Shown one piece after another: positions 1-64,000 of a stretch of 64,000 nt of DNA (position 1 is the stretch's first letter; every line of letters begins with the position of its first letter). The notes beneath the pieces are model-generated. The model saw only the letters and a list, made by a program, of their open reading frames with translations, did not search any database and had not been told where the DNA came from. The translations under genes and the position numbers were made by a program. The stretch is from contig JBCCEK010000003.1 of assembly GCA_039030295.1 (NCBI GenBank), forward strand, positions 180 to 64,179. Direction: 5' to 3'. This stretch comes from Myxococcota bacterium (GTDB lineage: Bacteria; Myxococcota_A; Polyangia; Polyangiales; Houyiibacteriaceae).

Positions 1-194
1 ACAGGTCAATAGCCGCGCGCAGGCGCTGCCATGCGCAACCTGGAACATGCGGCGACCCGTGAGCTGGCTCGCCTTCTTTCGACCGGTTTGCAGACTGTGT
101 GCTACCGTTTGCAGGGCTTGGGCGAACTGGGGAGTAAGCGCCAAGCGGGGACGAGCCTCGTCTGCGAGGTTGGAAAACAGGAAGGGAAGAGGAT

Positions 195-671
195 ATGCGA
201 ATTCTCATGACGTTAATCTTGAGTGGTGCACTCATGGTCATCGGCTGCGGCGACGACGACAGCGGTGGGGGTGCGACGGGTGGTGCGGGTGCTTCCGGTG
301 GGACCGGCGGTGCGGGCGCGACTGGTGGTGCGGGCGCGACTGGCGGTGCAGGCGCGACCGGCGGGATGGGTGCCACAGGTGGTGGCGGCTCGAGCCTCAG
401 TGCGACGGTGACGTGGGCCCCCATCGGCGACTGCGCCCAGGATGAGGCCTCAGACTACGAGGTCGTAATTTCTGTTGAAAACGCGGTCGGCGACGTCACG
501 GTCGTTGGGAACGTCAACGGCTGTAGTCCGGCGCTCGATGGCCTTGTCAACACCGTCGGGTGTCCGAACTTCCGACCATACCTGAGCGACGTACAAGTCG
601 AGGACGACACTGGTCTCGTCGAGATCGAGTTCACGGTCGACGTTTGCGGCGAAGGCAGCGAGTCGTCCTAG
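195..671 (+). CDS. Hypothetical secreted lipoprotein with a Gly/Ala/Thr-rich linker
   Basis: 158-aa ORF. N-terminal signal peptide ends in a lipobox-like MVIGC. Purine-rich RBS-like GGAAGGGAAGAGGA lies just upstream. A low-complexity GGAGAT-type linker is followed by a small Cys-containing domain. No family recognised. Confidence 0.6.
   Translation: MRILMTLILSGALMVIGCGDDDSGGGATGGAGASGGTGGAGATGGAGATGGAGATGGMGATGGGGSSLSATVTWAPIGDCAQDEASDYEVVISVENAVGDVTVVGNVNGCSPALDGLVNTVGCPNFRPYLSDVQVEDDTGLVEIEFTVDVCGEGSESS
264..392 (+). repeat. Degenerate in-frame 18-bp tandem repeat encoding GGAGAT-like units
   Basis: The translation reads GGGATGGAGASGGTGGAGATGGAGATGGAGATGGMGATGGGG. Near-identical ggtggtgcgggcgcgact units are visible in the DNA. 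Confidence 0.6.
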
Positions 672-783
672 CAGCAGACTGAGAACGCGGTGGAAACGGC
701 GCCGAAAGGCGCCGTTTCTGTTGCAGCCCACCAACGAAGCGAACAAGGCTCACCAGGAAGGCGACACGAGGATCACACAGGCG

Positions 784-3117
784 ATGCGGCACGCGACTTG
801 GATACCATGGCTGACGGCGATGCTGATCGCGGGGTGTGCGGGCGCGGACCCGGTCGTGGATGATCCGCCGCCTCCCGACCCGACCCCTCCCGATCCGTCG
901 CCCACGCCGCCGGCCATCTTCGCCCCGCTCGGTGAGCCTCTTCCAACGCTCACGACGGAACAGCTCGCGGCCTTCGAGCGCGGCAGGGCGGTTGCGCTTC
1001 GGCAGTTCAACAAGGAGAGCGGCCTTGGCCCGGAGTTCAACGCGACGTTCTGCGCGGGGTGCCACGAGAAGCCCGTCATCGGCGGGGGCGCGAGCCACTA
1101 TCGCGACTTCATCTTGCTCGGCCTTCGGGCGCTCGACGATACGACCTTCCTCCGCGGCAAGAACGGTGTCCAACGTCAGTACTCTCTCGAAACAGGGCGC
1201 GATCCCTCCGATACCGAGGCCGACGTCACGGCGACCCGAAACCCGATTCCGTTCTTTGGGGCGGGGCTTCTCCTCGAGATTCCCGATAGCGAGATCCTTG
1301 CGTTGGAGGACCCGGAGGACGCCGACGGCGATGGCATCAGCGGCCGCGCGAATCTTGTCGACGGCGTCGTCGGACGTTTCGGACGCAAAGCGCAGACCAC
1401 GAGCCTCGAGTTGTTCATCCGAGGTCCGCTCTTCAATCACATGGGGGTCACCACCGAGCCGCTCCCCGCGTCTCGGCGAGCGGAGCTCCCGATGCAACTG
1501 TCGGACGAACTGGTGTTTGGATCGAAGCAGTCGGTTCTCCCCGATGAGCCTTTGCCGGACCTGGATGAGACCCCCGACCCCGAGCTCTCCGAAGACGAGC
1601 TCTTCGACCTGGTGTCGTTCTCGATGACCCTTGCGGCGCCCGAGCCCGACCCGGCGACGCCGCTCACCGAGCGCGGCAGCGCCCATTTTGTCGAGGCGGG
1701 GTGCACCGATTGCCACGTTCCGTCGCTCGAGGGGCCCCGCGGCCCCATCCCGCTGTACTCGGATCTCTTGCTGCACGACATGGGACCTGATCTCGCCGAT
1801 CAGTTCACCTTCGGGGACTCCGGGCCGAGCGAGTTTCGAACGCAACCGCTCTGGGGCGTGGTCGCGGCAGCCCCCTACCTCCACGACGGCCGCGCCGCGA
1901 CCTTGGACGAGGCGATTCGTTGGCACGGCGGCGAAGCGCAGGCGGCGGCGGATGCGTACATGGCGTCTGGTGAAGCGGCACAGGACGAGCTTCTGGCTTT
2001 CCTCGGATCGCTCGGCGGGGGTGCACAAGCGAGCGATGGCTTGCTGCCTCCCGACGCCCCGGTCGAGCCGGTGGGGAGCTACGGCGGTCCCGTGGCGCCG
2101 CTGTCGGACGACGCTCGCGCTTCTTTTGTCCGCGGACGCGCGATGTTCGATCGCGATTTCTCCTACACCGATGGCGTCGGGCCCGAGTTCAACGGGGACT
2201 CGTGCCGCGGTTGCCACTTCATGCCGACCATCGGTGGGGCGGGGCCTTCGGGCGTCGATGCCATGCGCCAAGGGATCGTCGACTCGCAGTCGGGCTTCGA
2301 GACCCCCGAATCGGGGACGGCGATTCTTCGACACGCGACCTTCATCGCGCCCGAACGACCCGAGCCGGACCCCCGGTCGAATGTGTTCGAGCCCCGCCAG
2401 ACACCCGTGGTCTTCGGCCTGGGGCTGATCGAGCGAATCCCGCGCCAGACCATCGAGGCGATGGCGGACCCCGACGACGACGACGGCGACGGTATCGCGG
2501 GACGCGCGCACGTTCTACCCGATGGCCGACTCGGTCGCTTTGGCTGGAAGGCCAACGTGCCAAGCGTCCGCGAGTTCGTTCGCGATGCGCTCAGCAACGA
2601 GCTCGGGATGACCGTCCCCGACGAACCTGGGCTGTCTTTTGGGCACTCGGCTGACCAAGATGACGTCTCGGATCCCGAGGCCTCGGTGGAGCTCGTCGAT
2701 GCCCTCGAGTCTTATCTGCAGCTCCTCGGGCCGCCTCCTCGGCGACTCTCCGATGAGACTGTGGAAGACCTGGGACAAGCATTGTTCGCGACCGTAGGAT
2801 GCGCTTCATGTCACGTGCCGACGTTATCGACTCAAGATGGTGAGCTCGTGCCGCTCTACAGTGACTTGCTGCTTCACGACGTGGCTGCCGAGGGTGCGGT
2901 CGGCATCGCGGAAGGCGACGCCGGCATCCGAGACTTTCGAACACCACCCCTCTGGGGCCTGTCGGAGACCACGCCCTACATGCATGATGGCCGCGCCTCG
3001 ACCGTCGAGGCCGCCATCGAGGCGCACGCGGGAGAAGCTACGGCGTCTCGCGATGCAGTACGGTCCCTCAGCGACACCGATCGCGCATCGCTCCTCGCCT
3101 TTCTTCAGTCGCTCTAG
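784..3117 (+). CDS. Tandemly duplicated DUF1111-type di-haem protein (four CxxCH sites), lipoprotein
   Basis: Haem-c motifs CAGCH, CTDCH, CRGCH and CASCH. Both halves share DGDGI(S/A)GRA, LYSDLLLHD, FRT.PLWG and PY(L/M)HDGRA blocks. The start was moved from TTG 721 to ATG 784, giving the signal MRHATWIPWLTAMLIAGC. Confidence 0.75.
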   Translation: MRHATWIPWLTAMLIAGCAGADPVVDDPPPPDPTPPDPSPTPPAIFAPLGEPLPTLTTEQLAAFERGRAVALRQFNKESGLGPEFNATFCAGCHEKPVIGGGASHYRDFILLGLRALDDTTFLRGKNGVQRQYSLETGRDPSDTEADVTATRNPIPFFGAGLLLEIPDSEILALEDPEDADGDGISGRANLVDGVVGRFGRKAQTTSLELFIRGPLFNHMGVTTEPLPASRRAELPMQLSDELVFGSKQSVLPDEPLPDLDETPDPELSEDELFDLVSFSMTLAAPEPDPATPLTERGSAHFVEAGCTDCHVPSLEGPRGPIPLYSDLLLHDMGPDLADQFTFGDSGPSEFRTQPLWGVVAAAPYLHDGRAATLDEAIRWHGGEAQAAADAYMASGEAAQDELLAFLGSLGGGAQASDGLLPPDAPVEPVGSYGGPVAPLSDDARASFVRGRAMFDRDFSYTDGVGPEFNGDSCRGCHFMPTIGGAGPSGVDAMRQGIVDSQSGFETPESGTAILRHATFIAPERPEPDPRSNVFEPRQTPVVFGLGLIERIPRQTIEAMADPDDDDGDGIAGRAHVLPDGRLGRFGWKANVPSVREFVRDALSNELGMTVPDEPGLSFGHSADQDDVSDPEASVELVDALESYLQLLGPPPRRLSDETVEDLGQALFATVGCASCHVPTLSTQDGELVPLYSDLLLHDVAAEGAVGIAEGDAGIRDFRTPPLWGLSETTPYMHDGRASTVEAAIEAHAGEATASRDAVRSLSDTDRASLLAFLQSL

Positions 3118-3235
3118 AGCAGGTCAAGCCCGGGCGACCCGCGGTGGGCCTGGAAGCCTCGATGTGCCGCGAGAAGCCCCGATGAACCGCACGAAGACCG
3201 GACCGGAGACGCGATCGACGGGAGCGTTGCGTCCG

Positions 3236-4342
3236 TTAGAGGTCGGGGTGCGGCCAGAGGGACAGGACGTGGCCCTGCTCTGGCGAAGCGTTACCCCGAA
3301 CGACCTGCTCGTAGGCTTCGCTAACCGCGTCGTGACCGTACCCGTGTCTCACTTCGAGCCACTGGTCCGTGGCGGTCGCAAAGGGTAACCATGCCTTGCC
3401 GATGCGTTCGAACAAACCCTGTGGGCCCCAATCGGCCGAGCGCTTCTGGATCTGGGCCGGGGCGAAGAAGAACTCCGGTTTGGCACCCGGAAGCGACTCG
3501 GCGCGGCCTCGTTCCGTCCAGTGCGTCCCCCCGACGAGGCAATCGTGTGCCATGTTCTGGCCGAAGTGCTCGTGTAGGCGTCGTGTCAGCTCGGCGTTGC
3601 CTGCCATGTCGATGGCGACCACCGACTTCGCCGCGTCGAGCGACTCGACCTCCTCGTAGGTGGCGACCCGATCGTAGAAACCAAGGCGCTCGACGAACGC
3701 GCGATTGCGCGCCGATGTGAGGCCCACGACTTCGCCGAGCGACCGTGACCGGAGCTGGAACGCGAGTGCGATCGAGGTCTTGCTCGACGCGCTGGTAATC
3801 ACCGCCTGCTTGGCGCCGAAGAAGCTGTTCTCTGCCAGGAAATCATCGATCAAGAACGACGTCATGAAGAGCGGCTTGAGGAGCATCTGCGCATCTTCGT
3901 ACTGTGGGTCGTAGAACGGGTCGTGTGCCACCGCGGTGTACTGGTTGTAGGCCGCGGGAAGAGCGCGGCGGTGCTCCGCATCATCGACCAGGCTTCCTGG
4001 TTTCACGCGACTGGCATCGACCACCAGATGAGTCGACATGGGGAAGTAGCCAAAGTACCGGTCCCCTTCCCGGACTTGGTCGTGGTTCGACCCCACCACA
4101 TCGGCGAACGCGAAACACGGAAGCCGACCCCAGCCGTCCTCCGCCGGAAAGAACCGCCAATACCCGATCATGTCTCCCGCGGTCGCGTAAGAGATGTTGT
4201 TGGCGGTCAGCGCGTATCGATCGACGCGAAAGATCACTTGGTCAGGGCTTGGCGCCTCTAGCGGGCGCTCGAAGAACCCGGTCTGCGTGTAATCGTCGCG
4301 GCGAACGGCGAAGTCGTGAATGCTGGTTGACGGCTCGATCAT
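3236..4342 (-). CDS. DUF2855-like protein (MDR-like fold, function unknown)
   Basis: 368-aa ORF with good GC3 coding bias. The N-terminal FAV.R.D...F and overall layout recall the DUF2855 family from memory. Its start lies only 15 bp from the divergent gene at 4358. Confidence 0.5.
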   Translation of the reverse strand: MIEPSTSIHDFAVRRDDYTQTGFFERPLEAPSPDQVIFRVDRYALTANNISYATAGDMIGYWRFFPAEDGWGRLPCFAFADVVGSNHDQVREGDRYFGYFPMSTHLVVDASRVKPGSLVDDAEHRRALPAAYNQYTAVAHDPFYDPQYEDAQMLLKPLFMTSFLIDDFLAENSFFGAKQAVITSASSKTSIALAFQLRSRSLGEVVGLTSARNRAFVERLGFYDRVATYEEVESLDAAKSVVAIDMAGNAELTRRLHEHFGQNMAHDCLVGGTHWTERGRAESLPGAKPEFFFAPAQIQKRSADWGPQGLFERIGKAWLPFATATDQWLEVRHGYGHDAVSEAYEQVVRGNASPEQGHVLSLWPHPDL

Positions 4343-4357
4343 CGCGTAGGGTATGCC

Positions 4358-5437
4358 ATGGCGTCCGGGAGAGTCGAAGGGACCGACTTGTCGAATGATT
4401 CACCCTTCGTGGTCACCGGGGCTTCCGGGTACGCGGCGTCGTGGATCGTCAACGAACTCCTGAAGCGCGGGGCGACCGTTCGCGCCACCGTGCGGGACCC
4501 TAGCAACGAGGAGAAGTGTCGGCACTTGGTCGTGATGGGCAACGAGCACCCTGGCACCCTCGAGCTCGCCAAAGCGGATCTCCTTGACCCCGGTGCGTTT
4601 GATCGGGTCGTCGACGGGGCGCGGGTCGTGATCCACACCGCGTCGCCATTCATCGTGGGCAAGGTGACCGACCCCCAGGCGCAGCTCGTCGAGCCCGCAC
4701 TCTCCGGGACGAAGAACGTACTGCAATCGGTCGAAAGGGCGACCTCCGTCGAGAAGGTCGTCGTCACTTCCTCGGTCGCGGCGATCTACGGGGATGCCGT
4801 CGAAGCGTCTCATGTTCCCGGTGGGCGGTTCACCGAGGAGCATTGGAATACGAGCAGCTCCGCCGATCACCAACCCTACAGCTACTCGAAGACGGTCGCC
4901 GAGCGGTCAGCCTGGGAGATGTGTAATGCCCAGGGGCGTTGGAAGCTCGCCACGATCAACCCGGGCTTCGTCCTCGGGCCGAGCAAGACCCCGCGTGCCG
5001 ACTCCGAGAGCATCAAGTTCATGCGCGATCTCATCCGTGGTCGCTACAAGTTCGGTGCACCGCCGCTTTCGTTCGGGATCGTCGACGTACGTGATGTGGC
5101 CACGGCGCATGTCGAAGCCGCGATTCGTCCTTTCGAGGGACGCGCGATCCTCGTGGCCGGTAGCCGAACCATCCTCGACATGGGGCTTGCCCTCCGGGCC
5201 CGCCTCGGAGCGAGTCGGCCGTTTCCAACGCGACCGATCCCGACGCCGCTGCTCTACCTGTTTGGCCCGCCCCAGGGTTTCTCTTGGAAGTTCCTCCGCG
5301 ACAACGCCGGTCATCCGATCGACTTCGACACGACTCGGAGCACCGACCAGCTTGGGATGCGCTATCGCCCGATCGACGACACACTGGCGGACCACGCCGA
5401 GCAGTTGATCGAGGCTCACGCCGCGCGTCAATCCTAG
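4358..5437 (+). CDS. NAD(P)-dependent extended SDR, dihydroflavonol/cinnamoyl-CoA-reductase-like aldehyde reductase
   Basis: VVTGASGYAASWIVNELLKRGATVRATVRDPSN Rossmann motif, HTASPF, and the catalytic YSYSK (YxxxK). Confidence 0.75.
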   Translation: MASGRVEGTDLSNDSPFVVTGASGYAASWIVNELLKRGATVRATVRDPSNEEKCRHLVVMGNEHPGTLELAKADLLDPGAFDRVVDGARVVIHTASPFIVGKVTDPQAQLVEPALSGTKNVLQSVERATSVEKVVVTSSVAAIYGDAVEASHVPGGRFTEEHWNTSSSADHQPYSYSKTVAERSAWEMCNAQGRWKLATINPGFVLGPSKTPRADSESIKFMRDLIRGRYKFGAPPLSFGIVDVRDVATAHVEAAIRPFEGRAILVAGSRTILDMGLALRARLGASRPFPTRPIPTPLLYLFGPPQGFSWKFLRDNAGHPIDFDTTRSTDQLGMRYRPIDDTLADHAEQLIEAHAARQS

Positions 5438-5463
5438 AGGTCTTCAAGCGTGAGCACGCTGGC

Positions 5464-6780
5464 CTACGGACAGGCCGCGGGCTTCTGTCCGTGCCCGAAC
5501 GCGATGAAGCGTATGGGGTGACTGCCGACGAACTTGTCAGCCGCCAACGTCTGCCAGTTCACACCATCGGTGCTTCGGTAGAACTCCTGGTCGCCGTACC
5601 AGACCTGCCATCCGCCGCGCACCGCAACGAGCGTTCCGTCGTTGCTGACGGCGACGGGGCCCAGCCTGAGGTTGCCCGGGGACGTGTTCGCGCTGCTCCA
5701 GGATGACCCGTTCGCGCTTCGGTAGAGCTTGCCGGACCCCCAAACCATGAACTCGGATCCGGTCCAGACGATCTGCGAGGTGAGCGTTCCGCCGATCCCG
5801 GTCGACGTCCACGTGTCGCCACCGTCGGTGGACCGGCATGCGATCGAGTCCGATCCTATGGCCACGATCGTCCCGTTGCCGTAGGCGAACCCTCCGTCGT
5901 TCTGCATGCCTCCGCCGCAGCTCGACGGGATCGAGGTCGGCAGCGACCAAGCGCGACCATCGGCGCTCACGGTGATCTCTGCGGAGGAGTCGCTTGCGGC
6001 CATGAGGAATCGACCCCCGTGGCTCGGGACGAAGCCGGAGCGACGGACATTCCACACGGTGAGTGCGGTATCGCCGGAGTCGTTCCACGTTGAGCCTTCG
6101 TCGTCGGAGTACCGCGCGGAGCGGCTGGCGGCGACGAGGCGCCCATTCCCGTAGTTCACACCGCCGAACGTCGTGCCCGACAAGGCGGTCTCCCAGTTGA
6201 CGCCGTTCCGGCTCCGCAGAACGCCTCCTGGCGTTCCCCAACCGAACGTCGCGAAGAACCACCCGTCACCCCACGTGATGCCGCGAGCGGCGCCGGCGTC
6301 GTGGTCGCAGTCGTACGGGCTGAAGCACCGAAGGCTGTCGTCGTTCGATTGGTTGCCCACCCACGAGCGCCCATCGTCGCAAGACACGACGGTCCTTCCC
6401 GCGTGCCCCTGCGCGACGAACATGGGGATCGACCCTTGCGGGGGCCGCGGCGATCCGCCTGATCCGCCGCTGCCCAGTCCAGGGTCGTCTGGATTGCCAC
6501 CAGCACCACCGGGCCCTGGGTCGATCGGGTCGCCGCCGCTTGCTCCCGGGTCGATCGGCTCGCCGGGATCCCCCGTACCGCCCGTCCCGGCGTTTCGTGC
6601 CCTTCCGTTAGGGTCGGTGTCGCCAGTCTCGGCGCCCCCACCAGCGCCCGATTCGCTCGGCGGAAGTTCGTCGCTGCCGCCCGAAAGTTCCCCGGAGCAT
6701 CCTCCTAACGCCATCGCTGCGATCACGATGCCGCTACAACCGAACCTGCGTACGAGGTTCCCCCAAACCACGTTGCTCAT
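5464..6780 (-). CDS. BNR/Asp-box repeat beta-propeller lipoprotein
   Basis: Repeated SxDxGxTW-type boxes (SCDDGRSW, YSDDEGSTW, RSTDGGDTW, RSANGSSW, RSTDGVNW). The start was moved to ATG 6780, giving a signal with lipobox ALGGC. A Gly/Pro/Asp-rich linker follows the signal. Confidence 0.7.
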   Translation of the reverse strand: MSNVVWGNLVRRFGCSGIVIAAMALGGCSGELSGGSDELPPSESGAGGGAETGDTDPNGRARNAGTGGTGDPGEPIDPGASGGDPIDPGPGGAGGNPDDPGLGSGGSGGSPRPPQGSIPMFVAQGHAGRTVVSCDDGRSWVGNQSNDDSLRCFSPYDCDHDAGAARGITWGDGWFFATFGWGTPGGVLRSRNGVNWETALSGTTFGGVNYGNGRLVAASRSARYSDDEGSTWNDSGDTALTVWNVRRSGFVPSHGGRFLMAASDSSAEITVSADGRAWSLPTSIPSSCGGGMQNDGGFAYGNGTIVAIGSDSIACRSTDGGDTWTSTGIGGTLTSQIVWTGSEFMVWGSGKLYRSANGSSWSSANTSPGNLRLGPVAVSNDGTLVAVRGGWQVWYGDQEFYRSTDGVNWQTLAADKFVGSHPIRFIAFGHGQKPAACP

Positions 6781-6845
6781 CGTGTCGACAGTTTCGCACG
6801 GTCGAACACATCCCCCCAAACCCGACCCCGGATGAAGACACCCGT

Positions 6846-9134
6846 TCAGGCGTTCGTCACACCAAACGACTGCCGAGGCAGGGCGTCGATCCGGTCGCGC
6901 GCGAGCCACACCAACAGCACCACCGAGAATGTGGCGAACAAGACCGCAGAGGCCAGCCAAAAATGAAGACCCCGATCATCGGTGAGCACGGTGAAGTACT
7001 GCACCCCACACATCGCAAGGAGCGCGATCCAAACCAGGGTGCCCGAGCGCGAAACGGCGGGATCTTCGCCTCCCTGCTCGACCGCGAGCATCGGTAGCAG
7101 CCACACGAAGTGACTGTAGTAGTTCGCCGGGTAGAAGATCACCGGGATCAGCATCAATCCGAGAAGGGCGCCTTGCACCGGCGTCGCGCGCCGGCCTCCA
7201 CCGATAACCAAGACCACCATGGCGACGATGGCGGCGACGAAGAGCGGAATGCGCTCCAGGAGGGTGCGGTAAGATGTTTCCCAGCCCGAGACCAAGAGTC
7301 GCAAGCTGACATGGTTGGCGTGTGTGCCCGACGAGAGTTGCCCGACCTTCCGGATCCACACCAACCAAGCATCGGCGGGGAGCACGATGATGGAGAAGCC
7401 GAAGAGGACGAGCACGCCGAGAGCCGCACCTCCGACAATCCGAATCCATGCGCGCTGCTCAGAAGCGATCGTCTGGATCGACGGGAGCCGCTTCTCGCGG
7501 CGCCAGTACTCGACGAGCCACCACCCCACTGGAACCGTAGCCCCGACGAGCGCGAGCGCCGGGAACGCACGGATCATCGCAGAGGCCGCCAGCAGCGCGC
7601 CTCCCAGCATGAACCGTTCTCGTTTCAGGGCGCAGAGCCCAAACGCGAGGTACGCCATCCAGTCGTGCCGTAGGGTCGCCCCGCCCCAGTTGCTCCCGTA
7701 CATGATGAAGTCGTTCGCCCCGAAAACGACCATACAGACGAACATCGTCCGCCATCCGAACGCGTACCCGATCAACACGAACGCGAGCAAGATCAACAAC
7801 GGGTCCAGCAACCCGGTCATGACGAAGGCCTCGTCGCTTGGTTCGAGCGCGTTGAACATCAGGTTTGCGGTAGACAGCCATACCGGCGTTGCGTTCCCGC
7901 CCATGTCGATGAGCGTGACCAGGTAGGTGTGGTCTCCCATGGTCTCCCGGAAGAACCCGGTGTCGCGTTTGTACTCGGCCCATCGCTCGGGAGAGAACCA
8001 ACTGGGCGCCTCCGCAATCGCGGCTTCTTGGTCGGCGACCGTCGTGAGACGGAGTGTATGGAGGTCTCGCATCGGCTTGCTGCCCTGCCGCGCGATCGAA
8101 GCTTCGTCCTTGCCCTCGAGATAGGCCGCCATATCTGCGGCGTAGATCCCGCTGTAACCGATCTCGTCGAAGTACTTGGCGGTCGTGTAGTACTGGCGAA
8201 GGTCGAGGTAGTGGGCGAACGTGTGGTCTTGCTTCTTCTGGTTGTAGAACTGCGGGTGTCCCAGGTTGTAGAACGCCATGAACGCCGTGAGCCCGCACAT
8301 GCCGAGAACGGCGAACAAGACAGCCCGGCTAGGCCTGACTCGCACGACGAGCCTGTCGAACCCCACTGCGAACGCCGCCACCAGTGCGACGGTCCCGCGG
8401 ACGAGCGAAACCTCGCGGCTCCCTGCAGGCCATTCGATCACGAGCTGGTTGAACAGATCGACGCCCGCGTAGATCGGCAGTGCGGCCGTCGCGAGCTTCC
8501 ACCACCAAGGGCTCCGGGCGAACGCGAGCAGGAGCCACGCCACCAGCGCAAGACCGAATAGGAGTGTCTTGCTCCGGAACGTGCGTCCCGGGACGTATCC
8601 AGACATCCGCGGGACGACGGGCGGTTCGGCTCGCGGCTCGCGGTACACGCGTAACTCGCTGATCGCGTACCGGTCGTCACCCGCCTTGGGCCGAACTCGA
8701 ATGTAGCGAGCTTCGGCGTCGAGCGACCCATTGAATCTCGAGCGGAAGCCGAGGCCCTTGGCCTCGGGAATCGTCCAGACCGTGTTGAACACCCTCCCAT
8801 CGTTCGAGACCTGAAGCTCGAAGCTATCGTTGTGATCAGCCACGATCCATGCCGCGCCGATGGGCGTGGGCTCGCCGAGATCGTACTGGACCGACCCACC
8901 TTTGCTAGTGAATCGGGCGCTCGGTGCATAGTCCCACGGACGACCCTCGGCGAGGACGTTGCTATCGGTCAGTACTTCGGCGTCGGTGACCCGGGCTGTT
9001 CGCGATGGCGTCATTCCTGCGAGAAGCCCTTGGTCGGGATCGTTGCCGGGGGCACACCCCAGGGCAGACCAGGCGATGATCGTCATCGCGAGCCACCACG
9101 ACCGCCCGACGTTTCGTTGTGTCGTCGCGAGCAT
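6846..9134 (-). CDS. Discoidin (F5/8 type C)-like domain fused to a large polytopic membrane domain
   Basis: Lipoprotein-type signal (SALGC) from ATG 9134. A roughly 150-aa domain ends in ARYIRVRPKAGDDRYAISELRVY, typical of F5/8-C. It is followed by at least 12 hydrophobic segments. The membrane domain family was not recognised. Confidence 0.6.
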   Translation of the reverse strand: MLATTQRNVGRSWWLAMTIIAWSALGCAPGNDPDQGLLAGMTPSRTARVTDAEVLTDSNVLAEGRPWDYAPSARFTSKGGSVQYDLGEPTPIGAAWIVADHNDSFELQVSNDGRVFNTVWTIPEAKGLGFRSRFNGSLDAEARYIRVRPKAGDDRYAISELRVYREPRAEPPVVPRMSGYVPGRTFRSKTLLFGLALVAWLLLAFARSPWWWKLATAALPIYAGVDLFNQLVIEWPAGSREVSLVRGTVALVAAFAVGFDRLVVRVRPSRAVLFAVLGMCGLTAFMAFYNLGHPQFYNQKKQDHTFAHYLDLRQYYTTAKYFDEIGYSGIYAADMAAYLEGKDEASIARQGSKPMRDLHTLRLTTVADQEAAIAEAPSWFSPERWAEYKRDTGFFRETMGDHTYLVTLIDMGGNATPVWLSTANLMFNALEPSDEAFVMTGLLDPLLILLAFVLIGYAFGWRTMFVCMVVFGANDFIMYGSNWGGATLRHDWMAYLAFGLCALKRERFMLGGALLAASAMIRAFPALALVGATVPVGWWLVEYWRREKRLPSIQTIASEQRAWIRIVGGAALGVLVLFGFSIIVLPADAWLVWIRKVGQLSSGTHANHVSLRLLVSGWETSYRTLLERIPLFVAAIVAMVVLVIGGGRRATPVQGALLGLMLIPVIFYPANYYSHFVWLLPMLAVEQGGEDPAVSRSGTLVWIALLAMCGVQYFTVLTDDRGLHFWLASAVLFATFSVVLLVWLARDRIDALPRQSFGVTNA

Positions 9135-9139
9135 GCGCA

Positions 9140-9685
9140 CTACTCTGCTCGCCAGTAGTCGATGCGCCCGTGGAACTGCCCATCCTCGTCAGCCCAGACC
9201 GTGTGACGCTCGTTCGGTCGCGTATGAGGGGTGTCCGTGCGCCAGACGCGCCATCGCGCATAGGTACACTCGTGCCGTTGTCGGAGGGCGTCGATCGTCG
9301 CAGTATCGTCTCCGTCGCGTGGCACATCCGGGCCCGTCGGTGCCCCTACGCAGCGAACTTCACTGCTGTTGAGGGAGACCGGAGGCATCTTTGCCGGGGC
9401 GTCTTCCCCGACCTTGCGGTAGGGCCAGGTGTCGACCCAGGCCGCGGCTTCGAGCGCGGTCGCGGGGCGCGCCCGCTGGTCGTCGGCCATCGGTTGCTCG
9501 AGGTTTGCCACCAACGATGCTTCGGTGCAGCAGGGGGTTGCCACCGCCAGGAACCCCTCCAGCTCGGGCTGCCACGTTTCTACCTCTGGCTCCTGCCGAA
9601 ACGACATGCCGACGCCGAACCCGAGGGCCACCGTCAGGACGGCCAACGCGATCCCGAGGACCACACGTCTGTTGGGTTCCGCCAT
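9140..9685 (-). CDS. Hypothetical membrane-anchored protein
   Basis: 181-aa ORF with one N-terminal TM (VVLGIALAVLTVALGFGVG). Its stop lies within a few nt of the downstream gene start at 9134/9140, suggesting co-transcription. Confidence 0.5.
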   Translation of the reverse strand: MAEPNRRVVLGIALAVLTVALGFGVGMSFRQEPEVETWQPELEGFLAVATPCCTEASLVANLEQPMADDQRARPATALEAAAWVDTWPYRKVGEDAPAKMPPVSLNSSEVRCVGAPTGPDVPRDGDDTATIDALRQRHECTYARWRVWRTDTPHTRPNERHTVWADEDGQFHGRIDYWRAE

Positions 9686-9776
9686 GATTTCGACTTACTA
9701 GCGCAATCGCAGGCTTCAAGACAACGCGGAAAAGAGCGCGTTTTTTGCACCGGTTCACGTGGGCGGATCATGTCGG

Positions 9777-9803
9777 TGTCACAAGGCTCCTTCCCATCTC
9801 GTC
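9777..9803 (+). promoter_or_regulatory. ECF41-type promoter TGTCACA-N16-CGTC
   Basis: TGTCACA at 9777-9783, exactly 16 nt, then CGTC at 9800-9803, 47 nt upstream of ATG 9850. This matches the published ECF41 target-promoter signature. Confidence 0.65.
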
Positions 9804-9849
9804 TTCCCCTCAGCGGCCCGAAACGGGCCCTGAAGAGGAGAACACCGAG

Positions 9850-10383
9850 ATGCTTTCATGGCTCATCCGACGCAAAATAGACGGCTTTGAAGAAGAGTAC
9901 GCCTACGACATGGACTACATGCGAACGCTGCTAGACACGAGTCTCGACGCCACCCTGCGCTTCCACAAGGCCACCGGGCTCGGCGAGTTCCGTGAGGGCT
10001 TGCCCGACGACGTTTGGCATGCCGCGCGGATCCTCGCATCGCGCCGCGAGGACTGCGGTCCCTGTACGCAACTCGTCAGCACCATGGCGGAGCGATCGGG
10101 CGTCCCCGCTGCCGTCATCCGGGGCGCGTTGCGTGGAGAGTACGATCACCTTTCGGCCGATGTTCAGCTGAGCTTGGCTTTCGTCGATGCCGTTCTCGAC
10201 CGCGACGTCTCCGCCGATGCCCTCAGGTCTCGCGTCGTCGAGCGCTTCGGTGATCGAGGCCTGGTAAGCTTGGCATTCGCAATGCTCTCGGTGCGTCTCT
10301 ACCCGACCTTGAAGTATACGCTCGGCTACGGGCACACTTGCTCCGTCGTGCGCGTGGCCGGTGAGCCCGTTCCGACGCCTTAG
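9850..10383 (+). CDS. Carboxymuconolactone-decarboxylase/AhpD-like (COE-type) protein
   Basis: Start moved to ATG 9850 (MLSWLIRRK...). CGPC (CxxC) motif. Its position immediately upstream of an ECF41 sigma factor is the conserved COE context. Confidence 0.5.
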   Translation: MLSWLIRRKIDGFEEEYAYDMDYMRTLLDTSLDATLRFHKATGLGEFREGLPDDVWHAARILASRREDCGPCTQLVSTMAERSGVPAAVIRGALRGEYDHLSADVQLSLAFVDAVLDRDVSADALRSRVVERFGDRGLVSLAFAMLSVRLYPTLKYTLGYGHTCSVVRVAGEPVPTP

Positions 10384-10392
10384 GAGTCCCCG

Positions 10393-11286
10393 TTGACGCA
10401 AGACGCAGACGTACCCGAACACGAGCTCTTCGAGTCGAACCGGAAGCACCTGACGGCGCTTGCGTATCGAATGACGGGTTCGCTCGCCGAAGCCGAGGAC
10501 ATCGTTCAGGAGGCGTATCTACGTTGGAAGCGATCGGGTGCGGATACCGTCCGCCACCCGCGCGCGTTCCTTTCAAAGACCGTCACCCGCCTGTGCCTCG
10601 ACTTCCTCAAGTCGGCGAGAAAGCGTCGCGAGAGCTATGTGGGCCCCTGGCTCCCTGAGCCCCTCGTGGGCTCGGTCGCGGCACCCGACAGTGACGCGGG
10701 TGAACTTGCCCGGGATGTCTCGACGGCGCTCATGCTTGCGCTTGAACGACTCACCCCACTCGAGCGCGCCGTGTTCCTTCTACGCGAGGTGTTCGACGTC
10801 GACTACCAAGACGTCGCCGGGACCGTCGGGCGAAGCGAGGACGCTTGCCGACAGCTCGTGTCGCGCGCCAAGAAGAACATCGCGGCGGCCCGCCCGCGTT
10901 ATCAGCCCAGTCGAGACGAGTGCGAGCGTGTCGTCGAAGCCTTTGGCGCTGCAGTCATCACTGGCGACCTGACGCAACTCGAGGCGACCCTTGCCGACGA
11001 TGCGATTCTGTACGCGGACGGGGGAGGGCGTGTTCGATCGGCACTTCGACCGATCCATGGTGCAAACCGGATCGCTCGGTTCTTCATCGGGGTCACCAAG
11101 AAGTCGCCGTTCTCGAGTGACATGCAAGTCTTGCCCCGGCTGGTCAACGGTTCGCCGGGCTTCGTGATCGTCGACGCCGGCGAGGTCGTTCAGACCATGG
11201 CGTTCGAAGTCACAGAAGGTCGTGTCCGAACCATCTACGCCGTGCGCAATCCGGACAAACTGGCGCGGCTGTCTGTCCTGTCGTAG
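10393..11286 (+). CDS. ECF41-group (SigJ-like) RNA polymerase sigma factor with fused C-terminal regulatory domain
   Basis: Sigma-2 region LTALAYRMTGSLAEAEDIVQEAYLRW, and sigma-4 region with LTPLERAVFLLREVF. The roughly 100-aa C-terminal extension carries the DGGG and NPDKL motifs described for ECF41. TTG start lies 9 nt after the upstream stop. Confidence 0.85.
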   Translation: MTQDADVPEHELFESNRKHLTALAYRMTGSLAEAEDIVQEAYLRWKRSGADTVRHPRAFLSKTVTRLCLDFLKSARKRRESYVGPWLPEPLVGSVAAPDSDAGELARDVSTALMLALERLTPLERAVFLLREVFDVDYQDVAGTVGRSEDACRQLVSRAKKNIAAARPRYQPSRDECERVVEAFGAAVITGDLTQLEATLADDAILYADGGGRVRSALRPIHGANRIARFFIGVTKKSPFSSDMQVLPRLVNGSPGFVIVDAGEVVQTMAFEVTEGRVRTIYAVRNPDKLARLSVLS

Positions 11287-11308
11287 CGCGGCTCCCTGTT
11301 TCGGCGCG

Positions 11309-13078
11309 CTAGGGAGCGGCGCCGGGGAGGAAGGCGCCGAACTCGATCGCTTTGCTGACGTCTCCGTTCACACGCAGTTTGCCTTGCACGAACGCGATCT
11401 GCGGATCGAGGTGACCGCGGGTGATTTGTGCCAGGTGTTCGTCGCGAATGGTCAGGGTGGCGTCTGGTCCGCTTGCCTTGCCTTGTGTGACCGATTTCTC
11501 GGAAACGTCGACGACCCAGTCTTGGGCATTGTCTCCCGTGATCTCGAACTGAAAGGTCCCTGTCGTGGGCGAGCCTTCGCTGGGATTCGCCAACGCCGAC
11601 TGGACGCTTTCGAAGAAGCTCGCCATCTCCTCGGCCGAGACCGTCGACTTCGGCTTTCCGTTGGTGGGCTGCGTTGCGCGAAACCGGAGCACGTCTGCCT
11701 CGAGCTCGTTGGCTGACTCGCGCAGGTAGCGCGCGAAGGTGTCGATATCCGGCATGACTTCGGGGCACGAAGTCGGGCTGATCGACAACACGCCGTTGTA
11801 GCTCAAGACGGTGATCAACAGGCTCATCCCGTCCATCACGGGCGCCATACCCATGCTCGAAAGAAGCCGGTGCCCTGCCACGTACATGTCGTGCTGAGGG
11901 CCTGGCACGTTCGTGATGACCAGATTAAACGGCGGCCGATGTCGTTCGGCGATTCGGAACCGCGAGTAGAGCCGAGACGCTTGGCCTGCCAGACCAAACG
12001 GCACGAACTCGAACACGTCAGCCATCGTCTGTGCGCCTACGGCGTTCTGGTACGACTTGCCCGATTTCGTGTGTCGCTTGATCTCCTGGATCCGTTCGAT
12101 CGGGTCGGCGATGTCGGTCGCAAGCTGGATCGACATGCCAGAGACCTGGTTTCCCATCTGCCCTCGTTGGCCCTCCGAACGGGTCGAGATCGGAACGAAG
12201 GCGACAAGGGGGTCCGACGGTAGTGCGCCCTTGTCGAGGAGGTAGCGCCGGAGCGCGCCCGCGCAGATCGCCAAGACCGCATCGTTGAGCGTGCAGCCCA
12301 TGGTTTCCTTGATGACCCGAACACGGTCAAACTCGAGGAGCGCGGTGTTCCAACAACGTTCCTGCGAGATCACTTTGTTGAGGGGAGTGTGGGGTGCAGA
12401 GAACGGCGCTGGGGGCACCTCCATACCCTTGATCCGCGCCTCTTTTCCGGCGCGCATCACGTTGGCGAGGTCACGTGCGAGGGCGGGAAGGCGAGCCGGC
12501 TTGCCGGCGATCTTCTTGGCGACTTGCCGAAGGACCGTGAGCTCGTTCGGGGCCGGGTTTGGCTTGCGCGTTTCGGGGGGTTCGACCTTGCGCGGCTCCT
12601 TAGTCATGTCGAACAGGATGCTCATCATGTCCGCGCCGGAGACACCGTCGATCGCGGCATGGTGAACGCGATTGATCATGGCCACGGATCCCGGTGGGAC
12701 CTGCGGGATCTTATCGAGACCCTCGATGAACAGCATGTCCCAAAGAGGCCGCTGTCGATCGAGTGGCATGCTGAAGGTTCGTGCGGCGACCTGTCGAAGT
12801 TGCCGCCAGCCGCCGGGCCGCGGCAGCCCGATGTGTTGGATGTGGCGGTCCAAATTGAAGTCTGGATCGTCGATCCAGTACGGCTTGCCGAGACCCAATG
12901 GCACCATGACGAGGCGCTGCTGCATCCGCGGGACGAGATGGATTCGGGACGCGAGCATCTCTCGGAAATCCTCGAAACGCATCGAGCCTTCGAAGACAAG
13001 CACGCTCCCGACGTGCATGGGCGTGCGCGGGTCTTCCATGTACAGGAACGAGGCATCCATGCCGGACAGGGGCTGCAT
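11309..13078 (-). CDS. Wax ester synthase/diacylglycerol acyltransferase (WS/DGAT) fused to a C-terminal SCP2 sterol-carrier domain
   Basis: Catalytic HHAAIDG (HHxxxDG). N-terminus MQPLSGMDASFLYMEDPRTPMHVG is typical of WS/DGAT. The C-terminal ~100 aa (FQFEITGDNAQDWVVDV...LDPQIAFVQGKLRVNGDVSKAIEF) matches SCP2. Start moved to ATG 13078. Confidence 0.85.
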   Translation of the reverse strand: MQPLSGMDASFLYMEDPRTPMHVGSVLVFEGSMRFEDFREMLASRIHLVPRMQQRLVMVPLGLGKPYWIDDPDFNLDRHIQHIGLPRPGGWRQLRQVAARTFSMPLDRQRPLWDMLFIEGLDKIPQVPPGSVAMINRVHHAAIDGVSGADMMSILFDMTKEPRKVEPPETRKPNPAPNELTVLRQVAKKIAGKPARLPALARDLANVMRAGKEARIKGMEVPPAPFSAPHTPLNKVISQERCWNTALLEFDRVRVIKETMGCTLNDAVLAICAGALRRYLLDKGALPSDPLVAFVPISTRSEGQRGQMGNQVSGMSIQLATDIADPIERIQEIKRHTKSGKSYQNAVGAQTMADVFEFVPFGLAGQASRLYSRFRIAERHRPPFNLVITNVPGPQHDMYVAGHRLLSSMGMAPVMDGMSLLITVLSYNGVLSISPTSCPEVMPDIDTFARYLRESANELEADVLRFRATQPTNGKPKSTVSAEEMASFFESVQSALANPSEGSPTTGTFQFEITGDNAQDWVVDVSEKSVTQGKASGPDATLTIRDEHLAQITRGHLDPQIAFVQGKLRVNGDVSKAIEFGAFLPGAAP

Positions 13079-13197
13079 ACGGACCTCCAAACAACGAATC
13101 AGGGGTTCGACGAGCGTACACCCCACGGCCGGGTCGGCCAAGGGCGGAGATCGAGCGACCTTGCTCCAAGAGCCGCCCGTTGGGGCCGAACCGAGCT

Positions 13198-13965
13198 TCA
13201 GTTGGTGACGTGAATTGCGCCGTCGACCGGTAGGATCACGCCATTGATGAAGGACCCGGCTTCACTTGCGAGCAGGACGGCCGGCCCGGCGAGCTCTTCG
13301 ACTTCCCCGAGTCGCCGGGCGGGCATGGTCTGTACGTAGGCTTGACCCTCGGGTGATTCGAAGAACTCGGCGTTCATCTCGGTCTTGAACCAACCCGGCG
13401 CGATGGCGTTCACGCGGATCCCGTAGCGCATCAGATCGATCGCAAGGGCACGGGTGAGCTGAATCACCGCGCCCTTGGATGCGCAGTAGGCGGACTGTCC
13501 CTTCTGAACGCCCAGCCCGAGGACCGAGGCGATGTTGATGATGCTGCCTGGCTGCTTGGCTTCGATCAGTCGCCGCGAACCTTCCTGAGCTACGTTCCAC
13601 ACCCCCTTGAAGTTGGTGTCCATCACGAAGTCCCTCGACGCCTCGTCGATCTTCGTGAAGCTCTTCGGGTCAGCCACACCCGCGTTGTTGACGATCACGT
13701 CCACGACGCCGACTTCTCCTTGGGCGCGCTCGAAAGCCTCGTCGACGCTGCTTCGGTCCGTCACGTCCATCTTCACGGCGAACGCCTTGCCGCTGGTCGC
13801 CGCGATCTCCGCGACCAGGCCCTCGAGACGCTCGATGCGGCGGGCGGCGACGACGACGGTCGCGCCTGCGGAAGCCATCGCAAGACCGAGACCTCGACCG
13901 ATGCCCGACGATGCGCCGGTGACGAGTGCGACCCTGCCGTTCAATGAGAACCGTGTTCCATCCAT
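13198..13965 (-). CDS. Classical SDR oxidoreductase (FabG/gluconate-5-dehydrogenase-like)
   Basis: VALVTGASSGIGRG, NNAG, and the active site SAYCASK. Start moved to ATG 13965. Confidence 0.85.
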   Translation of the reverse strand: MDGTRFSLNGRVALVTGASSGIGRGLGLAMASAGATVVVAARRIERLEGLVAEIAATSGKAFAVKMDVTDRSSVDEAFERAQGEVGVVDVIVNNAGVADPKSFTKIDEASRDFVMDTNFKGVWNVAQEGSRRLIEAKQPGSIINIASVLGLGVQKGQSAYCASKGAVIQLTRALAIDLMRYGIRVNAIAPGWFKTEMNAEFFESPEGQAYVQTMPARRLGEVEELAGPAVLLASEAGSFINGVILPVDGAIHVTN

Positions 13966-14061
13966 TCGTTGACCTCTTGATCGGATGCTTCGATGCGGTG
14001 GACCGCTGCGCAAGGCCGCGGTCGGTTCGCCGGTCAGGCGTCCGGGGAGACGTCGGACGAA

Positions 14062-14129
14062 CGGGTTTTCGCGGTGTGGGTTGTAAGTTGTTGGAAGCAG
14101 AGTTGTTTTCAGGGGTCGGAGTGACCCCC
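14062..14129 (+). repeat. Copy E of a dispersed intergenic repeat family (GGGTTTTCGCGGTGTGG...GGTCGGAGTGACCCC)
   Basis: It has the same conserved ends as the copies at 59787-59918 and, inverted, at 59538-59724. It overlaps the last 6 codons and the stop of the gene at 14109-14672. Confidence 0.75.
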
Positions 14130-14672
14130 GCATCTCTTGGAGAGGCGGAGCTGGGTGATGACGGCGTGGCCGGGGGTGGTCTTCTGGATGCGTACCGTCC
14201 CGGGAGGGGCGGCATCGGGGTCGGGTGCGTCGTCGTTTTCGGGCTCACCGCGGACGTCGACTTCGACGCGCCAGGACATGCGTTGGAATCCCGAGCGGTC
14301 GACGTCGGCGTCCCATTCCGGGGGTTCGACGCCATCCTCGTCGATCGCGATGGTGACCGAGACGCCAGGATCGACATCCGCGATCAGTTCGATGAGGACG
14401 CAACCGTTGACACGTGTCGCGAACCGCTGCTCCAGGGTGACGGGCGAGCCGATAAGCGCGACCGCCGCGTCTTCTTCGTGCCATGTCGGGACCCGCTCGA
14501 TCTCGCCCTCCACGGTGTCCCATTCGCACAGTTCGTCGCCGCACCAGAACTGAAACCCCGGGTCTTCGACGACGTCGTACTCACAACTGGGCCCCGCGAT
14601 GCCGAAGAAGAGCGGCAGGACGAGGAGCGGGCGGAGACCTCGGCGTACGCTTGCCTTCGCGAGCGTCCTCAT
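14109..14672 (-). CDS. Hypothetical secreted protein
   Basis: Start at ATG 14672 gives the signal MRTLAKASVRRGLRPLLVLPLFFGIAGPSC. It shares an ATGA overlap with the upstream gene's stop (14669-14672). Cys-rich and acidic. No family recognised. Confidence 0.5.
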   Translation of the reverse strand: MRTLAKASVRRGLRPLLVLPLFFGIAGPSCEYDVVEDPGFQFWCGDELCEWDTVEGEIERVPTWHEEDAAVALIGSPVTLEQRFATRVNGCVLIELIADVDPGVSVTIAIDEDGVEPPEWDADVDRSGFQRMSWRVEVDVRGEPENDDAPDPDAAPPGTVRIQKTTPGHAVITQLRLSKRCGGHSDP

Positions 14673-15340
14673 CGGGTCCTCCCGAAATGCGCGCTGATCC
14701 CGACCAGCACGAGTCCACCGCCACTTTGGTGCCGTTGTCCGAACAGGTTCTTGGGCACCGGCGCGAAGACGTACCCCCCGTTCAAGAAAAGGCCGACGTG
14801 CTTGCTCACCATCCCTTCGATTCCGAGCAGCGAGGTGATGTTGTAAGACCACTGAGCATCGCGAAACTCCGTTCGTGGCGCATCCTGACTGAGGCGCGTT
14901 CGAAGGCGGGTGATTGCGACGCTCGAACCAACGCCAAGTTGTGCGTAGGCTCGGAAGCGATCGTTGGGTGTCGGGAACCAGGCGCGACCGTGGATCCCGA
15001 AAGCGAGAGTCGAGAACTTGAAGGAGTCGTCCACGCCGATGCCGGCCGATCGTGCGAAGTTCTGATCGTCAAGCGTGTTGAACTGGAACAGTATCTCGAA
15101 GTATCGACAGACCCGACGACTTGCGGCGACCACGGCGCGGAACCCCGTGCGTGAGTCTCGTGTGTAGCCGAAGTCCTCGAGGGTGCGTATGTAGTCGGAG
15201 GATCGGGTTCGGCCCCAGCCGAACCCAAACTCGAGACCCCACGGCTGACCTTCAGCGAAGTCAGCGCGCGCCGTGTTTGGTCCCGAGTGCAGGCAGGTCG
15301 CAAACACGGCGACAACCAACGCTCGATAAGTCCAAGTCAT
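14669..15340 (-). CDS. Putative outer-membrane beta-barrel protein
   Basis: Signal peptide, alternating hydrophobic beta-strand pattern rich in G/Y/F/R, 223 aa. Translationally coupled to the downstream gene. Confidence 0.55.
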   Translation of the reverse strand: MTWTYRALVVAVFATCLHSGPNTARADFAEGQPWGLEFGFGWGRTRSSDYIRTLEDFGYTRDSRTGFRAVVAASRRVCRYFEILFQFNTLDDQNFARSAGIGVDDSFKFSTLAFGIHGRAWFPTPNDRFRAYAQLGVGSSVAITRLRTRLSQDAPRTEFRDAQWSYNITSLLGIEGMVSKHVGLFLNGGYVFAPVPKNLFGQRHQSGGGLVLVGISAHFGRTR

Positions 15341-15465
15341 GGAATGTAGTCAAGCAAACTACATGCCACCGGAGTTCTCGAATCATTACGGCGCTCGCGT
15401 CGCTACGACCGCGACACGCGATGCAGGGACCGTGACTGACGCGCACTACTCGACGCGAAGCCCGC

Positions 15466-16056
15466 TTACCGTGACGCGGTGTGTCGTTCGATGAGGACGT
15501 GCGCCATTCGCTTCGCCACCGCCGCGCTGTCCGCTTGTCCAGACACCTGCGCCGTGACGGTCGCGCCTTCGAAAAGCAACGCGAGTTCCTCTGCCACCGC
15601 GGCCGGGTTCGAGAGGCCTGCCTCTTCGGCCAAGTCACGGATATAGCCTTGGACCAAGCGCTTGTATTCGATGCATGCGCGCCGCACGGGTGAATCCGCG
15701 GACGAGTGTTCGCCCACGGCATTGACGAACATGCATCCGAAGAAGTCCTTGCTCAGGAACCAGTCGTTCGCGACGTCGAAGATCGCCAGGAGACGGTCCG
15801 TCGGGGCGGAGGCCTTGGCTTCGACCGCCTTGACGAAGTCGTTGCGGAACAAGCCGTCCTTGTGGCGCAGGGCAGCGAGGATGAGCTCGTCCTTCGTTCG
15901 GAAGTATTGATAGAGAGTGCGCTTGCTGATCGCGGCCTCGCGCGCGATTCGGTCGATCCCCGTGGCGTGGAAACCGTGTTCCGCGAACAGGCGGACCGAG
16001 GTGCGCACGAGCTGATCCCTCTTGTTTACCGATCTGTCTACCATAGCAACCCCCAT
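15466..16056 (-). CDS. TetR family transcriptional regulator
   Basis: N-terminal HTH LFAEHGFHATGIDRIAREAAISKRTLYQYF. Start moved to ATG 16056 (alternative 16044). Confidence 0.85.
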   Translation of the reverse strand: MGVAMVDRSVNKRDQLVRTSVRLFAEHGFHATGIDRIAREAAISKRTLYQYFRTKDELILAALRHKDGLFRNDFVKAVEAKASAPTDRLLAIFDVANDWFLSKDFFGCMFVNAVGEHSSADSPVRRACIEYKRLVQGYIRDLAEEAGLSNPAAVAEELALLFEGATVTAQVSGQADSAAVAKRMAHVLIERHTASR

Positions 16057-16208
16057 ACGGGCCTCGGGCTCGGATGCTACGTCACGGATAGAAGAATTTT
16101 GTTTGTAACCCGCGCCGGGGATGGGCATACGAAGCACAAAACAGATCGGTTTACTCAGAGTGAACCGGGGAACGCGGGGCAAGCCCGTACGATTCAAGGA
16201 GACTTCAC

Positions 16209-16661
16209 ATGCTCAGAAAATCACTACTCATCGTCGTCGCGCTCAGTGCGCTCACGGCTTCTTCGGCCTTCGCCTCGAACCACGAGGCGAGCACGGTGGC
16301 GGCCGGCGGGTACGACGTCATCACCTACTTCGACAACAAGCGCCCGGTCCGGGGAAGCGGCCACTTCGTGTCGGAGTACGACGGTGCGACCTATCTCTTC
16401 ACGACCGCAGCCAACAAGAAGAAGTTCGATCGGAACCCGGCGAAGTACGCGCCCGCGTACGGCGGCTTCTGCGCGTATGGTGTATCCGTCGGCAAGAAGT
16501 TCGTCGGCGACCCCGAAGTGTACCGGGTCGTGAACGGCACTCTCTATTTGAACCTCGATGCGGGCGTTCAAGACCTTTGGCTCGCCGACAGCGCGAAGTT
16601 CATCAAGAAGGCCGACAAGCAGTGGCCGCAGATCGTGGACAAGGCTCCCTCCGGGCTCTGA
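16209..16661 (+). CDS. Periplasmic YHS-domain protein
   Basis: Signal peptide, then GGYDVITYF...YLF...NKKKFDRNPAKYAPAYGGFCAYGV, characteristic of the secreted YHS-domain family. Divergent from the TetR gene. Confidence 0.7.
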   Translation: MLRKSLLIVVALSALTASSAFASNHEASTVAAGGYDVITYFDNKRPVRGSGHFVSEYDGATYLFTTAANKKKFDRNPAKYAPAYGGFCAYGVSVGKKFVGDPEVYRVVNGTLYLNLDAGVQDLWLADSAKFIKKADKQWPQIVDKAPSGL

Positions 16662-16682
16662 TCGACGATCGACGAACTCTGG

Positions 16683-16717
16683 CGACGAGGGGCCGGCAAC
16701 CGCCGTGCCCCTCGTCG
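16683..16717. terminator. Candidate bidirectional hairpin terminator between convergent genes
   Basis: Perfect 11-bp inverted repeat CGACGAGGGGC (16683-16693) / GCCCCTCGTCG (16707-16717) with a 13-nt loop, followed by TGCGTTTGG. Located between the YHS stop and the greB stop. Confidence 0.45.
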
Positions 16718-16736
16718 TGCGTTTGGCGCCCCGGTG

Positions 16737-17252
16737 TCACGTCTCTGGCTCGGTATTGCGAACATCGATCACTTCGCAGGTGACGTCTCCTTTGGGGCGG
16801 CGGACCTCGATCTCGTCGCCGACTTCACGGGACAGAAGCGACTTTCCGATCGGCGAGTCCATGCTGATCCAGCCCTTCTTGGCGTCGATCTCGTCGGGGC
16901 CGACGACGCGATACGTTTGCACATGGCCTTCGTCATCCTCAATGGTCACCCAGCTTCCGAAGTAGACGCGTCCGTCATCCGGGGGCTTTTCATCGACGAT
17001 GGTGAGCACGTCGAGGCGTTGCCCGAGGAAGCGAAGCCGGCGGTCGATCGCGGCGAGACGCTGCTTGCTGTACTGGTACTCGGCGTTTTCCGAGCGGTCG
17101 CCCTCGGCCGCTGCGACCTGAACTGCCTTGGCCATCTTGGGACGGTCGACGTTCCACAAACGGTCTGCTTCTTCTTCAAAGCGACGGTAGCCTTCCGGCG
17201 TGATGTAGCCGGGTTTGCCCGAGGTGTCGGGGCGTGTCCTTCGTCGGGTCAT
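16737..17252 (-). CDS. greB: Transcription elongation factor GreB (GreA/GreB family)
   Basis: GYITPEGYRRFEEE...GDRSENAEYQYSKQRLAAIDRRLRFL...ISMDSPIGKSLL closely follows GreB. Start moved to ATG 17252. Confidence 0.8.
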   Translation of the reverse strand: MTRRRTRPDTSGKPGYITPEGYRRFEEEADRLWNVDRPKMAKAVQVAAAEGDRSENAEYQYSKQRLAAIDRRLRFLGQRLDVLTIVDEKPPDDGRVYFGSWVTIEDDEGHVQTYRVVGPDEIDAKKGWISMDSPIGKSLLSREVGDEIEVRRPKGDVTCEVIDVRNTEPET

Positions 17253-17256
17253 CGCG

Positions 17257-18033
17257 CTAGGTGTTGAGCCAGCGCGTGAGCTTGCGCACCATGGCACGCG
17301 GGCTGAACCGGACACTGAACACGCCGATCTTGTTGATCAGCCCCTCGACCGCGACCACGCGGCCGGCCATCATCGCGCGGTACGCGTGTCGTGCCACCCG
17401 CTCGACCGGCGCCGCGCCGAGCTTGAAGAGCACCGACTTCGCGTTCCCGGCCGTGTCCGCGAAGTTCGTGGCCGTGGCGCCAGGGCAGTGCGCGGTCACG
17501 GTTACGCCAGCGCTTCGAACCTCATTCGCGACCCCCTCGGAGAACAAGATGACGAACGACTTGCTCGCATAGTACACCGACATCAGCGGGCCGGGTTGAA
17601 AGCCCGCACTCGACGCGATGTTGAGAATCCGGCCCCTTCCGCGCGCCACCATTCCCTGAAGCGCGAGGTGCGTGAGCGCGACGACGGCGTCGATGTTGAC
17701 CTGAAGCATGTCTCGCTGAGACTTCAGCGACGCGTCTTTGAAAGGCCCGCTGGTACCGAAGCCCGCGTTGTTGACGAGATAGTCGAGCTCGAGGTTCTTG
17801 CTCTCCAGCGTTTCGAAGATCCGCTCGGGGGCGTCGGCAGCGGTGAGGTCGGCCGCGACCACATGCGCCGTCACGCCGTGCTCCCCCTCCAGTTCCGAAG
17901 CGAGGGCTTGGAGTTTGTCTTCGCTCCGCGCCACCAACACGAGATCCTTGCCCTCGGATGCGAAGAGCGTCGCGAGCGATCGACCGATTCCCATCGAGGC
18001 GCCCGTCACCAGCGCCAGTTCTCGTTGACTCAT
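17257..18033 (-). CDS. Classical SDR oxidoreductase
   Basis: LALVTGASMGIGRS, NNAG, YYASK active site, 258 aa. Confidence 0.85.
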   Translation of the reverse strand: MSQRELALVTGASMGIGRSLATLFASEGKDLVLVARSEDKLQALASELEGEHGVTAHVVAADLTAADAPERIFETLESKNLELDYLVNNAGFGTSGPFKDASLKSQRDMLQVNIDAVVALTHLALQGMVARGRGRILNIASSAGFQPGPLMSVYYASKSFVILFSEGVANEVRSAGVTVTAHCPGATATNFADTAGNAKSVLFKLGAAPVERVARHAYRAMMAGRVVAVEGLINKIGVFSVRFSPRAMVRKLTRWLNT

Positions 18034-18037
18034 GTGC

Positions 18038-20248
18038 CTACTCCTTCAGTTCTCTCAGATCGACGACGGCGACTGTGGTGTCCCAGAGCGAAGTGGCAAG
18101 CCGCTCCCCGTCGTCGGTGAAAGCCAAGGCCTGAATGACTTGCCCTACCTCGGACTCGGTGCGCGGCTCGCCACTGTGCGCATCCCAGAGGGTCAGTCTT
18201 CCTTTCTCGTCCCCGGTGGCGAGGGTCTCCCCGTCCGGCGATACCGCGATCGCACGAACCCAGTAGGACTCGAAATCGTCATGGTGCCAACGTGGTTGCC
18301 CGGTCTGAACGTCGAGCGCGGCGATTCCGGACTTCCCGCCGGCTTGGGTGCCGACGAACAACGCCGACCCATCGGGGGCAAACACCATGGTCCACATGCC
18401 TCGGTGCACGTCGGGATCGCGCACCGACGCTGTTCGAACGAGCGCGTCGCCGTCAACGCGGAAGATCTCGATCTCGGTCTGGTGCCCAGCGTCTTTGTCG
18501 TAGGTGCCTTCAGCGGCAGCGACGAGCTCACCATCGGGCGACATCGCGAGCCCGTTCCGCACGGGCTGGGACGTTGGAACTTCGGCGACCTTTCGCCATG
18601 GATCGGCGGCCCAAAGCTCGATCGTCGACCGGTGCTCTGCCGAGATCACGAACCGGGTACACGTGGCATTCCAAGCGGCGTAATCGTGCCGATCACTGGA
18701 GACTGGGATCCGTTCACCACTATCGAACAACAGAAGCGAGACCTGACCTTCGTCGTCGTTGACCAAGGCCTGCCCCATCGCTTGGCAGGGTGCAAAGAGC
18801 GACCCCGTCGAACCGAGGACGGTCGCCTCGCCAGTGCGAAGGTCCCATCGGAGGACCGGACCCGCGTCGCGGCGGACCACCAACCGGTCGCCATCGAGCG
18901 CGGCAAGGTTCATCGAGAGCTCGGGCGGGCGTTGGTCCCGTGTTGCGGGGCGCTTCTCCCCAAGCCTATCCTTCAAGTTCAGTCGATGGCGGCGGGAAGG
19001 GTACGGCATCCGCAAGATCCCACGCTGCGCGACGTCGAAGTTCGCGATGTAGAGATGCTCCTTTCCGGGGACGACAACCGCCGCATCGGTGAGCTCGGGG
19101 CCCTGATACATCGCGTAGTAGAGCGGCTCCGATCCGTCCTCACTCAGCCCGAGCACCCCGGTCTCCTTGGGGACGGGCAGGAGATCGAGCGGCAGTCGGA
19201 GCAGCAGTGGTTTGACCCACGGGTTCTTGTGCGCCCACGTCAAGAAGGCCGACCGCTTTCGAAACAAGCCCACCCAAATGCGGCCGTCCTCCCCCCGGTC
19301 CATGCCGTCGGGCATCCCGGGTAGAGATGTCCAGACCTCTTCGGCGTGCCCGGCGTTGGGACCGGCGAAGAAGAAGCGCGTGATCGCGAACCCGGGAGTT
19401 TGCGTGACGAGCACCGAGCTCTCGCGTTCCCCGTCCGGCGATGGGTCGACCAGGATTCCGTCGATGAAATGGAAGCCATCGGCGACCAGTCGGGTCTCGC
19501 CGGTGTCGAGGTCGTGACGCCAGAGCCGTCCGTTGTCCCCGAGCGTGATCGCTTCCCCTACGGCGCCCCCGCCCATCGAGGCGCCTTCGTATGCGATCGG
19601 TTCGGTGAAGTAGATCCGACGGCCGTCGTCGGTGATGTCGAGGTCGTTGCAGAACGCGAGGGGGCGGGAGTCTCCCGGACCGGATTCCGGACGCAGCGTG
19701 GGCGCGCCGAGGTCTTCGTCGGCGTACACGCGGCGCTTGGCCTCGGGGATCGGCGGGGTCGCGGCGACCTCGGTCACGACCGCGTCGACTTCGCGCGTCG
19801 CCAGGTTCAATCGATAGAGGCCGACCCGCTCGTCGGCTGCGTGCTCGACACCGTGAAGCCGAGAGGTGCAAAAGTAGATGAAGTTGGGGTCGTCGGGCGC
19901 TGTCCGGAGGCCCGAGGGCATCAGCGGCACATCGGCGAATCGTTCGGCCGGCCCGCCATCGAGCGGCACTCGCCAGATGAAGCCGTCCATTCCGGACACG
20001 AACGCCACCCCGTCGGTCTCGCGGACCAAGAGGTCGTCGTGACCCGGTACCGCCGAATCGATGCGTCTGATGGCGCGGCCGATCGACCCGGGCACGGCTT
20101 CGACTTCTCGGATGGCCTCCGGGGTCTCACCGAAGTCGATCGGCGGGCCCACGACGAGGTAGCCCGGCGGCGCACTCAGGAACCACCACGCAAGCGCGGC
20201 CAGGGAGCCGACGATCGCGACTGAGGCGACCACGCGTCCAACAGGCAT
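18038..20248 (-). CDS. Membrane-anchored strictosidine-synthase-like propeller fused to a WD40-like propeller
   Basis: N-terminal TM. The middle region (FCNDLDITDDGRRIYFTEP...LPGMPDGMDRGEDGRIWVGLF) resembles the strictosidine synthase/APMAP family. The C-terminal half has WD-like repeats (SPDGETLATGDEKGRLTLWD, FTDDGERLATSLWDTTVAVVDL). Confidence 0.6.
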   Translation of the reverse strand: MPVGRVVASVAIVGSLAALAWWFLSAPPGYLVVGPPIDFGETPEAIREVEAVPGSIGRAIRRIDSAVPGHDDLLVRETDGVAFVSGMDGFIWRVPLDGGPAERFADVPLMPSGLRTAPDDPNFIYFCTSRLHGVEHAADERVGLYRLNLATREVDAVVTEVAATPPIPEAKRRVYADEDLGAPTLRPESGPGDSRPLAFCNDLDITDDGRRIYFTEPIAYEGASMGGGAVGEAITLGDNGRLWRHDLDTGETRLVADGFHFIDGILVDPSPDGERESSVLVTQTPGFAITRFFFAGPNAGHAEEVWTSLPGMPDGMDRGEDGRIWVGLFRKRSAFLTWAHKNPWVKPLLLRLPLDLLPVPKETGVLGLSEDGSEPLYYAMYQGPELTDAAVVVPGKEHLYIANFDVAQRGILRMPYPSRRHRLNLKDRLGEKRPATRDQRPPELSMNLAALDGDRLVVRRDAGPVLRWDLRTGEATVLGSTGSLFAPCQAMGQALVNDDEGQVSLLLFDSGERIPVSSDRHDYAAWNATCTRFVISAEHRSTIELWAADPWRKVAEVPTSQPVRNGLAMSPDGELVAAAEGTYDKDAGHQTEIEIFRVDGDALVRTASVRDPDVHRGMWTMVFAPDGSALFVGTQAGGKSGIAALDVQTGQPRWHHDDFESYWVRAIAVSPDGETLATGDEKGRLTLWDAHSGEPRTESEVGQVIQALAFTDDGERLATSLWDTTVAVVDLRELKE

Positions 20249-20321
20249 GCCCTATTGGATCCGACCTCGCGCCCAAAGGCAAGCGCGGAGACTCGCCCGT
20301 CGGGCCCCATGCATTGGGGCG

Positions 20322-21146
20322 TCACTTCAGGTAGATCGCCCGGGCGTTGGCCGACAGGACTCGCTCCGCGGCTTCCGTCCCGAGCGCATCGCGCACCGTA
20401 GCCAGGTCTGCCTCGGTAAACGCACGGGGCGCCCGCGTCGACGGAAGGTCCGTGCCGAAGACCAAGGCGTCCGGATTGGCGGCGAACAAGGACTCGAGCG
20501 CGTCGGCCGGGTTGAAGTCGAGTCGTCCAAACCCGGTCGCCTTCACGAAGCCGCCGCGTTCTACCCAACGGAGGAGGTTCTCGAGACCCGAAGCTCGGAG
20601 CCCCAGGTGATCGACACCCATGCAAGGCACCGCGCGCAACAGGGGGAAGAACGGTTCGAGTTCGGTCGCATCGACGTAGAGCTCGGTATGCCACCCTGCG
20701 GCCTCGTAAACACGCCGCGCCAATGCATCCGCCGCGGCCGCCGGTGCGGATCCTCCTCGACGCACGTTGAGTCGAACGGCCCTGACACCGAGGTCGTGCA
20801 ACCTCGAAATCTCCGCTTCGGAGACATCCGCGGGAAGCTGGGTCACCCCCACGAAGCCTGGGCCCAGCGCTTGGAGCGCAGCTCCGAGGTACGTCTGGTC
20901 GAACGCTTGAAAGGAACCCGAAACGACCGCTCCCTCTGTGATGCCCAACCCCGTCGTCGCCGCGCGATAGTCGTCGACGTTGAATCGCGGCGGGAGGTAC
21001 CCGTCGTTCGGGACCAGGGGGAAGCGATCATCGATGATGTGAAAGTGGGCGTCGAACACGTCTTCTTCCGTTTGCCCCATCTCGAAGCGCACAGTGCCAC
21101 GGCTGTCCCCGTTGCGGAACCGGTCTTGCGTCACAACACGATCCAA
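20322..21146 (-). CDS. Amidohydrolase-2 family metal hydrolase (LigI-like)
   Basis: FDAHFHIID metal-binding start and TIM-barrel hydrolase pattern. Alternative start ATG 21080. Confidence 0.7.
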   Translation of the reverse strand: MDRVVTQDRFRNGDSRGTVRFEMGQTEEDVFDAHFHIIDDRFPLVPNDGYLPPRFNVDDYRAATTGLGITEGAVVSGSFQAFDQTYLGAALQALGPGFVGVTQLPADVSEAEISRLHDLGVRAVRLNVRRGGSAPAAAADALARRVYEAAGWHTELYVDATELEPFFPLLRAVPCMGVDHLGLRASGLENLLRWVERGGFVKATGFGRLDFNPADALESLFAANPDALVFGTDLPSTRAPRAFTEADLATVRDALGTEAAERVLSANARAIYLK

Positions 21147-21229
21147 GCGCTCGAACCGAGGAGTACGTCGACCACGAAACCGTCTTCGTCCACGTGACGT
21201 CGGGGTTGTCCCCGCGCTATGACGACTTC

Positions 21230-22024
21230 ATGGATACGTACACGCATGGTCATCACCGGTCCGTCGTGGCGCACCATGGATCAAGGACCGCCGAGGACAG
21301 CGCGGCTTTCCTGTTGCCCCATCTCAAACCCGGGATGCACCTCCTCGACGTGGGCTGTGGCCCTGGGTCGATCACGGCGGGGCTCGCGCGAAGGGTAGGG
21401 CCGGGCCGCGTCGTCGGCATCGACGTCGCGGATTCGATCCTCGAGACCGCGCGCGCTGCGGTCGCGGATCTTCTGCATGTCGAGATTCGTCCCGGGTCGG
21501 TCTATGACCTAGGTTTTGAAAACGCCTCGTTCGATGTGGTGTTTGCGCATCAGGTGCTCCAGCACCTCACCGACCCGGTCAAGGCCCTTCGAGAGATGGC
21601 ACGTGTCGCCGCGCCGGGCGGCCTGGTGGCCGTTCGCGATGTCGACTACGCGACGTTTGCGTGGCATCCCCCGCACCCGAAGCTCACCCGCTGGCTCGAA
21701 CTCTACCACGAGGTCACGTCGCACAACGACGCGCAGGCCGACGCGGGCAGATACCTGCTCTCTTGGTCGCTGGAGGCAGGCCTCGAGGACGTCACCGTCA
21801 GCACCTCGTCGTGGTCTTATGGAGACGCGGCCGGCCGCGCCTTCTGGGGCGATGGGTGGGTCGAGCGATCGACCAAGTCTGCGTTCGCCAGGCAGGCTCT
21901 CGAGTACGGGCTCAGCGAATCCGTCGAGCTTCAGGAGATCTCGGACGCTTGGGCGTGGTGGCGTGACCAGCCAGACGGTTATCTCGCGATGATGCACACC
22001 GAGGTCCTGGCCCGCGTGGCGTAA
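21230..22024 (+). CDS. Class I SAM-dependent methyltransferase
   Basis: LLDVGCGPGSIT SAM motif I, and VFAHQVLQHL. Start moved to ATG 21230. Confidence 0.8.
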   Translation: MDTYTHGHHRSVVAHHGSRTAEDSAAFLLPHLKPGMHLLDVGCGPGSITAGLARRVGPGRVVGIDVADSILETARAAVADLLHVEIRPGSVYDLGFENASFDVVFAHQVLQHLTDPVKALREMARVAAPGGLVAVRDVDYATFAWHPPHPKLTRWLELYHEVTSHNDAQADAGRYLLSWSLEAGLEDVTVSTSSWSYGDAAGRAFWGDGWVERSTKSAFARQALEYGLSESVELQEISDAWAWWRDQPDGYLAMMHTEVLARVA

Positions 22025-22077
22025 GCCCATGTCGTTCATTTGACTCCCGGCGGCCGTCCGTAGATCGTCCCGCTGAC

Positions 22078-22449
22078 GTGTTCGACGATCTTGTTCCCCA
22101 GCTGCCGCTCATCGCCGCCGGCGTGACCGTCGCGCTCGGCGCCCTCGGGCTTCTCAATCCAAGCGGGGCCCAGAAGCTCACCGGTGTTCGCGCGAGCGCC
22201 CGGGAGGGGATCTCCGAAATCCGTGCGACCTATGGGGGGTTCTTTCTCGCCCTCGGCGTCACCGCACTGATGCTCCGCGAGCCCCTGGTGTTCGCGACGC
22301 TTGGGTATGCCTGGTGCGGTGCGGCGGCGGGTCGGTTCTTGTCGCTCTTCATCGACAGCGTTTGGACTCCAAAGAACGTCGGCGGCGTGCTTTTCGAGGC
22401 CGCGATCGGCGCCGCCTTCCTCGGACCCCGCCTCGCCAGGTGGCTCTGA
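22078..22449 (+). CDS. Small membrane protein (DUF4345-like)
   Basis: 123 aa with four hydrophobic segments and a GTG start. Family assignment is from memory only. Confidence 0.45.
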   Translation: MFDDLVPQLPLIAAGVTVALGALGLLNPSGAQKLTGVRASAREGISEIRATYGGFFLALGVTALMLREPLVFATLGYAWCGAAAGRFLSLFIDSVWTPKNVGGVLFEAAIGAAFLGPRLARWL

Positions 22450-22458
22450 TCGCCGCGC

Positions 22459-23352
22459 TCAGCGCACCCCTTCCGGCGGCGAGTCCACCAGGTCCGCAAA
22501 ACTACCCCGCAGGTGGTCAACGAAGGCGCGGACGGCTCTTGGGAGTAGCCGCGGCGCGTACAGTGCAGTCAACGAAACCGCCGGCAGCTGCCAGTCCGGA
22601 CACGCCTCTGCCAAACGACCAGCCTCGAGGAGCGGTTGTGCAATCAGTGCGGGAAGCTCACCGACGGCGTTGCCCGCCGCGAGCATTCGAGCGATCAGAT
22701 CGTAATCGTTCGTGAGGAGCGTTTCGCGCGGCTGGAGTCGACGTGTGTCACCGAGCCTCTGCAGCTGCCAGGTTATCTTTCCAGACCGACTCCCCCAGAC
22801 GAGGGCTGGCGTGCTTTCGAGCGCTTCGAGCGTCTGGATTCGGGAGGCCAATGCGGGATGCGCGCAAACGATGTGGCGGTACGAGATAAGAGGACGAGCA
22901 ACAAGGTCCTCCTCGTCGAGCTCACCGACCCGAACGAGAACGTCCAGCTCTTCGAAGGAGTACGAGAGTCTCGATTCTGTCGCGATCAGTTGGATGCGTA
23001 CGTCAGGATGGGTCGATTGAAACGTCGACATGATAGGAGCAAACACCGAGGCAAGGTGTGGGGGCACCGTCGCGCGCACAACACCGACCACGGTGCCCTC
23101 CTGATCTCGAATGCGCCGCATGGCGCGGTCGATCTCCTCGACGCCGCGCTCGAGACCAAGGGCGAGCTCCCGCCCTGCGGCCGTGGTCCGCAGCGATCTA
23201 GTGGTTCGCTCGAATAGCGTGACGCCCAACTCGCGCTCGAGTCCTGCGAGACGGCGGCTCACGGTTCCGACGGACAGGTCGAGCCTCTCTGCGGCTCCCG
23301 TCAGAGAGCCCGCTCTCGCGATTGAAACCACAAGCCGAGCATCATCGACCAT
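22459..23352 (-). CDS. LysR family transcriptional regulator
   Basis: HTH ARAGSLTGAAERLDLSVGTVSRRLAGLE plus a LysR substrate-binding domain. Start moved to ATG 23352. Confidence 0.85.
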   Translation of the reverse strand: MVDDARLVVSIARAGSLTGAAERLDLSVGTVSRRLAGLERELGVTLFERTTRSLRTTAAGRELALGLERGVEEIDRAMRRIRDQEGTVVGVVRATVPPHLASVFAPIMSTFQSTHPDVRIQLIATESRLSYSFEELDVLVRVGELDEEDLVARPLISYRHIVCAHPALASRIQTLEALESTPALVWGSRSGKITWQLQRLGDTRRLQPRETLLTNDYDLIARMLAAGNAVGELPALIAQPLLEAGRLAEACPDWQLPAVSLTALYAPRLLPRAVRAFVDHLRGSFADLVDSPPEGVR

Positions 23353-23391
23353 TGTTGCATCAGAGCAAAAGTGTTTACGATTTACAACAAT
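23351..23391. promoter_or_regulatory. AT-rich divergent promoter with inverted repeats (candidate LysR site)
   Basis: ATTGTTG (23351-23357) / CAACAAT (23385-23391), with a nested TTGC-N6-GCAA (23355-23368). Located between the LysR gene and the divergent lipoprotein gene. Confidence 0.3.
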
Positions 23392-23442
23392 TTTCATCAC
23401 GAAAGAAACAATCTAAGGTCAGCTCTTGCAAGGAGGACTGAT

Positions 23443-23988
23443 ATGAACCCAATGCTTCATCCGAGGGGTCTTTCATCGCTCGCGGCCTGCTGGTCCCTAA
23501 CGCTCCTCGCGGGTTGCGGAGCGAGTCCGAGCGCCGGCGACACGCTGAGCACCGCCGCCGCCAGTCTTGCTGTCTCCGAGGTCCGCGAGGCGCTGCGTGA
23601 CTACGAGCGAGCGCTCAACCAAAGCGACGTCGACGCCATCATGCGCCTCTACGCCGACGACGCAGTGTTCATGGCGCAGCACAGGGAGCCGGCTGTCGGG
23701 GCTGAAGCGATCCGCGGTGCGTACGAAGCCGTGTTCGCGGAGATCGATCTGAACGTGGCGTTCGAAATCGACGAGGTGTCTATGTTGTCGCCGACGATCG
23801 CTCTGGCACGGACGCGCAGTACGGGTACGACCCGGGTTCTCCTTGCTGACGCTGAGGTCGAAGAAGGGAATCAAGAGTTGTTCGTGTGGGTACGCGACAG
23901 TGTGGATGGGCCTTGGAGGATCGGTCGATACATATTCTCGACCACGATGCCTCGTACACTAGGCTCGCCGGAGTCGACCTCGCGGTAG
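23443..23988 (+). CDS. SnoaL/DUF4440-like (NTF2 fold) lipoprotein
   Basis: Lipobox LLAGC. DVDAIMRLYADDAVFMAQH...WRIGRYIFS is typical of DUF4440/ketosteroid-isomerase-like folds. Confidence 0.6.
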   Translation: MNPMLHPRGLSSLAACWSLTLLAGCGASPSAGDTLSTAAASLAVSEVREALRDYERALNQSDVDAIMRLYADDAVFMAQHREPAVGAEAIRGAYEAVFAEIDLNVAFEIDEVSMLSPTIALARTRSTGTTRVLLADAEVEEGNQELFVWVRDSVDGPWRIGRYIFSTTMPRTLGSPESTSR

Positions 23989-24063
23989 GCTGGGAACGCC
24001 GCCGCGGATCCTGGTCTGCGAAGCGCGTCGACCCACGTATGATGAGAAACTCGAGGAGTGCCG

Positions 24064-25035
24064 ATGAAAGCATGGATTCTGCCCACCACCGGGGGACCCG
24101 AGGCGTTCGAGCTGATCGACATGCCTCGGCCCAAACCCGAGCCGGGACGCGTCTTGATTCGCGTCCACGCGTTTGGCCTGAATCGCTCGGAGTGGTTCAC
24201 CCGCATCGGTGACTCACCGACCGTCGAGCTCCCTCGCGTGCTTGGCATCGAATGCGCAGGCACCGTCGAAGCATCGCCGGGCGGCGAATTCGAGCCTGGT
24301 CAGAAGGTCTTCGCCATGATGGGTGGCATGGGCCGTGAGTATGATGGGTCGTATGCGGAGTACACGTCGGTGCCCGTTTCGAGCGTATTTGCGATCGACT
24401 CGTCGCTCGAGTGGGACGTTCTCGGAGCGCTTCCGGAGATGCTGCAGACGACGCACGGGTCCCTCAGAACCGGGCTTGGGGTGAAGTCAGGTGGCGGGAC
24501 GATCCTCGTCCGCGGCGGGACGTCGTCGATCGGCTTGATGACCGCTGTCCTCGCGAAGAACATGGGCCTCCGGGTCGCGACAACCACACGCAACCCAGCG
24601 AAACGCGACGCGCTCCTCGCTTCTTCGGCCGACGAAGTCTTCGTGGACGAAGGCACGATTGCGGAGGCTGTCCGCCAGGCTCACCCCGAAGGTGTCGACT
24701 ACGTTCTCGAGCTCATCGGGACCACCACGCTTCTCGATTCGCTCCAATGTGCAGCCGTCGGTGGCGTCGTCTGCATGACCGGCATCCTTGGTGGTCGTTG
24801 GGAGATCGATCGGTTTCGTCCAATGGAGCACATTCCCATGGGCGTCCGTCTCAGCGCATACGGAGGAGGGGCAGAAGACATCACGCGCGAAGACCTCCAA
24901 AGATACGTGGGCTTGGTGGAATCAGGCGACCTCGAGGTCCAGCGAGGCCCGGTCTGGGAATTCACGCAGCTGGTCGAAGCTCACCAGGCGATGGACGAGA
25001 ACCGCGCCAACGGCAAGATGGTCGTCGTGGTGTAG
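24064..25035 (+). CDS. Zinc-type alcohol dehydrogenase/quinone oxidoreductase (MDR)
   Basis: MKAWIL...GRVLIRVHAFGLNRSE, the nucleotide motif GGTSSIGL, and the C-terminal GKMVVVV. Confidence 0.8.
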   Translation: MKAWILPTTGGPEAFELIDMPRPKPEPGRVLIRVHAFGLNRSEWFTRIGDSPTVELPRVLGIECAGTVEASPGGEFEPGQKVFAMMGGMGREYDGSYAEYTSVPVSSVFAIDSSLEWDVLGALPEMLQTTHGSLRTGLGVKSGGGTILVRGGTSSIGLMTAVLAKNMGLRVATTTRNPAKRDALLASSADEVFVDEGTIAEAVRQAHPEGVDYVLELIGTTTLLDSLQCAAVGGVVCMTGILGGRWEIDRFRPMEHIPMGVRLSAYGGGAEDITREDLQRYVGLVESGDLEVQRGPVWEFTQLVEAHQAMDENRANGKMVVVV

Positions 25036-25115
25036 CGTTGGGTTCTTTTCGGCTCGCGGATGCGTCGTTGCAGGATGTGTTGACCCTGCATCTGTGACAG
25101 TATCGCGCGACCATC

Positions 25116-26342
25116 ATGGATTTTACGTACAGCGACAAAACGCAGGCCCTGATCGATCGCGTTCAGGAGTTCATGGACACCCACATCTACCCGAACGAGG
25201 CCGCGTTCTACGCCGAACACGATGCCCTTCCGGACCGTTGGGACACGCCACCCATGATCGAGGAGCTCAAGGCGAAAGCCAAAGAGGCGGGGCTGTGGAA
25301 TCTCTTTCTGCCTGAGAGCGAACTCGGGGCTGGGCTGACGAACCTCGAGTACGCTCCCCTGTGCGAGATCATGGGCCGCGTTCTTTTTGCGCCCGAGGTC
25401 TTCAACTGTGCGGCGCCCGATACGGGGAACATGGAGGTCCTCGAACGCTACGGCACTGACGCCCAGAAGCAGCAGTGGCTCGAGCCGCTCCTCGCGGGAA
25501 CGATCCGTTCGGCCTTCGCGATGACTGAACCCGGCGTCGCTTCATCGGACGCGACGAACATCTGCACCGAGATTCGTCGAGATGGCGACGAGTACATCAT
25601 CAACGGACGTAAGTGGTGGACATCGGGGATCATGGATAAGCGCTGCACCATCATGATCGTGATGGGCAAGACGGACACGAGCGCGTCCACGCACCTTCAG
25701 CAGAGCATGATCCTCGTGCCACGTGACGCGAGAGGGGTCACGGTCGAGCGCTACCTCCCCGTGTACGGGTTCGACGACGCGCCCCATGGGCATGGCGAAG
25801 TCCTGTTCGACGACGTTCGCGTGCCGGTCGGCAACATGCTGCTCGGGGAGGGGCGAGGCTTCGAGATCGCGCAGGGAAGGCTTGGACCGGGTCGCATTCA
25901 CCACTGCATGCGCCTCATCGGAGTCGCCGAACGCGCCCTCGAACGGATGTGCGCCCGGTTGATGAGTCGAGAGGCCTTCGGAAAGAAGATCTACGAGCAC
26001 TCGGTCTGGGAAGAGCGCGTCGCCGATGCACGCATCGACATCGAATGCGCCCGGCTGCTGACGTTGAAGGCCGCGGACATGATGGACAAAGTCGGCAACA
26101 AGGCCGCGAAAGCCGAGATTGCGATGATCAAGGTGAAAGCCCCGATCATGGCGCTCAAGGTGCTCGACGAAGCCGTCCAGGCCCACGGAGGTGGTGGCGT
26201 GACGACCGACTTTGGGTTGGCAAGGGACTGGGCGAACAGTCGAACCTTGCGACTCGCAGACGGGCCCGACGAGGTGCACCGACGCACCGTGGCCCGGATC
26301 GAGTTCAAGAAGCAGGCGATGCGGGCCGAAGGGCGGAGTTGA
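25116..26342 (+). CDS. Acyl-CoA dehydrogenase
   Basis: 408 aa. [24 protein letters not shown], and a catalytic-base region near the C-terminus. Classical ACAD architecture. Confidence 0.9.
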
Positions 26343-27130
26343 TGCCTGGAAAGCTTCAAGGGAAGCGGGCGATCGTCACCGGCGCGGCGAGTGGGATCGG
26401 ACGTGCGTCGGTTCGAAGATTCGCCGTGGAAGGAGCCGTCGTCGCCGCGGTCGACATCAACGGGGAGGGGCTGGCTGAAACGGCCACTCTCGTCGAGGCC
26501 GACGGAGGTCGTTGTGCGACTCACGAAGCCAGCGCATCCGACGAAGCGGCGATGGGTCAGATCTTCGATCGGTTTGCAAGCGAGCATGGTGGGCTCGATG
26601 TGATGTTCGCGAACGCCGGCATCATCGGGCAGCTGGTTCGGTTTCCCGAGGTGACGGTCGAGGACTTTCGCCGCGTGCTCGACGTCAACCTCATCGGACC
26701 GTTCATCGCGATCCAGGGCGCGGCGCGCCTGATGAAAGAAGGTGGGTCGATCCTGTGCACCGCTTCTGTGGCGGGCCTTCGCTCGGGTGCAGGACCGACG
26801 CCGTACAGTGCGAGCAAAGCGGGGGTCATCAATCTTGTGCAGACGGCCGCCAACCAACTGAGCGGCGCGGGCATCCGGGTGAACGCGATCTGCCCCGGAC
26901 TGATCGAAACCGGGATGACGAAGATCTTGTTCGACGGTGCGCGAGCGGCCGGCAAGGCCGACAAGATCGGTCAGCTCAATCCTCAACGCCGTGCAGGCGA
27001 GTCCGAGGAGATCGCGTCGGCGGCTCTCTTTCTCGCGAGCGACGACAGCAGCTACGTCAACGGCCAGGCGCTCATGGTCGATGGAGGCCTGTCGAGCACC
27101 CACCCGTTCGTGCCCGGTCAGCTCTTCTAG
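26342..27130 (+). CDS. Classical SDR oxidoreductase
   Basis: [21 protein letters not shown]. The ATG overlaps the upstream TGA (ATGA at 26340-26344). Confidence 0.85.
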
Positions 27131-27187
27131 GCCAAGCCGCTCGAAAAACCACACGATCTCGAGGTCGTCTCGGGTTAGGCTCGCCCC

Positions 27188-28639
27188 GTGGAGCGTGACA
27201 CCCCCAGCTGGATCGACCATCTCGACAACCCATACCTGCGCGGCCTTTACGCGCCGACGGTTCACGAATCGGAGGCATTCGAGCTTCCCGTCGAGGGCGA
27301 GCTCCCTCGGGACCTCTACGGTGCCTATGTCCGAAACGGCCCCAACGCAGTCCTCGAACCGCCCAACGACTATCACTGGTTCGATGGCGACGGCATGGTG
27401 CACGCCGTGTACTTTCAAAATGGCGTCGCCTCGTATCGGAGCCGCCAGGTCCCAACCGCAGCGCTTGCGGAGGACCTCGCCACAAAGAAGGCGACCTGGC
27501 CGGGGGTGATGGGGCCACTCTCTTCGGCCCACGGCTTCGTGCCGAAGGACACGGCCAACACGGACGTGATCTGGCATCACGGAAAGTTGCTCGCGCTCTG
27601 GTACTTGTGCGGAGAGCCCTACGCGCTCGATCCGACGACCCTCTCTCCGACGGGAGTCGACACGTTTGCCGATACGCGGACCACCACCGTGTCCGCGCAC
27701 CCCAAGGTCGATCCAAGGACGGGGGAACTGATCTGGTTCACCCTGTCCGACTTCGAACCGCCCTACATGACCTACGGGGTGTGCGCCCCTGACGGAAGGG
27801 TCACCCATCAAGTGCCGATCGACCTTCCCGGGGCCCGTGCCCCCCACGACATCACCATCACCGAGCGATACTCGATTCTCCACGATTTCCCGTTCTTTCA
27901 CGACCCCGATGTGGTGCGTCGCCATGGGTACCGGGTCGTGCGCTTTCATCGCGACCTTCCCACGAGGTTCGGGGTCCTTCCTCGCCATGGGGAGACGCAT
28001 GATGTGCGATGGTTCGAGTTCGAGCCTGGCTACGTGCTGCACATGGTCAATGCGTGGGAAGAGGGGGACTGGATCATCATGGACGGCTGTTTCGAGCCCG
28101 ACCCGACGATCGTCCGTCGACCGGGTGATGGGGATTTGGCATCGATGCTGGGGAACCTTCGCGTGCGAGCGCACATGCACCGTTGGCGCATGAACATGGT
28201 TTCCGGCGCCTGCCATGAGGAGCCGCTTGACGACTTGAACGTCGAGTTCCCGCTTCCCGACACCGAACGATACGGTCAGAAGACCCGTTACTCCTATGTG
28301 CAGTACCTCCCCGAAGACATGTACACGGCGGAGTTCCGTGCACTCGTGAAGTACGATCACGACGACGGCTCGTGCACGCGCTACGACTATCCTGACGGTT
28401 GGTACGGAAGCGAGGCGCCGTTTGCCGGGCGACGAGGTGCGGCATCCGAGGACGACGGGTACGTCGTGACGATCATGACCCACCTCGACGGGCATTCCCA
28501 AGCATGGGTGTTCCAGGCGACCGAAATCGAGCGCGGTCCGATCGCCCGGGTAGGGCTTCCAACGCGTGTCCCCGCTGGGTTCCACGCCAAGTGGATTCCA
28601 GGCGAGCGGCTCTGGGACCAGGAAGAAATCAGTCGATGA
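27188..28639 (+). CDS. Carotenoid cleavage oxygenase family (CCD/RPE65/lignostilbene dioxygenase-like)
   Basis: NPYLRGLYAPTVHE...NGPN...HWFDGDGMVHAV...TANTDVIWHHGKLLALW...HPKVDP.TGE are family hallmarks. GTG start. Confidence 0.85.
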   Translation: MERDTPSWIDHLDNPYLRGLYAPTVHESEAFELPVEGELPRDLYGAYVRNGPNAVLEPPNDYHWFDGDGMVHAVYFQNGVASYRSRQVPTAALAEDLATKKATWPGVMGPLSSAHGFVPKDTANTDVIWHHGKLLALWYLCGEPYALDPTTLSPTGVDTFADTRTTTVSAHPKVDPRTGELIWFTLSDFEPPYMTYGVCAPDGRVTHQVPIDLPGARAPHDITITERYSILHDFPFFHDPDVVRRHGYRVVRFHRDLPTRFGVLPRHGETHDVRWFEFEPGYVLHMVNAWEEGDWIIMDGCFEPDPTIVRRPGDGDLASMLGNLRVRAHMHRWRMNMVSGACHEEPLDDLNVEFPLPDTERYGQKTRYSYVQYLPEDMYTAEFRALVKYDHDDGSCTRYDYPDGWYGSEAPFAGRRGAASEDDGYVVTIMTHLDGHSQAWVFQATEIERGPIARVGLPTRVPAGFHAKWIPGERLWDQEEISR

Positions 28640-29637
28640 TCAACAAACAAGTCAACCTTGCAGCCCGGCCGGAAGGCCTTCCCAAAGACTCAGACTGGTC
28701 GTTCGAGGAGACGCCGATACCCGAACCCGGAGACGGAGAGGTCCTCGTACGGATCACCCACGTGTCGCTTGATCCAGCCATGCGTGGATGGATGAACCCG
28801 GGCATGACGTACATCGAAGGCGTCGAGCTCGGCTCCGTGATGCGCGCGGGCACGGCGGGCATCGTCGCCAAGTCCAATGCGCCGGAGCTCGCCGTCGGCG
28901 ACGCCGTCGTGGGTGTGCAGGGAGTGCAGCAGTACGCCGTTGCCAAGCCCAAAGAGCTCCAGAAGGTCGATCCGTCGATCGCGCCGCTCGAGCGGTACCT
29001 CGGCGCCCTCGGCATGCCCGGGATGACGGCGTATTTCGGGCTCCTCGACGTAGGCAAGCCGAAGGAAGGGGAGACCGTCGTCGTGTCGGGCGCGGCCGGT
29101 GCCGTAGGAAGCGTGACGGGGCAGATCGCCAAGATCAAAGGCTGCCGCGCGATCGGGATTGCCGGCGGCCCCGAGAAGTGCGCTTACCTCGTCGACGAGC
29201 TCGGGTTCGATGGCGCGATCGACTACAAGAACGAGAACCTTCGCGCGCGGTTGAAGGAGCTTTGCCCTGATCGTGTGGATGTGTACTTCGACAATGTGGG
29301 TGGCGAGGTCCTAGACAGGGTCTTGGCGAGGCTCGCGATGCATGCCCGAGTCGTGATCTGCGGAGCGATTAGCCAATACAACAACAGGCGTTTCGCAGGA
29401 CCGAACAATTACATCGCGCTTCTGAATTCGCGCGCGCGGATGGAGGGGTTTGTCGTATTCGATTACGCGCGCGAATACGCAAAAGCTGCAGTCGAGATCG
29501 CCCAATGGATCACCGACGGAAAACTCAAGGTTCACGAGCAGGTGATCGAAGGGATCGACCAGTTCCCCGCGGCGATGCTCAAGCTGTTTTCGGGTGACAA
29601 GCGAGGGAAGCTCGTTCTAGCTGTCGCCGAAGGCTGA
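28636..29637 (+). CDS. NADP-dependent alkenal/enone reductase (PTGR1/YncB/CurA-type MDR)
   Basis: MINKQVNLAARPEGLPKDSDW..., VVSGAAGAVGS. ATGA overlap with the CCD stop. Confidence 0.85.
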   Translation: MINKQVNLAARPEGLPKDSDWSFEETPIPEPGDGEVLVRITHVSLDPAMRGWMNPGMTYIEGVELGSVMRAGTAGIVAKSNAPELAVGDAVVGVQGVQQYAVAKPKELQKVDPSIAPLERYLGALGMPGMTAYFGLLDVGKPKEGETVVVSGAAGAVGSVTGQIAKIKGCRAIGIAGGPEKCAYLVDELGFDGAIDYKNENLRARLKELCPDRVDVYFDNVGGEVLDRVLARLAMHARVVICGAISQYNNRRFAGPNNYIALLNSRARMEGFVVFDYAREYAKAAVEIAQWITDGKLKVHEQVIEGIDQFPAAMLKLFSGDKRGKLVLAVAEG

Positions 29638-29700
29638 TTTTTCTCACCACTCGTCGAAAACTTCCGGGAAAGCTCCCGCCCAGTCCGGTATACGGAGCGT

Positions 29701-29913
29701 ATGCGAACGCTATTCTTGTGTTGCTTCCTGCTGGGGTTGTCGGGGTGCGTACGAGTCTCCGGGTACGAGCGTGGATATCTGAGCGAGCCCACGATGCAGC
29801 CCATCGTCGACCCACTCGAGCAGCGGGCGGACACGCAGCTTCACAAGGCACGCGAAGTCTCAAGCGGTGGGATCTGGTCGCCTGCCGGGGGCGGATGTGG
29901 CTGCACGAACTAG
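29701..29913 (+). CDS. DUF4266 small lipoprotein
   Basis: 70 aa, lipobox LSGC, ends in GGGCGCTN, the family's characteristic Gly-Cys tail. Confidence 0.7.
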   Translation: MRTLFLCCFLLGLSGCVRVSGYERGYLSEPTMQPIVDPLEQRADTQLHKAREVSSGGIWSPAGGGCGCTN

Positions 29914-31132
29914 AGGGGAGGGTCCGATTGGCAAGGCGTGGGCACTTCTTCCGTTGTGTCTCGCGCTTTTCTGCTCGGACACGACCACGGTGGCGGACGA
30001 TACCGAGGTCCTGGACGCCTCCGCGCGCGAAGGATGGCGGGTCGAGGAGTCCCGGGTGCGTTTCGTCTACTACGACCAGAGGGGGTTTGGGTACCAGTCG
30101 CAAGCGGGGCCGGGCCCCAGAGGCTCTGAGCGACTCTACGTCTACGAGCCGATGCTCTACTTGCGGGTGCGCCAGAACCGACGAGTCCAACATACGGTCA
30201 CGCTCCCGGTCGACGTCATTACTTCGGCCTCGACGGATGCCATCGACGTGATGACTTCCGCGTCTCGAACCAACGAGGCCGGGACCCTTCAATTCGATTC
30301 CGAGATACAAACCTCGGCGGACAATCGCATCAAGGTGACCTACGGCGGCCACGGCGAGGAGTGGTTTGGCTCTGTGTTCGCCGGGATGGGTTACACCCGT
30401 GAGCTCGCCCAAGACAACGCGACGATCATGGTGCGGGTCGACGGCAACTTCGATTGGTTCAAGGCGTATGGGCCTTGGCCGGGCGCGGAGTTTCCGGAGG
30501 CAGACAACTACGATTACCGAGGGTCATTCGGCGGAAGCGCCGAGGTCTCGCAGATCCTCAACCCAACGACTTATGTGAAGGCGGGATACGGGGCCACTTG
30601 GCAGCGCGGCGACCTTGCCACGCCCTGGAACTCGGTGCCGGTCTTCTGTGACGACGAGCTCACGGTGTGTTTGGCTCGGGTCCGCGAGGTGTTCCCTCGG
30701 AACCGGCTCCGGCAGACTTTCTCGGGGTTGCTCGCCCACTACCTACCGAAGTCGGCGACGACGTTCAGACTCAGCTATCGATTCTACTTCGACAACTTCG
30801 AAGCACGTGCACACACGTTGCTTGGGGAGGTCTACCAGAACCTCGGTGACCGAGTCCTGTTCAAAGGCCACTATCGCATGCATCAACAGAGCGCGGTCTA
30901 CTTCTGGACCACCAACCTCGGTGTGTTTGATATCGATCCGAACGCCCCGAAGACGTCGGACTCGGATCTTGCTCGGTTCTGGGCGAACGAGTTCGGGCTG
31001 AAGTTCCTGTTCCGTTTCTCTCCGCCCGGCCGGCCCAAGCAGCACGACCTCGACGTCTATTACAACCGCTACTCGCGAACCAACGACCTCACCGTCAACG
31101 TCGTCAGCATCGGCTACGGGTACACGTACTGA
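29867..31132 (+). CDS. DUF3570-like outer-membrane beta-barrel protein
   Basis: Conserved partner of DUF4266. Alternating beta-strand pattern, ending in ...SIGYGYTY. Start is uncertain (ATG 29867 overlaps the upstream gene; GTG 29897 is an alternative). Confidence 0.6.
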   Translation: MGSGRLPGADVAARTRGEGPIGKAWALLPLCLALFCSDTTTVADDTEVLDASAREGWRVEESRVRFVYYDQRGFGYQSQAGPGPRGSERLYVYEPMLYLRVRQNRRVQHTVTLPVDVITSASTDAIDVMTSASRTNEAGTLQFDSEIQTSADNRIKVTYGGHGEEWFGSVFAGMGYTRELAQDNATIMVRVDGNFDWFKAYGPWPGAEFPEADNYDYRGSFGGSAEVSQILNPTTYVKAGYGATWQRGDLATPWNSVPVFCDDELTVCLARVREVFPRNRLRQTFSGLLAHYLPKSATTFRLSYRFYFDNFEARAHTLLGEVYQNLGDRVLFKGHYRMHQQSAVYFWTTNLGVFDIDPNAPKTSDSDLARFWANEFGLKFLFRFSPPGRPKQHDLDVYYNRYSRTNDLTVNVVSIGYGYTY

Positions 31133-31133
31133 G

Positions 31134-32063
31134 CTACGCGACGGCCAGGGCTTCCGCGAGCGCTGCGTCGAGGGGCTCTGGCTCGAACTCGGGGAGCACT
31201 TTCGAGAGGGCGCTTCCGTCGATGCCATGTGGCACGCACCAGAGGTAGCGCATCTCGACGACTTCTCGCATCTGCTTGTTGAATAGCCCCATCACTTGGA
31301 CGGCCGGCCACGGGAACCGCTGCACCTTCATCGATCGACCGGTCGCCCGTTCGATGGCCTCGACGAGTTCTCGCCCGGTGATCGAGAAGCCGGCAAAGCC
31401 CAGGCTCGTGAAGGCGTCGAGCGACGCGCGCCGCTCTGCAAGCTCGACGATGACCTGGGCGAGGTCAGGAAGATAGGCCCACGAATGGACGCGGTCGAGC
31501 GGTCCAGGGTAGGTGATCTTTCCCGCGCCGACCTTGTTGGTCACGTAGGTGTCGAACCAGTTGCCCGTTTCCTGACGTTCGATGAAGTCCCCGGCGCGAA
31601 CGATGATCGTTTGGACGCCATCGACTGCGGCCTCTCGGTACGCGCACTCCATCTCTTCCCGGAGCGTTCCTTTTCGTGTCGTCGGCGCGTGTGGCGTGTC
31701 TTCGCGAAGGGACTCCGGCATGCCCTCGCCGTAGTTGTACACGTTCCCAGGAAGGATCACCGTCGCCCCAGAGGCTCGCGCCGCCCCCAGGATGCTCTCG
31801 GTGATCTTCGGGACGTCGGTGACCCATCGATCGTACGGGGGGTTCACGGCGTTCACGATGACGTGCACGCCATCGGCCGCTCGGGCGACCTCGACTTCGT
31901 CGAATGCGTCGCCTTCGAACACCGTGACGCCTGCTTGGACGCGATCCGCGGACCCCGTGCGCACGAAAGCGCGGACACGCCAACCACGGTCCGAGAAGCG
32001 GGAGACCGCCCAGCGTCCGATTCTCCCGTTCGCACCCACTACCAGAACCTCTTGTCTGTCCAT
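31134..32063 (-). CDS. NAD(P)H-binding atypical SDR (NmrA/epimerase-like)
   Basis: VLVVGANGRIGRWAV Rossmann motif, 309 aa. Divergent from a LysR regulator. Confidence 0.7.
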   Translation of the reverse strand: MDRQEVLVVGANGRIGRWAVSRFSDRGWRVRAFVRTGSADRVQAGVTVFEGDAFDEVEVARAADGVHVIVNAVNPPYDRWVTDVPKITESILGAARASGATVILPGNVYNYGEGMPESLREDTPHAPTTRKGTLREEMECAYREAAVDGVQTIIVRAGDFIERQETGNWFDTYVTNKVGAGKITYPGPLDRVHSWAYLPDLAQVIVELAERRASLDAFTSLGFAGFSITGRELVEAIERATGRSMKVQRFPWPAVQVMGLFNKQMREVVEMRYLWCVPHGIDGSALSKVLPEFEPEPLDAALAEALAVA

Positions 32064-32120
32064 GACTCCTCCTCGCCCCGGCGTTCTTCGGGACTCGACC
32101 TAGGCCCTAGTCTAGGCATG

Positions 32121-32180
32121 CGAAAAAGTTGGTAAATATGGAAAAAACGACATCTAGATATGCAATAATGAATAGCTAGA
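32121..32180. promoter_or_regulatory. AT-rich divergent promoter with TCTAG-N18-CTAGA inverted repeat
   Basis: A strongly AT-rich stretch in GC-rich DNA. Arms lie at 32153-32157 and 32176-32180, abutting the LysR ATG (32180). This is the usual place for LysR autoregulatory sites. Confidence 0.35.
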
Positions 32181-33058
32181 TGCCTGAGGACTTCGACTGG
32201 GATCCGCTTCGGGTGTTCGTCGCGGCTGCGGATACCGGCTCCCTGTCGGGCGCCGCGCGTGAGGTCGGGGTGAGCCAACCGACAGCTGGGCGGCAAGTCC
32301 AAGCGCTTGAGTCACAGCTCGGCGTGCAACTCTTCGCCCGAACTTCGCGCGGACTTCAACTCACCGACACCGGCATGGCGCTCCTCGAGCACGCGCGCAC
32401 GATGGCCGCGGCTGCCAACCGACTCGCCCTCGCCGCGCAAGGCCAGGCCGAGAGCGTCGCTGGCGTCGTTCGAATCACTGCGAGCGAGGTCGTCGCCACC
32501 TATACGTTGCCCCCGGTCCTCGTTGAGCTCCGAGCGGCCGAGCCCGAGATCGAAATCGAGCTCGTGGCGTCGAACGCGACGGAGAACCTACTCGAACGCG
32601 AGGCTGACATTGCCGTGCGGATGTACAGGCCGACGCAAGCCGACGTCATCACGCGAAGCATCGGAGAGATCGGCGTCGGCGCCTACGCAGCCGAGTCGTA
32701 CATCGCCCGTCATGGTTGCCCCATCGAGCCCGAAGATCTCCTAGAGCATGACGTGGTGGGCTACGACCGGGACGACACGACAATTCGCGGTTTTCGCATG
32801 GCTGGAGTGGAAGTGACACGACGGTTCTTTCCCGTGCGCACCGACGACCAAGTCTTGGCGTGGCATCTGGTCGTGGCGGGCTATGGGATCGGTTTCATGC
32901 AGGTTCAGATCGGTGACGCCGAGCCCAAGGTGCGCCGCGTATTGCCCGACCTGTCGCTGCCCACGCTTCCGATGTGGTTGACGGCGCACTCGGAGCTCAA
33001 GACGAACCGACGTATTCGGCGAGTCTACGATTTCCTTGCCGAGGCCCTCGCGCGCTAG
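32180..33058 (+). CDS. LysR family transcriptional regulator
   Basis: HTH AADTGSLSGAAREVGVSQPTAGRQVQALE. Its TAG stop and the convergent PMK stop share the palindrome CTAG at 33055-33058. Confidence 0.85.
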   Translation: MPEDFDWDPLRVFVAAADTGSLSGAAREVGVSQPTAGRQVQALESQLGVQLFARTSRGLQLTDTGMALLEHARTMAAAANRLALAAQGQAESVAGVVRITASEVVATYTLPPVLVELRAAEPEIEIELVASNATENLLEREADIAVRMYRPTQADVITRSIGEIGVGAYAAESYIARHGCPIEPEDLLEHDVVGYDRDDTTIRGFRMAGVEVTRRFFPVRTDDQVLAWHLVVAGYGIGFMQVQIGDAEPKVRRVLPDLSLPTLPMWLTAHSELKTNRRIRRVYDFLAEALAR

Positions 33059-34050
33059 CGCGAAGACGCTGCTCGACCAGCTGACACGTCGTCACCGTAG
33101 TCGCGGCGCCTGGGTTCATCCGCACGGACGCCTGGCACGCCCCACGGGAGGTCGATTGGAACGAGCCCGTGTCCGGAGCATCGTTCGAGGAACGAAGCAC
33201 GCGCGCCCGGATCCGAGAAGAACGCCACTGCCGCATCACCGCCTCCTGCGCCGCAGGGTTTCGCGGCTCCTCCTTCGAGGGCCGCCCATTCCGCGACGGC
33301 GTCGAGCTCACGAGTCACGATCGGGGCCCCGGTGTGGTTCCCAAGGCCCCGCATCGCCTCGTGGTACTGCGCCGCGCAACGGATCACGGATCTCACATCG
33401 CCTTCTCGGAACGCGCGCGCGAACGCGCTCCCAAGCTCGACAAGCGAGGCCATGAGCCGCGCGTATCGGGACGCGTCCCGGACTTGGAGGGCCTTGACGC
33501 GGGAGACCAGATCGGATGTACGCACCGGACTCGCGGTCCAGACCAGCGCCGGCGCCAACGACGCGGGACCCCTCACGGGGGAGGCATCGACGACCGCGTC
33601 TTCGCCGATGCGAAACTCGAGGAAGCCACCGTAGGTCGAGGCGGCCACGTCGACCCCGCTCCCCTCGGGCGCGACGGCGCGGTGTCCCTCGAGCGCAGCC
33701 GCGAACACGCGGTCGCGAATGCCGGGCTCGTCGAGGTCGAACCCTCGCGCCACCGCCACCGCTGCCGCGGCCCCGACTGCTGCTGCCGCCGACGACCCAA
33801 GGCCGAGCTTTTTCCCGTCTCGAAAAAGGGCGCTTGCATCGAACCGCAACGGAGGTGTGATCTTCCCGAACTCGCGCTCCGATGCGGCCGTGGCTGCGAC
33901 CGCCTCTGGGCCTGGTCGATGGTACGCCGTCGATGGTGGTTCTCTTTCGACACGCAGCCGTCGCCCGACGGCGGCGACGACCGCGGTTCCACCCTCGAGT
34001 ACGCCGTACTCGCCGCAGAGAAGGGCCTTCCCGGGGGCGGAGATCAACAA
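33055..34050 (-). CDS. mvaK2: Phosphomevalonate kinase (GHMP kinase)
   Basis: SAPGKALLCGEYGVLEG, and the GHMP motif KLGLGSSAAA. Start assigned to TTG 34050 or 34047, overlapping the upstream TGA. The long ORF-track N-terminus overlaps the decarboxylase and was rejected. Confidence 0.8.
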   Translation of the reverse strand: MLISAPGKALLCGEYGVLEGGTAVVAAVGRRLRVEREPPSTAYHRPGPEAVAATAASEREFGKITPPLRFDASALFRDGKKLGLGSSAAAAVGAAAAVAVARGFDLDEPGIRDRVFAAALEGHRAVAPEGSGVDVAASTYGGFLEFRIGEDAVVDASPVRGPASLAPALVWTASPVRTSDLVSRVKALQVRDASRYARLMASLVELGSAFARAFREGDVRSVIRCAAQYHEAMRGLGNHTGAPIVTRELDAVAEWAALEGGAAKPCGAGGGDAAVAFFSDPGARASFLERCSGHGLVPIDLPWGVPGVRADEPRRRDYGDDVSAGRAASSR

Positions 34051-35036
34051 ACGGAGACCTCGATGCCTGGCCCAGGAGACGCGACGATCACATCGTGCAC
34101 GCCTGGCGTCTGCCGGAGCGCTGCCCGGACTTCCGAGGCGTCCTTCGCTTCGCAAAGTGTCTTGACGTGAGGCCCGGCGTCCATCGTCGCCCATGCCGAC
34201 ACCCCGTCCGACCGAAGCGAACGGACCGTACGAAGCGCCGCTACGGTGCCGGGCCCCCAGTAGAGGACGCTCGGCCGCGACGTCATCGCGCAGGCATGAA
34301 ACGCCATCGTGCTTTGTTCCATCGCCTCGCCTAGCGTCGTCAGATCTTTCTCCCGAACCGCGGTTCTGATCGTTTCGAAGAGCTCGGGGGCAGACTCGAT
34401 CCACGCGTGGTAGAGCGGCGACGTGTTGCGGGAGGCCGTCATCGCTTCCGTGGATCCAATCGCCTTGGGCCCGCGCTCGGTCAGTGCGACCAATAGGCGA
34501 ACGTCCCAGTGGTCCGCGGGCGCAAGCTGCACGGCGTGAAGCAGGTCGTCTCCGGGAATCCCGGCGCCGAGCTCGACGAAACCTCCGAAGATCGACCGGG
34601 CTGCGGATGCGCTCGACCTCCGGGCCAACGCGCTCAGAGCACCGTGCGGCAGTGTCTTGGCAGCCGCGGCTGTTGAGGCAGCAGCCAGGGCCGCGAAGCC
34701 CGAGGCGCTCGAAGCCAGGCCCGCGGCGGTCGGGAACCTATTGATACTCTCGACCCGTGCGTGGCAACTCAAGCCAGAGATCGCCCGCGTCCGGTCGAGG
34801 AGTCCCGTCACCCGCCGAGTCTCGCTTGCCGACCCCGGTCGGCCATCGAGGATCAACTCGTCTTGGGATAACGTTGGGTCGAAATAGACCTCGGTCTCGG
34901 TGACCAACTCGCCGAGGGTCAACGACAGGCTCGGGACCGCGGGTAGGTTGTAGACGCGGTCACTTTTGCCCCAGTACTTCGCGAGCGCGATGTTCGAGCA
35001 TGCGACCGCGCGCCCCACACTCGCCTCACGCAGCAT
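34044..35036 (-). CDS. mvaD: Diphosphomevalonate decarboxylase
   Basis: ACSNIALAKYWGK, FPTAAGLASSASGFAA. Start ATG 35036 overlaps the mevalonate kinase stop by 11 nt. Confidence 0.9.
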   Translation of the reverse strand: MLREASVGRAVACSNIALAKYWGKSDRVYNLPAVPSLSLTLGELVTETEVYFDPTLSQDELILDGRPGSASETRRVTGLLDRTRAISGLSCHARVESINRFPTAAGLASSASGFAALAAASTAAAAKTLPHGALSALARRSSASAARSIFGGFVELGAGIPGDDLLHAVQLAPADHWDVRLLVALTERGPKAIGSTEAMTASRNTSPLYHAWIESAPELFETIRTAVREKDLTTLGEAMEQSTMAFHACAMTSRPSVLYWGPGTVAALRTVRSLRSDGVSAWATMDAGPHVKTLCEAKDASEVRAALRQTPGVHDVIVASPGPGIEVSVC

Positions 35037-35943
35037 GACCGAGCTCCTCGACGAACGCATCGACGGGTAGGGTGTCTCGAACTCGGATCGCGTGATCGGC
35101 ATCTTGCGCCAACGCGATCACACAGCCTCCGCCTCCGGCGCCAGTGACTTTGGCACCCAAGGCTCCCGCGCGTCGGGCCGCCTCGCACAAGTTCTCCACC
35201 TTCGGCGTGCTCAACCCGAAGGTGCGAAGGACTCGATGGTTGCCGTCGAGCGTTCGCCCGAGTGTGTTCAAGTCACCGTCTCGGATGGCCGCTTCGGCTT
35301 GATCGACCAGGTGCCCGATCTGCTCTAGCGCGCGTCCGCTCTCGACCGGTTCCGTGCGGCAACGCTCCGCGACCGCTTCGACCATCACCTTCGTCTCCGA
35401 GCTCTCGCCGCTGTGGGCCACCACCACGTAGAACGGAGCTCGCGAGCGCACGACTTGAACCGACGACCCACGTTGAAACCGCAGGAGTCCGCCGACCGCC
35501 GCGGCCGTGTTGTCGATGCCGGAGGGCGCCCCGTGGAAAACACGCTCCCAAGACAGGGCCAACTCCGCGAGGTCGGCGCGCTCTCGACGGACTCCGAGAT
35601 ACCGGTCGACCGCGTCGATGACCGCCACGCCAAGCGCGGCAGAGCAACCGAGGCCGGCGCCCGGGGGAAGCTCTACTTCCGCGTGAACCTCGAGGGGAGG
35701 GCGTTGTCCTTGGAACGCGAGGGCGCGATCGAACGCGCGTGCCAACGGCTCACTTGCTGCGGCATTCGGCTCGACTCGAACGCCCCACGGTTCAATCGAG
35801 AGTCGATCGCGAGGCCCCAACGTGGCGCGTGCACGAACGCCGCGTCGAACACCGGCGGCGATCGCGGGTTGACCGTGTACGACCGCGTGCTCACCGACGA
35901 GGATGACCTTGCCACCCCCGAAGCCTAGAGTCCGATCGCTCAT
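35026..35943 (-). CDS. mvk: Mevalonate kinase
   Basis: GGGKVILVGEHAVVHG, PPGAGLGCSAALGVA, KVTGAGGGGC. ATG 35943 lies 1 nt after the upstream stop. Confidence 0.9.
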   Translation of the reverse strand: MSDRTLGFGGGKVILVGEHAVVHGQPAIAAGVRRGVRARATLGPRDRLSIEPWGVRVEPNAAASEPLARAFDRALAFQGQRPPLEVHAEVELPPGAGLGCSAALGVAVIDAVDRYLGVRRERADLAELALSWERVFHGAPSGIDNTAAAVGGLLRFQRGSSVQVVRSRAPFYVVVAHSGESSETKVMVEAVAERCRTEPVESGRALEQIGHLVDQAEAAIRDGDLNTLGRTLDGNHRVLRTFGLSTPKVENLCEAARRAGALGAKVTGAGGGGCVIALAQDADHAIRVRDTLPVDAFVEELGHAA

Positions 35944-35944
35944 G

Positions 35945-37063
35945 CTACGTGCGGCGGACGGTGAGCTTGTCGGCCAGTTCCTCGAGCATTCCGAGCCCTT
36001 GCGGATTGAAGAGATCAGCACCTACTGCACAGCGAGCTTCGTCGCATAGCCCGGCAATCCTCAGCTCGAGTCGCTCAACGACCTCCGTTTCCCGGAGGCA
36101 TTGCTGTGCCAAGGCCAGCTCCTCGCTCGTGGCGTTGCGGTTCCCGAAGACCGACTCGACTGGCTGCCGAGTCGCCAGTTCGGTCGTGCTACGAAGCTCC
36201 GCCATGACACTGCTCAGCTTCCCGTGAGGGATGTCCATCCCGGGCTTGCCTGTGTCCTCCGCATCGCCGAGGGCTCCAAGCAGGTCGTCGCGGATCTGAA
36301 ACGCTTCGCCGATCGGGTTCGCCCAAGCGGTCAGTGCGGCGATCTGCTCCGCGGTCGGATTTCCGAGGAGTGCACCGAGGATGAGTGGACCTCTCACCGA
36401 GTAGCTGGTGGTCTTGAGGGCGTGCATTCGAGACACGTCTGGGTCGCCCGTGAGATCGAGTTGCTGACCGCAGTAGACCTGTTTTTGAAGCTCGATGAAG
36501 GCGCGCTGTGCGTCCGTCCACGATTGCATGGGAAAGGGCGCCTCGACGAAAAGCTCCCACGCATAGGTCGAAGCGAGGTCTCCCGCGAGAACGCCGAGTG
36601 CAGCGCCGAGATGCACGTCGTCGTGACGGTGTTGAAGACTCGCATGCACCGCCGCCCCTCCTCGACGTACTTCGTCTCCGTCCATCCAGTCGTCGTGGAT
36701 GAGCAGATAGCTCTGCAGCAGTTCGAGCGATGCGCTGAGGTCGACCAGTCGGTCCATCCCGTGCCCGGGACGGACGCATCGGTATCCGGCTGCGGCGACG
36801 GCAGGTCGGAGCCGCTTCCCGCCTCGCATGGTCAGCGCCTCGATCTCCTCCACCAACTCGAGCGTGGGCGGCGAGACGTTCTTCGTCTCACGGCGCTTGT
36901 CATCAAAGAACTCCGCAAGGTGCACGTCTACCTCGAGTCGCACGATCTGCAGCCAGTGCGTCGGTCGCGACCCGAGACGCGGGGAGTCCCCGGTCGATGC
37001 CGCGCGATCGAGTTCACGCTGGCGGTACTTGGGTACGACCTCGGTCAGTTGGGATGCTCTCAT
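35945..37063 (-). CDS. Polyprenyl diphosphate synthase, probable farnesyl diphosphate synthase
   Basis: First Asp-rich motif LLIHDDWMDGD, second FQIRDDLLG. Tyr lies five residues before the first motif. ATGA overlap with the cyclase stop. Confidence 0.8.
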   Translation of the reverse strand: MRASQLTEVVPKYRQRELDRAASTGDSPRLGSRPTHWLQIVRLEVDVHLAEFFDDKRRETKNVSPPTLELVEEIEALTMRGGKRLRPAVAAAGYRCVRPGHGMDRLVDLSASLELLQSYLLIHDDWMDGDEVRRGGAAVHASLQHRHDDVHLGAALGVLAGDLASTYAWELFVEAPFPMQSWTDAQRAFIELQKQVYCGQQLDLTGDPDVSRMHALKTTSYSVRGPLILGALLGNPTAEQIAALTAWANPIGEAFQIRDDLLGALGDAEDTGKPGMDIPHGKLSSVMAELRSTTELATRQPVESVFGNRNATSEELALAQQCLRETEVVERLELRIAGLCDEARCAVGADLFNPQGLGMLEELADKLTVRRT

Positions 37064-39036
37064 GACAGTCTCCGTGGGCTATCAGGACCTGCGTCCGCCC
37101 GGTGTTTGAGCGCGAGCGCCATGACCGGGAAGTACTGCCGGTACAGGCGGTAGTTGAGGAGGGCGGTCTCGAAGAAGACCCCCACGAATTCGTCGTCTCT
37201 CCAGAGGCCTGATGACTGCTGGCGTCGTTCAAGCCACGCGGCGGCCCTCTCGATGGCGTTCCGATCCGGTTCGTTGGCTTCGATGAGGGTGATCATCGCC
37301 CACGCGGTTTGAACCACCGAACCTTGCGACGCTTGCACGTAGCCCCGGCTCGGGCCGCTCGTGTAGTCCTCGCCCCAAGCGCCGTCGCTTCTTTGGTGTG
37401 AGAGGAGCCAACGGCAAGCATCGCGAACGTGAGCGTCGGTAGCGGGAACACCGGCTGCCAGCAACCCTCGAACGCCAAACATCGTCCCGTAGATGAAGTG
37501 CACGCCCCACGCGGCGTCCCAAGTGCCGTCGTTGTTCTGGACGCGTCGAAGAAGGTCACCTGCACGCGTGATCGCAGCGTCGAGGCGCACGCGCATGAGG
37601 TCCGGGTAGTGTCTTCGCAGGTCGCTTAGCGCCATCAGGCAAGAGGCCGTGCATTCGACGTACGAGCGCTCGGTCATGCAGCGTCCGAACATCTCAGCGG
37701 GGTTCATCCATTCGAGTGGGAATCGCGTCTTTGCGGGTTCGTAGCTTCCAAAACCCCCGTCGTGGTTCTGGCAGCGAAGGATGAAGCGTGCTGCCCTGGC
37801 GGCGTTCTCCTTGCCGATCGCCTCGGGCCGTGTCCGCAAGAGCCCGATCAACGCCTCGGCCGTGCAGTCGCTCACTGGCCAGCCGTGGCCGACTTCGGAG
37901 AAGCACCAACCGCCATTCGGTTGGATCCGATGGGCCGCCTCGTAGTCGTACGCTGCGGCGCCCACCTGTTGTGAGGCGAGGAACGCGGCGCTCCGCGAGA
38001 CGGACTCGCTGCAATCGACGTGCGCGACTTCCGAGAGCGCTTGGAGCGCGAACGCCGTGTCCCAACACACGCTTCCGGCTCCTGCGACGCGCGAGCCCTC
38101 GTTCGCGTCCTCCCAGAACCAATCTTCGAATCGGTCCGTCGCGCGCTCGAGGTGCGGGTCAGCCGGGTTCTCCGCCCACAGTGCCAGCATGATCAGAAGC
38201 CCGTTCACAGGCGAAAGACCGAGGTAATCGCTTGCGCGAAGATGGGCGCGCATGTCGGCGAGGAGACGTGTCGTGAGCGTACGGCGAAGCCGGCGCGAGT
38301 GAACTCGGTCGTAGCCGCGTGCGACGGCGAACACAGCGCGAAGCGCCGGCCCTGCCGCAAAGGGGGCGTCCTCAGGTCGAATGTCGTTGCGGTAGCGGGC
38401 GAATGAAACCCGAGCGAAGCGCCCCCCGTAGAGCTCGTTCTCGAGCTCGTCGACCACCGGCCCTCGCTCGGCGACGAAGCGCCTGCCGAACAGGACCGCG
38501 AGCCCAAGGTAGATCTGACGGGTGTGGCAGTAGTAGTTCGAAGGGTGCAGGGGCACCCACTCCGGGAGCGCCCACGCCTCGGGAACGATCGGGTTCACCC
38601 CGTCCCAGTCGTAGAGCCCAAGGGTCGCCAACCAGACTTTTCCCCAAGTCGGGATCCGCTCCACACGCTCTGAGGCGAAGAGGCGTCGCGCGTCTTCGAG
38701 CCAAGGCGTTTCGGCCGGGGCGCCCAGAATCCGTGCCGCGACGTACACCAACGTGGTCACGTAGAGGTTCCCGTCATCGTACGGGTGGAGCCCCCATAAA
38801 CCCGAGTCGTGCCGAGTGACCCTGAACTGGGTCAGGAGTCCCGCTCGTCGCTCATCACCAAGCTCCTGCTTCATGATGTGCGACGCGATCGCGTACTGGG
38901 CCGCGAGCATGGGGTTCCATACGCACTCGCCTTCCCAGCTCCCGTCGTCCCTTTGGAGGCGGATCAGCGCGTCGAGGCCTCGATCCAGAGGCGTCTGTGC
39001 GTGAATCGAAAGATGGGTTGTTGCCGCGGCAGGCAT
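37060..39036 (-). CDS. Oxidosqualene cyclase (lanosterol/cycloartenol synthase type)
   Basis: Catalytic GWPVSDCTAEAL (the OSC-type VxDCTAE, not the hopene-cyclase DxDDTA). WDTAFALQAL, and repeated QW-type motifs (e.g. RLQRDDGSWEG, RCQNHDGGFG, RVQNNDGTW, SHQRSDGAWGE). Start ATG 39036 lies 5 nt after the HMGR stop. The Arg-rich 217-aa ORF extension was rejected. Confidence 0.9.
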   Translation of the reverse strand: MPAAATTHLSIHAQTPLDRGLDALIRLQRDDGSWEGECVWNPMLAAQYAIASHIMKQELGDERRAGLLTQFRVTRHDSGLWGLHPYDDGNLYVTTLVYVAARILGAPAETPWLEDARRLFASERVERIPTWGKVWLATLGLYDWDGVNPIVPEAWALPEWVPLHPSNYYCHTRQIYLGLAVLFGRRFVAERGPVVDELENELYGGRFARVSFARYRNDIRPEDAPFAAGPALRAVFAVARGYDRVHSRRLRRTLTTRLLADMRAHLRASDYLGLSPVNGLLIMLALWAENPADPHLERATDRFEDWFWEDANEGSRVAGAGSVCWDTAFALQALSEVAHVDCSESVSRSAAFLASQQVGAAAYDYEAAHRIQPNGGWCFSEVGHGWPVSDCTAEALIGLLRTRPEAIGKENAARAARFILRCQNHDGGFGSYEPAKTRFPLEWMNPAEMFGRCMTERSYVECTASCLMALSDLRRHYPDLMRVRLDAAITRAGDLLRRVQNNDGTWDAAWGVHFIYGTMFGVRGLLAAGVPATDAHVRDACRWLLSHQRSDGAWGEDYTSGPSRGYVQASQGSVVQTAWAMITLIEANEPDRNAIERAAAWLERRQQSSGLWRDDEFVGVFFETALLNYRLYRQYFPVMALALKHRADAGPDSPRRLS

Positions 39037-39041
39037 CGGTC

Positions 39042-40250
39042 CTACTCCGCGGCGGCGATCTCGAATCGCCGTGCGTGCAGATTCATGTGCCCGCTCTGGA
39101 TCCCCTCGGACGCCAGTGCGGAGAGCGCGCCGAGGTTCTGCGCCAACCCCACGGCCGCCATCACCATCGCGAGCTCGCCTGCAGTGTCGACGTTGAGGAG
39201 CTTTCGGAGCACGCGAAGGGCGGGCTGGACCGAAGTAGACCCCCCGACTGTCCCCACGGCCATCGGTACTTCGATCTCGCCGTGGAGCATCCCGTCGACT
39301 TGCCACCAGCGTGTCAACGGTTCGTAGCGGCCGTGGCGGGCGGCGTAGGCGTGCGCGCCTGCTTCGAGCCCGCGCCAGTCGTTCCCGGTGGCGACGCCGA
39401 CCGCGTCGATCCCGTTCATGACGCCCTTGTTGTGCGTTGCCGCGCGGTAGGGGTCGACCGCCGCGAACTGATAGGCTTCGACGACCCCATGGGCAACTTC
39501 GGCGCCCGAGTGTCCGCGGCGTTCGAGAAGTTCTTCTTGAATCGCGCAGCTCGCCCGCGCCATTCGCCGATCGGACAGGTTGCTCAGGATCCGAAGACGC
39601 ACCCGGCCTCCCGTCAGCTCTTCGATGATCGGCGCGACGCCCTCGGCCATGTCGTTGACCAGGTTCGCGCCCATGGCGTCGCGGCAATCGACGAGCAGGT
39701 GAACGACCAGCATCGGCGGGTCTGAGTCGAGAATCCGCACTTCGAGCGACTTCGCGCCCCCGCGGCGCGCCACCATGTTGGGGTGACGGTCATTCGCGAC
39801 TTGCAGGATCCGGTCTGCCTGTCGTTCGATGGCATTGCGTGCTCCGAACGGGTCTGGCACTTCGAGAACCTGCACTTGCGCGATCATCAAGGACTCGCTC
39901 GCGGTCGCGGAGAAGCCACCCGACTCGCGGATCACACGGGCCATGTTGCTGGCCGCGGCGACTACCGAGGGTTCTTCGACGACCATCGGTACCACGTAGT
40001 CGCGCCCGTTGACCTGGAAGTTCAGCCCGAGACCCACGGGCATCTTGAGAACGCCGACGCAGTTTTCGACCATCTTGTCGGCGATCTCGGCGTCGGTCGG
40101 GTCTTCGCACCCGAGCGCAGCGAGGTCTTCTGGGTCTAGAGAGAAACGTTCCGCGAGTTGGTGATGGCGACCCGGAAGGTCAAGCCGATAGAACCCGGGA
40201 ATGCGAGAGGAGGGACGAAGCGGTGCGCGATGGCTTGCTCGATCGGTCAT
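39042..40250 (-). CDS. mvaA: HMG-CoA reductase, class II
   Basis: Near-colinear with the Pseudomonas mevalonii enzyme as recalled: VPMVVEEPSVVAAAS, DAMGAN, AAVDPYRAATHNKGVMNGIDAV, GLAQNLGALSALASEGIQSGHM. ATGA overlap with the squalene synthase stop. Confidence 0.95.
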   Translation of the reverse strand: MTDRASHRAPLRPSSRIPGFYRLDLPGRHHQLAERFSLDPEDLAALGCEDPTDAEIADKMVENCVGVLKMPVGLGLNFQVNGRDYVVPMVVEEPSVVAAASNMARVIRESGGFSATASESLMIAQVQVLEVPDPFGARNAIERQADRILQVANDRHPNMVARRGGAKSLEVRILDSDPPMLVVHLLVDCRDAMGANLVNDMAEGVAPIIEELTGGRVRLRILSNLSDRRMARASCAIQEELLERRGHSGAEVAHGVVEAYQFAAVDPYRAATHNKGVMNGIDAVGVATGNDWRGLEAGAHAYAARHGRYEPLTRWWQVDGMLHGEIEVPMAVGTVGGSTSVQPALRVLRKLLNVDTAGELAMVMAAVGLAQNLGALSALASEGIQSGHMNLHARRFEIAAAE

Positions 40251-41323
40251 GCGGCATCCATGGTGCGGGGCCCGCCGTTGGTGACCGAGTTGGCCGCCAT
40301 CAGTCGAGCGACAGGAGTCCAGAGCGACTCGTAGTCCGAGCGGAGGAGGGCATCGTCTTGGTAGCTCGCGGCGCACCGAGCGATGACCTCTTCCACTTCC
40401 GCGCGACTCACTTTGACTTCTTGGCCATCGGTGAACATCGCGTCGTTCCCGTAGGCGAGGACGACAGTCCTCACGGCGAGCCACAGAGGCAACAAGCAGA
40501 ACAGTCGGATCTCTCGATGCTCCGCCGGGATCGTCAGTGCGTACTCGAGCGCGCTGTCCAGTTTGGTGCGCGCGAGGTGGAACATCGGAAAGACCGCTCG
40601 ATGTGCAGCCGCGAGCTGATCGGGATCGAGAAGATCACGACTCCGCAGTCCTTGCTTTCGGCAAAGGGACCGAGGCACGAACGACCATCCGCGCTGCATG
40701 TCGTCGGTGATGTCTTTCAGGATGTTGACGAGCTGAAGGCCCGTACCGAACGCCTCGGCGTGCTCGTACAGCGCGGCAGACAGCTCCGATTCGGGTGACG
40801 TACCCATCTCGGCGAGGAAGAGCTCGGTCAGCATGTGACCCACCGTGCCTGCGACGAAGTAACAGTACCGTTGCAGATCGTCGCTCGTTGTTGGAGCGAC
40901 CACACCGTCGGCGTCGGCGCGTCGATGGCTGTAGATCTCCATCCCATGAGCCATCTCATCGACCCAACGAACCACGGCGTCGCGCATCGGGGCCGGCACG
41001 GTATCGAGAACGGCGATCACGCGATCGATTCGGCGGCACAGTTCGATCTCTTCGACTGGGGACCCGGCGACATCGTTCCATTGATGCCCAAACTCCGACG
41101 GATCGACCGTTCCGGCGAGCACGCCGTGGAACGCGCGGTAGCGCACACTTCGCTCGTCGAGAGAGAACGAGGCGTTGTCTTCGACCGCATCGACGATTCG
41201 GCAGAGCAGGTATCCGCACGTCACGGCCCTCCTCAGGTCTCCAGGTAGCACCTCGATCGGTCGGGAGAATGTCCGGGACACTTCCCGGAGACTGCCTGCG
41301 CAGAAGTCCCATTCAGCTGACAT
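40247..41323 (-). CDS. Squalene synthase (farnesyl-diphosphate farnesyltransferase)
   Basis: SRTFSRPI, YLLCRIVDAVED (DxxED), and NILKDITDDMQRGWSFVP (second Asp-rich box). Single-enzyme SQS type. Confidence 0.9.
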   Translation of the reverse strand: MSAEWDFCAGSLREVSRTFSRPIEVLPGDLRRAVTCGYLLCRIVDAVEDNASFSLDERSVRYRAFHGVLAGTVDPSEFGHQWNDVAGSPVEEIELCRRIDRVIAVLDTVPAPMRDAVVRWVDEMAHGMEIYSHRRADADGVVAPTTSDDLQRYCYFVAGTVGHMLTELFLAEMGTSPESELSAALYEHAEAFGTGLQLVNILKDITDDMQRGWSFVPRSLCRKQGLRSRDLLDPDQLAAAHRAVFPMFHLARTKLDSALEYALTIPAEHREIRLFCLLPLWLAVRTVVLAYGNDAMFTDGQEVKVSRAEVEEVIARCAASYQDDALLRSDYESLWTPVARLMAANSVTNGGPRTMDAA

Positions 41324-42692
41324 GCTTTTCCTCCTCGACGAAGACCTCAGTTGGGTCGTCAGGGCGTGCCCAGGATTCGGGTGCTGCCCACGACACCGAC
41401 CGTTGCCGCATCAAACTCTGGCTCGGGTGAACGCTCGCCCACGGCCACCGAAGCCAGCCCGCGAGCTCGCGCGCCGTGGCGGCGTCAGAAAGAAGCACCC
41501 CGGCGCCGGCTCGCAGTGCAACGCGTGAGAAGGCCCGAACGAAATCGACTCGGCTCGTCGTAGCCGCGCCAAGCAGATCCATGGTTCGGTTGCGTTGCAT
41601 CGAGCTCGCGCGCCAGGTGCTGAAAATCGAGTCGCGAATCGCGATCGCCCCCACGTCCTCGCGAGCAAACGCCTGGTAAATCGCGTTCGAGAGGAGTTCC
41701 GGCACGTAGCTTTCGGCAGCCCGCTGTGCGGCATACGAGCTCAGCGAGCGGGCTCCGGCGAGGGCCTCTGCATCGAGGAGCGACATCGTGATGCCCATGG
41801 CGGTGAGCGGGTGGAACACCCCGGCCGCATCGCCGACGAGCGCCACCCCGCGGTCGGTTTGGTAGCGTCGCGGGCGGAACGTATTCGCGGCCCATCCGAT
41901 CGACGCATCTCCGGCGCCGCGACGGACGCCTTCGCGGAGCGCAGGTGGGAGCACCTCCGCGTACGACTTCCAGATCCAATCGTGGCTCTTCGTGCTTGCG
42001 CGCGCATCGTGCGGAACGTCGATGCACATCCGTACGGCGTTGTCCCCGATGCGATAGGCCAGCGCCGGCCCTGGTCCGCCCGTGATCACATGCCCGTACT
42101 CTTCGAAAGGAAGTTCGGTATCGCGCACGACCAGTCCGGCCATGACCGAGATCGAAACCTTCTCGCTGACTGCACCATCACCGAGGATCTTGCGCGCCGA
42201 GCGCCCCGTTGCGATGACGACGAGAGGTGCGTTGACCACGCGCGACTTAGACCTCTGAGTCAGCGTCACGAAGCGGCCCCGGACCTCGCTCGCGCGCACC
42301 CCTTCGAGATAGTCGACGCCTCTCGTCTGACTCACGCGCGCGCGCAGATGGGTCACCAAGGTTGCGTGTTCGCAGGAGAGACCGCGCTCGCCGCCGCCAT
42401 ACTCGAGGGTGATCGGACCGAGGCCATCGTTTGGAAACACGACGAAGCCGCGCCCGGTAGCGCCGTGCTCCAGTCCATCTAAAAGTTCGAGATTACGAAG
42501 GATTCTAGCCCCTTCGGGATGCACCCACTCCCCAGCGAAGCGCCGCGCTGCGTTCGGGTTCGACTCGACCAGGAGAACGCTCGCACCTCGCCGAGCGAAC
42601 GCCGCGGCGGTTGCGCAGCCCGCCGGTCCTGCACCGATAACCACGGTGTCGTACGCCGATCGAATGTCGCCCAAGTCGAACGTTGGCTGCAC
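41313..42692 (-). CDS. Squalene monooxygenase (epoxidase), FAD-dependent
   Basis: DTVVIGAGPAGCATA dinucleotide fold, GEWVHPEG, LVGDAAGVFHPLTAMGITMSLLDA. GTG start. Overlaps the SQS start by 11 nt. Confidence 0.85.
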   Translation of the reverse strand: MQPTFDLGDIRSAYDTVVIGAGPAGCATAAAFARRGASVLLVESNPNAARRFAGEWVHPEGARILRNLELLDGLEHGATGRGFVVFPNDGLGPITLEYGGGERGLSCEHATLVTHLRARVSQTRGVDYLEGVRASEVRGRFVTLTQRSKSRVVNAPLVVIATGRSARKILGDGAVSEKVSISVMAGLVVRDTELPFEEYGHVITGGPGPALAYRIGDNAVRMCIDVPHDARASTKSHDWIWKSYAEVLPPALREGVRRGAGDASIGWAANTFRPRRYQTDRGVALVGDAAGVFHPLTAMGITMSLLDAEALAGARSLSSYAAQRAAESYVPELLSNAIYQAFAREDVGAIAIRDSIFSTWRASSMQRNRTMDLLGAATTSRVDFVRAFSRVALRAGAGVLLSDAATARELAGWLRWPWASVHPSQSLMRQRSVSWAAPESWARPDDPTEVFVEEEKHVS

Positions 42693-43014
42693 GGTTTCCC
42701 CTGGCGCTTAGTATTCGCGCGCCGCGTCCGGCAGCTACAAGATTCGCTTCGGTGGATCGAACGTTGGTGTCGATCGTCCCAAAGCGCGCACGAACGGTTT
42801 GACAACTTCCCAATCTTTACAGCGTGTTGCGTTGCTGTACGTAGACGGATCAGCTTTACAATGCGTTGGCTATCGTGCTGTTGATCACGGTTCAATGATC
42901 GCTGCGGACCGCTGGCGAGATCTCACGAACGAGTCACACGTTTCTCGCGCTGCCAGTTACCGCGCGCGCTACAAACAATCGCGTCACATCGTCTCAAAGA
43001 GGAGAACACGTGAA
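42693..43014. promoter_or_regulatory. Divergent control region between the squalene-epoxidase operon and the HMG-CoA-synthase operon
   Basis: The only sizeable non-coding gap in the module. Exact 11-mer TCGAACGTTGG at 42676-42686 and 42757-42767. GATCGA-N9-TCGATC at 42755-42775. TTGACA at 42799-42804. Two CTTTACA..GCGTTG..TGCTGT units at 42815-42838 and 42854-42881. SD AAGAGGAG lies 10 nt before ATG 43015. Confidence 0.4.
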
Positions 43015-44112
43015 ATGAGCGCGAACCCTGCAGGCATTGCATCCATTGGTCTTCAACTTCCCAGGCTCTTCATGCCGGTGACAGAGCTCGCTGATCTTCG
43101 TGGGGTCGATCCGAACAAGTTTACAAAGGGTTTAGGCTGCGGTGAGATCGCACTTTGCGATCCCGACGAAGACGCCGTCACCTTGGCCGTTGGCGCTGCG
43201 AAACGTGCCCTCTCGCGTTGGGACGGGCTTGCCGAAGACATCGGGCTCATCGTTGTGGGCACGGAGAGTGCGAAGGACATGAGCCGTCCGCTCAGTGCTT
43301 GGGTCGCCGAGGAGCTCGGCCTCTCTGGGGGGATCCGGTCCTACGAAGTGAAGCACGCGTGCTATGGCGGAACGCTCGCGTTACGCCAGGCGCTCGAGTG
43401 GAAATGGTCGGGCGCTTCTGCAGGCAAGGCGGCGCTCGTGATCGCTTCCGACGTCGCTTTGTACTCGCTTCAAGATCCGGGCGAGCCCACGCAGGGCGCC
43501 GGGGCGGTCGCGATGATCGTAGACGAACCCCTCGTCGCACGCATCGAGAACCGCTCCTATCCGTTCAGCAGCCCGGCGTTCGACTTCTGGCGCCCGGTCG
43601 GCGATCCGTTCCCGTCCGTTGAAGGGCAGCTTAGCCTCGACTGCTACAAGCGCGCGGTCGAGGAGTGTTACGGCGCGATGGTGGGCGACCGAGATGCGCG
43701 CGCTGTCCTCGGGGCCTTCGAGGCGATGGCGTTCCACGTCCCGTTCCCGAAGATGGTCAAGAAGGCGGTCCTCCACCTGGCCGAGCAGCTCGGGTGGACC
43801 GAAGCCGAGGGTGAGGCGCTTTACGCGGAGAAGGTCGACTCGACCATGGCGTGGAACCGTTCGGTTGGAAACGCCTACACGGCGAGCCTTTGGATCTCGG
43901 TTGCCGGCACGCTCTCGGGTATGGCGGAGGGCACCCGCATGACGGCGCTCTCCTACGGATCCGGCTACGGCGCCGAGCTCCTCGAGCTGGTCGCAGGCCC
44001 TGCTGCCTCGGCTGGTGCGTGGGCAACCGACATCGAGCAGGATCTCCGTCAGCGCCGCCTGGTCGACAAAGCGACTTATGAATCTCTTCGGGGTCATGCA
44101 CGCGCGAGCTGA
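43015..44112 (+). CDS. mvaS: HMG-CoA synthase
   Basis: VGTESAKDMSRP, and the catalytic-Cys context EVKHACYGGT. Start moved to ATG 43015, which has a strong SD. Confidence 0.9.
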   Translation: MSANPAGIASIGLQLPRLFMPVTELADLRGVDPNKFTKGLGCGEIALCDPDEDAVTLAVGAAKRALSRWDGLAEDIGLIVVGTESAKDMSRPLSAWVAEELGLSGGIRSYEVKHACYGGTLALRQALEWKWSGASAGKAALVIASDVALYSLQDPGEPTQGAGAVAMIVDEPLVARIENRSYPFSSPAFDFWRPVGDPFPSVEGQLSLDCYKRAVEECYGAMVGDRDARAVLGAFEAMAFHVPFPKMVKKAVLHLAEQLGWTEAEGEALYAEKVDSTMAWNRSVGNAYTASLWISVAGTLSGMAEGTRMTALSYGSGYGAELLELVAGPAASAGAWATDIEQDLRQRRLVDKATYESLRGHARAS

Positions 44113-45187
44113 GGGCCCTCGGGCGCCGTCGGATGCGGCCCTCGGTGCTCGCAAGGCCGACCACCTCGATCTCTGCGAAGGAGACGCGGTCGCATTCCGA
44201 TCGAAGACGACTCTCCTCGAGGGCGTCCGGTTTCTCCACCAGTCTCTCCCCGAGTTGGCGTCAAACGAAGTCTCCACGGAGACGCAACTCCTAGGGCGCA
44301 CGCTACGCGCTCCTATCGTGATCGCCGCGATGACCGGCGGACACGAGCGCGCGGCGTCGATCAATCGCGGGTTGGCGGCGATCGCGGAGCAGCGGGGAAT
44401 CGGCCTCGGGCTTGGAAGCCAGCGTGCCATGCAGCGGGACCCGTCGATGGAATGGACCTACAGTGTTCGCGAGTGGGCGCCGAACATCCTGCTCCTCGGG
44501 AACATTGGCGTCGTGCAGGCCCGCGAGACGCCGACACGCGACATCGAAGGGTTGGTACGCGACGTCGGGGCCGATGCGTTGTGTGTGCATCTGAATCCGG
44601 CGATGGAGCTCATTCAGTCCGATGGTGACCGCGACTTCCGCGGCTGTGTGGACGCATTGAAGCGACTCTCGAACGAGCTCTCGGTTCCGGTCGTGGCGAA
44701 GGAAACCGGGAACGGGCTCAGTCCCCAAACCATCGCAAAGCTCGTTGAGGCGGGTATTCGGTACGTCGATACGTCGGGTGCGGGTGGAACCTCGTGGGTC
44801 GGGGTCGAGACGCTGCGGGCCGACGGCGTTCGGCGCACGATCGGAGACAGCCTCTGGGACTGGGGCATCCCGACCGCTCCCTCGATCCACTATGCGCGTC
44901 AGGCCAACATGACCACGATCGCCACGGGCGGCGTCCGTTCGGGTCACGACGTCGCCCGCGCGTTGGCACTCGGGGCGTCGGCCGCAGGCATTGCGCGACC
45001 GGTGTTGCAGTCGCTCCAGCAAGGCGGCGAGGAGGGTGCACTCACGTTCATCGACGGTATCGTGGAGGAGCTCCGCGCAGTCATGCTGCTGACAGGCTCG
45101 GCGACCCCGGCGGCGCTTCGCGAGGCACCGAGAATCATCTCCGGTGAGCTCGATCGCTGGATGGGCGCGGCGGGCCCAACGCCATGA
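44096..45187 (+). CDS. fni: Isopentenyl-diphosphate delta-isomerase, type 2 (FMN-dependent)
   Basis: RKADHLDL, APIVIAAMTGG, VVAKETGNG, SGAGGTSW, GGVRSGHDVA. Start ATG 44096 overlaps the HMGS 3' end (alternative 44078). Confidence 0.9.
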   Translation: MHARAEGPRAPSDAALGARKADHLDLCEGDAVAFRSKTTLLEGVRFLHQSLPELASNEVSTETQLLGRTLRAPIVIAAMTGGHERAASINRGLAAIAEQRGIGLGLGSQRAMQRDPSMEWTYSVREWAPNILLLGNIGVVQARETPTRDIEGLVRDVGADALCVHLNPAMELIQSDGDRDFRGCVDALKRLSNELSVPVVAKETGNGLSPQTIAKLVEAGIRYVDTSGAGGTSWVGVETLRADGVRRTIGDSLWDWGIPTAPSIHYARQANMTTIATGGVRSGHDVARALALGASAAGIARPVLQSLQQGGEEGALTFIDGIVEELRAVMLLTGSATPAALREAPRIISGELDRWMGAAGPTP

Positions 45188-45909
45188 CGCTGCGGGCCAT
45201 CGTCGTCGACGGTGAGCCACCCGCCCGGCAGGAGCTATCGTTCCTCCTTGGGCAGTGCGACGGCGTCGAGGTCGTCGGTCGTGCGGCGGTGCCCGTCGAA
45301 GCGGAACGTCTTTGCGACGAGGTCGACCCACACGTGGCGTTCATCGATCTTCGCATGCCCGGAACCGACGGCCTCTCGTTGGCCAACGCGCTTCGTCGCC
45401 GCCATCTCGAGCTCGATGTCGTGATCGTCTCGGCCCACGATGAAGGGGCGATCCGTGGATTCGACCTTCAGATCGCGGACTACCTCCTCAAGCCGGTGAG
45501 CCTCGAGCGGCTGCGCCGCACACTCAGACACCTCGAAGACAGCCGATCCGACGCGCGCAGCCCGTTTCCGATCGAACGCTTCGCGGTACGTCGCAAGAAC
45601 GCCTATGTGGTCCTCGACCTGAAGGACGTGATCTACTTCGAGGCGCGCGACGACCTGGTTTGGGCGGTGACCGCTGACGATCGATTCGCCATCGATCGCA
45701 CGCTGGCGAGTCTGGCCGAGCACCTCGACGGCGAAGACTTTTTTCAGTCGCACCGAGGCTGCATCGTTCGGCTCGACAAGATCCGGGTGATCGAGCCTTG
45801 CGGCGCCCGCACCTTCAGGATCGTCGTCGATCACCCGGAGAGCCCCTCCGTGCCGCTCGCACGCGATCGGGTAGGCAAGCTGAGAGAACGAATTCCGTTC
45901 CTTCGCTAA
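45184..45909 (+). CDS. LytR/AlgR-family response regulator (REC + LytTR DNA-binding domain)
   Basis: REC domain with the acceptor context VAFIDLRMPGTDG. The C-terminal LytTR pattern is VVLDLKDVIYFEARDDLVWAVT...FFQSHRGCIVRLDKI. ATGA overlap with the fni stop. Confidence 0.9.
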   Translation: MTLRAIVVDGEPPARQELSFLLGQCDGVEVVGRAAVPVEAERLCDEVDPHVAFIDLRMPGTDGLSLANALRRRHLELDVVIVSAHDEGAIRGFDLQIADYLLKPVSLERLRRTLRHLEDSRSDARSPFPIERFAVRRKNAYVVLDLKDVIYFEARDDLVWAVTADDRFAIDRTLASLAEHLDGEDFFQSHRGCIVRLDKIRVIEPCGARTFRIVVDHPESPSVPLARDRVGKLRERIPFLR

Positions 45910-45918
45910 CGCACCGGC

Positions 45919-46950
45919 TCAGGCGGGTCGCTGGGCGACGAAGAAGTAGTTCGGCGTGAAGATTCCGAGCTCTCCGCCGGCGATCAACGACTCGGCGGCG
46001 TTCCCAAGCATCCGGCTGACTTCGGTCGAGCCCGGAGGCGCGATCCGAAGCCGCTCGAGGGTACGAATCGTCCGGCGTGCGATCGCACGACCGACACGCC
46101 CGCGCCGGATGGCGATCGGATTGCTGAGCTCGCCCTTGAGCGGCAAGTACCAAGGCGTCCGCGCATCGGACCTCGTTGCCGCGTCGTGGCTTTCGACGAT
46201 CTCGAAGCCGGCCTCGCGGAGTGCTTCGAGAACCTCTGGGACGGTCGCAATGTCGGGCAGGCTGTCGCCCTCTTCGATGCCCTTCTTGATCTTCTGGTGA
46301 TGCGCATTCGTGGGGTCGAAGGCGTCCGTCATGCACCACTCATACGCGGCGAACTTGCCACCCGGCTTGAGAGTCCTGAGGATCTGCTTGAACACGGCGA
46401 CCTTGTCCGGGGCATGGCACGTCGCCTCGAATGCGTACGCGGCGTCGTACGTCTCGTCAGCGACACCGAGGTTCATGAAATCGTCTTTGAACCCAGAGCA
46501 CTGGCCGGCGAGCCCGGCTTTCTGGTTGTACTGCTCGAGCTTGGTCAGCTGGTAGTCGTTGTTGTTCACGCCTTCGATCGTGGCACCCGAGAAGCGCGCG
46601 ATGGCCCGCATGGGCCCACCGACCCCGCAGCCCACGTCGAGGACCTTCATGCCCTCGTTGAGCCCCAGTCGGAGCGCAAAGAAATGCTCGGAGCGAGCCA
46701 AGGACGCATCGAACGATTCACCGTCGAAGCGGGGTGCGAAGTGAAAGGACTGGCCCCAGCCGTGCTCGTAGAAATCGGTGACCAGATCGTAGTAGTGATT
46801 GATCATGGTCGTGTAGTCGGCCTTGCGCGTCTCGACGTTCGCGCCTGACGACTCGTCGAAGAAACCGAGGTAGTCGCGAATGGCGCCGCGGACGGTGCTG
46901 CGCGTCCGCGCGTCGGAGTAGAATTGCGTTACGGCTTGCTCTTGAGTCAT
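45919..46950 (-). CDS. Sterol C-24 methyltransferase (ERG6/SMT family)
   Basis: YYDLVTDFYEHGWGQSFHFA (SMT region I), VLDVGCGVGGP (SAM site), YAFEATCHAP (region III), 343 aa. Confidence 0.9.
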   Translation of the reverse strand: MTQEQAVTQFYSDARTRSTVRGAIRDYLGFFDESSGANVETRKADYTTMINHYYDLVTDFYEHGWGQSFHFAPRFDGESFDASLARSEHFFALRLGLNEGMKVLDVGCGVGGPMRAIARFSGATIEGVNNNDYQLTKLEQYNQKAGLAGQCSGFKDDFMNLGVADETYDAAYAFEATCHAPDKVAVFKQILRTLKPGGKFAAYEWCMTDAFDPTNAHHQKIKKGIEEGDSLPDIATVPEVLEALREAGFEIVESHDAATRSDARTPWYLPLKGELSNPIAIRRGRVGRAIARRTIRTLERLRIAPPGSTEVSRMLGNAAESLIAGGELGIFTPNYFFVAQRPA

Positions 46951-47181
46951 CGATATCCCCTACAAACGAATGAAACTTTGCAGTCCGTTACCACACGCGA
47001 GGAGAGGGACAACGAGCGTTTGACCGATCTCGCGGGTCCCGGAGGTCCGAGATCCGGACCCCTTAACCGTTCGGCCCACTCCGAGGACCTCTCATTGCGG
47101 CGACTCGACCCTTGACCGCCGTTCAGCCGGCACCGCGGGCAGCCTCACTTTTTTCTTTTCTGTGTCAGTATCCGCCGTTCG

Positions 47182-48534
47182 ATGGCCGACGGCGAAACCA
47201 AACTCGGGACTTTCTCGACCCTTTCCATCGGGATCGGGGGCATGGTGGGTGGGGGGATCTTCGCGGTGACGGGCCTCACTGTCCAGGTCACCAAAGGGGC
47301 CGCCCCGATCGCGTTTCTGATCGCAGGCATCGTGGCACTCCTCACGAGCTACTCGTATCTCAAACTCACACTCCGATATCCCGGCGAGGGAGGCACCGTC
47401 TCGTTCCTCAACCAGGCTTTCGGAGGCGGAGTGCTGACCGGCTCGGCCAACATCTTGCTCCTCCTGAGCTACGTCGTGCTTCTGGCCGTGTACGCGTACG
47501 CGTTCGGGAGCTACGGCGCGAGCTTCTTTCCGAAAGAGGAGCGTACCCTGTGGCTTCATGTGCTGATCAGCGCGGTGATCATCGGGCTGGTGGTCATCAA
47601 CGTGTTCGGCACGCAGCTGGTGATTCGATCGGAGAACTTTTTCAACGTCGTCAAGATGCTGCTTCTTGCAGTGTTCGTGGTGTGGGGGCTTGCGACGCCG
47701 ATGACCTGGAACCGGCTGGCACCTGCCGAGTTCGTTTCGCCGGTCTCACTCGTTGCGGGCGCCATGCTGATCTTCTTGAACTACGAGGGCTTCGAGCTCA
47801 TCGCGAATGCGTCCAAGGACGTGGCCGATCCCAAACGTTCTCTTCCGATTGCATACATCGGGGGAGTCTTGTTGGTCATGGTGCTCTACGTGTTGATCGT
47901 TACCGTTGTCGTCGGGCATATGACGTTTGCCGACGTCGAGAAGACACGCGACTACGCGCTGTCGGTTGCGGCGGAGACGTTCATGGGACGCCCCGGCTAC
48001 GTGGGTATCGCCGTGGCCGCGCTCATGGCCACCAGCTCCGCGATCAACGCGACATTCTACAGCACGGGCCGACTGACTTACATCATCGCGAAGAGCGGTC
48101 AGCTACCGCGCGAGCTCGAGCGGGAGCTCCGAGGCGAGCACCTCGAGGGCACCATCATCACTGCGGGGTTGGCGTTGCTGATCGCGAACGCGATCCCCCT
48201 TGATGCGATCGCGACCATGGGCAGCGCAGGCTTTCTCTTGATCTTCGTCGCGGTGAACGTCGCCAACGTACGCCTCGCGAAGGAGACCAACAGTCGCGCC
48301 TGGCTGTCTGGAATCGCGGCCCTGACCACAACCGCGGCGCTCATCGTGTTGTGTATCGAGATAGGCTCCAAACCCGAGACTAGGAACCAGTTGTGGATCC
48401 TCGCGGCGATGGTTGCCGTCTCGTTCGGCGTCGAAATGGCCTACCGAAAGAGCACGGGTCGCCACATCTCTCTAGTATCTCGTGGTACTTCCGAGACCCA
48501 GGCGCCTGTCCTTGGTGCCGGCCCTGAAGACTGA
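47182..48534 (+). CDS. APC-superfamily amino acid permease
   Basis: 450 aa with about 12 TM segments. The N-terminal LSIGIGGMVGGGIF is typical of APC transporters. Confidence 0.85.
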   Translation: MADGETKLGTFSTLSIGIGGMVGGGIFAVTGLTVQVTKGAAPIAFLIAGIVALLTSYSYLKLTLRYPGEGGTVSFLNQAFGGGVLTGSANILLLLSYVVLLAVYAYAFGSYGASFFPKEERTLWLHVLISAVIIGLVVINVFGTQLVIRSENFFNVVKMLLLAVFVVWGLATPMTWNRLAPAEFVSPVSLVAGAMLIFLNYEGFELIANASKDVADPKRSLPIAYIGGVLLVMVLYVLIVTVVVGHMTFADVEKTRDYALSVAAETFMGRPGYVGIAVAALMATSSAINATFYSTGRLTYIIAKSGQLPRELERELRGEHLEGTIITAGLALLIANAIPLDAIATMGSAGFLLIFVAVNVANVRLAKETNSRAWLSGIAALTTTAALIVLCIEIGSKPETRNQLWILAAMVAVSFGVEMAYRKSTGRHISLVSRGTSETQAPVLGAGPED

Positions 48535-48545
48535 GGAGAAGAAGC

Positions 48546-50048
48546 GTGTTCAAGGACTACCCCGACTACGACGGCATCGGTCTCGCCGACCTCATGAAAC
48601 GGAAGGAAGTATCCCCCGCCGAAGTGATGGAGGCGGCGATCGCGCGCACGGAGGCGCTCAATCCCAAGTTGAACGCGATCGTCACACCCCTCTACGATCG
48701 CGCCAAGAGGGACGACCTGCCCGACGGCGCAGGCCCCCTCGCCAACGTCCCTTTCCTCTTGAAGGACGTGCACCACGCGCTCGAGGGAACCCCGATGAGC
48801 AACGGGAGTGCGCTTCAGCAGGGAGAAGTCTCGACGCGCAACGCGACGATCGTCGACCGTTGGCTTCGGGCCGGCCTGCGGGTTTTCGGAAAGACCAACA
48901 CGCCCGAGTACAAGCTGACGCCAACCACCAACCCCAAGATTTTTGGCGCCACCCGCAACCCTTGGGACCTCGAACGAACGCCTGGCGGCTCGAGTGGTGG
49001 ATCGGCGGCTGCGGTTGCGGCACGACTCGCACCGCTCGCTTCCGGCACGGACGAGGCTGGCTCGATCCGAACGCCATCGGCCAACTGCGGGGTGTTTGGG
49101 CTCAAACCTTCCCGCGGTCGAAACCCGATTGGCCCCGATTTTCGCTGGGAGCTCGGCGGCTGCTCGACTTCGCACGTCATCAGTCGAAGCGTCCGCGACA
49201 GTGCGGCCGCGCTCGACGCGACTCACGGGCCCGAACTTGGCGGACCGTATCATTGCCCCATCGGCGGGGGGTTCCTCGAAGCGCTGCAGGAGCCCCCGAG
49301 CACGCTCCGCGTGGCCGTCGATACCGGGACGAGTTACTTCGGACGTCCCATGGAGCCAAGCTGCGTGGCTGCGGTCGAACAGGCCGCCAAGATACTTGAA
49401 CGCCTGGGCCATCACGTCGAGCTCGTGCCACTTCCGTTTGATGAATCGGAGGCACTCTGGCTATCGGTCATCTTGATCGCGACGAGCTTCGCCGGGTTCG
49501 TCGACGAGCTCGTAGATGAGTACGACCTCGCGCGCGTGAAACGCGGTATCGAGCCGCTCAACTATTTCATCTGGAAAGCTGGGCACGCGGTTCCTTCGCA
49601 GATCACCGAGCGTGCCCGTCTTCAACGCCACGAGCTCGCTCGGTCGCTCGCCGAGTTCCACACCCGCTACGACGTTCTTGTCACATCGACGATGTGTTGC
49701 GCACCGAGGCTGATCGAGGAAACCGAGCCTTCGTCCGCCGACATCAAGCTCGCGACGGTCCTCGCGTCGGGGTTGCTACGGCCCCTGGGTGCCGTGCCCG
49801 GTGTTATCGAGCGCATCATCGATGCGCAGATCGACAGCTTGATCTCGCGCGTCCCGTATCGCACAGCGCTCGCGAGCGTCACGGGGCAGCCGGCGATGTC
49901 GGTTCCGCTTCATTGGACCGACGAGGGGCTTCCTGTTGGGGTTCAGTTTCTTGGGGGTTTCGGAAGCGAGCGCATGTTGCTTCAGTTGGCGTCCCAGCTC
50001 GAGTCGGCCCACCCGTGGGCGTCCAAGCGACCTTCGCATGCGTCCTGA
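48546..50048 (+). CDS. Amidase (amidase-signature family)
   Basis: [45 protein letters not shown] signature. GTG start. Confidence 0.9.
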
Positions 50049-50107
50049 GCCTCGCGTTCGTCCCCATCGGGGACCGTGCTAGGGTGCGCGCCCTCGGAGG
50101 ACCACGC

Positions 50108-51112
50108 ATGGGAACAAAACCGACTGGCCTACTCGCGTTCTGGCGAAACTACGATCGTAAGACCTACGTCAAGGCGGCGGTACTTGCCGATCGCCTCGGA
50201 TACGACTCGTTCTGGCTTCCCGAGGTCTGGGGCTACGAGTCGTTCACGCTTCTCACCGAGATCGCTTTGAAGACGAAGCGCATCAAGTTGGGCACCGGCA
50301 TCATCAACGTGTTCAGTCGGTCGCCCGCCCTGATCGCCATGCAGGCGGCCACCCTGGACGAGGTCAGCGGCGGAAGGTTCATTCTCGGGGTCGGCACGAG
50401 CGGCAAGCGCGTGATCGAAGGGCTTCACGGACGTGACTTCGAGAAACCACTCACGCAGACGCGAGACGTCATACGAGTCGTCAAGACGCTCCTTGACGGA
50501 CGGCCCATTTCGGAGTCCGACGCGAAGCTCCGGCACTACCGACCGTTCAAGCTCGACTTCGAGCCAAGGCGAAGAAAGATCCCGATCTATGTAGCGGCGC
50601 TTAAGCAGAAATCGGTCACGAGTATCGGGGAACTTGCCGACGGGTGGATGCCGATCTTCTGGCCGTACGATCGTCTCGAAGACGGACGGGCTTGGATCGC
50701 CGATGGGGCTGCCAAGTCTGGGCGAGATCCGGCGGAGATCGTGACCGCGCCCTTCACGACGGTCATCCCTGTGCCGGGCCGCGGCGCCTCGAAGAAGGCA
50801 CGCGAAATTATCGCGTTCTACATCGGCGGCATGGGTGAGTACTATAAGGAGCTGCTCACCGGCTTCGGCTACGGTGAGGAGTGTAACGAAGTCGAGCGGC
50901 TGTACCGTGACAAGTCGACTCGAGCGCAGGCTCTTGACGCGGTGACCGACGAGATGGTCGAACGACTGACGATCTCAGGCGATCCCCTCCACTGCCGCAA
51001 AGAGCTCGGGAGACGGCGCGGGCTTGGTCTGCAAGAGCCGATCATCAACTTACCGCCAGGCATCCCGTGGCCGGCGATGGCCGCCTTCATTACATCGCTT
51101 GCGCGGGCCTGA
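50108..51112 (+). CDS. Luciferase-like (LLM class) flavin/F420-dependent oxidoreductase
   Basis: [20 protein letters not shown]...[18 protein letters not shown]...[11 protein letters not shown]. Start moved to ATG 50108. Confidence 0.8.
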
Positions 51113-51149
51113 CGACTCCACAGCCGACAAGTTGGTGTATGCTGCACCC

Positions 51150-52088
51150 ATGTCTCCCGTCGAGGCGCCCTTCGCGAAGGGGTGGTACATGGTTTGCTGG
51201 AGCAACGACCTCGAGCGAGGCGCGACCTTGCCGCTCCGTTACTTCGCCAAGGACTTCGTGTTGTTCCGAGGGGAGAGTGGCCGCGCCACACTCCTCGACG
51301 CGCATTGCCCGCACCTCGGTGCGCACCTCGGTCACGGAGGCTGTGTCAAGGGTGACGATATCGTTTGCCCGTTTCATGCGTGGCGGTTCTCGCCCGAAGG
51401 TCGCTGTATCGAGGTCCCCTACGCGAGCCGCATTCCACCGAAAGCAGCCCTCCGGCAGTATCCGGTTTCGGAACACAGCGGGATGATCTTTGCCTACTTC
51501 GATGAAGAGGGGGTCGTCCCCGACTACGAAGTACCGCCGATTCACGAGCTGGACGATCCCAACTGGACTCCGCTCGAGATGAGTGAGATCCAGATCGCCA
51601 CCCAGCCGCGTGAGGTCATCGAGAACGTCGCGGACGTTGCGCACTTTGGCCCGGTTCACCACCAGACGATCGATGAGTTCGAGATGATCATCGATGGGCC
51701 AAGGGCCACTCAGAGAACGATTGGCAGAGGGGGGACGCTCGACGGGAGACCGATACCGGTCGAGTCGGTCGCGACCTATCACGGACCGGCCGTGCAATTC
51801 ACGAGGCTGATGTGGGCCTACGACATGGTCCTGGTGAACGCCCATGTGCCCATCGACCACGAGGCGCTCGTCCTTCGGTTCGGCGTGACGCTCCGCAAAC
51901 GAGCGGGCGAGAACGCGGGGCGTGACGTGATTCTGCAGCACGTCGCGGCAGCGCGCGACGGTTACTTCCAAGATGTCGCCATCTGGGAGCACAAGCGATG
52001 GCGCGATCGACCCACCCTCGTTGAGGGAGACGGGCCGATCGGCGAGATCCGGAAGTGGTACCGGTCATTTTTCGCTGAAGCATCTTGA
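51150..52088 (+). CDS. Rieske [2Fe-2S] non-haem-iron oxygenase (KshA/Neverland/SdmA-like single-component alpha subunit)
   Basis: Rieske CPHLGAHLGHG...CPFHAWRF. Mononuclear iron motif ENVADVAHFGPVHH (E-x3-D-x2-H-x4-H). Start moved to ATG 51150. Confidence 0.85.
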   Translation: MSPVEAPFAKGWYMVCWSNDLERGATLPLRYFAKDFVLFRGESGRATLLDAHCPHLGAHLGHGGCVKGDDIVCPFHAWRFSPEGRCIEVPYASRIPPKAALRQYPVSEHSGMIFAYFDEEGVVPDYEVPPIHELDDPNWTPLEMSEIQIATQPREVIENVADVAHFGPVHHQTIDEFEMIIDGPRATQRTIGRGGTLDGRPIPVESVATYHGPAVQFTRLMWAYDMVLVNAHVPIDHEALVLRFGVTLRKRAGENAGRDVILQHVAAARDGYFQDVAIWEHKRWRDRPTLVEGDGPIGEIRKWYRSFFAEAS

Positions 52089-52113
52089 GCGCCACACGAC
52101 GGCGGACGCGCGG

Positions 52114-53478
52114 TCAGCGTGGGATGAGCCGCATCGGAAGTCCATCGACAGGCTTGCTGAACGGGAAGTACTGGAGCTTGGCGGGGTAGTACCCACGCTT
52201 GGCGAACTCGAGCCGGTACCCTCGAAGCATCTCGGCGAACGTCTGCATGAAGAGAAGACGCGCGAAGTGCATCCCGATGCATTTGTGTGCGCCGCCGCCG
52301 AACGGAATCCACATGAAGTTGTGTTTTCGGTGCTCGTTGCGGTCCTCGCCGAACCGTGTGTGGTCGAATTCGTCGGGGCGCTCCCAAAAGCCTTCTAGGC
52401 GCTGGATGTAGATCCCGGGTACGCACACCATCGTATCGGCTGGGATTCGGACGCCTCCGAACTCGCATTCACGAATGGTGCGACGAAGAAATAGCGAAAC
52501 GGGCGGGTGCAGCCGGAGTGTTTCGTAGAACACGCCCACAACCTCTTTCATCTCGTGAAAGAACGCCTCGTAGCTCGGTGGCTGCTCAGTACCGGCGAAG
52601 TCGCGGTAAAGCGTCTCTTGAAGGCGGAAGTCGTGGCACAGGTAGTACGCTGCCATCGTTGCGGCGCTGGTCGTCGTGTCGTGCGCCGCAAGCATCAAGA
52701 AAACCATATGATCCGCGATGTCCTCGTCTTCGTAGTACTGGCCCTCCTCGGTCTTCGAACGGCAGAAGTGGGCGAACACGTCTTCATCGTCGGAGGTGCG
52801 TTTGCGCGCGATCAGATCCATGAAGAACCGCTTGAGCGTGCGACGGCCGCGAAGGCCTCGATGGTAAGGAAGGCCGGGGATGGGCAACCGGACCACCCCG
52901 AGCGCACCCTCCATCATGTCCGTGAAAGCGGTGTTCACGAGTCGGATGGTCTTGTCTGAGTCTTCAACCCAGCAGAACACTTCGAACGCGATGTCCAGCA
53001 ACAGGAGCTTGACCTCGTCGTAGAATAGAAACTCGTCACGTTCCGCCCATTGCGAGACTCGCCGCTCTACGATGCGCTGAATGCGGGACAGGTACCCACG
53101 CATCGCATCGGGCTTGAATGACGTCTGCATGATGCCGCGGTGCAGGCGATGCTCCTCGAAGTCGCGCATCACGAGGCCGCCTTCGAAGAACTCCGCCATC
53201 ACCGACTCCCAGCCCTTCTTGATCGAGAAGTTCTTCTCTCGATCGAGAAGCACCCGCTGGGCGTGATCGGGGTGGATCAGAAGCGTGCACTTGTTGCCGG
53301 TGATCGAGATTCGGCTCACCGGCCCGTACTTCCGGAAGTGTCGGTCGAACATGGCGTTCGGGTCGCGGACCATCTCGAGCGTCTTGCCGACGAGGGGGAG
53401 CCCGTACTCCCCAGGCAAGTGCCTGAGGTCGCGATTCGCTGGCCGCTGGTCGTACGGGATCGGTTCGGCGTGTTCCAT
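52114..53478 (-). CDS. Cytochrome P450 (not CYP51-like)
   Basis: Haem loop FGGGAHKCIGMHFA, ETLRLHPP (ExxR), and I-helix LMLAAHDTTTS. ATG 53478 preferred over GTG 53487. Confidence 0.9.
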   Translation of the reverse strand: MEHAEPIPYDQRPANRDLRHLPGEYGLPLVGKTLEMVRDPNAMFDRHFRKYGPVSRISITGNKCTLLIHPDHAQRVLLDREKNFSIKKGWESVMAEFFEGGLVMRDFEEHRLHRGIMQTSFKPDAMRGYLSRIQRIVERRVSQWAERDEFLFYDEVKLLLLDIAFEVFCWVEDSDKTIRLVNTAFTDMMEGALGVVRLPIPGLPYHRGLRGRRTLKRFFMDLIARKRTSDDEDVFAHFCRSKTEEGQYYEDEDIADHMVFLMLAAHDTTTSAATMAAYYLCHDFRLQETLYRDFAGTEQPPSYEAFFHEMKEVVGVFYETLRLHPPVSLFLRRTIRECEFGGVRIPADTMVCVPGIYIQRLEGFWERPDEFDHTRFGEDRNEHRKHNFMWIPFGGGAHKCIGMHFARLLFMQTFAEMLRGYRLEFAKRGYYPAKLQYFPFSKPVDGLPMRLIPR

Positions 53479-53529
53479 CGAGCACACGGTCGGGTTGCAG
53501 GACTCTCGATCTCGCTTCTATTCGTTATA

Positions 53530-53542
53530 TTACAATTTGTAA
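53530..53542. promoter_or_regulatory. Palindrome TTACAA-T-TTGTAA in an AT-rich patch upstream of the P450
   Basis: Located 52-64 nt upstream of the P450 ATG, inside ttctattcgttatattacaatttgtaaagttaaag, the most AT-rich stretch of this region. Confidence 0.35.
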
Positions 53543-53593
53543 AGTTAAAGCGTCGCCGAGCTTTCCCGCGTGTTTTTGGACGGAGTAAGTGGT

Positions 53594-54472
53594 TCAGGCG
53601 GCGTCGCCCGAGTCCGGGCCAGGGTCCTGCGGAGTGCTCTTGGCCGCATCTTGGATGGTCGCGGCGAGCGCCCGCACCTCCCTGTCACTCAGGGTCTCTG
53701 ATTGAAGTCGTTCGGCGGTGCGCCGGATCGCTGCGAACCGCTGGTCGATGGTTTCGTAGATCGCGCCGTTCTTGGGTGGGAGCGTCAGCCGACCCGTGAC
53801 CTCACGGAGCCTGGACTCGGCTTGTCGTCGGTTGCGCTCGGCTTCCTCGTGCAGCTGAACTGCGCCCTTGAAGTTCTCGAGAAGCTCGGCTTGCTCCCGC
53901 AGGCTCGAATCCAAATGCCGCGTAAGTACGTCCACGCTTACGATCGCCACACCGCCGAACACGGCGAAGAGCGCCGTCACTCGCAACCAATCGACCAAGT
54001 CTGTCGGGTCGTAAAAGTGCGCTGTCTCTATCGACACGATCCCGCTCGAGAGGCAGACCCCTGCGGTCAGCAGCGCGAGCAGGTTGAACCCGAAGGCCGT
54101 CCAGGTCGCGCGTCGTCCAAAGAGAACCGAGGCGAGAAGGTTCTGCGCGACCAAGATCAGGATCGGGGCGGGGAGGTAGCCCGCGGCGAAGAGACCAAAG
54201 ACCCCCCCAACGTAGAGCAGCCCGAGAAAGCCGGCGGCGCGCACCGCGTACGACAGGGGCCGGGCGAGGAGTAGGATCGTTAGTCCTGCGTAGACGACGA
54301 GAGCGGCACCCGCGACCGTCCATGCCTCCATGTCGATCGCGTCCACCAAGGTCCGCACAAACGCGAGCCCGCCCACCGCAACAGACATCAGAAGAGTCAC
54401 GTTGAGGATGCGAAGCCGAATGGCGTTGGCTTCGTTTGCGATATTGCGTTGCTTTGGCGCGTCAGCTTCCAA
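53594..54472 (-). CDS. Hypothetical polytopic membrane protein with a C-terminal coiled-coil
   Basis: 292 aa. About six hydrophobic segments are followed by a charged helical tail (LREQAELLENFKGAVQLHEEAERNRRQAESRLRE). No kinase motifs seen. Confidence 0.5.
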   Translation of the reverse strand: MEADAPKQRNIANEANAIRLRILNVTLLMSVAVGGLAFVRTLVDAIDMEAWTVAGAALVVYAGLTILLLARPLSYAVRAAGFLGLLYVGGVFGLFAAGYLPAPILILVAQNLLASVLFGRRATWTAFGFNLLALLTAGVCLSSGIVSIETAHFYDPTDLVDWLRVTALFAVFGGVAIVSVDVLTRHLDSSLREQAELLENFKGAVQLHEEAERNRRQAESRLREVTGRLTLPPKNGAIYETIDQRFAAIRRTAERLQSETLSDREVRALAATIQDAAKSTPQDPGPDSGDAA

Positions 54473-54647
54473 CTCACATCACCCAGACGCGGATAGTAGA
54501 CCGCTTCGCTTCGATGGGCAGTCCAAAGCTAGGGGGCTCTTGAGCGCTGTCGCAGTCTTTTGGGGGGCGCCGTTTTTGCCTCGAATTTCCGAGTAGTTGA
54601 AGGACCGTCGTCCACCTGGTGGCCACAGGCTGTCCGGGTTTGGCCGC

Positions 54648-55607
54648 TCAGCCGTAGGTCGCTTCGAGGGCGGCGACGAAGGCATCGAGTTGGTCCGCCG
54701 GAAGCGCGTTGATCCCGGCTGCAGCGGCCCGTCCCCCGCCGGTCGGGAACTGCCGACACAGCGTGTCCGCCCCGCGCTTGTCGTCGAGCGGAGCCCGCAC
54801 GCTCACAAGGTACGTTCCATCGGCGCGTTCCGTGAGCACCGCATGCGCGCGGGACGGCGTGCGGTTCGCCAGCTCGTTGCCATACACGCCAGAGACGCGG
54901 CGTGCCCAGGGCTCGTCCGGCAAGATGACGACCGAAGTCGCATCGTCTTGCCTTGCCGGCTCGACTGAGGCCGCCGCGGCCATGTCCTGTCGGTAGCCTG
55001 TCTCCAGCGCCTCGAACGTCTTCGGCGCCTCACTCACGAAGGCGAACGGCGTCGGGAACGGACTCACCAGACGAAAGAGCTCATCCGGCGCGAAGTGAAG
55101 GTCCTCGAGTGAGGAACCGTATCCGTTGTAGTTGATGCAAGTCCCAAGCGTGTCGAGCAACGCGAGCTGGGCCTCGGTGAGATCGAGGGGCGCGGCAAGG
55201 GCGCGTGCCGTCTCCTTAAGGTTGTCGCCGAAAGCGCCGGTGATCGCCCACTCGACGTAGGCCCCCCCGAGGCGGCCGTTCACCAGCAACGATGTGCATA
55301 CATTGGGATCAGTGTCGATGATCGTTTCAAGTTGGGGGTGCTCTGGAACCTCCCCCGCGAAGTGGTGGTCGACGTAGAAGACACTTGCCCCGACCGCGAG
55401 GGCTTGCTCGACGCCGCCGCGGTTCTTGTCGAAGCTGACATCGAGCACGGTCACTTGGTCGCCTTCTTTTGTACCTGCCTTGGCAACCAGTGCGATGTCG
55501 CGCTTCACCCCGGTGACGAGTCGACTGTCACGCGGTTCGGCGTTGTGCAGTTGCGCGAGGGCACAAATCCCATCCGCATCACCGTTGAAAATGTCGATCC
55601 GTGCCAT
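54648..55607 (-). CDS. DHH-family phosphoesterase-like protein
   Basis: N-terminal FNGDADGICA (DxD motif) and YVDHHF (DHH motif). Confidence 0.65.
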   Translation of the reverse strand: MARIDIFNGDADGICALAQLHNAEPRDSRLVTGVKRDIALVAKAGTKEGDQVTVLDVSFDKNRGGVEQALAVGASVFYVDHHFAGEVPEHPQLETIIDTDPNVCTSLLVNGRLGGAYVEWAITGAFGDNLKETARALAAPLDLTEAQLALLDTLGTCINYNGYGSSLEDLHFAPDELFRLVSPFPTPFAFVSEAPKTFEALETGYRQDMAAAASVEPARQDDATSVVILPDEPWARRVSGVYGNELANRTPSRAHAVLTERADGTYLVSVRAPLDDKRGADTLCRQFPTGGGRAAAAGINALPADQLDAFVAALEATYG

Positions 55608-55616
55608 GGGCGGCTC

Positions 55617-56567
55617 CTACTGAGCTTCGACGCGGTTGTCCAACGCGCCGAGGTCGATCGACCCGTCGTCCGTGGAGATCGTCGCCCGCACTCGATCCCC
55701 AGGCTGCAAGTAACGGCCGCCCGCCTCTTGCAGTTCGGTGAACCGCTGCCATTTCTTCGCGCGTGGGAGCTTCGCGAGCATGGCGTTCTGTTCGGCAGAG
55801 CGCTGCATGGCGACCCCGGACGGCGTGCCGCTCGCGATCAAATCGCCAACGCGTAGGTCTTGCACCTCGGAGAGTTCGGTGAGGGTCTCTCCGGGCTTGT
55901 AAACCATATTTTCACAGACCGCGTCCTGCCTCAGCTCCTCGTTGACGTACATCCGCAGGCGTAGCGTGTGCCAGCGTTCCCGGATCTGGTCATCGACGAG
56001 GGTGAGCCAAGGCCCTGTCGGTCCGAACGTGCGGAAGCTCTTTCCCTTGTAGTACTGGAGTTCCGACAGCTGCACGTCGCGGGCGCTCACATCGTTGTGG
56101 ACGACAAGCGCACCGATCGCGTCCGGCAGCGTCGAGTTCTCGAACGTCTCCGGGGCAACGATGTCCCTGGCAAGAACGAGACCAAGCTCGACTTCGTAAT
56201 CGAGCAAGCGAACCCGTGCAGGCCTCACGATCGGATGGTTCGCACCACACAAACAGGAGGAGGCCTTCCTGAACCACATGTTGAACGTCTTCGAATCTGG
56301 GTCGACGCCCGTCTCTCGGGTGTGCGCGCGGTAGTTCTTCGCCAGACAAACGACCTGTTGGTTTCGGGTCACCGGTGACAGGAACTCGACGCCGTCGAGG
56401 GCGGTTGTCGCCCCTGTGCGGGCCGCGGCCTCCGCGATCGCGTCGGTGCCACTGCGCAGCAAGGCGCCGGTGGTCTCGAAATCGCCCTCGACCCAGGACA
56501 GGCCGTCCTTTCGGACCACCGCCCACCGAGGACCGCTGTCTTGCTGAACTCGAGCAACGCGAATCAT
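55617..56567 (-). CDS. Fumarylacetoacetate hydrolase (FAH) family protein
   Basis: VVCLAKNYRAH, DYEVELGLVLARD, GDLIASGTPSGV are FAH-fold hallmarks. Confidence 0.85.
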   Translation of the reverse strand: MIRVARVQQDSGPRWAVVRKDGLSWVEGDFETTGALLRSGTDAIAEAAARTGATTALDGVEFLSPVTRNQQVVCLAKNYRAHTRETGVDPDSKTFNMWFRKASSCLCGANHPIVRPARVRLLDYEVELGLVLARDIVAPETFENSTLPDAIGALVVHNDVSARDVQLSELQYYKGKSFRTFGPTGPWLTLVDDQIRERWHTLRLRMYVNEELRQDAVCENMVYKPGETLTELSEVQDLRVGDLIASGTPSGVAMQRSAEQNAMLAKLPRAKKWQRFTELQEAGGRYLQPGDRVRATISTDDGSIDLGALDNRVEAQ

Positions 56568-56641
56568 GAACGAGTCTTAGCGCGTTGGCGTCGCCTGCGC
56601 CTGCGCCCTGTTGGCCGCATGTGTGCTAGGTTCGGTCCGTC

Positions 56642-57304
56642 ATGACCCAATACGTGTTCGAACCGACAGACCTACAGCGCATCGTGAAGATGCACCTCCA
56701 TGTGCCTCTGGACCGGCGCTTCGATCGGATCGCCCACACGCTGCATGCCGTGTACGGAGAGCACATCCATCCGGGCCGCGAGTGGATCTGGAGCAACGCC
56801 GGCGGGATCATGTGCTCGATGAGCGTGCTCCACACCTCGCCGAAGGAGTACCTCTTGTTCTGCGGAACGGCCGTGGGGTCCGAAGGACACAGCGGGCGGC
56901 ATCGTGCCGAACTCTACGACATCGTGATCAATGGCGAGCTTCAGACCTTCAAGCCCGACCAGTTCGCACCACGGACCCTCCAGCCCGGCGAAGTCTCGCA
57001 CCTGCCTCGATTGACGACCAACGGCAGCCACTTGAGCCGCGAGTGCTGGCTGCTCGAGTATGCGCGCGGGAACATCATGTCGATGTTTCCCTTTGCGCTT
57101 GGGGACACGGTGTTCAGCACCCAGGACCTGACTGATTTGGGCAAGACGATGGTCCACTCCACCAAGCTCATGCTGTCGGAGGCCAAGCTTGCGGTCAGGA
57201 GCCGTTTCGGACGCGGCAGCCTGCCCGCGCCTCGGCTCGACCTCATCACCGATCCAGCGCCCGCGGCCCCGAAGCCGTCGAGCGACGACACGTCCCTTAA
57301 TTGA
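56642..57304 (+). CDS. ERG2/sigma-1-receptor family protein (putative sterol C-8 isomerase)
   Basis: Colinear with human sigma-1 receptor from about residue 35, as recalled: YVFEP..., NAGGIMCSMSVLHTSPKEYLLFCGTAVGSEGHSGRH.AELYD, WLLEYARG, FALGDTVFSTQD. The equivalents of Asp126 and Glu172 are conserved. No N-terminal TM helix. Confidence 0.85.
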   Translation: MTQYVFEPTDLQRIVKMHLHVPLDRRFDRIAHTLHAVYGEHIHPGREWIWSNAGGIMCSMSVLHTSPKEYLLFCGTAVGSEGHSGRHRAELYDIVINGELQTFKPDQFAPRTLQPGEVSHLPRLTTNGSHLSRECWLLEYARGNIMSMFPFALGDTVFSTQDLTDLGKTMVHSTKLMLSEAKLAVRSRFGRGSLPAPRLDLITDPAPAAPKPSSDDTSLN

Positions 57305-57447
57305 CGGCGCGGCAGCCGACACCAGGAATACCCTCAGGGGAAGCGGTTTTCGGCCGAATTCGGTCGGTCAAGCCCCGCCCGGTTGCGCAGACGCGATTTC
57401 GCGGCTAGCCGGGCGTTGGCGAATCGCGCCATTGGCACGGGAAAACC

Positions 57448-59538
57448 ATGAAAGACCTCACCACCTACCGGAACATCGGCATCTTCGCGCACGTGGACGC
57501 CGGCAAGACCACCACGACCGAGCGCATCCTCAAACTCACCGGCAAGATTCACAAAATCGGTGAGGTCCATGATGGGGCGGCGACGACTGACTTCATGGAG
57601 CAGGAGCAGGAGCGAGGCATCACGATTCAGTCGGCGGCGACCACCTGTTTTTGGGACGGCCACCAGCTGAACATCATCGACACGCCCGGCCACGTCGACT
57701 TCACGATCGAGGTCTATCGGTCCCTCAAGGTGCTCGATGGCGGGGTCGGTGTGTTTTGCGGCTCCGGCGGCGTCGAGCCGCAGTCCGAAACCAACTGGCG
57801 TTATGCCAACGAATCCGAAGTTGCGCGCCTGATCTTCGTGAACAAGCTCGATCGCGCGGGCGCCGATTTCTACCGCGTTGTCGACCAGATCAAAGACGTG
57901 CTCGACGCGAAGCCGCTCGTCATGGTGCTGCCTATCGGTACCGAGGCGGAGTTCGTCGGGGTCGTCGATCTGCTCACCCAGAAAGCGTACGTGTGGGACG
58001 ATTCGGGCCGACCCGAGAACTTCGAGGTGAAGGACGTACCCGAAGACATGGCGGAGCTCGTCGAGAAGTATCGCACCGAGCTCATCGAAGCTGCGGTCGA
58101 ACAAGACGATGACGCACTCGAACAGTACCTCGAGGGCAATGAGCCCGACGTCGACACGATCAAAGCATGCATTCGGAAGGGAACACGCGACCTCGTCTTC
58201 TTCCCAACGTTTTGCGGTTCAGCGTTCAAGAACAAGGGCGTCCAACAGGTTCTCGATGGCGTCGTGGCTTACCTCCCGAACCCGACCGAGGTGCCGCCGC
58301 AGCCCGAGATCGACCTCGAGGGCAACGAGACCGGCAAGTTCGCCGACGTCGACCCGACCGGCCCGGTCCGCGCGCTCGCTTTCAAGATCATGGAGGACCG
58401 ATTCGGCGCGCTGACCTTCACGCGAATCTACTCCGGCACGATCAACAAGGGCGACACCCTGGTCAATACGTTCACTGGGAAGAACGAACGCGTCGGGCGT
58501 ATGGTCGAGATGCACGCCAACGACCGTACGATCGTCGAGACCGCGCAAGCTGGAGACATCGTTGCGATGGTCGGGCTGAAAGACGTTCGGACAGGACATA
58601 CCCTCGCCGACGCGAAGGACCCCGCGACCTTGGAGCCGATGGTCTTTCCGGACCCCGTCATCTCCGTGGCGGTCTCGACGAAGGACAAGGCGAACAGCGA
58701 GAAGCTCAGCACTGCGCTTGGCAAGATGGTCGCCGAAGACCCGTCGTTCCACGTCGAGGTCGACCAGGAGTCCGGCGAGACCATCCTCAAGGGGATGGGT
58801 GAGCTCCATCTCGACATCAAGGTCGACATCTTGCGTCGGAGTCACGGCGTCGACGTGCAGGTCGGTGCGCCTCAGGTGGCCTACCGCGAAACCGTCACTT
58901 CGATGATCGAAGACAGCTACACGCACAAGAAGCAGACCGGTGGGTCAGGCCAGTTCGCGAAGATCGACTACCGAATCGAGCCTGCCGAGGCCGGCGAGGG
59001 CTTCGTCTTCGAATCGAAGATCACCGGCGGCAACGTGCCCAAGGAGTTCATTCCCGCGGTCGACAAGGGTTTCAAACAGATGATGGAGACCGGTCCCCTT
59101 TGCGGTTTCCCGTTGCTCGACTTCAAAGTGACGCTGCTCGATGGCGGCTACCATCCGGTCGACTCCTCGCAGATGGCGTTCGAAACGGCGGCCAAGGCGG
59201 CGTTTCGTCAGAGCATGCCGAAGGCCGGCCCCCAGCTTCTAGAACCGATCATGAAGGTGGACGTGTTCGTTCCCGACGCCAACGTCGGCGACGTCATCGG
59301 CGACCTCAACCGCCGACGCGGTATGATTGGCGCGCAGGAAAAGGGCCACACCAACGTCCGCATCAAAGCGGATGTCCCGCTGAGCGAGATGTTCGGCTAC
59401 ATCGGCGACCTTCGCTCCGCGACCTCAGGTCGTGGCCAGTTCTCGATGGAGTTCAGCCACTACTCCGCCGTTCCGCGCCACATCCTCGAGAAGGTCCAAG
59501 CCGAAGTCGCCGAACGCGAAGCCGCCAAGAAAAAGTAG
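57448..59538 (+). CDS. fusA: Translation elongation factor G
   Basis: [34 protein letters not shown]. Full five-domain length (696 aa). Confidence 0.97.
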
Positions 59539-59724
59539 GGTCACTCCGCCCCTCCAAAACCGCAGCAAAACCAACTATTTACACGCTGCACCGCGAAAAC
59601 CGACCGTCCGGCGCCCCCAACGCCCCTGCGGGACGGGGTCACTCCGCGTCTCCAAAAGCGCAGCAAGATCAGCGGTTTGCACGCTGCACCGCGAAAACCG
59701 ACCGTCCGGCGCCCGAAACGCCCG
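59538..59724 (+). repeat. Two tandem copies (A, B) of an intergenic repeat, orientation 1
   Basis: GGGTCACTCCGC...CACGCTGCACCGCGAAAACCGACCGTCCGGCGCCC occurs twice with a 98-bp period (starting about 59538 and about 59636), immediately after the fusA stop. Confidence 0.8.
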
Positions 59725-59786
59725 CGTCGTGCACGCTACGGTGCCGATCGCTAGCGCTAGGCGACGGCACCGCCTCGATGGAGGAT

Positions 59787-59918
59787 CGGGTTTTCGCGGT
59801 GTGGTTGGTAAGGGGTTGAAATGGTTGAGCTATATGGCGGTCGGAGTGACCCCGGGTTTTCGCGGTGTGGTGGGCAAGTGGCGGAGATGGTTGGGGTTTT
59901 GGGGGGCCGGAGTGACCC
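59787..59918 (+). repeat. Two tandem copies (C, D) of the same repeat family, inverted orientation
   Basis: GGGTTTTCGCGGTGTGG...CGGAGTGACCC occurs twice with a 66-bp period. The reverse complement of D matches A at both ends. A central hairpin GGTGCCG...CGGCACC lies at 59740-59771. Confidence 0.8.
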
Positions 59919-59954
59919 TGGCGGGGGGGGCGTGGGGGATCTAGAGTTGCGGCG

Positions 59955-60242
59955 ATGAAGAAGCTGACGGCGGACGAGGTGGCGGCGCACATGAAGGCGT
60001 TGCCGGGGTGGGAGCTTGGGGAGGATCGGATCCGGCGAACCTTCCGCTTCAAGGACTTCGTCGAAGCGTTCGGGTGGATGGCGAGTGTGGCCTTGGTGGC
60101 GGAGCAGATGAACCACCACCCCGAGTGGCGGAACGTGTGGGCCACGGTCGAGGTCGAGCTCTCGACTCATGATGCCGGCGGCCTGACCGAACACGACATG
60201 AACATGGCCGCGAAGATGGACGCGCTGAGCGGACTCGACTGA
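59955..60242 (+). CDS. phhB: Pterin-4a-carbinolamine dehydratase
   Basis: 95 aa. F.F.DF..AF.WM..VAL.AE.MNHHPEW.NVW..V.V.L.THD pattern. Confidence 0.9.
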
Positions 60243-60247
60243 CCGCG

Positions 60248-62386
60248 GTGTCGAGCGAGCAAGCGATGGCGGGATCGTGGGTCTGCCCGATGCACCCCGA
60301 GGTGGTCCGAGCAGGCCCGGGCGACTGCCCCAAGTGCGGCATGGCGCTCGAGCCGCGTACCGCGACCGTCGACGAAGACTCAGTGAGCCCCGAGTGGCAA
60401 GACATGAAGCGGCGATTCTGGATCGCGCTCGCGTTTACAGTGCCCCTCCTGGTGATCTCGATGGGCGACATGCTCCCGAGCCATCCCATGTCGCAAGCGT
60501 TCGGGGATCGCGGCCGCGTTTGGCTGGAGCTCGCGCTCGCGACCCCGGTGTGCCTTTGGGCCGCGTGGCCCTTCTACAGTCGCTTCGTGGCTTCGCTCCG
60601 GCACCGCAGCCTCAACATGTGGACCTTGATCGGCCTTGGCGTCGCCGTGTCGTACCTCTACAGCGTGGTGGCTGCCGTCGCACCGGGGATCTTTCCGAGC
60701 GCGTTCCGCGATGCGAACGGTAATGTGGCCGTCTACTTCGAGGCCGCTGCAACCGTCGTGACGTTGATCCTCCTCGGCCAGGTACTGGAGCTCCGAGCCA
60801 GAGGCGAAACCGGCACTGCCATCAAGGCGCTGCTCGGCTTGGCACCCAAACTCGCGCGCCGCATCTCCGGAGACGGAACCGAGAGTGATGTCCCGATCGA
60901 CGAAGTCCAAGTCGGAGACCGGCTTCGTGTTCGCCCTGGGGAGAAGGTCCCGGTCGATTCGATCGTCGTGGACGGAAGCAGCCTCGTCGACGAATCGATG
61001 GTTACCGGCGAGCCAGTCCCCGTCCCGAAAGCAGCCCATGACACGGTGATCGGTGCGACGATCAACGGTTCTGGGGCGCTGACGATCGAAGCGACAGCGG
61101 TCGGCGACAACACGCTTCTTTCGCGGATCGTCAGCATGGTCTCGGAGGCCCAGCGGACGCGGGCCCCTGTGCAACGCATGGCGGACTCCGTCGCGGGCGT
61201 GTTTGTCCCGGCCGTGCTGGTCGCTGCGGTGGTCACGTTCGTGGTGTGGAGCATCATCGGCCCTGACCCCAAAATGGCCCACGCATTGGTGAGCTCGGTG
61301 GCTGTTCTGATTATCGCGTGTCCCTGCGCCCTGGGTCTCGCGACGCCGATGGCCATCATGGTCGCCACCGGGAAGGCAGCGTCTGTCGGCGTACTGTTCA
61401 AAGACGCCGAGGCGATCGAGACCATGCGCTCCGTCGACATGCTGGTCGTCGACAAGACGGGGACCCTGACAGAGGGCAGGCCCGCCCTCGTCACGGTCGA
61501 ATCGATCGAGGGAGATGGCGACACGCTTCTTTCGCTCGCGGCTAGCCTCGAGCGACCCAGCGAGCATCCGCTTGCCGAGGCCGTCGTTCGCGGGGCGCAG
61601 GACCGTGGCATCGTCCTTCGCCCCGTCGACGAGTTCGCCTCGGTGACCGGGCGTGGTGTCGTCGGTCGCGTGGATGGCCGGGAAGTCGTTCTCGGTAACC
61701 CGGCCATGCTCGAGGAGCACGGCGTTGATGCTACCCCCCTCGCGAGTCTTGCCGACGACGCGCGAAAAGAGGGACAAACCGCTCTCTTCGTCGCTGTCGA
61801 CGGCAAGCCCATCGGGATTCTGGGTGTCACCGATCCAATCAAACCGAGCGCGCCCGCGGCGATCGCCGATCTGCACGCGGCCGGGATCTCGGTGGTCATG
61901 CTCACCGGCGACCATGAGAAGACGGCGGCGATCGTAGCGCGCAAGCTCGGGATCGACGACGTCATCGCCGGTGTTCTCCCCGACCAAAAGGCGGCTTCGG
62001 TGCAAGGGTTTCAGCGCGAAGGGCACGTCGTCGCGATGGCGGGCGATGGCGTGAACGATGCACCTGCTCTGGCCCAAGCCGACGTCGGCATCGCGATGGG
62101 CACGGGAACCGATATCGCGATGGAGACTGCCGGTGTCACCTTGGTCAAGGGCGACCTCGGTGGCATCGTGCGTGCACGCCGACTGAGTCGGGCGACGATG
62201 AAGAACATCCGCCAGAACTTGTTCTTCGCCTTCGTTTACAACGCGCTCGGCATCCCGGTCGCCGCCGGCGTGTTCTATCCGATCCTCGGTTTGCTCCTGA
62301 ACCCGATGATCGCCGCTGCCGCGATGAGCCTGAGTTCTGTCTCTGTGATCACGAATTCGTTGCGTTTGCGCCGCACACAGATCTAG
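60248..62386 (+). CDS. copA: Copper-translocating P1B-type ATPase
   Basis: CPC in [28 protein letters not shown]. The N-terminus has CPMHPE...CPKCGM metal-binding ribbon instead of a GMxCxxC HMA domain. GTG start (alternative ATG 60266). Confidence 0.9.
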
Positions 62387-62408
62387 CCTCCCGCGCGAGC
62401 GCCCTTCG

Positions 62409-63188
62409 ATGAACGTGATCGATCCAACTCTCGACCCGGCCTTGGTGGCGTTTGGCATCATCGTGCTCGGCGCCTACCTCGTCCAGACCGCCATCGGTTT
62501 CGGCAGCATGCTGATCTGCGTCACCTTCGGCGCCCAGTTCTTACCCCTCGAAGAGGTGATCCGACTCGCAATCCCGCTCTCCTTCCTCCAAACCGGGTAC
62601 ATCGTGATTCGACACTGGGAGGGGGTTCGTTGGCCGCTCCTGCTGAGACGCGTCCTACCATTCATGGCGCTCGGAATGGCCGCCGCGTTTGCCGTGCTGG
62701 CCGCGGTCCGCGGTCCCGGTCTCGGGCTCGCGTTCGGGCTGATGGTCTTGGTTTTGTCGGCGCGCGATATCCGGAAGCTTCGCCATGCCGACGACGCCGC
62801 GGCGGAGCCGCCGATCTCCCTCGGCGCATCCATCGCGGCCCTGTTTTCCGCGGGTTTCGTTCACGGAATCTACGCCTCTGGGGGCCCAATGCTCGTCTAC
62901 GCGATCGGGCGTGAGGGTCTTGGGAAACGGGATTTCCGGAGCACGCTCTGCATGATCTGGATCCTCCTCAACGTGATCCTGGTCGCGCGGTTTGTGTCGG
63001 TTGGGGCCTATCAGCCTGGCGATCTTTACCGCGTCCTCTTCCTTCTCCCCGCGGTCCCGATCGGGATCGTCCTCGGGGAGTGGGTGCACCATCGCGTGGA
63101 CGAGCGTCGCTTTCGCATGGCCGTCCTCGTCTTGCTGCTCGCTGCTGCGATCTCGCTGATTCTACGGTATGGTGCGCAACTCCTTTGA
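62409..63188 (+). CDS. TauE/SafE family anion exporter-like membrane protein
   Basis: 259 aa, about 8 TM, with a duplicated 4-TM pattern and Gly-rich helices (GFGSML..., GIYASGGPML). Confidence 0.75.
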   Translation: MNVIDPTLDPALVAFGIIVLGAYLVQTAIGFGSMLICVTFGAQFLPLEEVIRLAIPLSFLQTGYIVIRHWEGVRWPLLLRRVLPFMALGMAAAFAVLAAVRGPGLGLAFGLMVLVLSARDIRKLRHADDAAAEPPISLGASIAALFSAGFVHGIYASGGPMLVYAIGREGLGKRDFRSTLCMIWILLNVILVARFVSVGAYQPGDLYRVLFLLPAVPIGIVLGEWVHHRVDERRFRMAVLVLLLAAAISLILRYGAQLL

Positions 63189-63206
63189 AGGCAGAAAGGC
63201 GGCGTC

Positions 63207-64000
63207 ATGTACGACATCAAGATCGTCGGCGGCACAATCGTAGATGGGACCGGGACCGAGCGCTTCCAAGGTGACCTCGGCATCAAGGACGGCAAGATCG
63301 TAGCCGTCGGGGCCTGTGAAGAAGAAGGGGACCGCACGCTCGACGCCCAAGGCGCCGTTGTGACCCCGGGCTTCGTGGACATCCACACTCACTACGACGG
63401 CCAGATCAGTTGGGACGAGGAGCTAGCGCCGTCCTCGATTCACGGCGTGACCACTTGTGCGATGGGCAGTTGCGGCGTCGGGTTCGCGCCCGTACGCCCC
63501 GCCGATCACGACAAGTTGGTCGAGCTGATGGAGGGCGTTGAAGACATCCCAGGTACCGCGCTTTCCGAGGGCATCACTTGGAACTGGGAGAGCTACCCCG
63601 AGTACATGGACGCGCTCGACCGCATGCCTCACACGATCGACTTTCTCGGGCACGTCCCGCACGACGCACTTCGCGTTTACGTGATGGGAGAGCGCGGGGT
63701 GCACGACGAAGCGGCGACGCCCGACGACATCGCGGAGATGCGTCGGTTGCTTCGCATGGCACTCGAGGCCGGCGCGGTCGGGTTCAGCACCGGCCGAAGC
63801 GACAATCATCGGAGCGCAGTCGGGGACTGGACGCCTTCCTCGGAAGCGTCTGGAGACGAGCTCGCAGGGATCGCAGAGGCGTTCGTGGGACTCGACCATG
63901 GCGTCCTACAGGCGGTAAGCGACTTCAACATCCTCCATGGCGATGATCACTTCGACACAGAGTGGGGCGTTCTAGAGCAGATGCTTCGTGCGGCCGGCGG
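63207..64000 (+). CDS. N-acyl-D-amino-acid deacylase (D-aminoacylase) family amidohydrolase, 5' part only
   Basis: Not in the ORF track because it runs off the window. My own translation from ATG 63207 reads [16 protein letters not shown]...GKIVAVG...[16 protein letters not shown]...GVTT, with no stop through 64000. Confidence 0.8.

Follow-up and report, generated by a model that had tools for sequence, protein, structure and literature searches.

The sigma-1 receptor (S1R) and the fungal C-8 sterol isomerase ERG2 share one Pfam family, ERG2_Sigma1R. S1R is a ligand-regulated ER protein with no known isomerase action, and its Glu172 is the acid that binds ligand and carbocation mimics. The pharmacology of carbocation-mimicking amines is shared by EBP and HYD1, the delta-8/delta-7 sterol isomerases of animals and plants. 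The reaction of EBP and HYD1 is the one that we propose below for a bacterial protein, but their fold is unrelated (a four-transmembrane integral membrane protein) and they show no sequence similarity to it, making them analogues rather than relatives. ERG2 and EBP have been noted to catalyse one and the same step without being homologous (PMC2817430). Bacterial ERG2 homologues have been on record since 2009, in Plesiocystis pacifica (PMC2817430), in myxobacteria (PMC8237579), in E. salina, Calothrix and methanotrophs (PMC10202945) and in Methylotuvimicrobium (PMC13277303), so that a bacterial gene of the ERG2 type, found in the literature and already annotated in databases, is not novel in itself. 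In sterol-producing bacteria, including the cholesterol-producing E. salina, such 'C-8 isomerase' homologues have been given the delta-8 to delta-7 step (PMC10202945), and it has been proposed that a sterol methyltransferase (SMT) and ERG2 together turn zymosterol-type sterols into episterol-type ones (PMC8237579).

The gene considered here lies at 56642..57304 on the plus strand (stop codon included) of a 64-kb stretch of DNA from an uncultured Myxococcota bacterium, which was analysed as a whole and is referred to as the window. Its 220-aa product is 100% identical to the NCBI entry 'hypothetical protein AAF436_00920 [Myxococcota bacterium]'. Databases already label an 86%-identical protein 'ERG2 family protein' and call many metagenomic relatives 'C-8 sterol isomerase'. 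All close matches come from MAGs or metagenomes, and no named cultured relative of its clade was found. The coding signal is strong (GC3 of 0.83 versus GC2 of 0.46, with GC3 host-like), more than 200 homologues found by sequence search are full-length at 215-220 aa, and dN/dS values of 0.01-0.14 against four orthologues point to strong purifying selection. A promoter and terminator scan around the gene found nothing. However, a TGTGCTAnGTT element at 56622..56632 (plus strand), 10-20 nt 5' of the ATG, stands out as conserved columns in a six-locus alignment. Because the scanner gave no consensus sigma-70 site at this element, we only infer that it may be an extended -10 box for a leaderless or short-leader mRNA.

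By profile and sequence comparison the product is a bona fide member of the ERG2/sigma-1 family. The Pfam model PF04622 (ERG2_Sigma1R) matches with E=5.2e-52 and 176.7 bits (cutoff 21) over profile positions 20-205 of 210, and phmmer against the PDB retrieved sigma-1 receptors only, with human 5hk1 at E=1.3e-28 (query 3-170 to chain 38-207); NCBIfam has no model for the protein. These searches uphold the preliminary description of this DNA, which had claimed near full-length likeness to S1R and C-8 sterol isomerase, and the blocks that it quoted all recur in the 5hk1 alignment (window protein first): NAGGIM/NAGGWM, EYLLFCGTAVGSEGHSGR/EYVLLFGTALGSRGHSGR, EYARG/EYGRG and FALGDTVFSTQD/FALADTVFSTQD. 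An AF2 model built from a 68-sequence alignment reached a pLDDT of 85.7 and a pTM of 0.84 (the single sequence alone gave a pLDDT of 33.7) and superposes on S1R crystal structures with a TM score of about 0.8. The best 42 Foldseek matches are all S1R (TM score 0.77-0.80), those to 8w4b, 7w2b and 5hk1 scoring 0.78-0.80 with an rmsd of 1.7-2.3 A over about 190 residues and E about 1e-18, and the runners-up are generic cupins with TM scores below 0.4. The Pfam envelope, the AF2 model and Foldseek together place the ERG2_Sigma1R domain at residues 2-180 (56645..57181, plus strand), comprising two N-terminal helices, a cupin-like beta-barrel and the start of the C-terminal helices. The predicted fold is thus that of S1R, with two short N-terminal helices, a cupin-like beta-barrel whose hydrophobic pocket is buried, and a pair of helices at the C-terminus.

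Within the family, the window protein is about equally far from its described relatives. Identity is about 35-40% to S1R (human SIGMAR1, 5HK1; Xenopus laevis, 7W2B/8W4B), 34% over 197 residues to a yeast ERG2 (fungal ERG2 was represented by Hanseniaspora P0182 and Atractiella P0229) and 41% to the homologue from E. salina. The human S1R numbering in the MAFFT, family-representative and interface comparisons agrees with the 5hk1 alignment. Fungal ERG2 shares the blocks NAGG, EY..FGTA.G.EGH.G, LE.A.G and ST.D and the equivalent of Glu172, and its presumed reaction and pathway partners (SMT/ERG6 upstream) are the same. The bacterial homologues (E. salina DB30_04104, Polyangium aurulentum WP_136917579, and those of Calothrix, Nostoc and Methylotuvimicrobium) have no N-terminal anchor and open with the (Y/F)(V/I)F(E/D)P block that also begins the window protein, and they occur in sterol-producing bacteria (PMC10202945, PMC13277303). 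In contrast to the 185-187-aa E. salina and Polyangium proteins, which carry a fungal-type AEDYF/TNDYF motif and end without a C-terminal tail, the window protein is part of a separate clade whose members measure 216-220 aa, have an S1R-type acidic dyad and have so far turned up in uncultured Myxococcota-type MAGs and metagenomes only. A rough neighbour-joining tree, to be read for grouping only, likewise places it in a clade apart from the fungal ERG2/F-type proteins, which makes orthology with fungal ERG2 uncertain.

The most visible difference from the eukaryotic proteins is the missing N-terminal transmembrane helix, which occupies residues 8-32 in S1R and is also present in fungal ERG2. 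The window protein begins at the equivalent of S1R positions 32-34, and its highest 19-residue Kyte-Doolittle mean is 0.79, where a transmembrane helix would reach roughly 1.6. A hidden N-terminal helix is ruled out, since an in-frame TAG at 56627-56629, inside the TGTGCTAnGTT element, lies 12 nt 5' of the ATG with no start codon between, and six orthologous loci share the ATG but diverge in the sequence before it. Apparent N-terminal extensions of the ERG2 ORFs at two other loci (L009 and L010) proved to be artefacts of masked N runs, the real proteins beginning, like the window protein, at this point (MSTYIFHP...). While the helix is thus absent as first described, its absence is no special feature: the anchor is missing from 65 of the best 150 family representatives, including the E. 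salina homologue, and the anchorless architecture is the common bacterial form of the family. Since E. salina (185 aa), Polyangium aurulentum (187 aa) and Nostoc (193 aa) all have helix-free forms, loss of the helix is compatible with the enzymatic role assigned to them.

Loss of the helix is nevertheless unlikely to make the protein soluble. The two C-terminal helices that correspond to alpha4 and alpha5 of S1R are retained at residues 145-189 (57074..57208, plus strand; helices 145-160 and 163-189 in the AF2 model) and are about as hydrophobic as in S1R (means of 0.51 and -0.02 versus 0.43 and 0.14), with similar hydrophobic moments. In S1R, these two helices form the membrane-proximal surface (PMC6736580). 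Residues 145-189 are therefore a putative membrane-associating face, and the earlier suggestion of a minimal soluble model of the S1R fold is doubtful. Beyond the helices, the window protein has an additional C-terminal tail of 30 residues that is specific to the clade and has no counterpart in S1R (residues 190-220; 57209..57301, plus strand). The tail carries a conserved PRLDLI motif at 57230-57247, in which all 68 aligned clade sequences have P197 and at least 90% have L199, ends in ...LN, and is modelled with a pLDDT of about 82 at residues 190-210. At the S1R trimer interface, 10 of 19 residues are identical in the window protein, nine of these ten being invariant in the clade. The GxxxG motif of S1R is replaced by GxxxC (G54-C58).

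We propose as the best reading that the window protein is a peripheral-membrane sterol delta-8/delta-7 isomerase, to which we assign a probability of about one half. The protein, probably homotrimeric, would attach to the cytoplasmic face of the inner membrane through the hydrophobic side of its C-terminal helices, and a delta-8 sterol would move from the bilayer into the barrel, where acid/base catalysis would shift the double bond to delta-7. With Asp93 and Tyr70 holding it in place, Glu139 would protonate the double bond and stabilise the C-8 carbocation-like state, and a proton would then be lost from C-7. The isomerase would follow oxidosqualene cyclase (OSC) in the pathway and work side by side with the sterol C-24 methyltransferase, the genes for both lying 10-20 kb away, to yield delta-7 (episterol- or lathosterol-type) sterols. 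Several observations count against this reading. The literature on bacterial homologues yielded no assay of any bacterial ERG2-family protein, the window protein does not fall in the subfamily of fungal ERG2 and the E. salina homologue (AELYD versus ADDYF/AEDYF) and stands about as far from these as from S1R, and its gene lies outside the sterol operon, with housekeeping genes as the closest conserved neighbours.

Do the pocket residues discriminate between an enzyme and a receptor? In the 5hk1 and S1R alignments, Asp93 (codon GAC, 56918..56920, plus strand) corresponds to S1R Asp126 and Glu139 (codon GAG, 57056..57058, plus strand) to Glu172, Tyr70 aligns with S1R Tyr103, the hydrogen-bonding partner of the buried glutamate, completing the Glu/Asp/Tyr triad, and His120 of the pocket is kept as well. 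Across the 68 aligned clade sequences, Glu139 and Tyr70 do not vary and Asp93 is kept in at least 90%. The pair of acids is thus not lost in a proper alignment, and its reported retention stands. Its use as a mark of an isomerase does not: the motif RAELYD represents the AExxD configuration of S1R for the second acid, while Glu139 resides in LEYARG, and the ADDYF-type motif of the fungal-type ERG2 group is absent from the window protein. Fungal ERG2 and the E. salina homologue have a Phe at the Asp126 position and place their Asp residues 2-3 positions earlier (SNDYF/ADDYF in fungi), and the Asp/Glu pair therefore cannot distinguish an isomerase from a binding protein.

The main rival reading, in our estimate about half as likely, is that the protein is instead a non-catalytic S1R-like sterol- or lipid-binding protein, acting as a sensor, carrier or chaperone, with a sterol or an amine-containing lipid bound via Glu139 and Asp93. 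Such a role would fit the S1R-type dyad (AELYD...LEYARG rather than the ADDYF of fungi and E. salina), an identity to S1R of about 40% by MAFFT that is as high as that to any ERG2, the presence of S1R crystal structures with progesterone and DHEA-S among the top structural matches, the position of the gene in a housekeeping neighbourhood outside the sterol operon, and pocket changes relative to S1R that are fixed in the clade (W89 to I56, Y120 to H87 and F107 to C74). However, a bacterial S1R-type receptor is without precedent, and the organism encodes sterol synthesis, for which a C-8 isomerase is needed to make anything beyond delta-8 sterols. Moreover, the dyad need not signify a receptor. 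Among 103 family representatives, the Asp126 position is D in 77 and F in 20, the Glu172 position is E in 93 and the Tyr103 position is Y in 100; as the majority state, present across many lineages of prokaryotes, the D-type is probably an ancestral trait and not one peculiar to receptors. Finally, the steroid-ring oxygenase genes found directly 5' of related ERG2 genes are suggestive of an operon with a metabolic role. A more specific scenario, which we regard as speculative, is that the 216-220-aa clade represents a prokaryotic counterpart of the sigma-1 receptor, namely a peripheral-membrane sterol-binding protein with a regulatory or transfer function, in which the tail would stand in for the N-terminal helix and serve to tether the protein or to bind a partner. 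If so, S1R-like ligand binding, and not only ERG2 catalysis, would exist in sterol-making bacteria, and a helix-free homologue of human S1R with about 40% identity would be at hand for biophysics.

The genomic neighbourhood speaks to both the isomerase reading and a further enzymatic one. Mevalonate pathway genes and those for squalene synthase, squalene epoxidase, OSC and a sterol methyltransferase share the 64-kb window with the ERG2-family gene, and the co-occurrence with squalene epoxidase and OSC that is expected of a bacterial sterol-pathway C-8 isomerase (as assigned in PMC10202945) is thus seen on the same contig. The core sterol module, assigned by Pfam, occupies 37060..42692 on the minus strand and encodes OSC (37060-39687; 669 bits to TIGR03463, below its 851-bit cutoff), HMG-CoA reductase (39042-40484), squalene synthase (40247-41323) and squalene epoxidase (41313-42692). 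The nearest clear sterol gene is a sterol C-24 methyltransferase homologue at 45919..46950 (minus strand; Pfam Sterol_MT_C 1.4e-20 plus methyltransferase domains), 9.7 kb from the ERG2-family gene, in agreement with the distance of 10 kb from the sterol module given previously. CYP51, C-14 reductase and clear SdmA/SdmB were not found in the 64-kb window, where a 3beta-HSD-like gene matches SdmB weakly, and the supply of a C-14-demethylated delta-8 substrate is therefore only presumed, which counts against the isomerase reading.

The gene had been described as isolated between an FAH-family gene and fusA. These neighbours are correct (FAH-family gene at 55617-56567, minus strand, upstream; fusA at 57448-59538, plus strand, downstream), but the gene is not truly isolated, as a cytochrome P450 gene (52114..53487, minus strand; Pfam) and a gene for a KshA-type Rieske oxygenase of the steroid-ring oxygenase family (51024..52088, plus strand; Pfam Rieske and KshA_C, 2.6e-47) lie 3.2 kb and 4.6 kb upstream, respectively. 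The most persistent syntenic neighbour is a divergent DHHA1-domain gene (54648..55607, minus strand; Pfam), found at loci L001, L002, L003, L007, L012 and L017. The order DHHA1/ERG2/fusA/PCD/P-type ATPase recurs in six loci from Myxococcota-type MAGs and metagenomes, and by this comparison DHHA1, fusA, PCD and the P-type ATPase form a conserved housekeeping neighbourhood. The Rieske protein matches PDB KshA 4qdc over its full length (E=1.6e-54). It was rejected as SdmA (70 bits versus a cutoff of 600), as were the Rieske proteins encoded beside ERG2 in L015 and L010. The P450 was in turn rejected as the missing CYP51, its helix I reading AAHDTTTS rather than the CYP51 signature; its best PDB matches are CYP120 (2e-36) and CYP51 (about 1e-32 to 1e-34), both at about 115-129 bits. 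Genes of the FA_hydroxylase (ERG3/ERG25) superfamily are present in L015 and L017.

Perhaps the window protein acts on the sterol nucleus in another reaction or pathway, as a partner of the KshA-type Rieske oxygenase and the P450 in steroid modification or remodelling, a possibility that we consider more doubtful than that of a binding protein. It could perform a delta-7 to delta-8(14) or other allylic shift, or open or rearrange an oxidised intermediate, possibly on exogenous steroids. A KshA-type Rieske gene does accompany ERG2 in three arrangements, at 4.6 kb in the window, at about 0.5 kb in L010 and at 6 bp in L015 and L016, the last three loci being more distant relatives with the Rieske gene directly upstream. 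The P450 orthologue is kept in synteny in L001, L002 and L007 (74-94% identity), with a P450 gene at the same position in L017 as judged by Pfam only, and the fact that the window P450 is not CYP51 and its Rieske protein not SdmA would also be in keeping with such a role. ERG2-type isomerases have indeed been raised as candidates for the formation of eukaryotic 8(14)-sterols (PMC13277303). Yet the Rieske proteins of the three arrangements are only 33-39% identical and may therefore not be orthologues, L012 and L018 have no Rieske gene adjoining the ERG2 gene, and such chemistry is undocumented for the family.

The idea that the gene is an artefact, whether through eukaryotic contamination of the bin, as a pseudogene truncated by loss of the N-terminal exon or helix, or from a miscalled start, is hardly credible and was rejected on synteny, composition and dN/dS: although the first descriptions of the family came from eukaryotes, whose members have a helix that is missing here, the codon composition is host-like, bacterial synteny extends over at least six loci from independent assemblies, purifying selection is strong, the in-frame stop and conserved ATG fix the start, and full-length homologues abound. 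The best explanation is that the gene is native to its uncultured Myxococcota host and encodes a functional bacterial protein of the ERG2/sigma-1-receptor family.

As judged from its sequence, the window protein is a sound but fairly ordinary member of this family with a putative enzyme activity, and nothing in these results will surprise a specialist. What the locus adds is an uncultured marine-type myxobacterium in which genes for the mevalonate pathway, squalene synthase and epoxidase, OSC and a sterol C-24 methyltransferase lie together with an ERG2-family gene on one contig. Such an 'extended' gene set has been discussed for the origin of eukaryotic sterol synthesis by Hoshino and Gaucher (PMC8237579), and bacterial sterol methyltransferases have been discussed by Brown et al. 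with regard to sterane biomarkers (PMC10070321). Our comparisons also indicate that Myxococcota hold two ERG2-family subtypes, a fungal-like Phe type represented by E. salina and an S1R-like Asp type represented by the window gene, a split of which we found no mention in the literature on bacterial ERG2 homologues. This split matters for the question of whether any transfer between bacteria and eukaryotes preceded or followed the divergence of ERG2 and S1R. A helix-free homologue with about 40% identity to human S1R, while probably still membrane-associated, could ease expression for structural and ligand studies.

The 220-aa product of the ERG2 gene at 56642-57304(+) belongs to a known and already annotated kind, and the finding is real. 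Its most probable role, at about even odds (probability roughly 0.5), is that of a delta-8/delta-7 sterol isomerase attached peripherally to the membrane and working in the sterol pathway encoded on the contig. Both its place in the ERG2/sigma-1 family and its fold are established. The family assignment, made by eye in the preliminary description, was borne out by the Pfam ERG2_Sigma1R model (E=5.2e-52, 176.7 bits, cutoff 21); the NCBIfam scan returned no model matching the protein. Sigma-1 receptors (S1R) are its only matches among all PDB sequences, with residues 3-170 aligning to chain residues 38-207 of human 5hk1 (E=1.3e-28), and every sequence block quoted in that description is present in this alignment. 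An AlphaFold model built with a 68-sequence clade alignment (pLDDT 85.7, pTM 0.84) has the S1R fold: in a Foldseek comparison with the PDB the first 42 entries are sigma-1 receptor chains (TM 0.77-0.80, rmsd 1.7-2.3 A over about 190 columns), followed by generic cupins at TM <0.4. Asp93, Glu139, Tyr70 and His120 are equivalent to human S1R Asp126, Glu172, Tyr103 and His154, while the pocket differs from that of S1R in W89 to I56, Y120 to H87 and F107 to C74. Of the 19 residues listed for the S1R trimer interface, 10 recur unchanged here, nine of them invariant in the clade, so a homotrimer is plausible on sequence grounds.

For S1R, it has been described what each of three elements does: the triad of Glu172, Asp126 and Tyr103, the TM helix spanning residues 8-32, and the face of the C-terminal domain that associates with the membrane (PMC6736580). 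The reported absence of the N-terminal TM helix from the window protein stands, with the start codon confirmed and the highest 19-residue Kyte-Doolittle mean anywhere in the protein at 0.79. The predicted C-terminal helices H145-160 and H163-189 match those forming the membrane-proximal face of S1R, with comparable hydrophobicity and hydrophobic moment. Since these helices are kept, the protein is probably peripheral or monotopic rather than soluble, and a membrane location also fits a sterol substrate. An in-frame TAG (56627-56629) precedes the ATG with no alternative start codon between them, and in six aligned orthologous loci the ATG and first codons are conserved; the proposed N-terminus is therefore correct. 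The upstream DNA of these loci is divergent except for a short TGTGCTAnGTT element (56622-56632, 10-20 nt 5' of the start), with equivalents in five loci of other genomes or metagenomes (L001, L002, L003, L007 and L012). The element, which is accompanied by no Shine-Dalgarno sequence, may be an extended -10 box, in which case the transcript would be leaderless or have a very short leader; scanning for consensus promoters and terminators gave no hit at the gene.

When 1.84 billion cluster representatives were searched exhaustively with HMMER, 652 family members were recovered at E<=1e-3, and N-terminal states were scored for the best 150. Among these, 65 are full length and lack any N-terminal extension, starting at the (Y/F)(V/I)F(E/D)P block; 46 carry a hydrophobic N-terminal helix; 29 are extended but show no clear TM helix, several of the extensions resembling signal or lipoprotein signal peptides; and 10 are truncated at the N-terminus. 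Anchorless members include proteins of Nostoc sp. DSM 114161 (193 aa), Polyangium aurulentum (187 aa, annotated 'ERG2 family protein') and Enhygromyxa salina (DB30_04104, 185 aa, N-terminus MSFIFEPD...), and of one Spirochaetales and one Candidatus Hermodarchaeota MAG. Given these counts and examples, anchorlessness is the ordinary prokaryotic state of the family. Signal-peptide or lipoprotein-like N-termini occur in the family proteins P0128, P0161, P0236, P0142 and P0163 (example MKNSAIILSTILSLSIAFTGC...), and one such member comes from a Bdellovibrionota MAG, which suggests that proteins of this fold may be exported in predatory bacteria. A 229-aa protein from a Candidatus Hermodarchaeota (Asgard archaeon) MAG, P0293, named 'ERG2 family protein', falls in the cluster of P0126, which is of the Asp type and has no clear anchor; if not contamination, it possibly bears on the origin of eukaryotic sterol enzymes.

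Two motif types are distinguished in the family (proteins P0121-P0268) by what stands at the Asp126 position. The SGR(Y/H)xA(E/D)xxD type, to which S1R and the window protein belong, accounts for 77 of the 103 sequences aligned. In the (S/T)G(R/V)(F/H)xADDYF type (20/103), Phe occupies the Asp126 position and the acids lie 2-3 residues earlier; true fungal ERG2 sequences (Hanseniaspora, Atractiella) are of this type, as are the anchorless proteins of Polyangium and E. salina. Nearly all members (93/103) keep the Glu172 equivalent, and both motif types occur anchorless in Myxococcota. The two acids on which the preliminary description relied are indeed retained in the window protein, but given this distribution their retention, read from the alignment, marks an S1R-like site geometry, probably the ancestral one, and is not evidence of isomerase activity. 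Nor is the protein an orthologue of the fungal/E. salina ERG2 type. It shares 41% identity with the E. salina homologue, 34% with a yeast ERG2 and 35-40% with S1R, and in a rough NJ tree it lies within its own anchorless clade. This clade has a 30-residue C-terminal tail (residues 190-220, 57209-57301) that is found neither in S1R nor in fungal ERG2 or the E. salina homologue, with a PRLDLI-like motif, (P)(R/N)L(D/E)(L/A)(I/L), whose Pro197 is invariant in the clade; the tail frequently terminates in ...LN or ...VN and is polybasic (KRNGRANVN) in a subgroup about 50% identical to the window protein. The first of the two main rival readings, possible but rather unlikely, is that the protein is an S1R-like non-catalytic sterol binder, as its site geometry would allow.

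The second, slightly more doubtful, is a role in another steroid-nucleus reaction, coupled to the neighbouring Rieske (51024-52088(+)) and P450 (52114-53487(-)) genes. The Rieske protein is KshA-like across its whole length (3-ketosteroid 9alpha-hydroxylase, E=1.6e-54); SdmA was rejected (70 bits against a cutoff of 600). CYP51 was rejected for the P450, which lacks the helix-I signature (reading AAHDTTTS) and scores nearly equally against CYP120 and CYP51 structures. A KshA-type Rieske gene lies upstream of the ERG2 gene by 4.6 kb in the window, about 0.5 kb in L010 (8433-9485) and 6 bp in L015 (5589-6569) and L016 (2348-3328); these Rieske proteins match 3-ketosteroid 9alpha-hydroxylase over their whole length and not SdmA, and the genes share only 33-39% identity. 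The P450 is conserved in the neighbourhood in L001, L002 and L007, L017 also has a p450 gene at that position, and FA_hydroxylase genes lie near ERG2 in L015 and L017; Rieske/FA_hydroxylase-type neighbours are absent beside ERG2 in the other relatives examined. The repeated pairing with steroid-ring-type oxygenases is the best context evidence and suggests steroid-like substrates for the window protein; the Rieske and ERG2 proteins may form a steroid-ring oxygenase/isomerase pair.

The preferred isomerase reading places the protein in the sterol pathway of the contig, whose genes were assigned by Pfam and NCBIfam scans: a GHMP-family kinase (mevalonate-pathway type), diphosphomevalonate decarboxylase, polyprenyl synthase (35945-37063), oxidosqualene cyclase (OSC; 37060-39687(-), TIGR03463 669 bits, under the 851-bit cutoff), HMG-CoA reductase (39042-40484(-)), squalene synthase, squalene epoxidase, HMG-CoA synthase, a type-2 IDI-like gene and sterol methyltransferase (45919-46950). 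The 10-kb distance first described is correct as to the methyltransferase, which is followed by a permease, an amidase and an F420/LLM oxidoreductase; after the P450 come, in order, a MASE11 protein, DHHA1, FAH, ERG2 and fusA. As mechanically listed, the OSC ORF (875 aa) overlaps that of HMG-CoA reductase by about 645 nt; because the cyclase domains begin near residue 232, the first possible start is probably not the true one, which would lie about 230 codons further downstream. Elsewhere in the window, a wax-ester synthase/DGAT acyltransferase fused to a C-terminal SCP2 sterol-transfer domain (11309-13141(-), TIGR02946 467 bits) is a candidate steryl-ester synthase of a sterol-producing bacterium, and a 3beta-HSD/epimerase-family SDR (4358-5437(+)), weakly similar to HpnA (85 bits) and SdmB (63 bits), far under cutoffs, is a possible sterol C-3/C-4 processing enzyme. 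An NTF2/SnoaL-like protein of the SgcJ/EcaC family is encoded at 23371-23988(+); the bacterial 8,14-sterol reductase described in 2026 belongs to the NTF2 family and has been reported from uncultured Myxococcota (PMC13277303). A carotenoid-cleavage dioxygenase of the RPE65 family (27188-28639(+), E=8.6e-120) adjoins an enoate reductase resembling curcumin reductase (28399-29637); the two make up an apocarotenoid-type module, and the mevalonate/sterol cluster begins a few kb downstream of it.

Contamination or a pseudogene is ruled out by dN/dS of 0.01-0.14 against four orthologues and by a neighbourhood conserved in six loci: the order DHHA1(-)/ERG2(+)/fusA/pterin-4a-carbinolamine dehydratase/P-type ATPase is kept in L001, L002, L003, L012 and L017, and L007 has the same DHHA1/ERG2 neighbourhood with fusA missing. 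The ERG2 gene is a native, selected bacterial gene, and its codon composition (GC3 0.83, GC2 0.46) resembles that of other genes on this 64%-GC contig. The same protein (100% identity) is in NCBI as 'hypothetical protein AAF436_00920 [Myxococcota bacterium]'; a homologue with 86% identity is annotated 'ERG2 family protein', and JGI applies the name 'C-8 sterol isomerase' to many 215-220-aa homologues from metagenomes. Relatives are encoded at 11 loci of the species-representative genome set. Ten of these come from MAGs whose labels read Myxococcota, Polyangiales, Myxococcales or delta-proteobacterial, and the eleventh is labelled only as an uncultured bacterium.

An ERG2 orthologue has been noted in Plesiocystis pacifica, with homologues in mycobacteria (Desmond and Gribaldo, 2009; PMC2817430), and a possible passage of ERG2 and SMT from myxobacteria to eukaryotes has been discussed (Hoshino and Gaucher, 2021; PMC8237579). 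'C-8 sterol isomerase' homologues are listed for E. salina and Calothrix as well as for many bacteria that contain an OSC (Lee et al., 2023; PMC10202945). Marine myxobacterial MAGs have sterol gene clusters whose SMTs were shown to be functional (Brown et al., 2023; PMC10070321), and Methylotuvimicrobium has a C-14 reductase and a C-8 isomerase (2026; PMC13277303). Our searches turned up no published biochemical assay of an ERG2-family protein from bacteria, and the S1R papers that they covered do not discuss bacterial homologues. The interest of the window protein lies in its candidate biochemistry and in the two subtypes of the family, rather than in the missing anchor.
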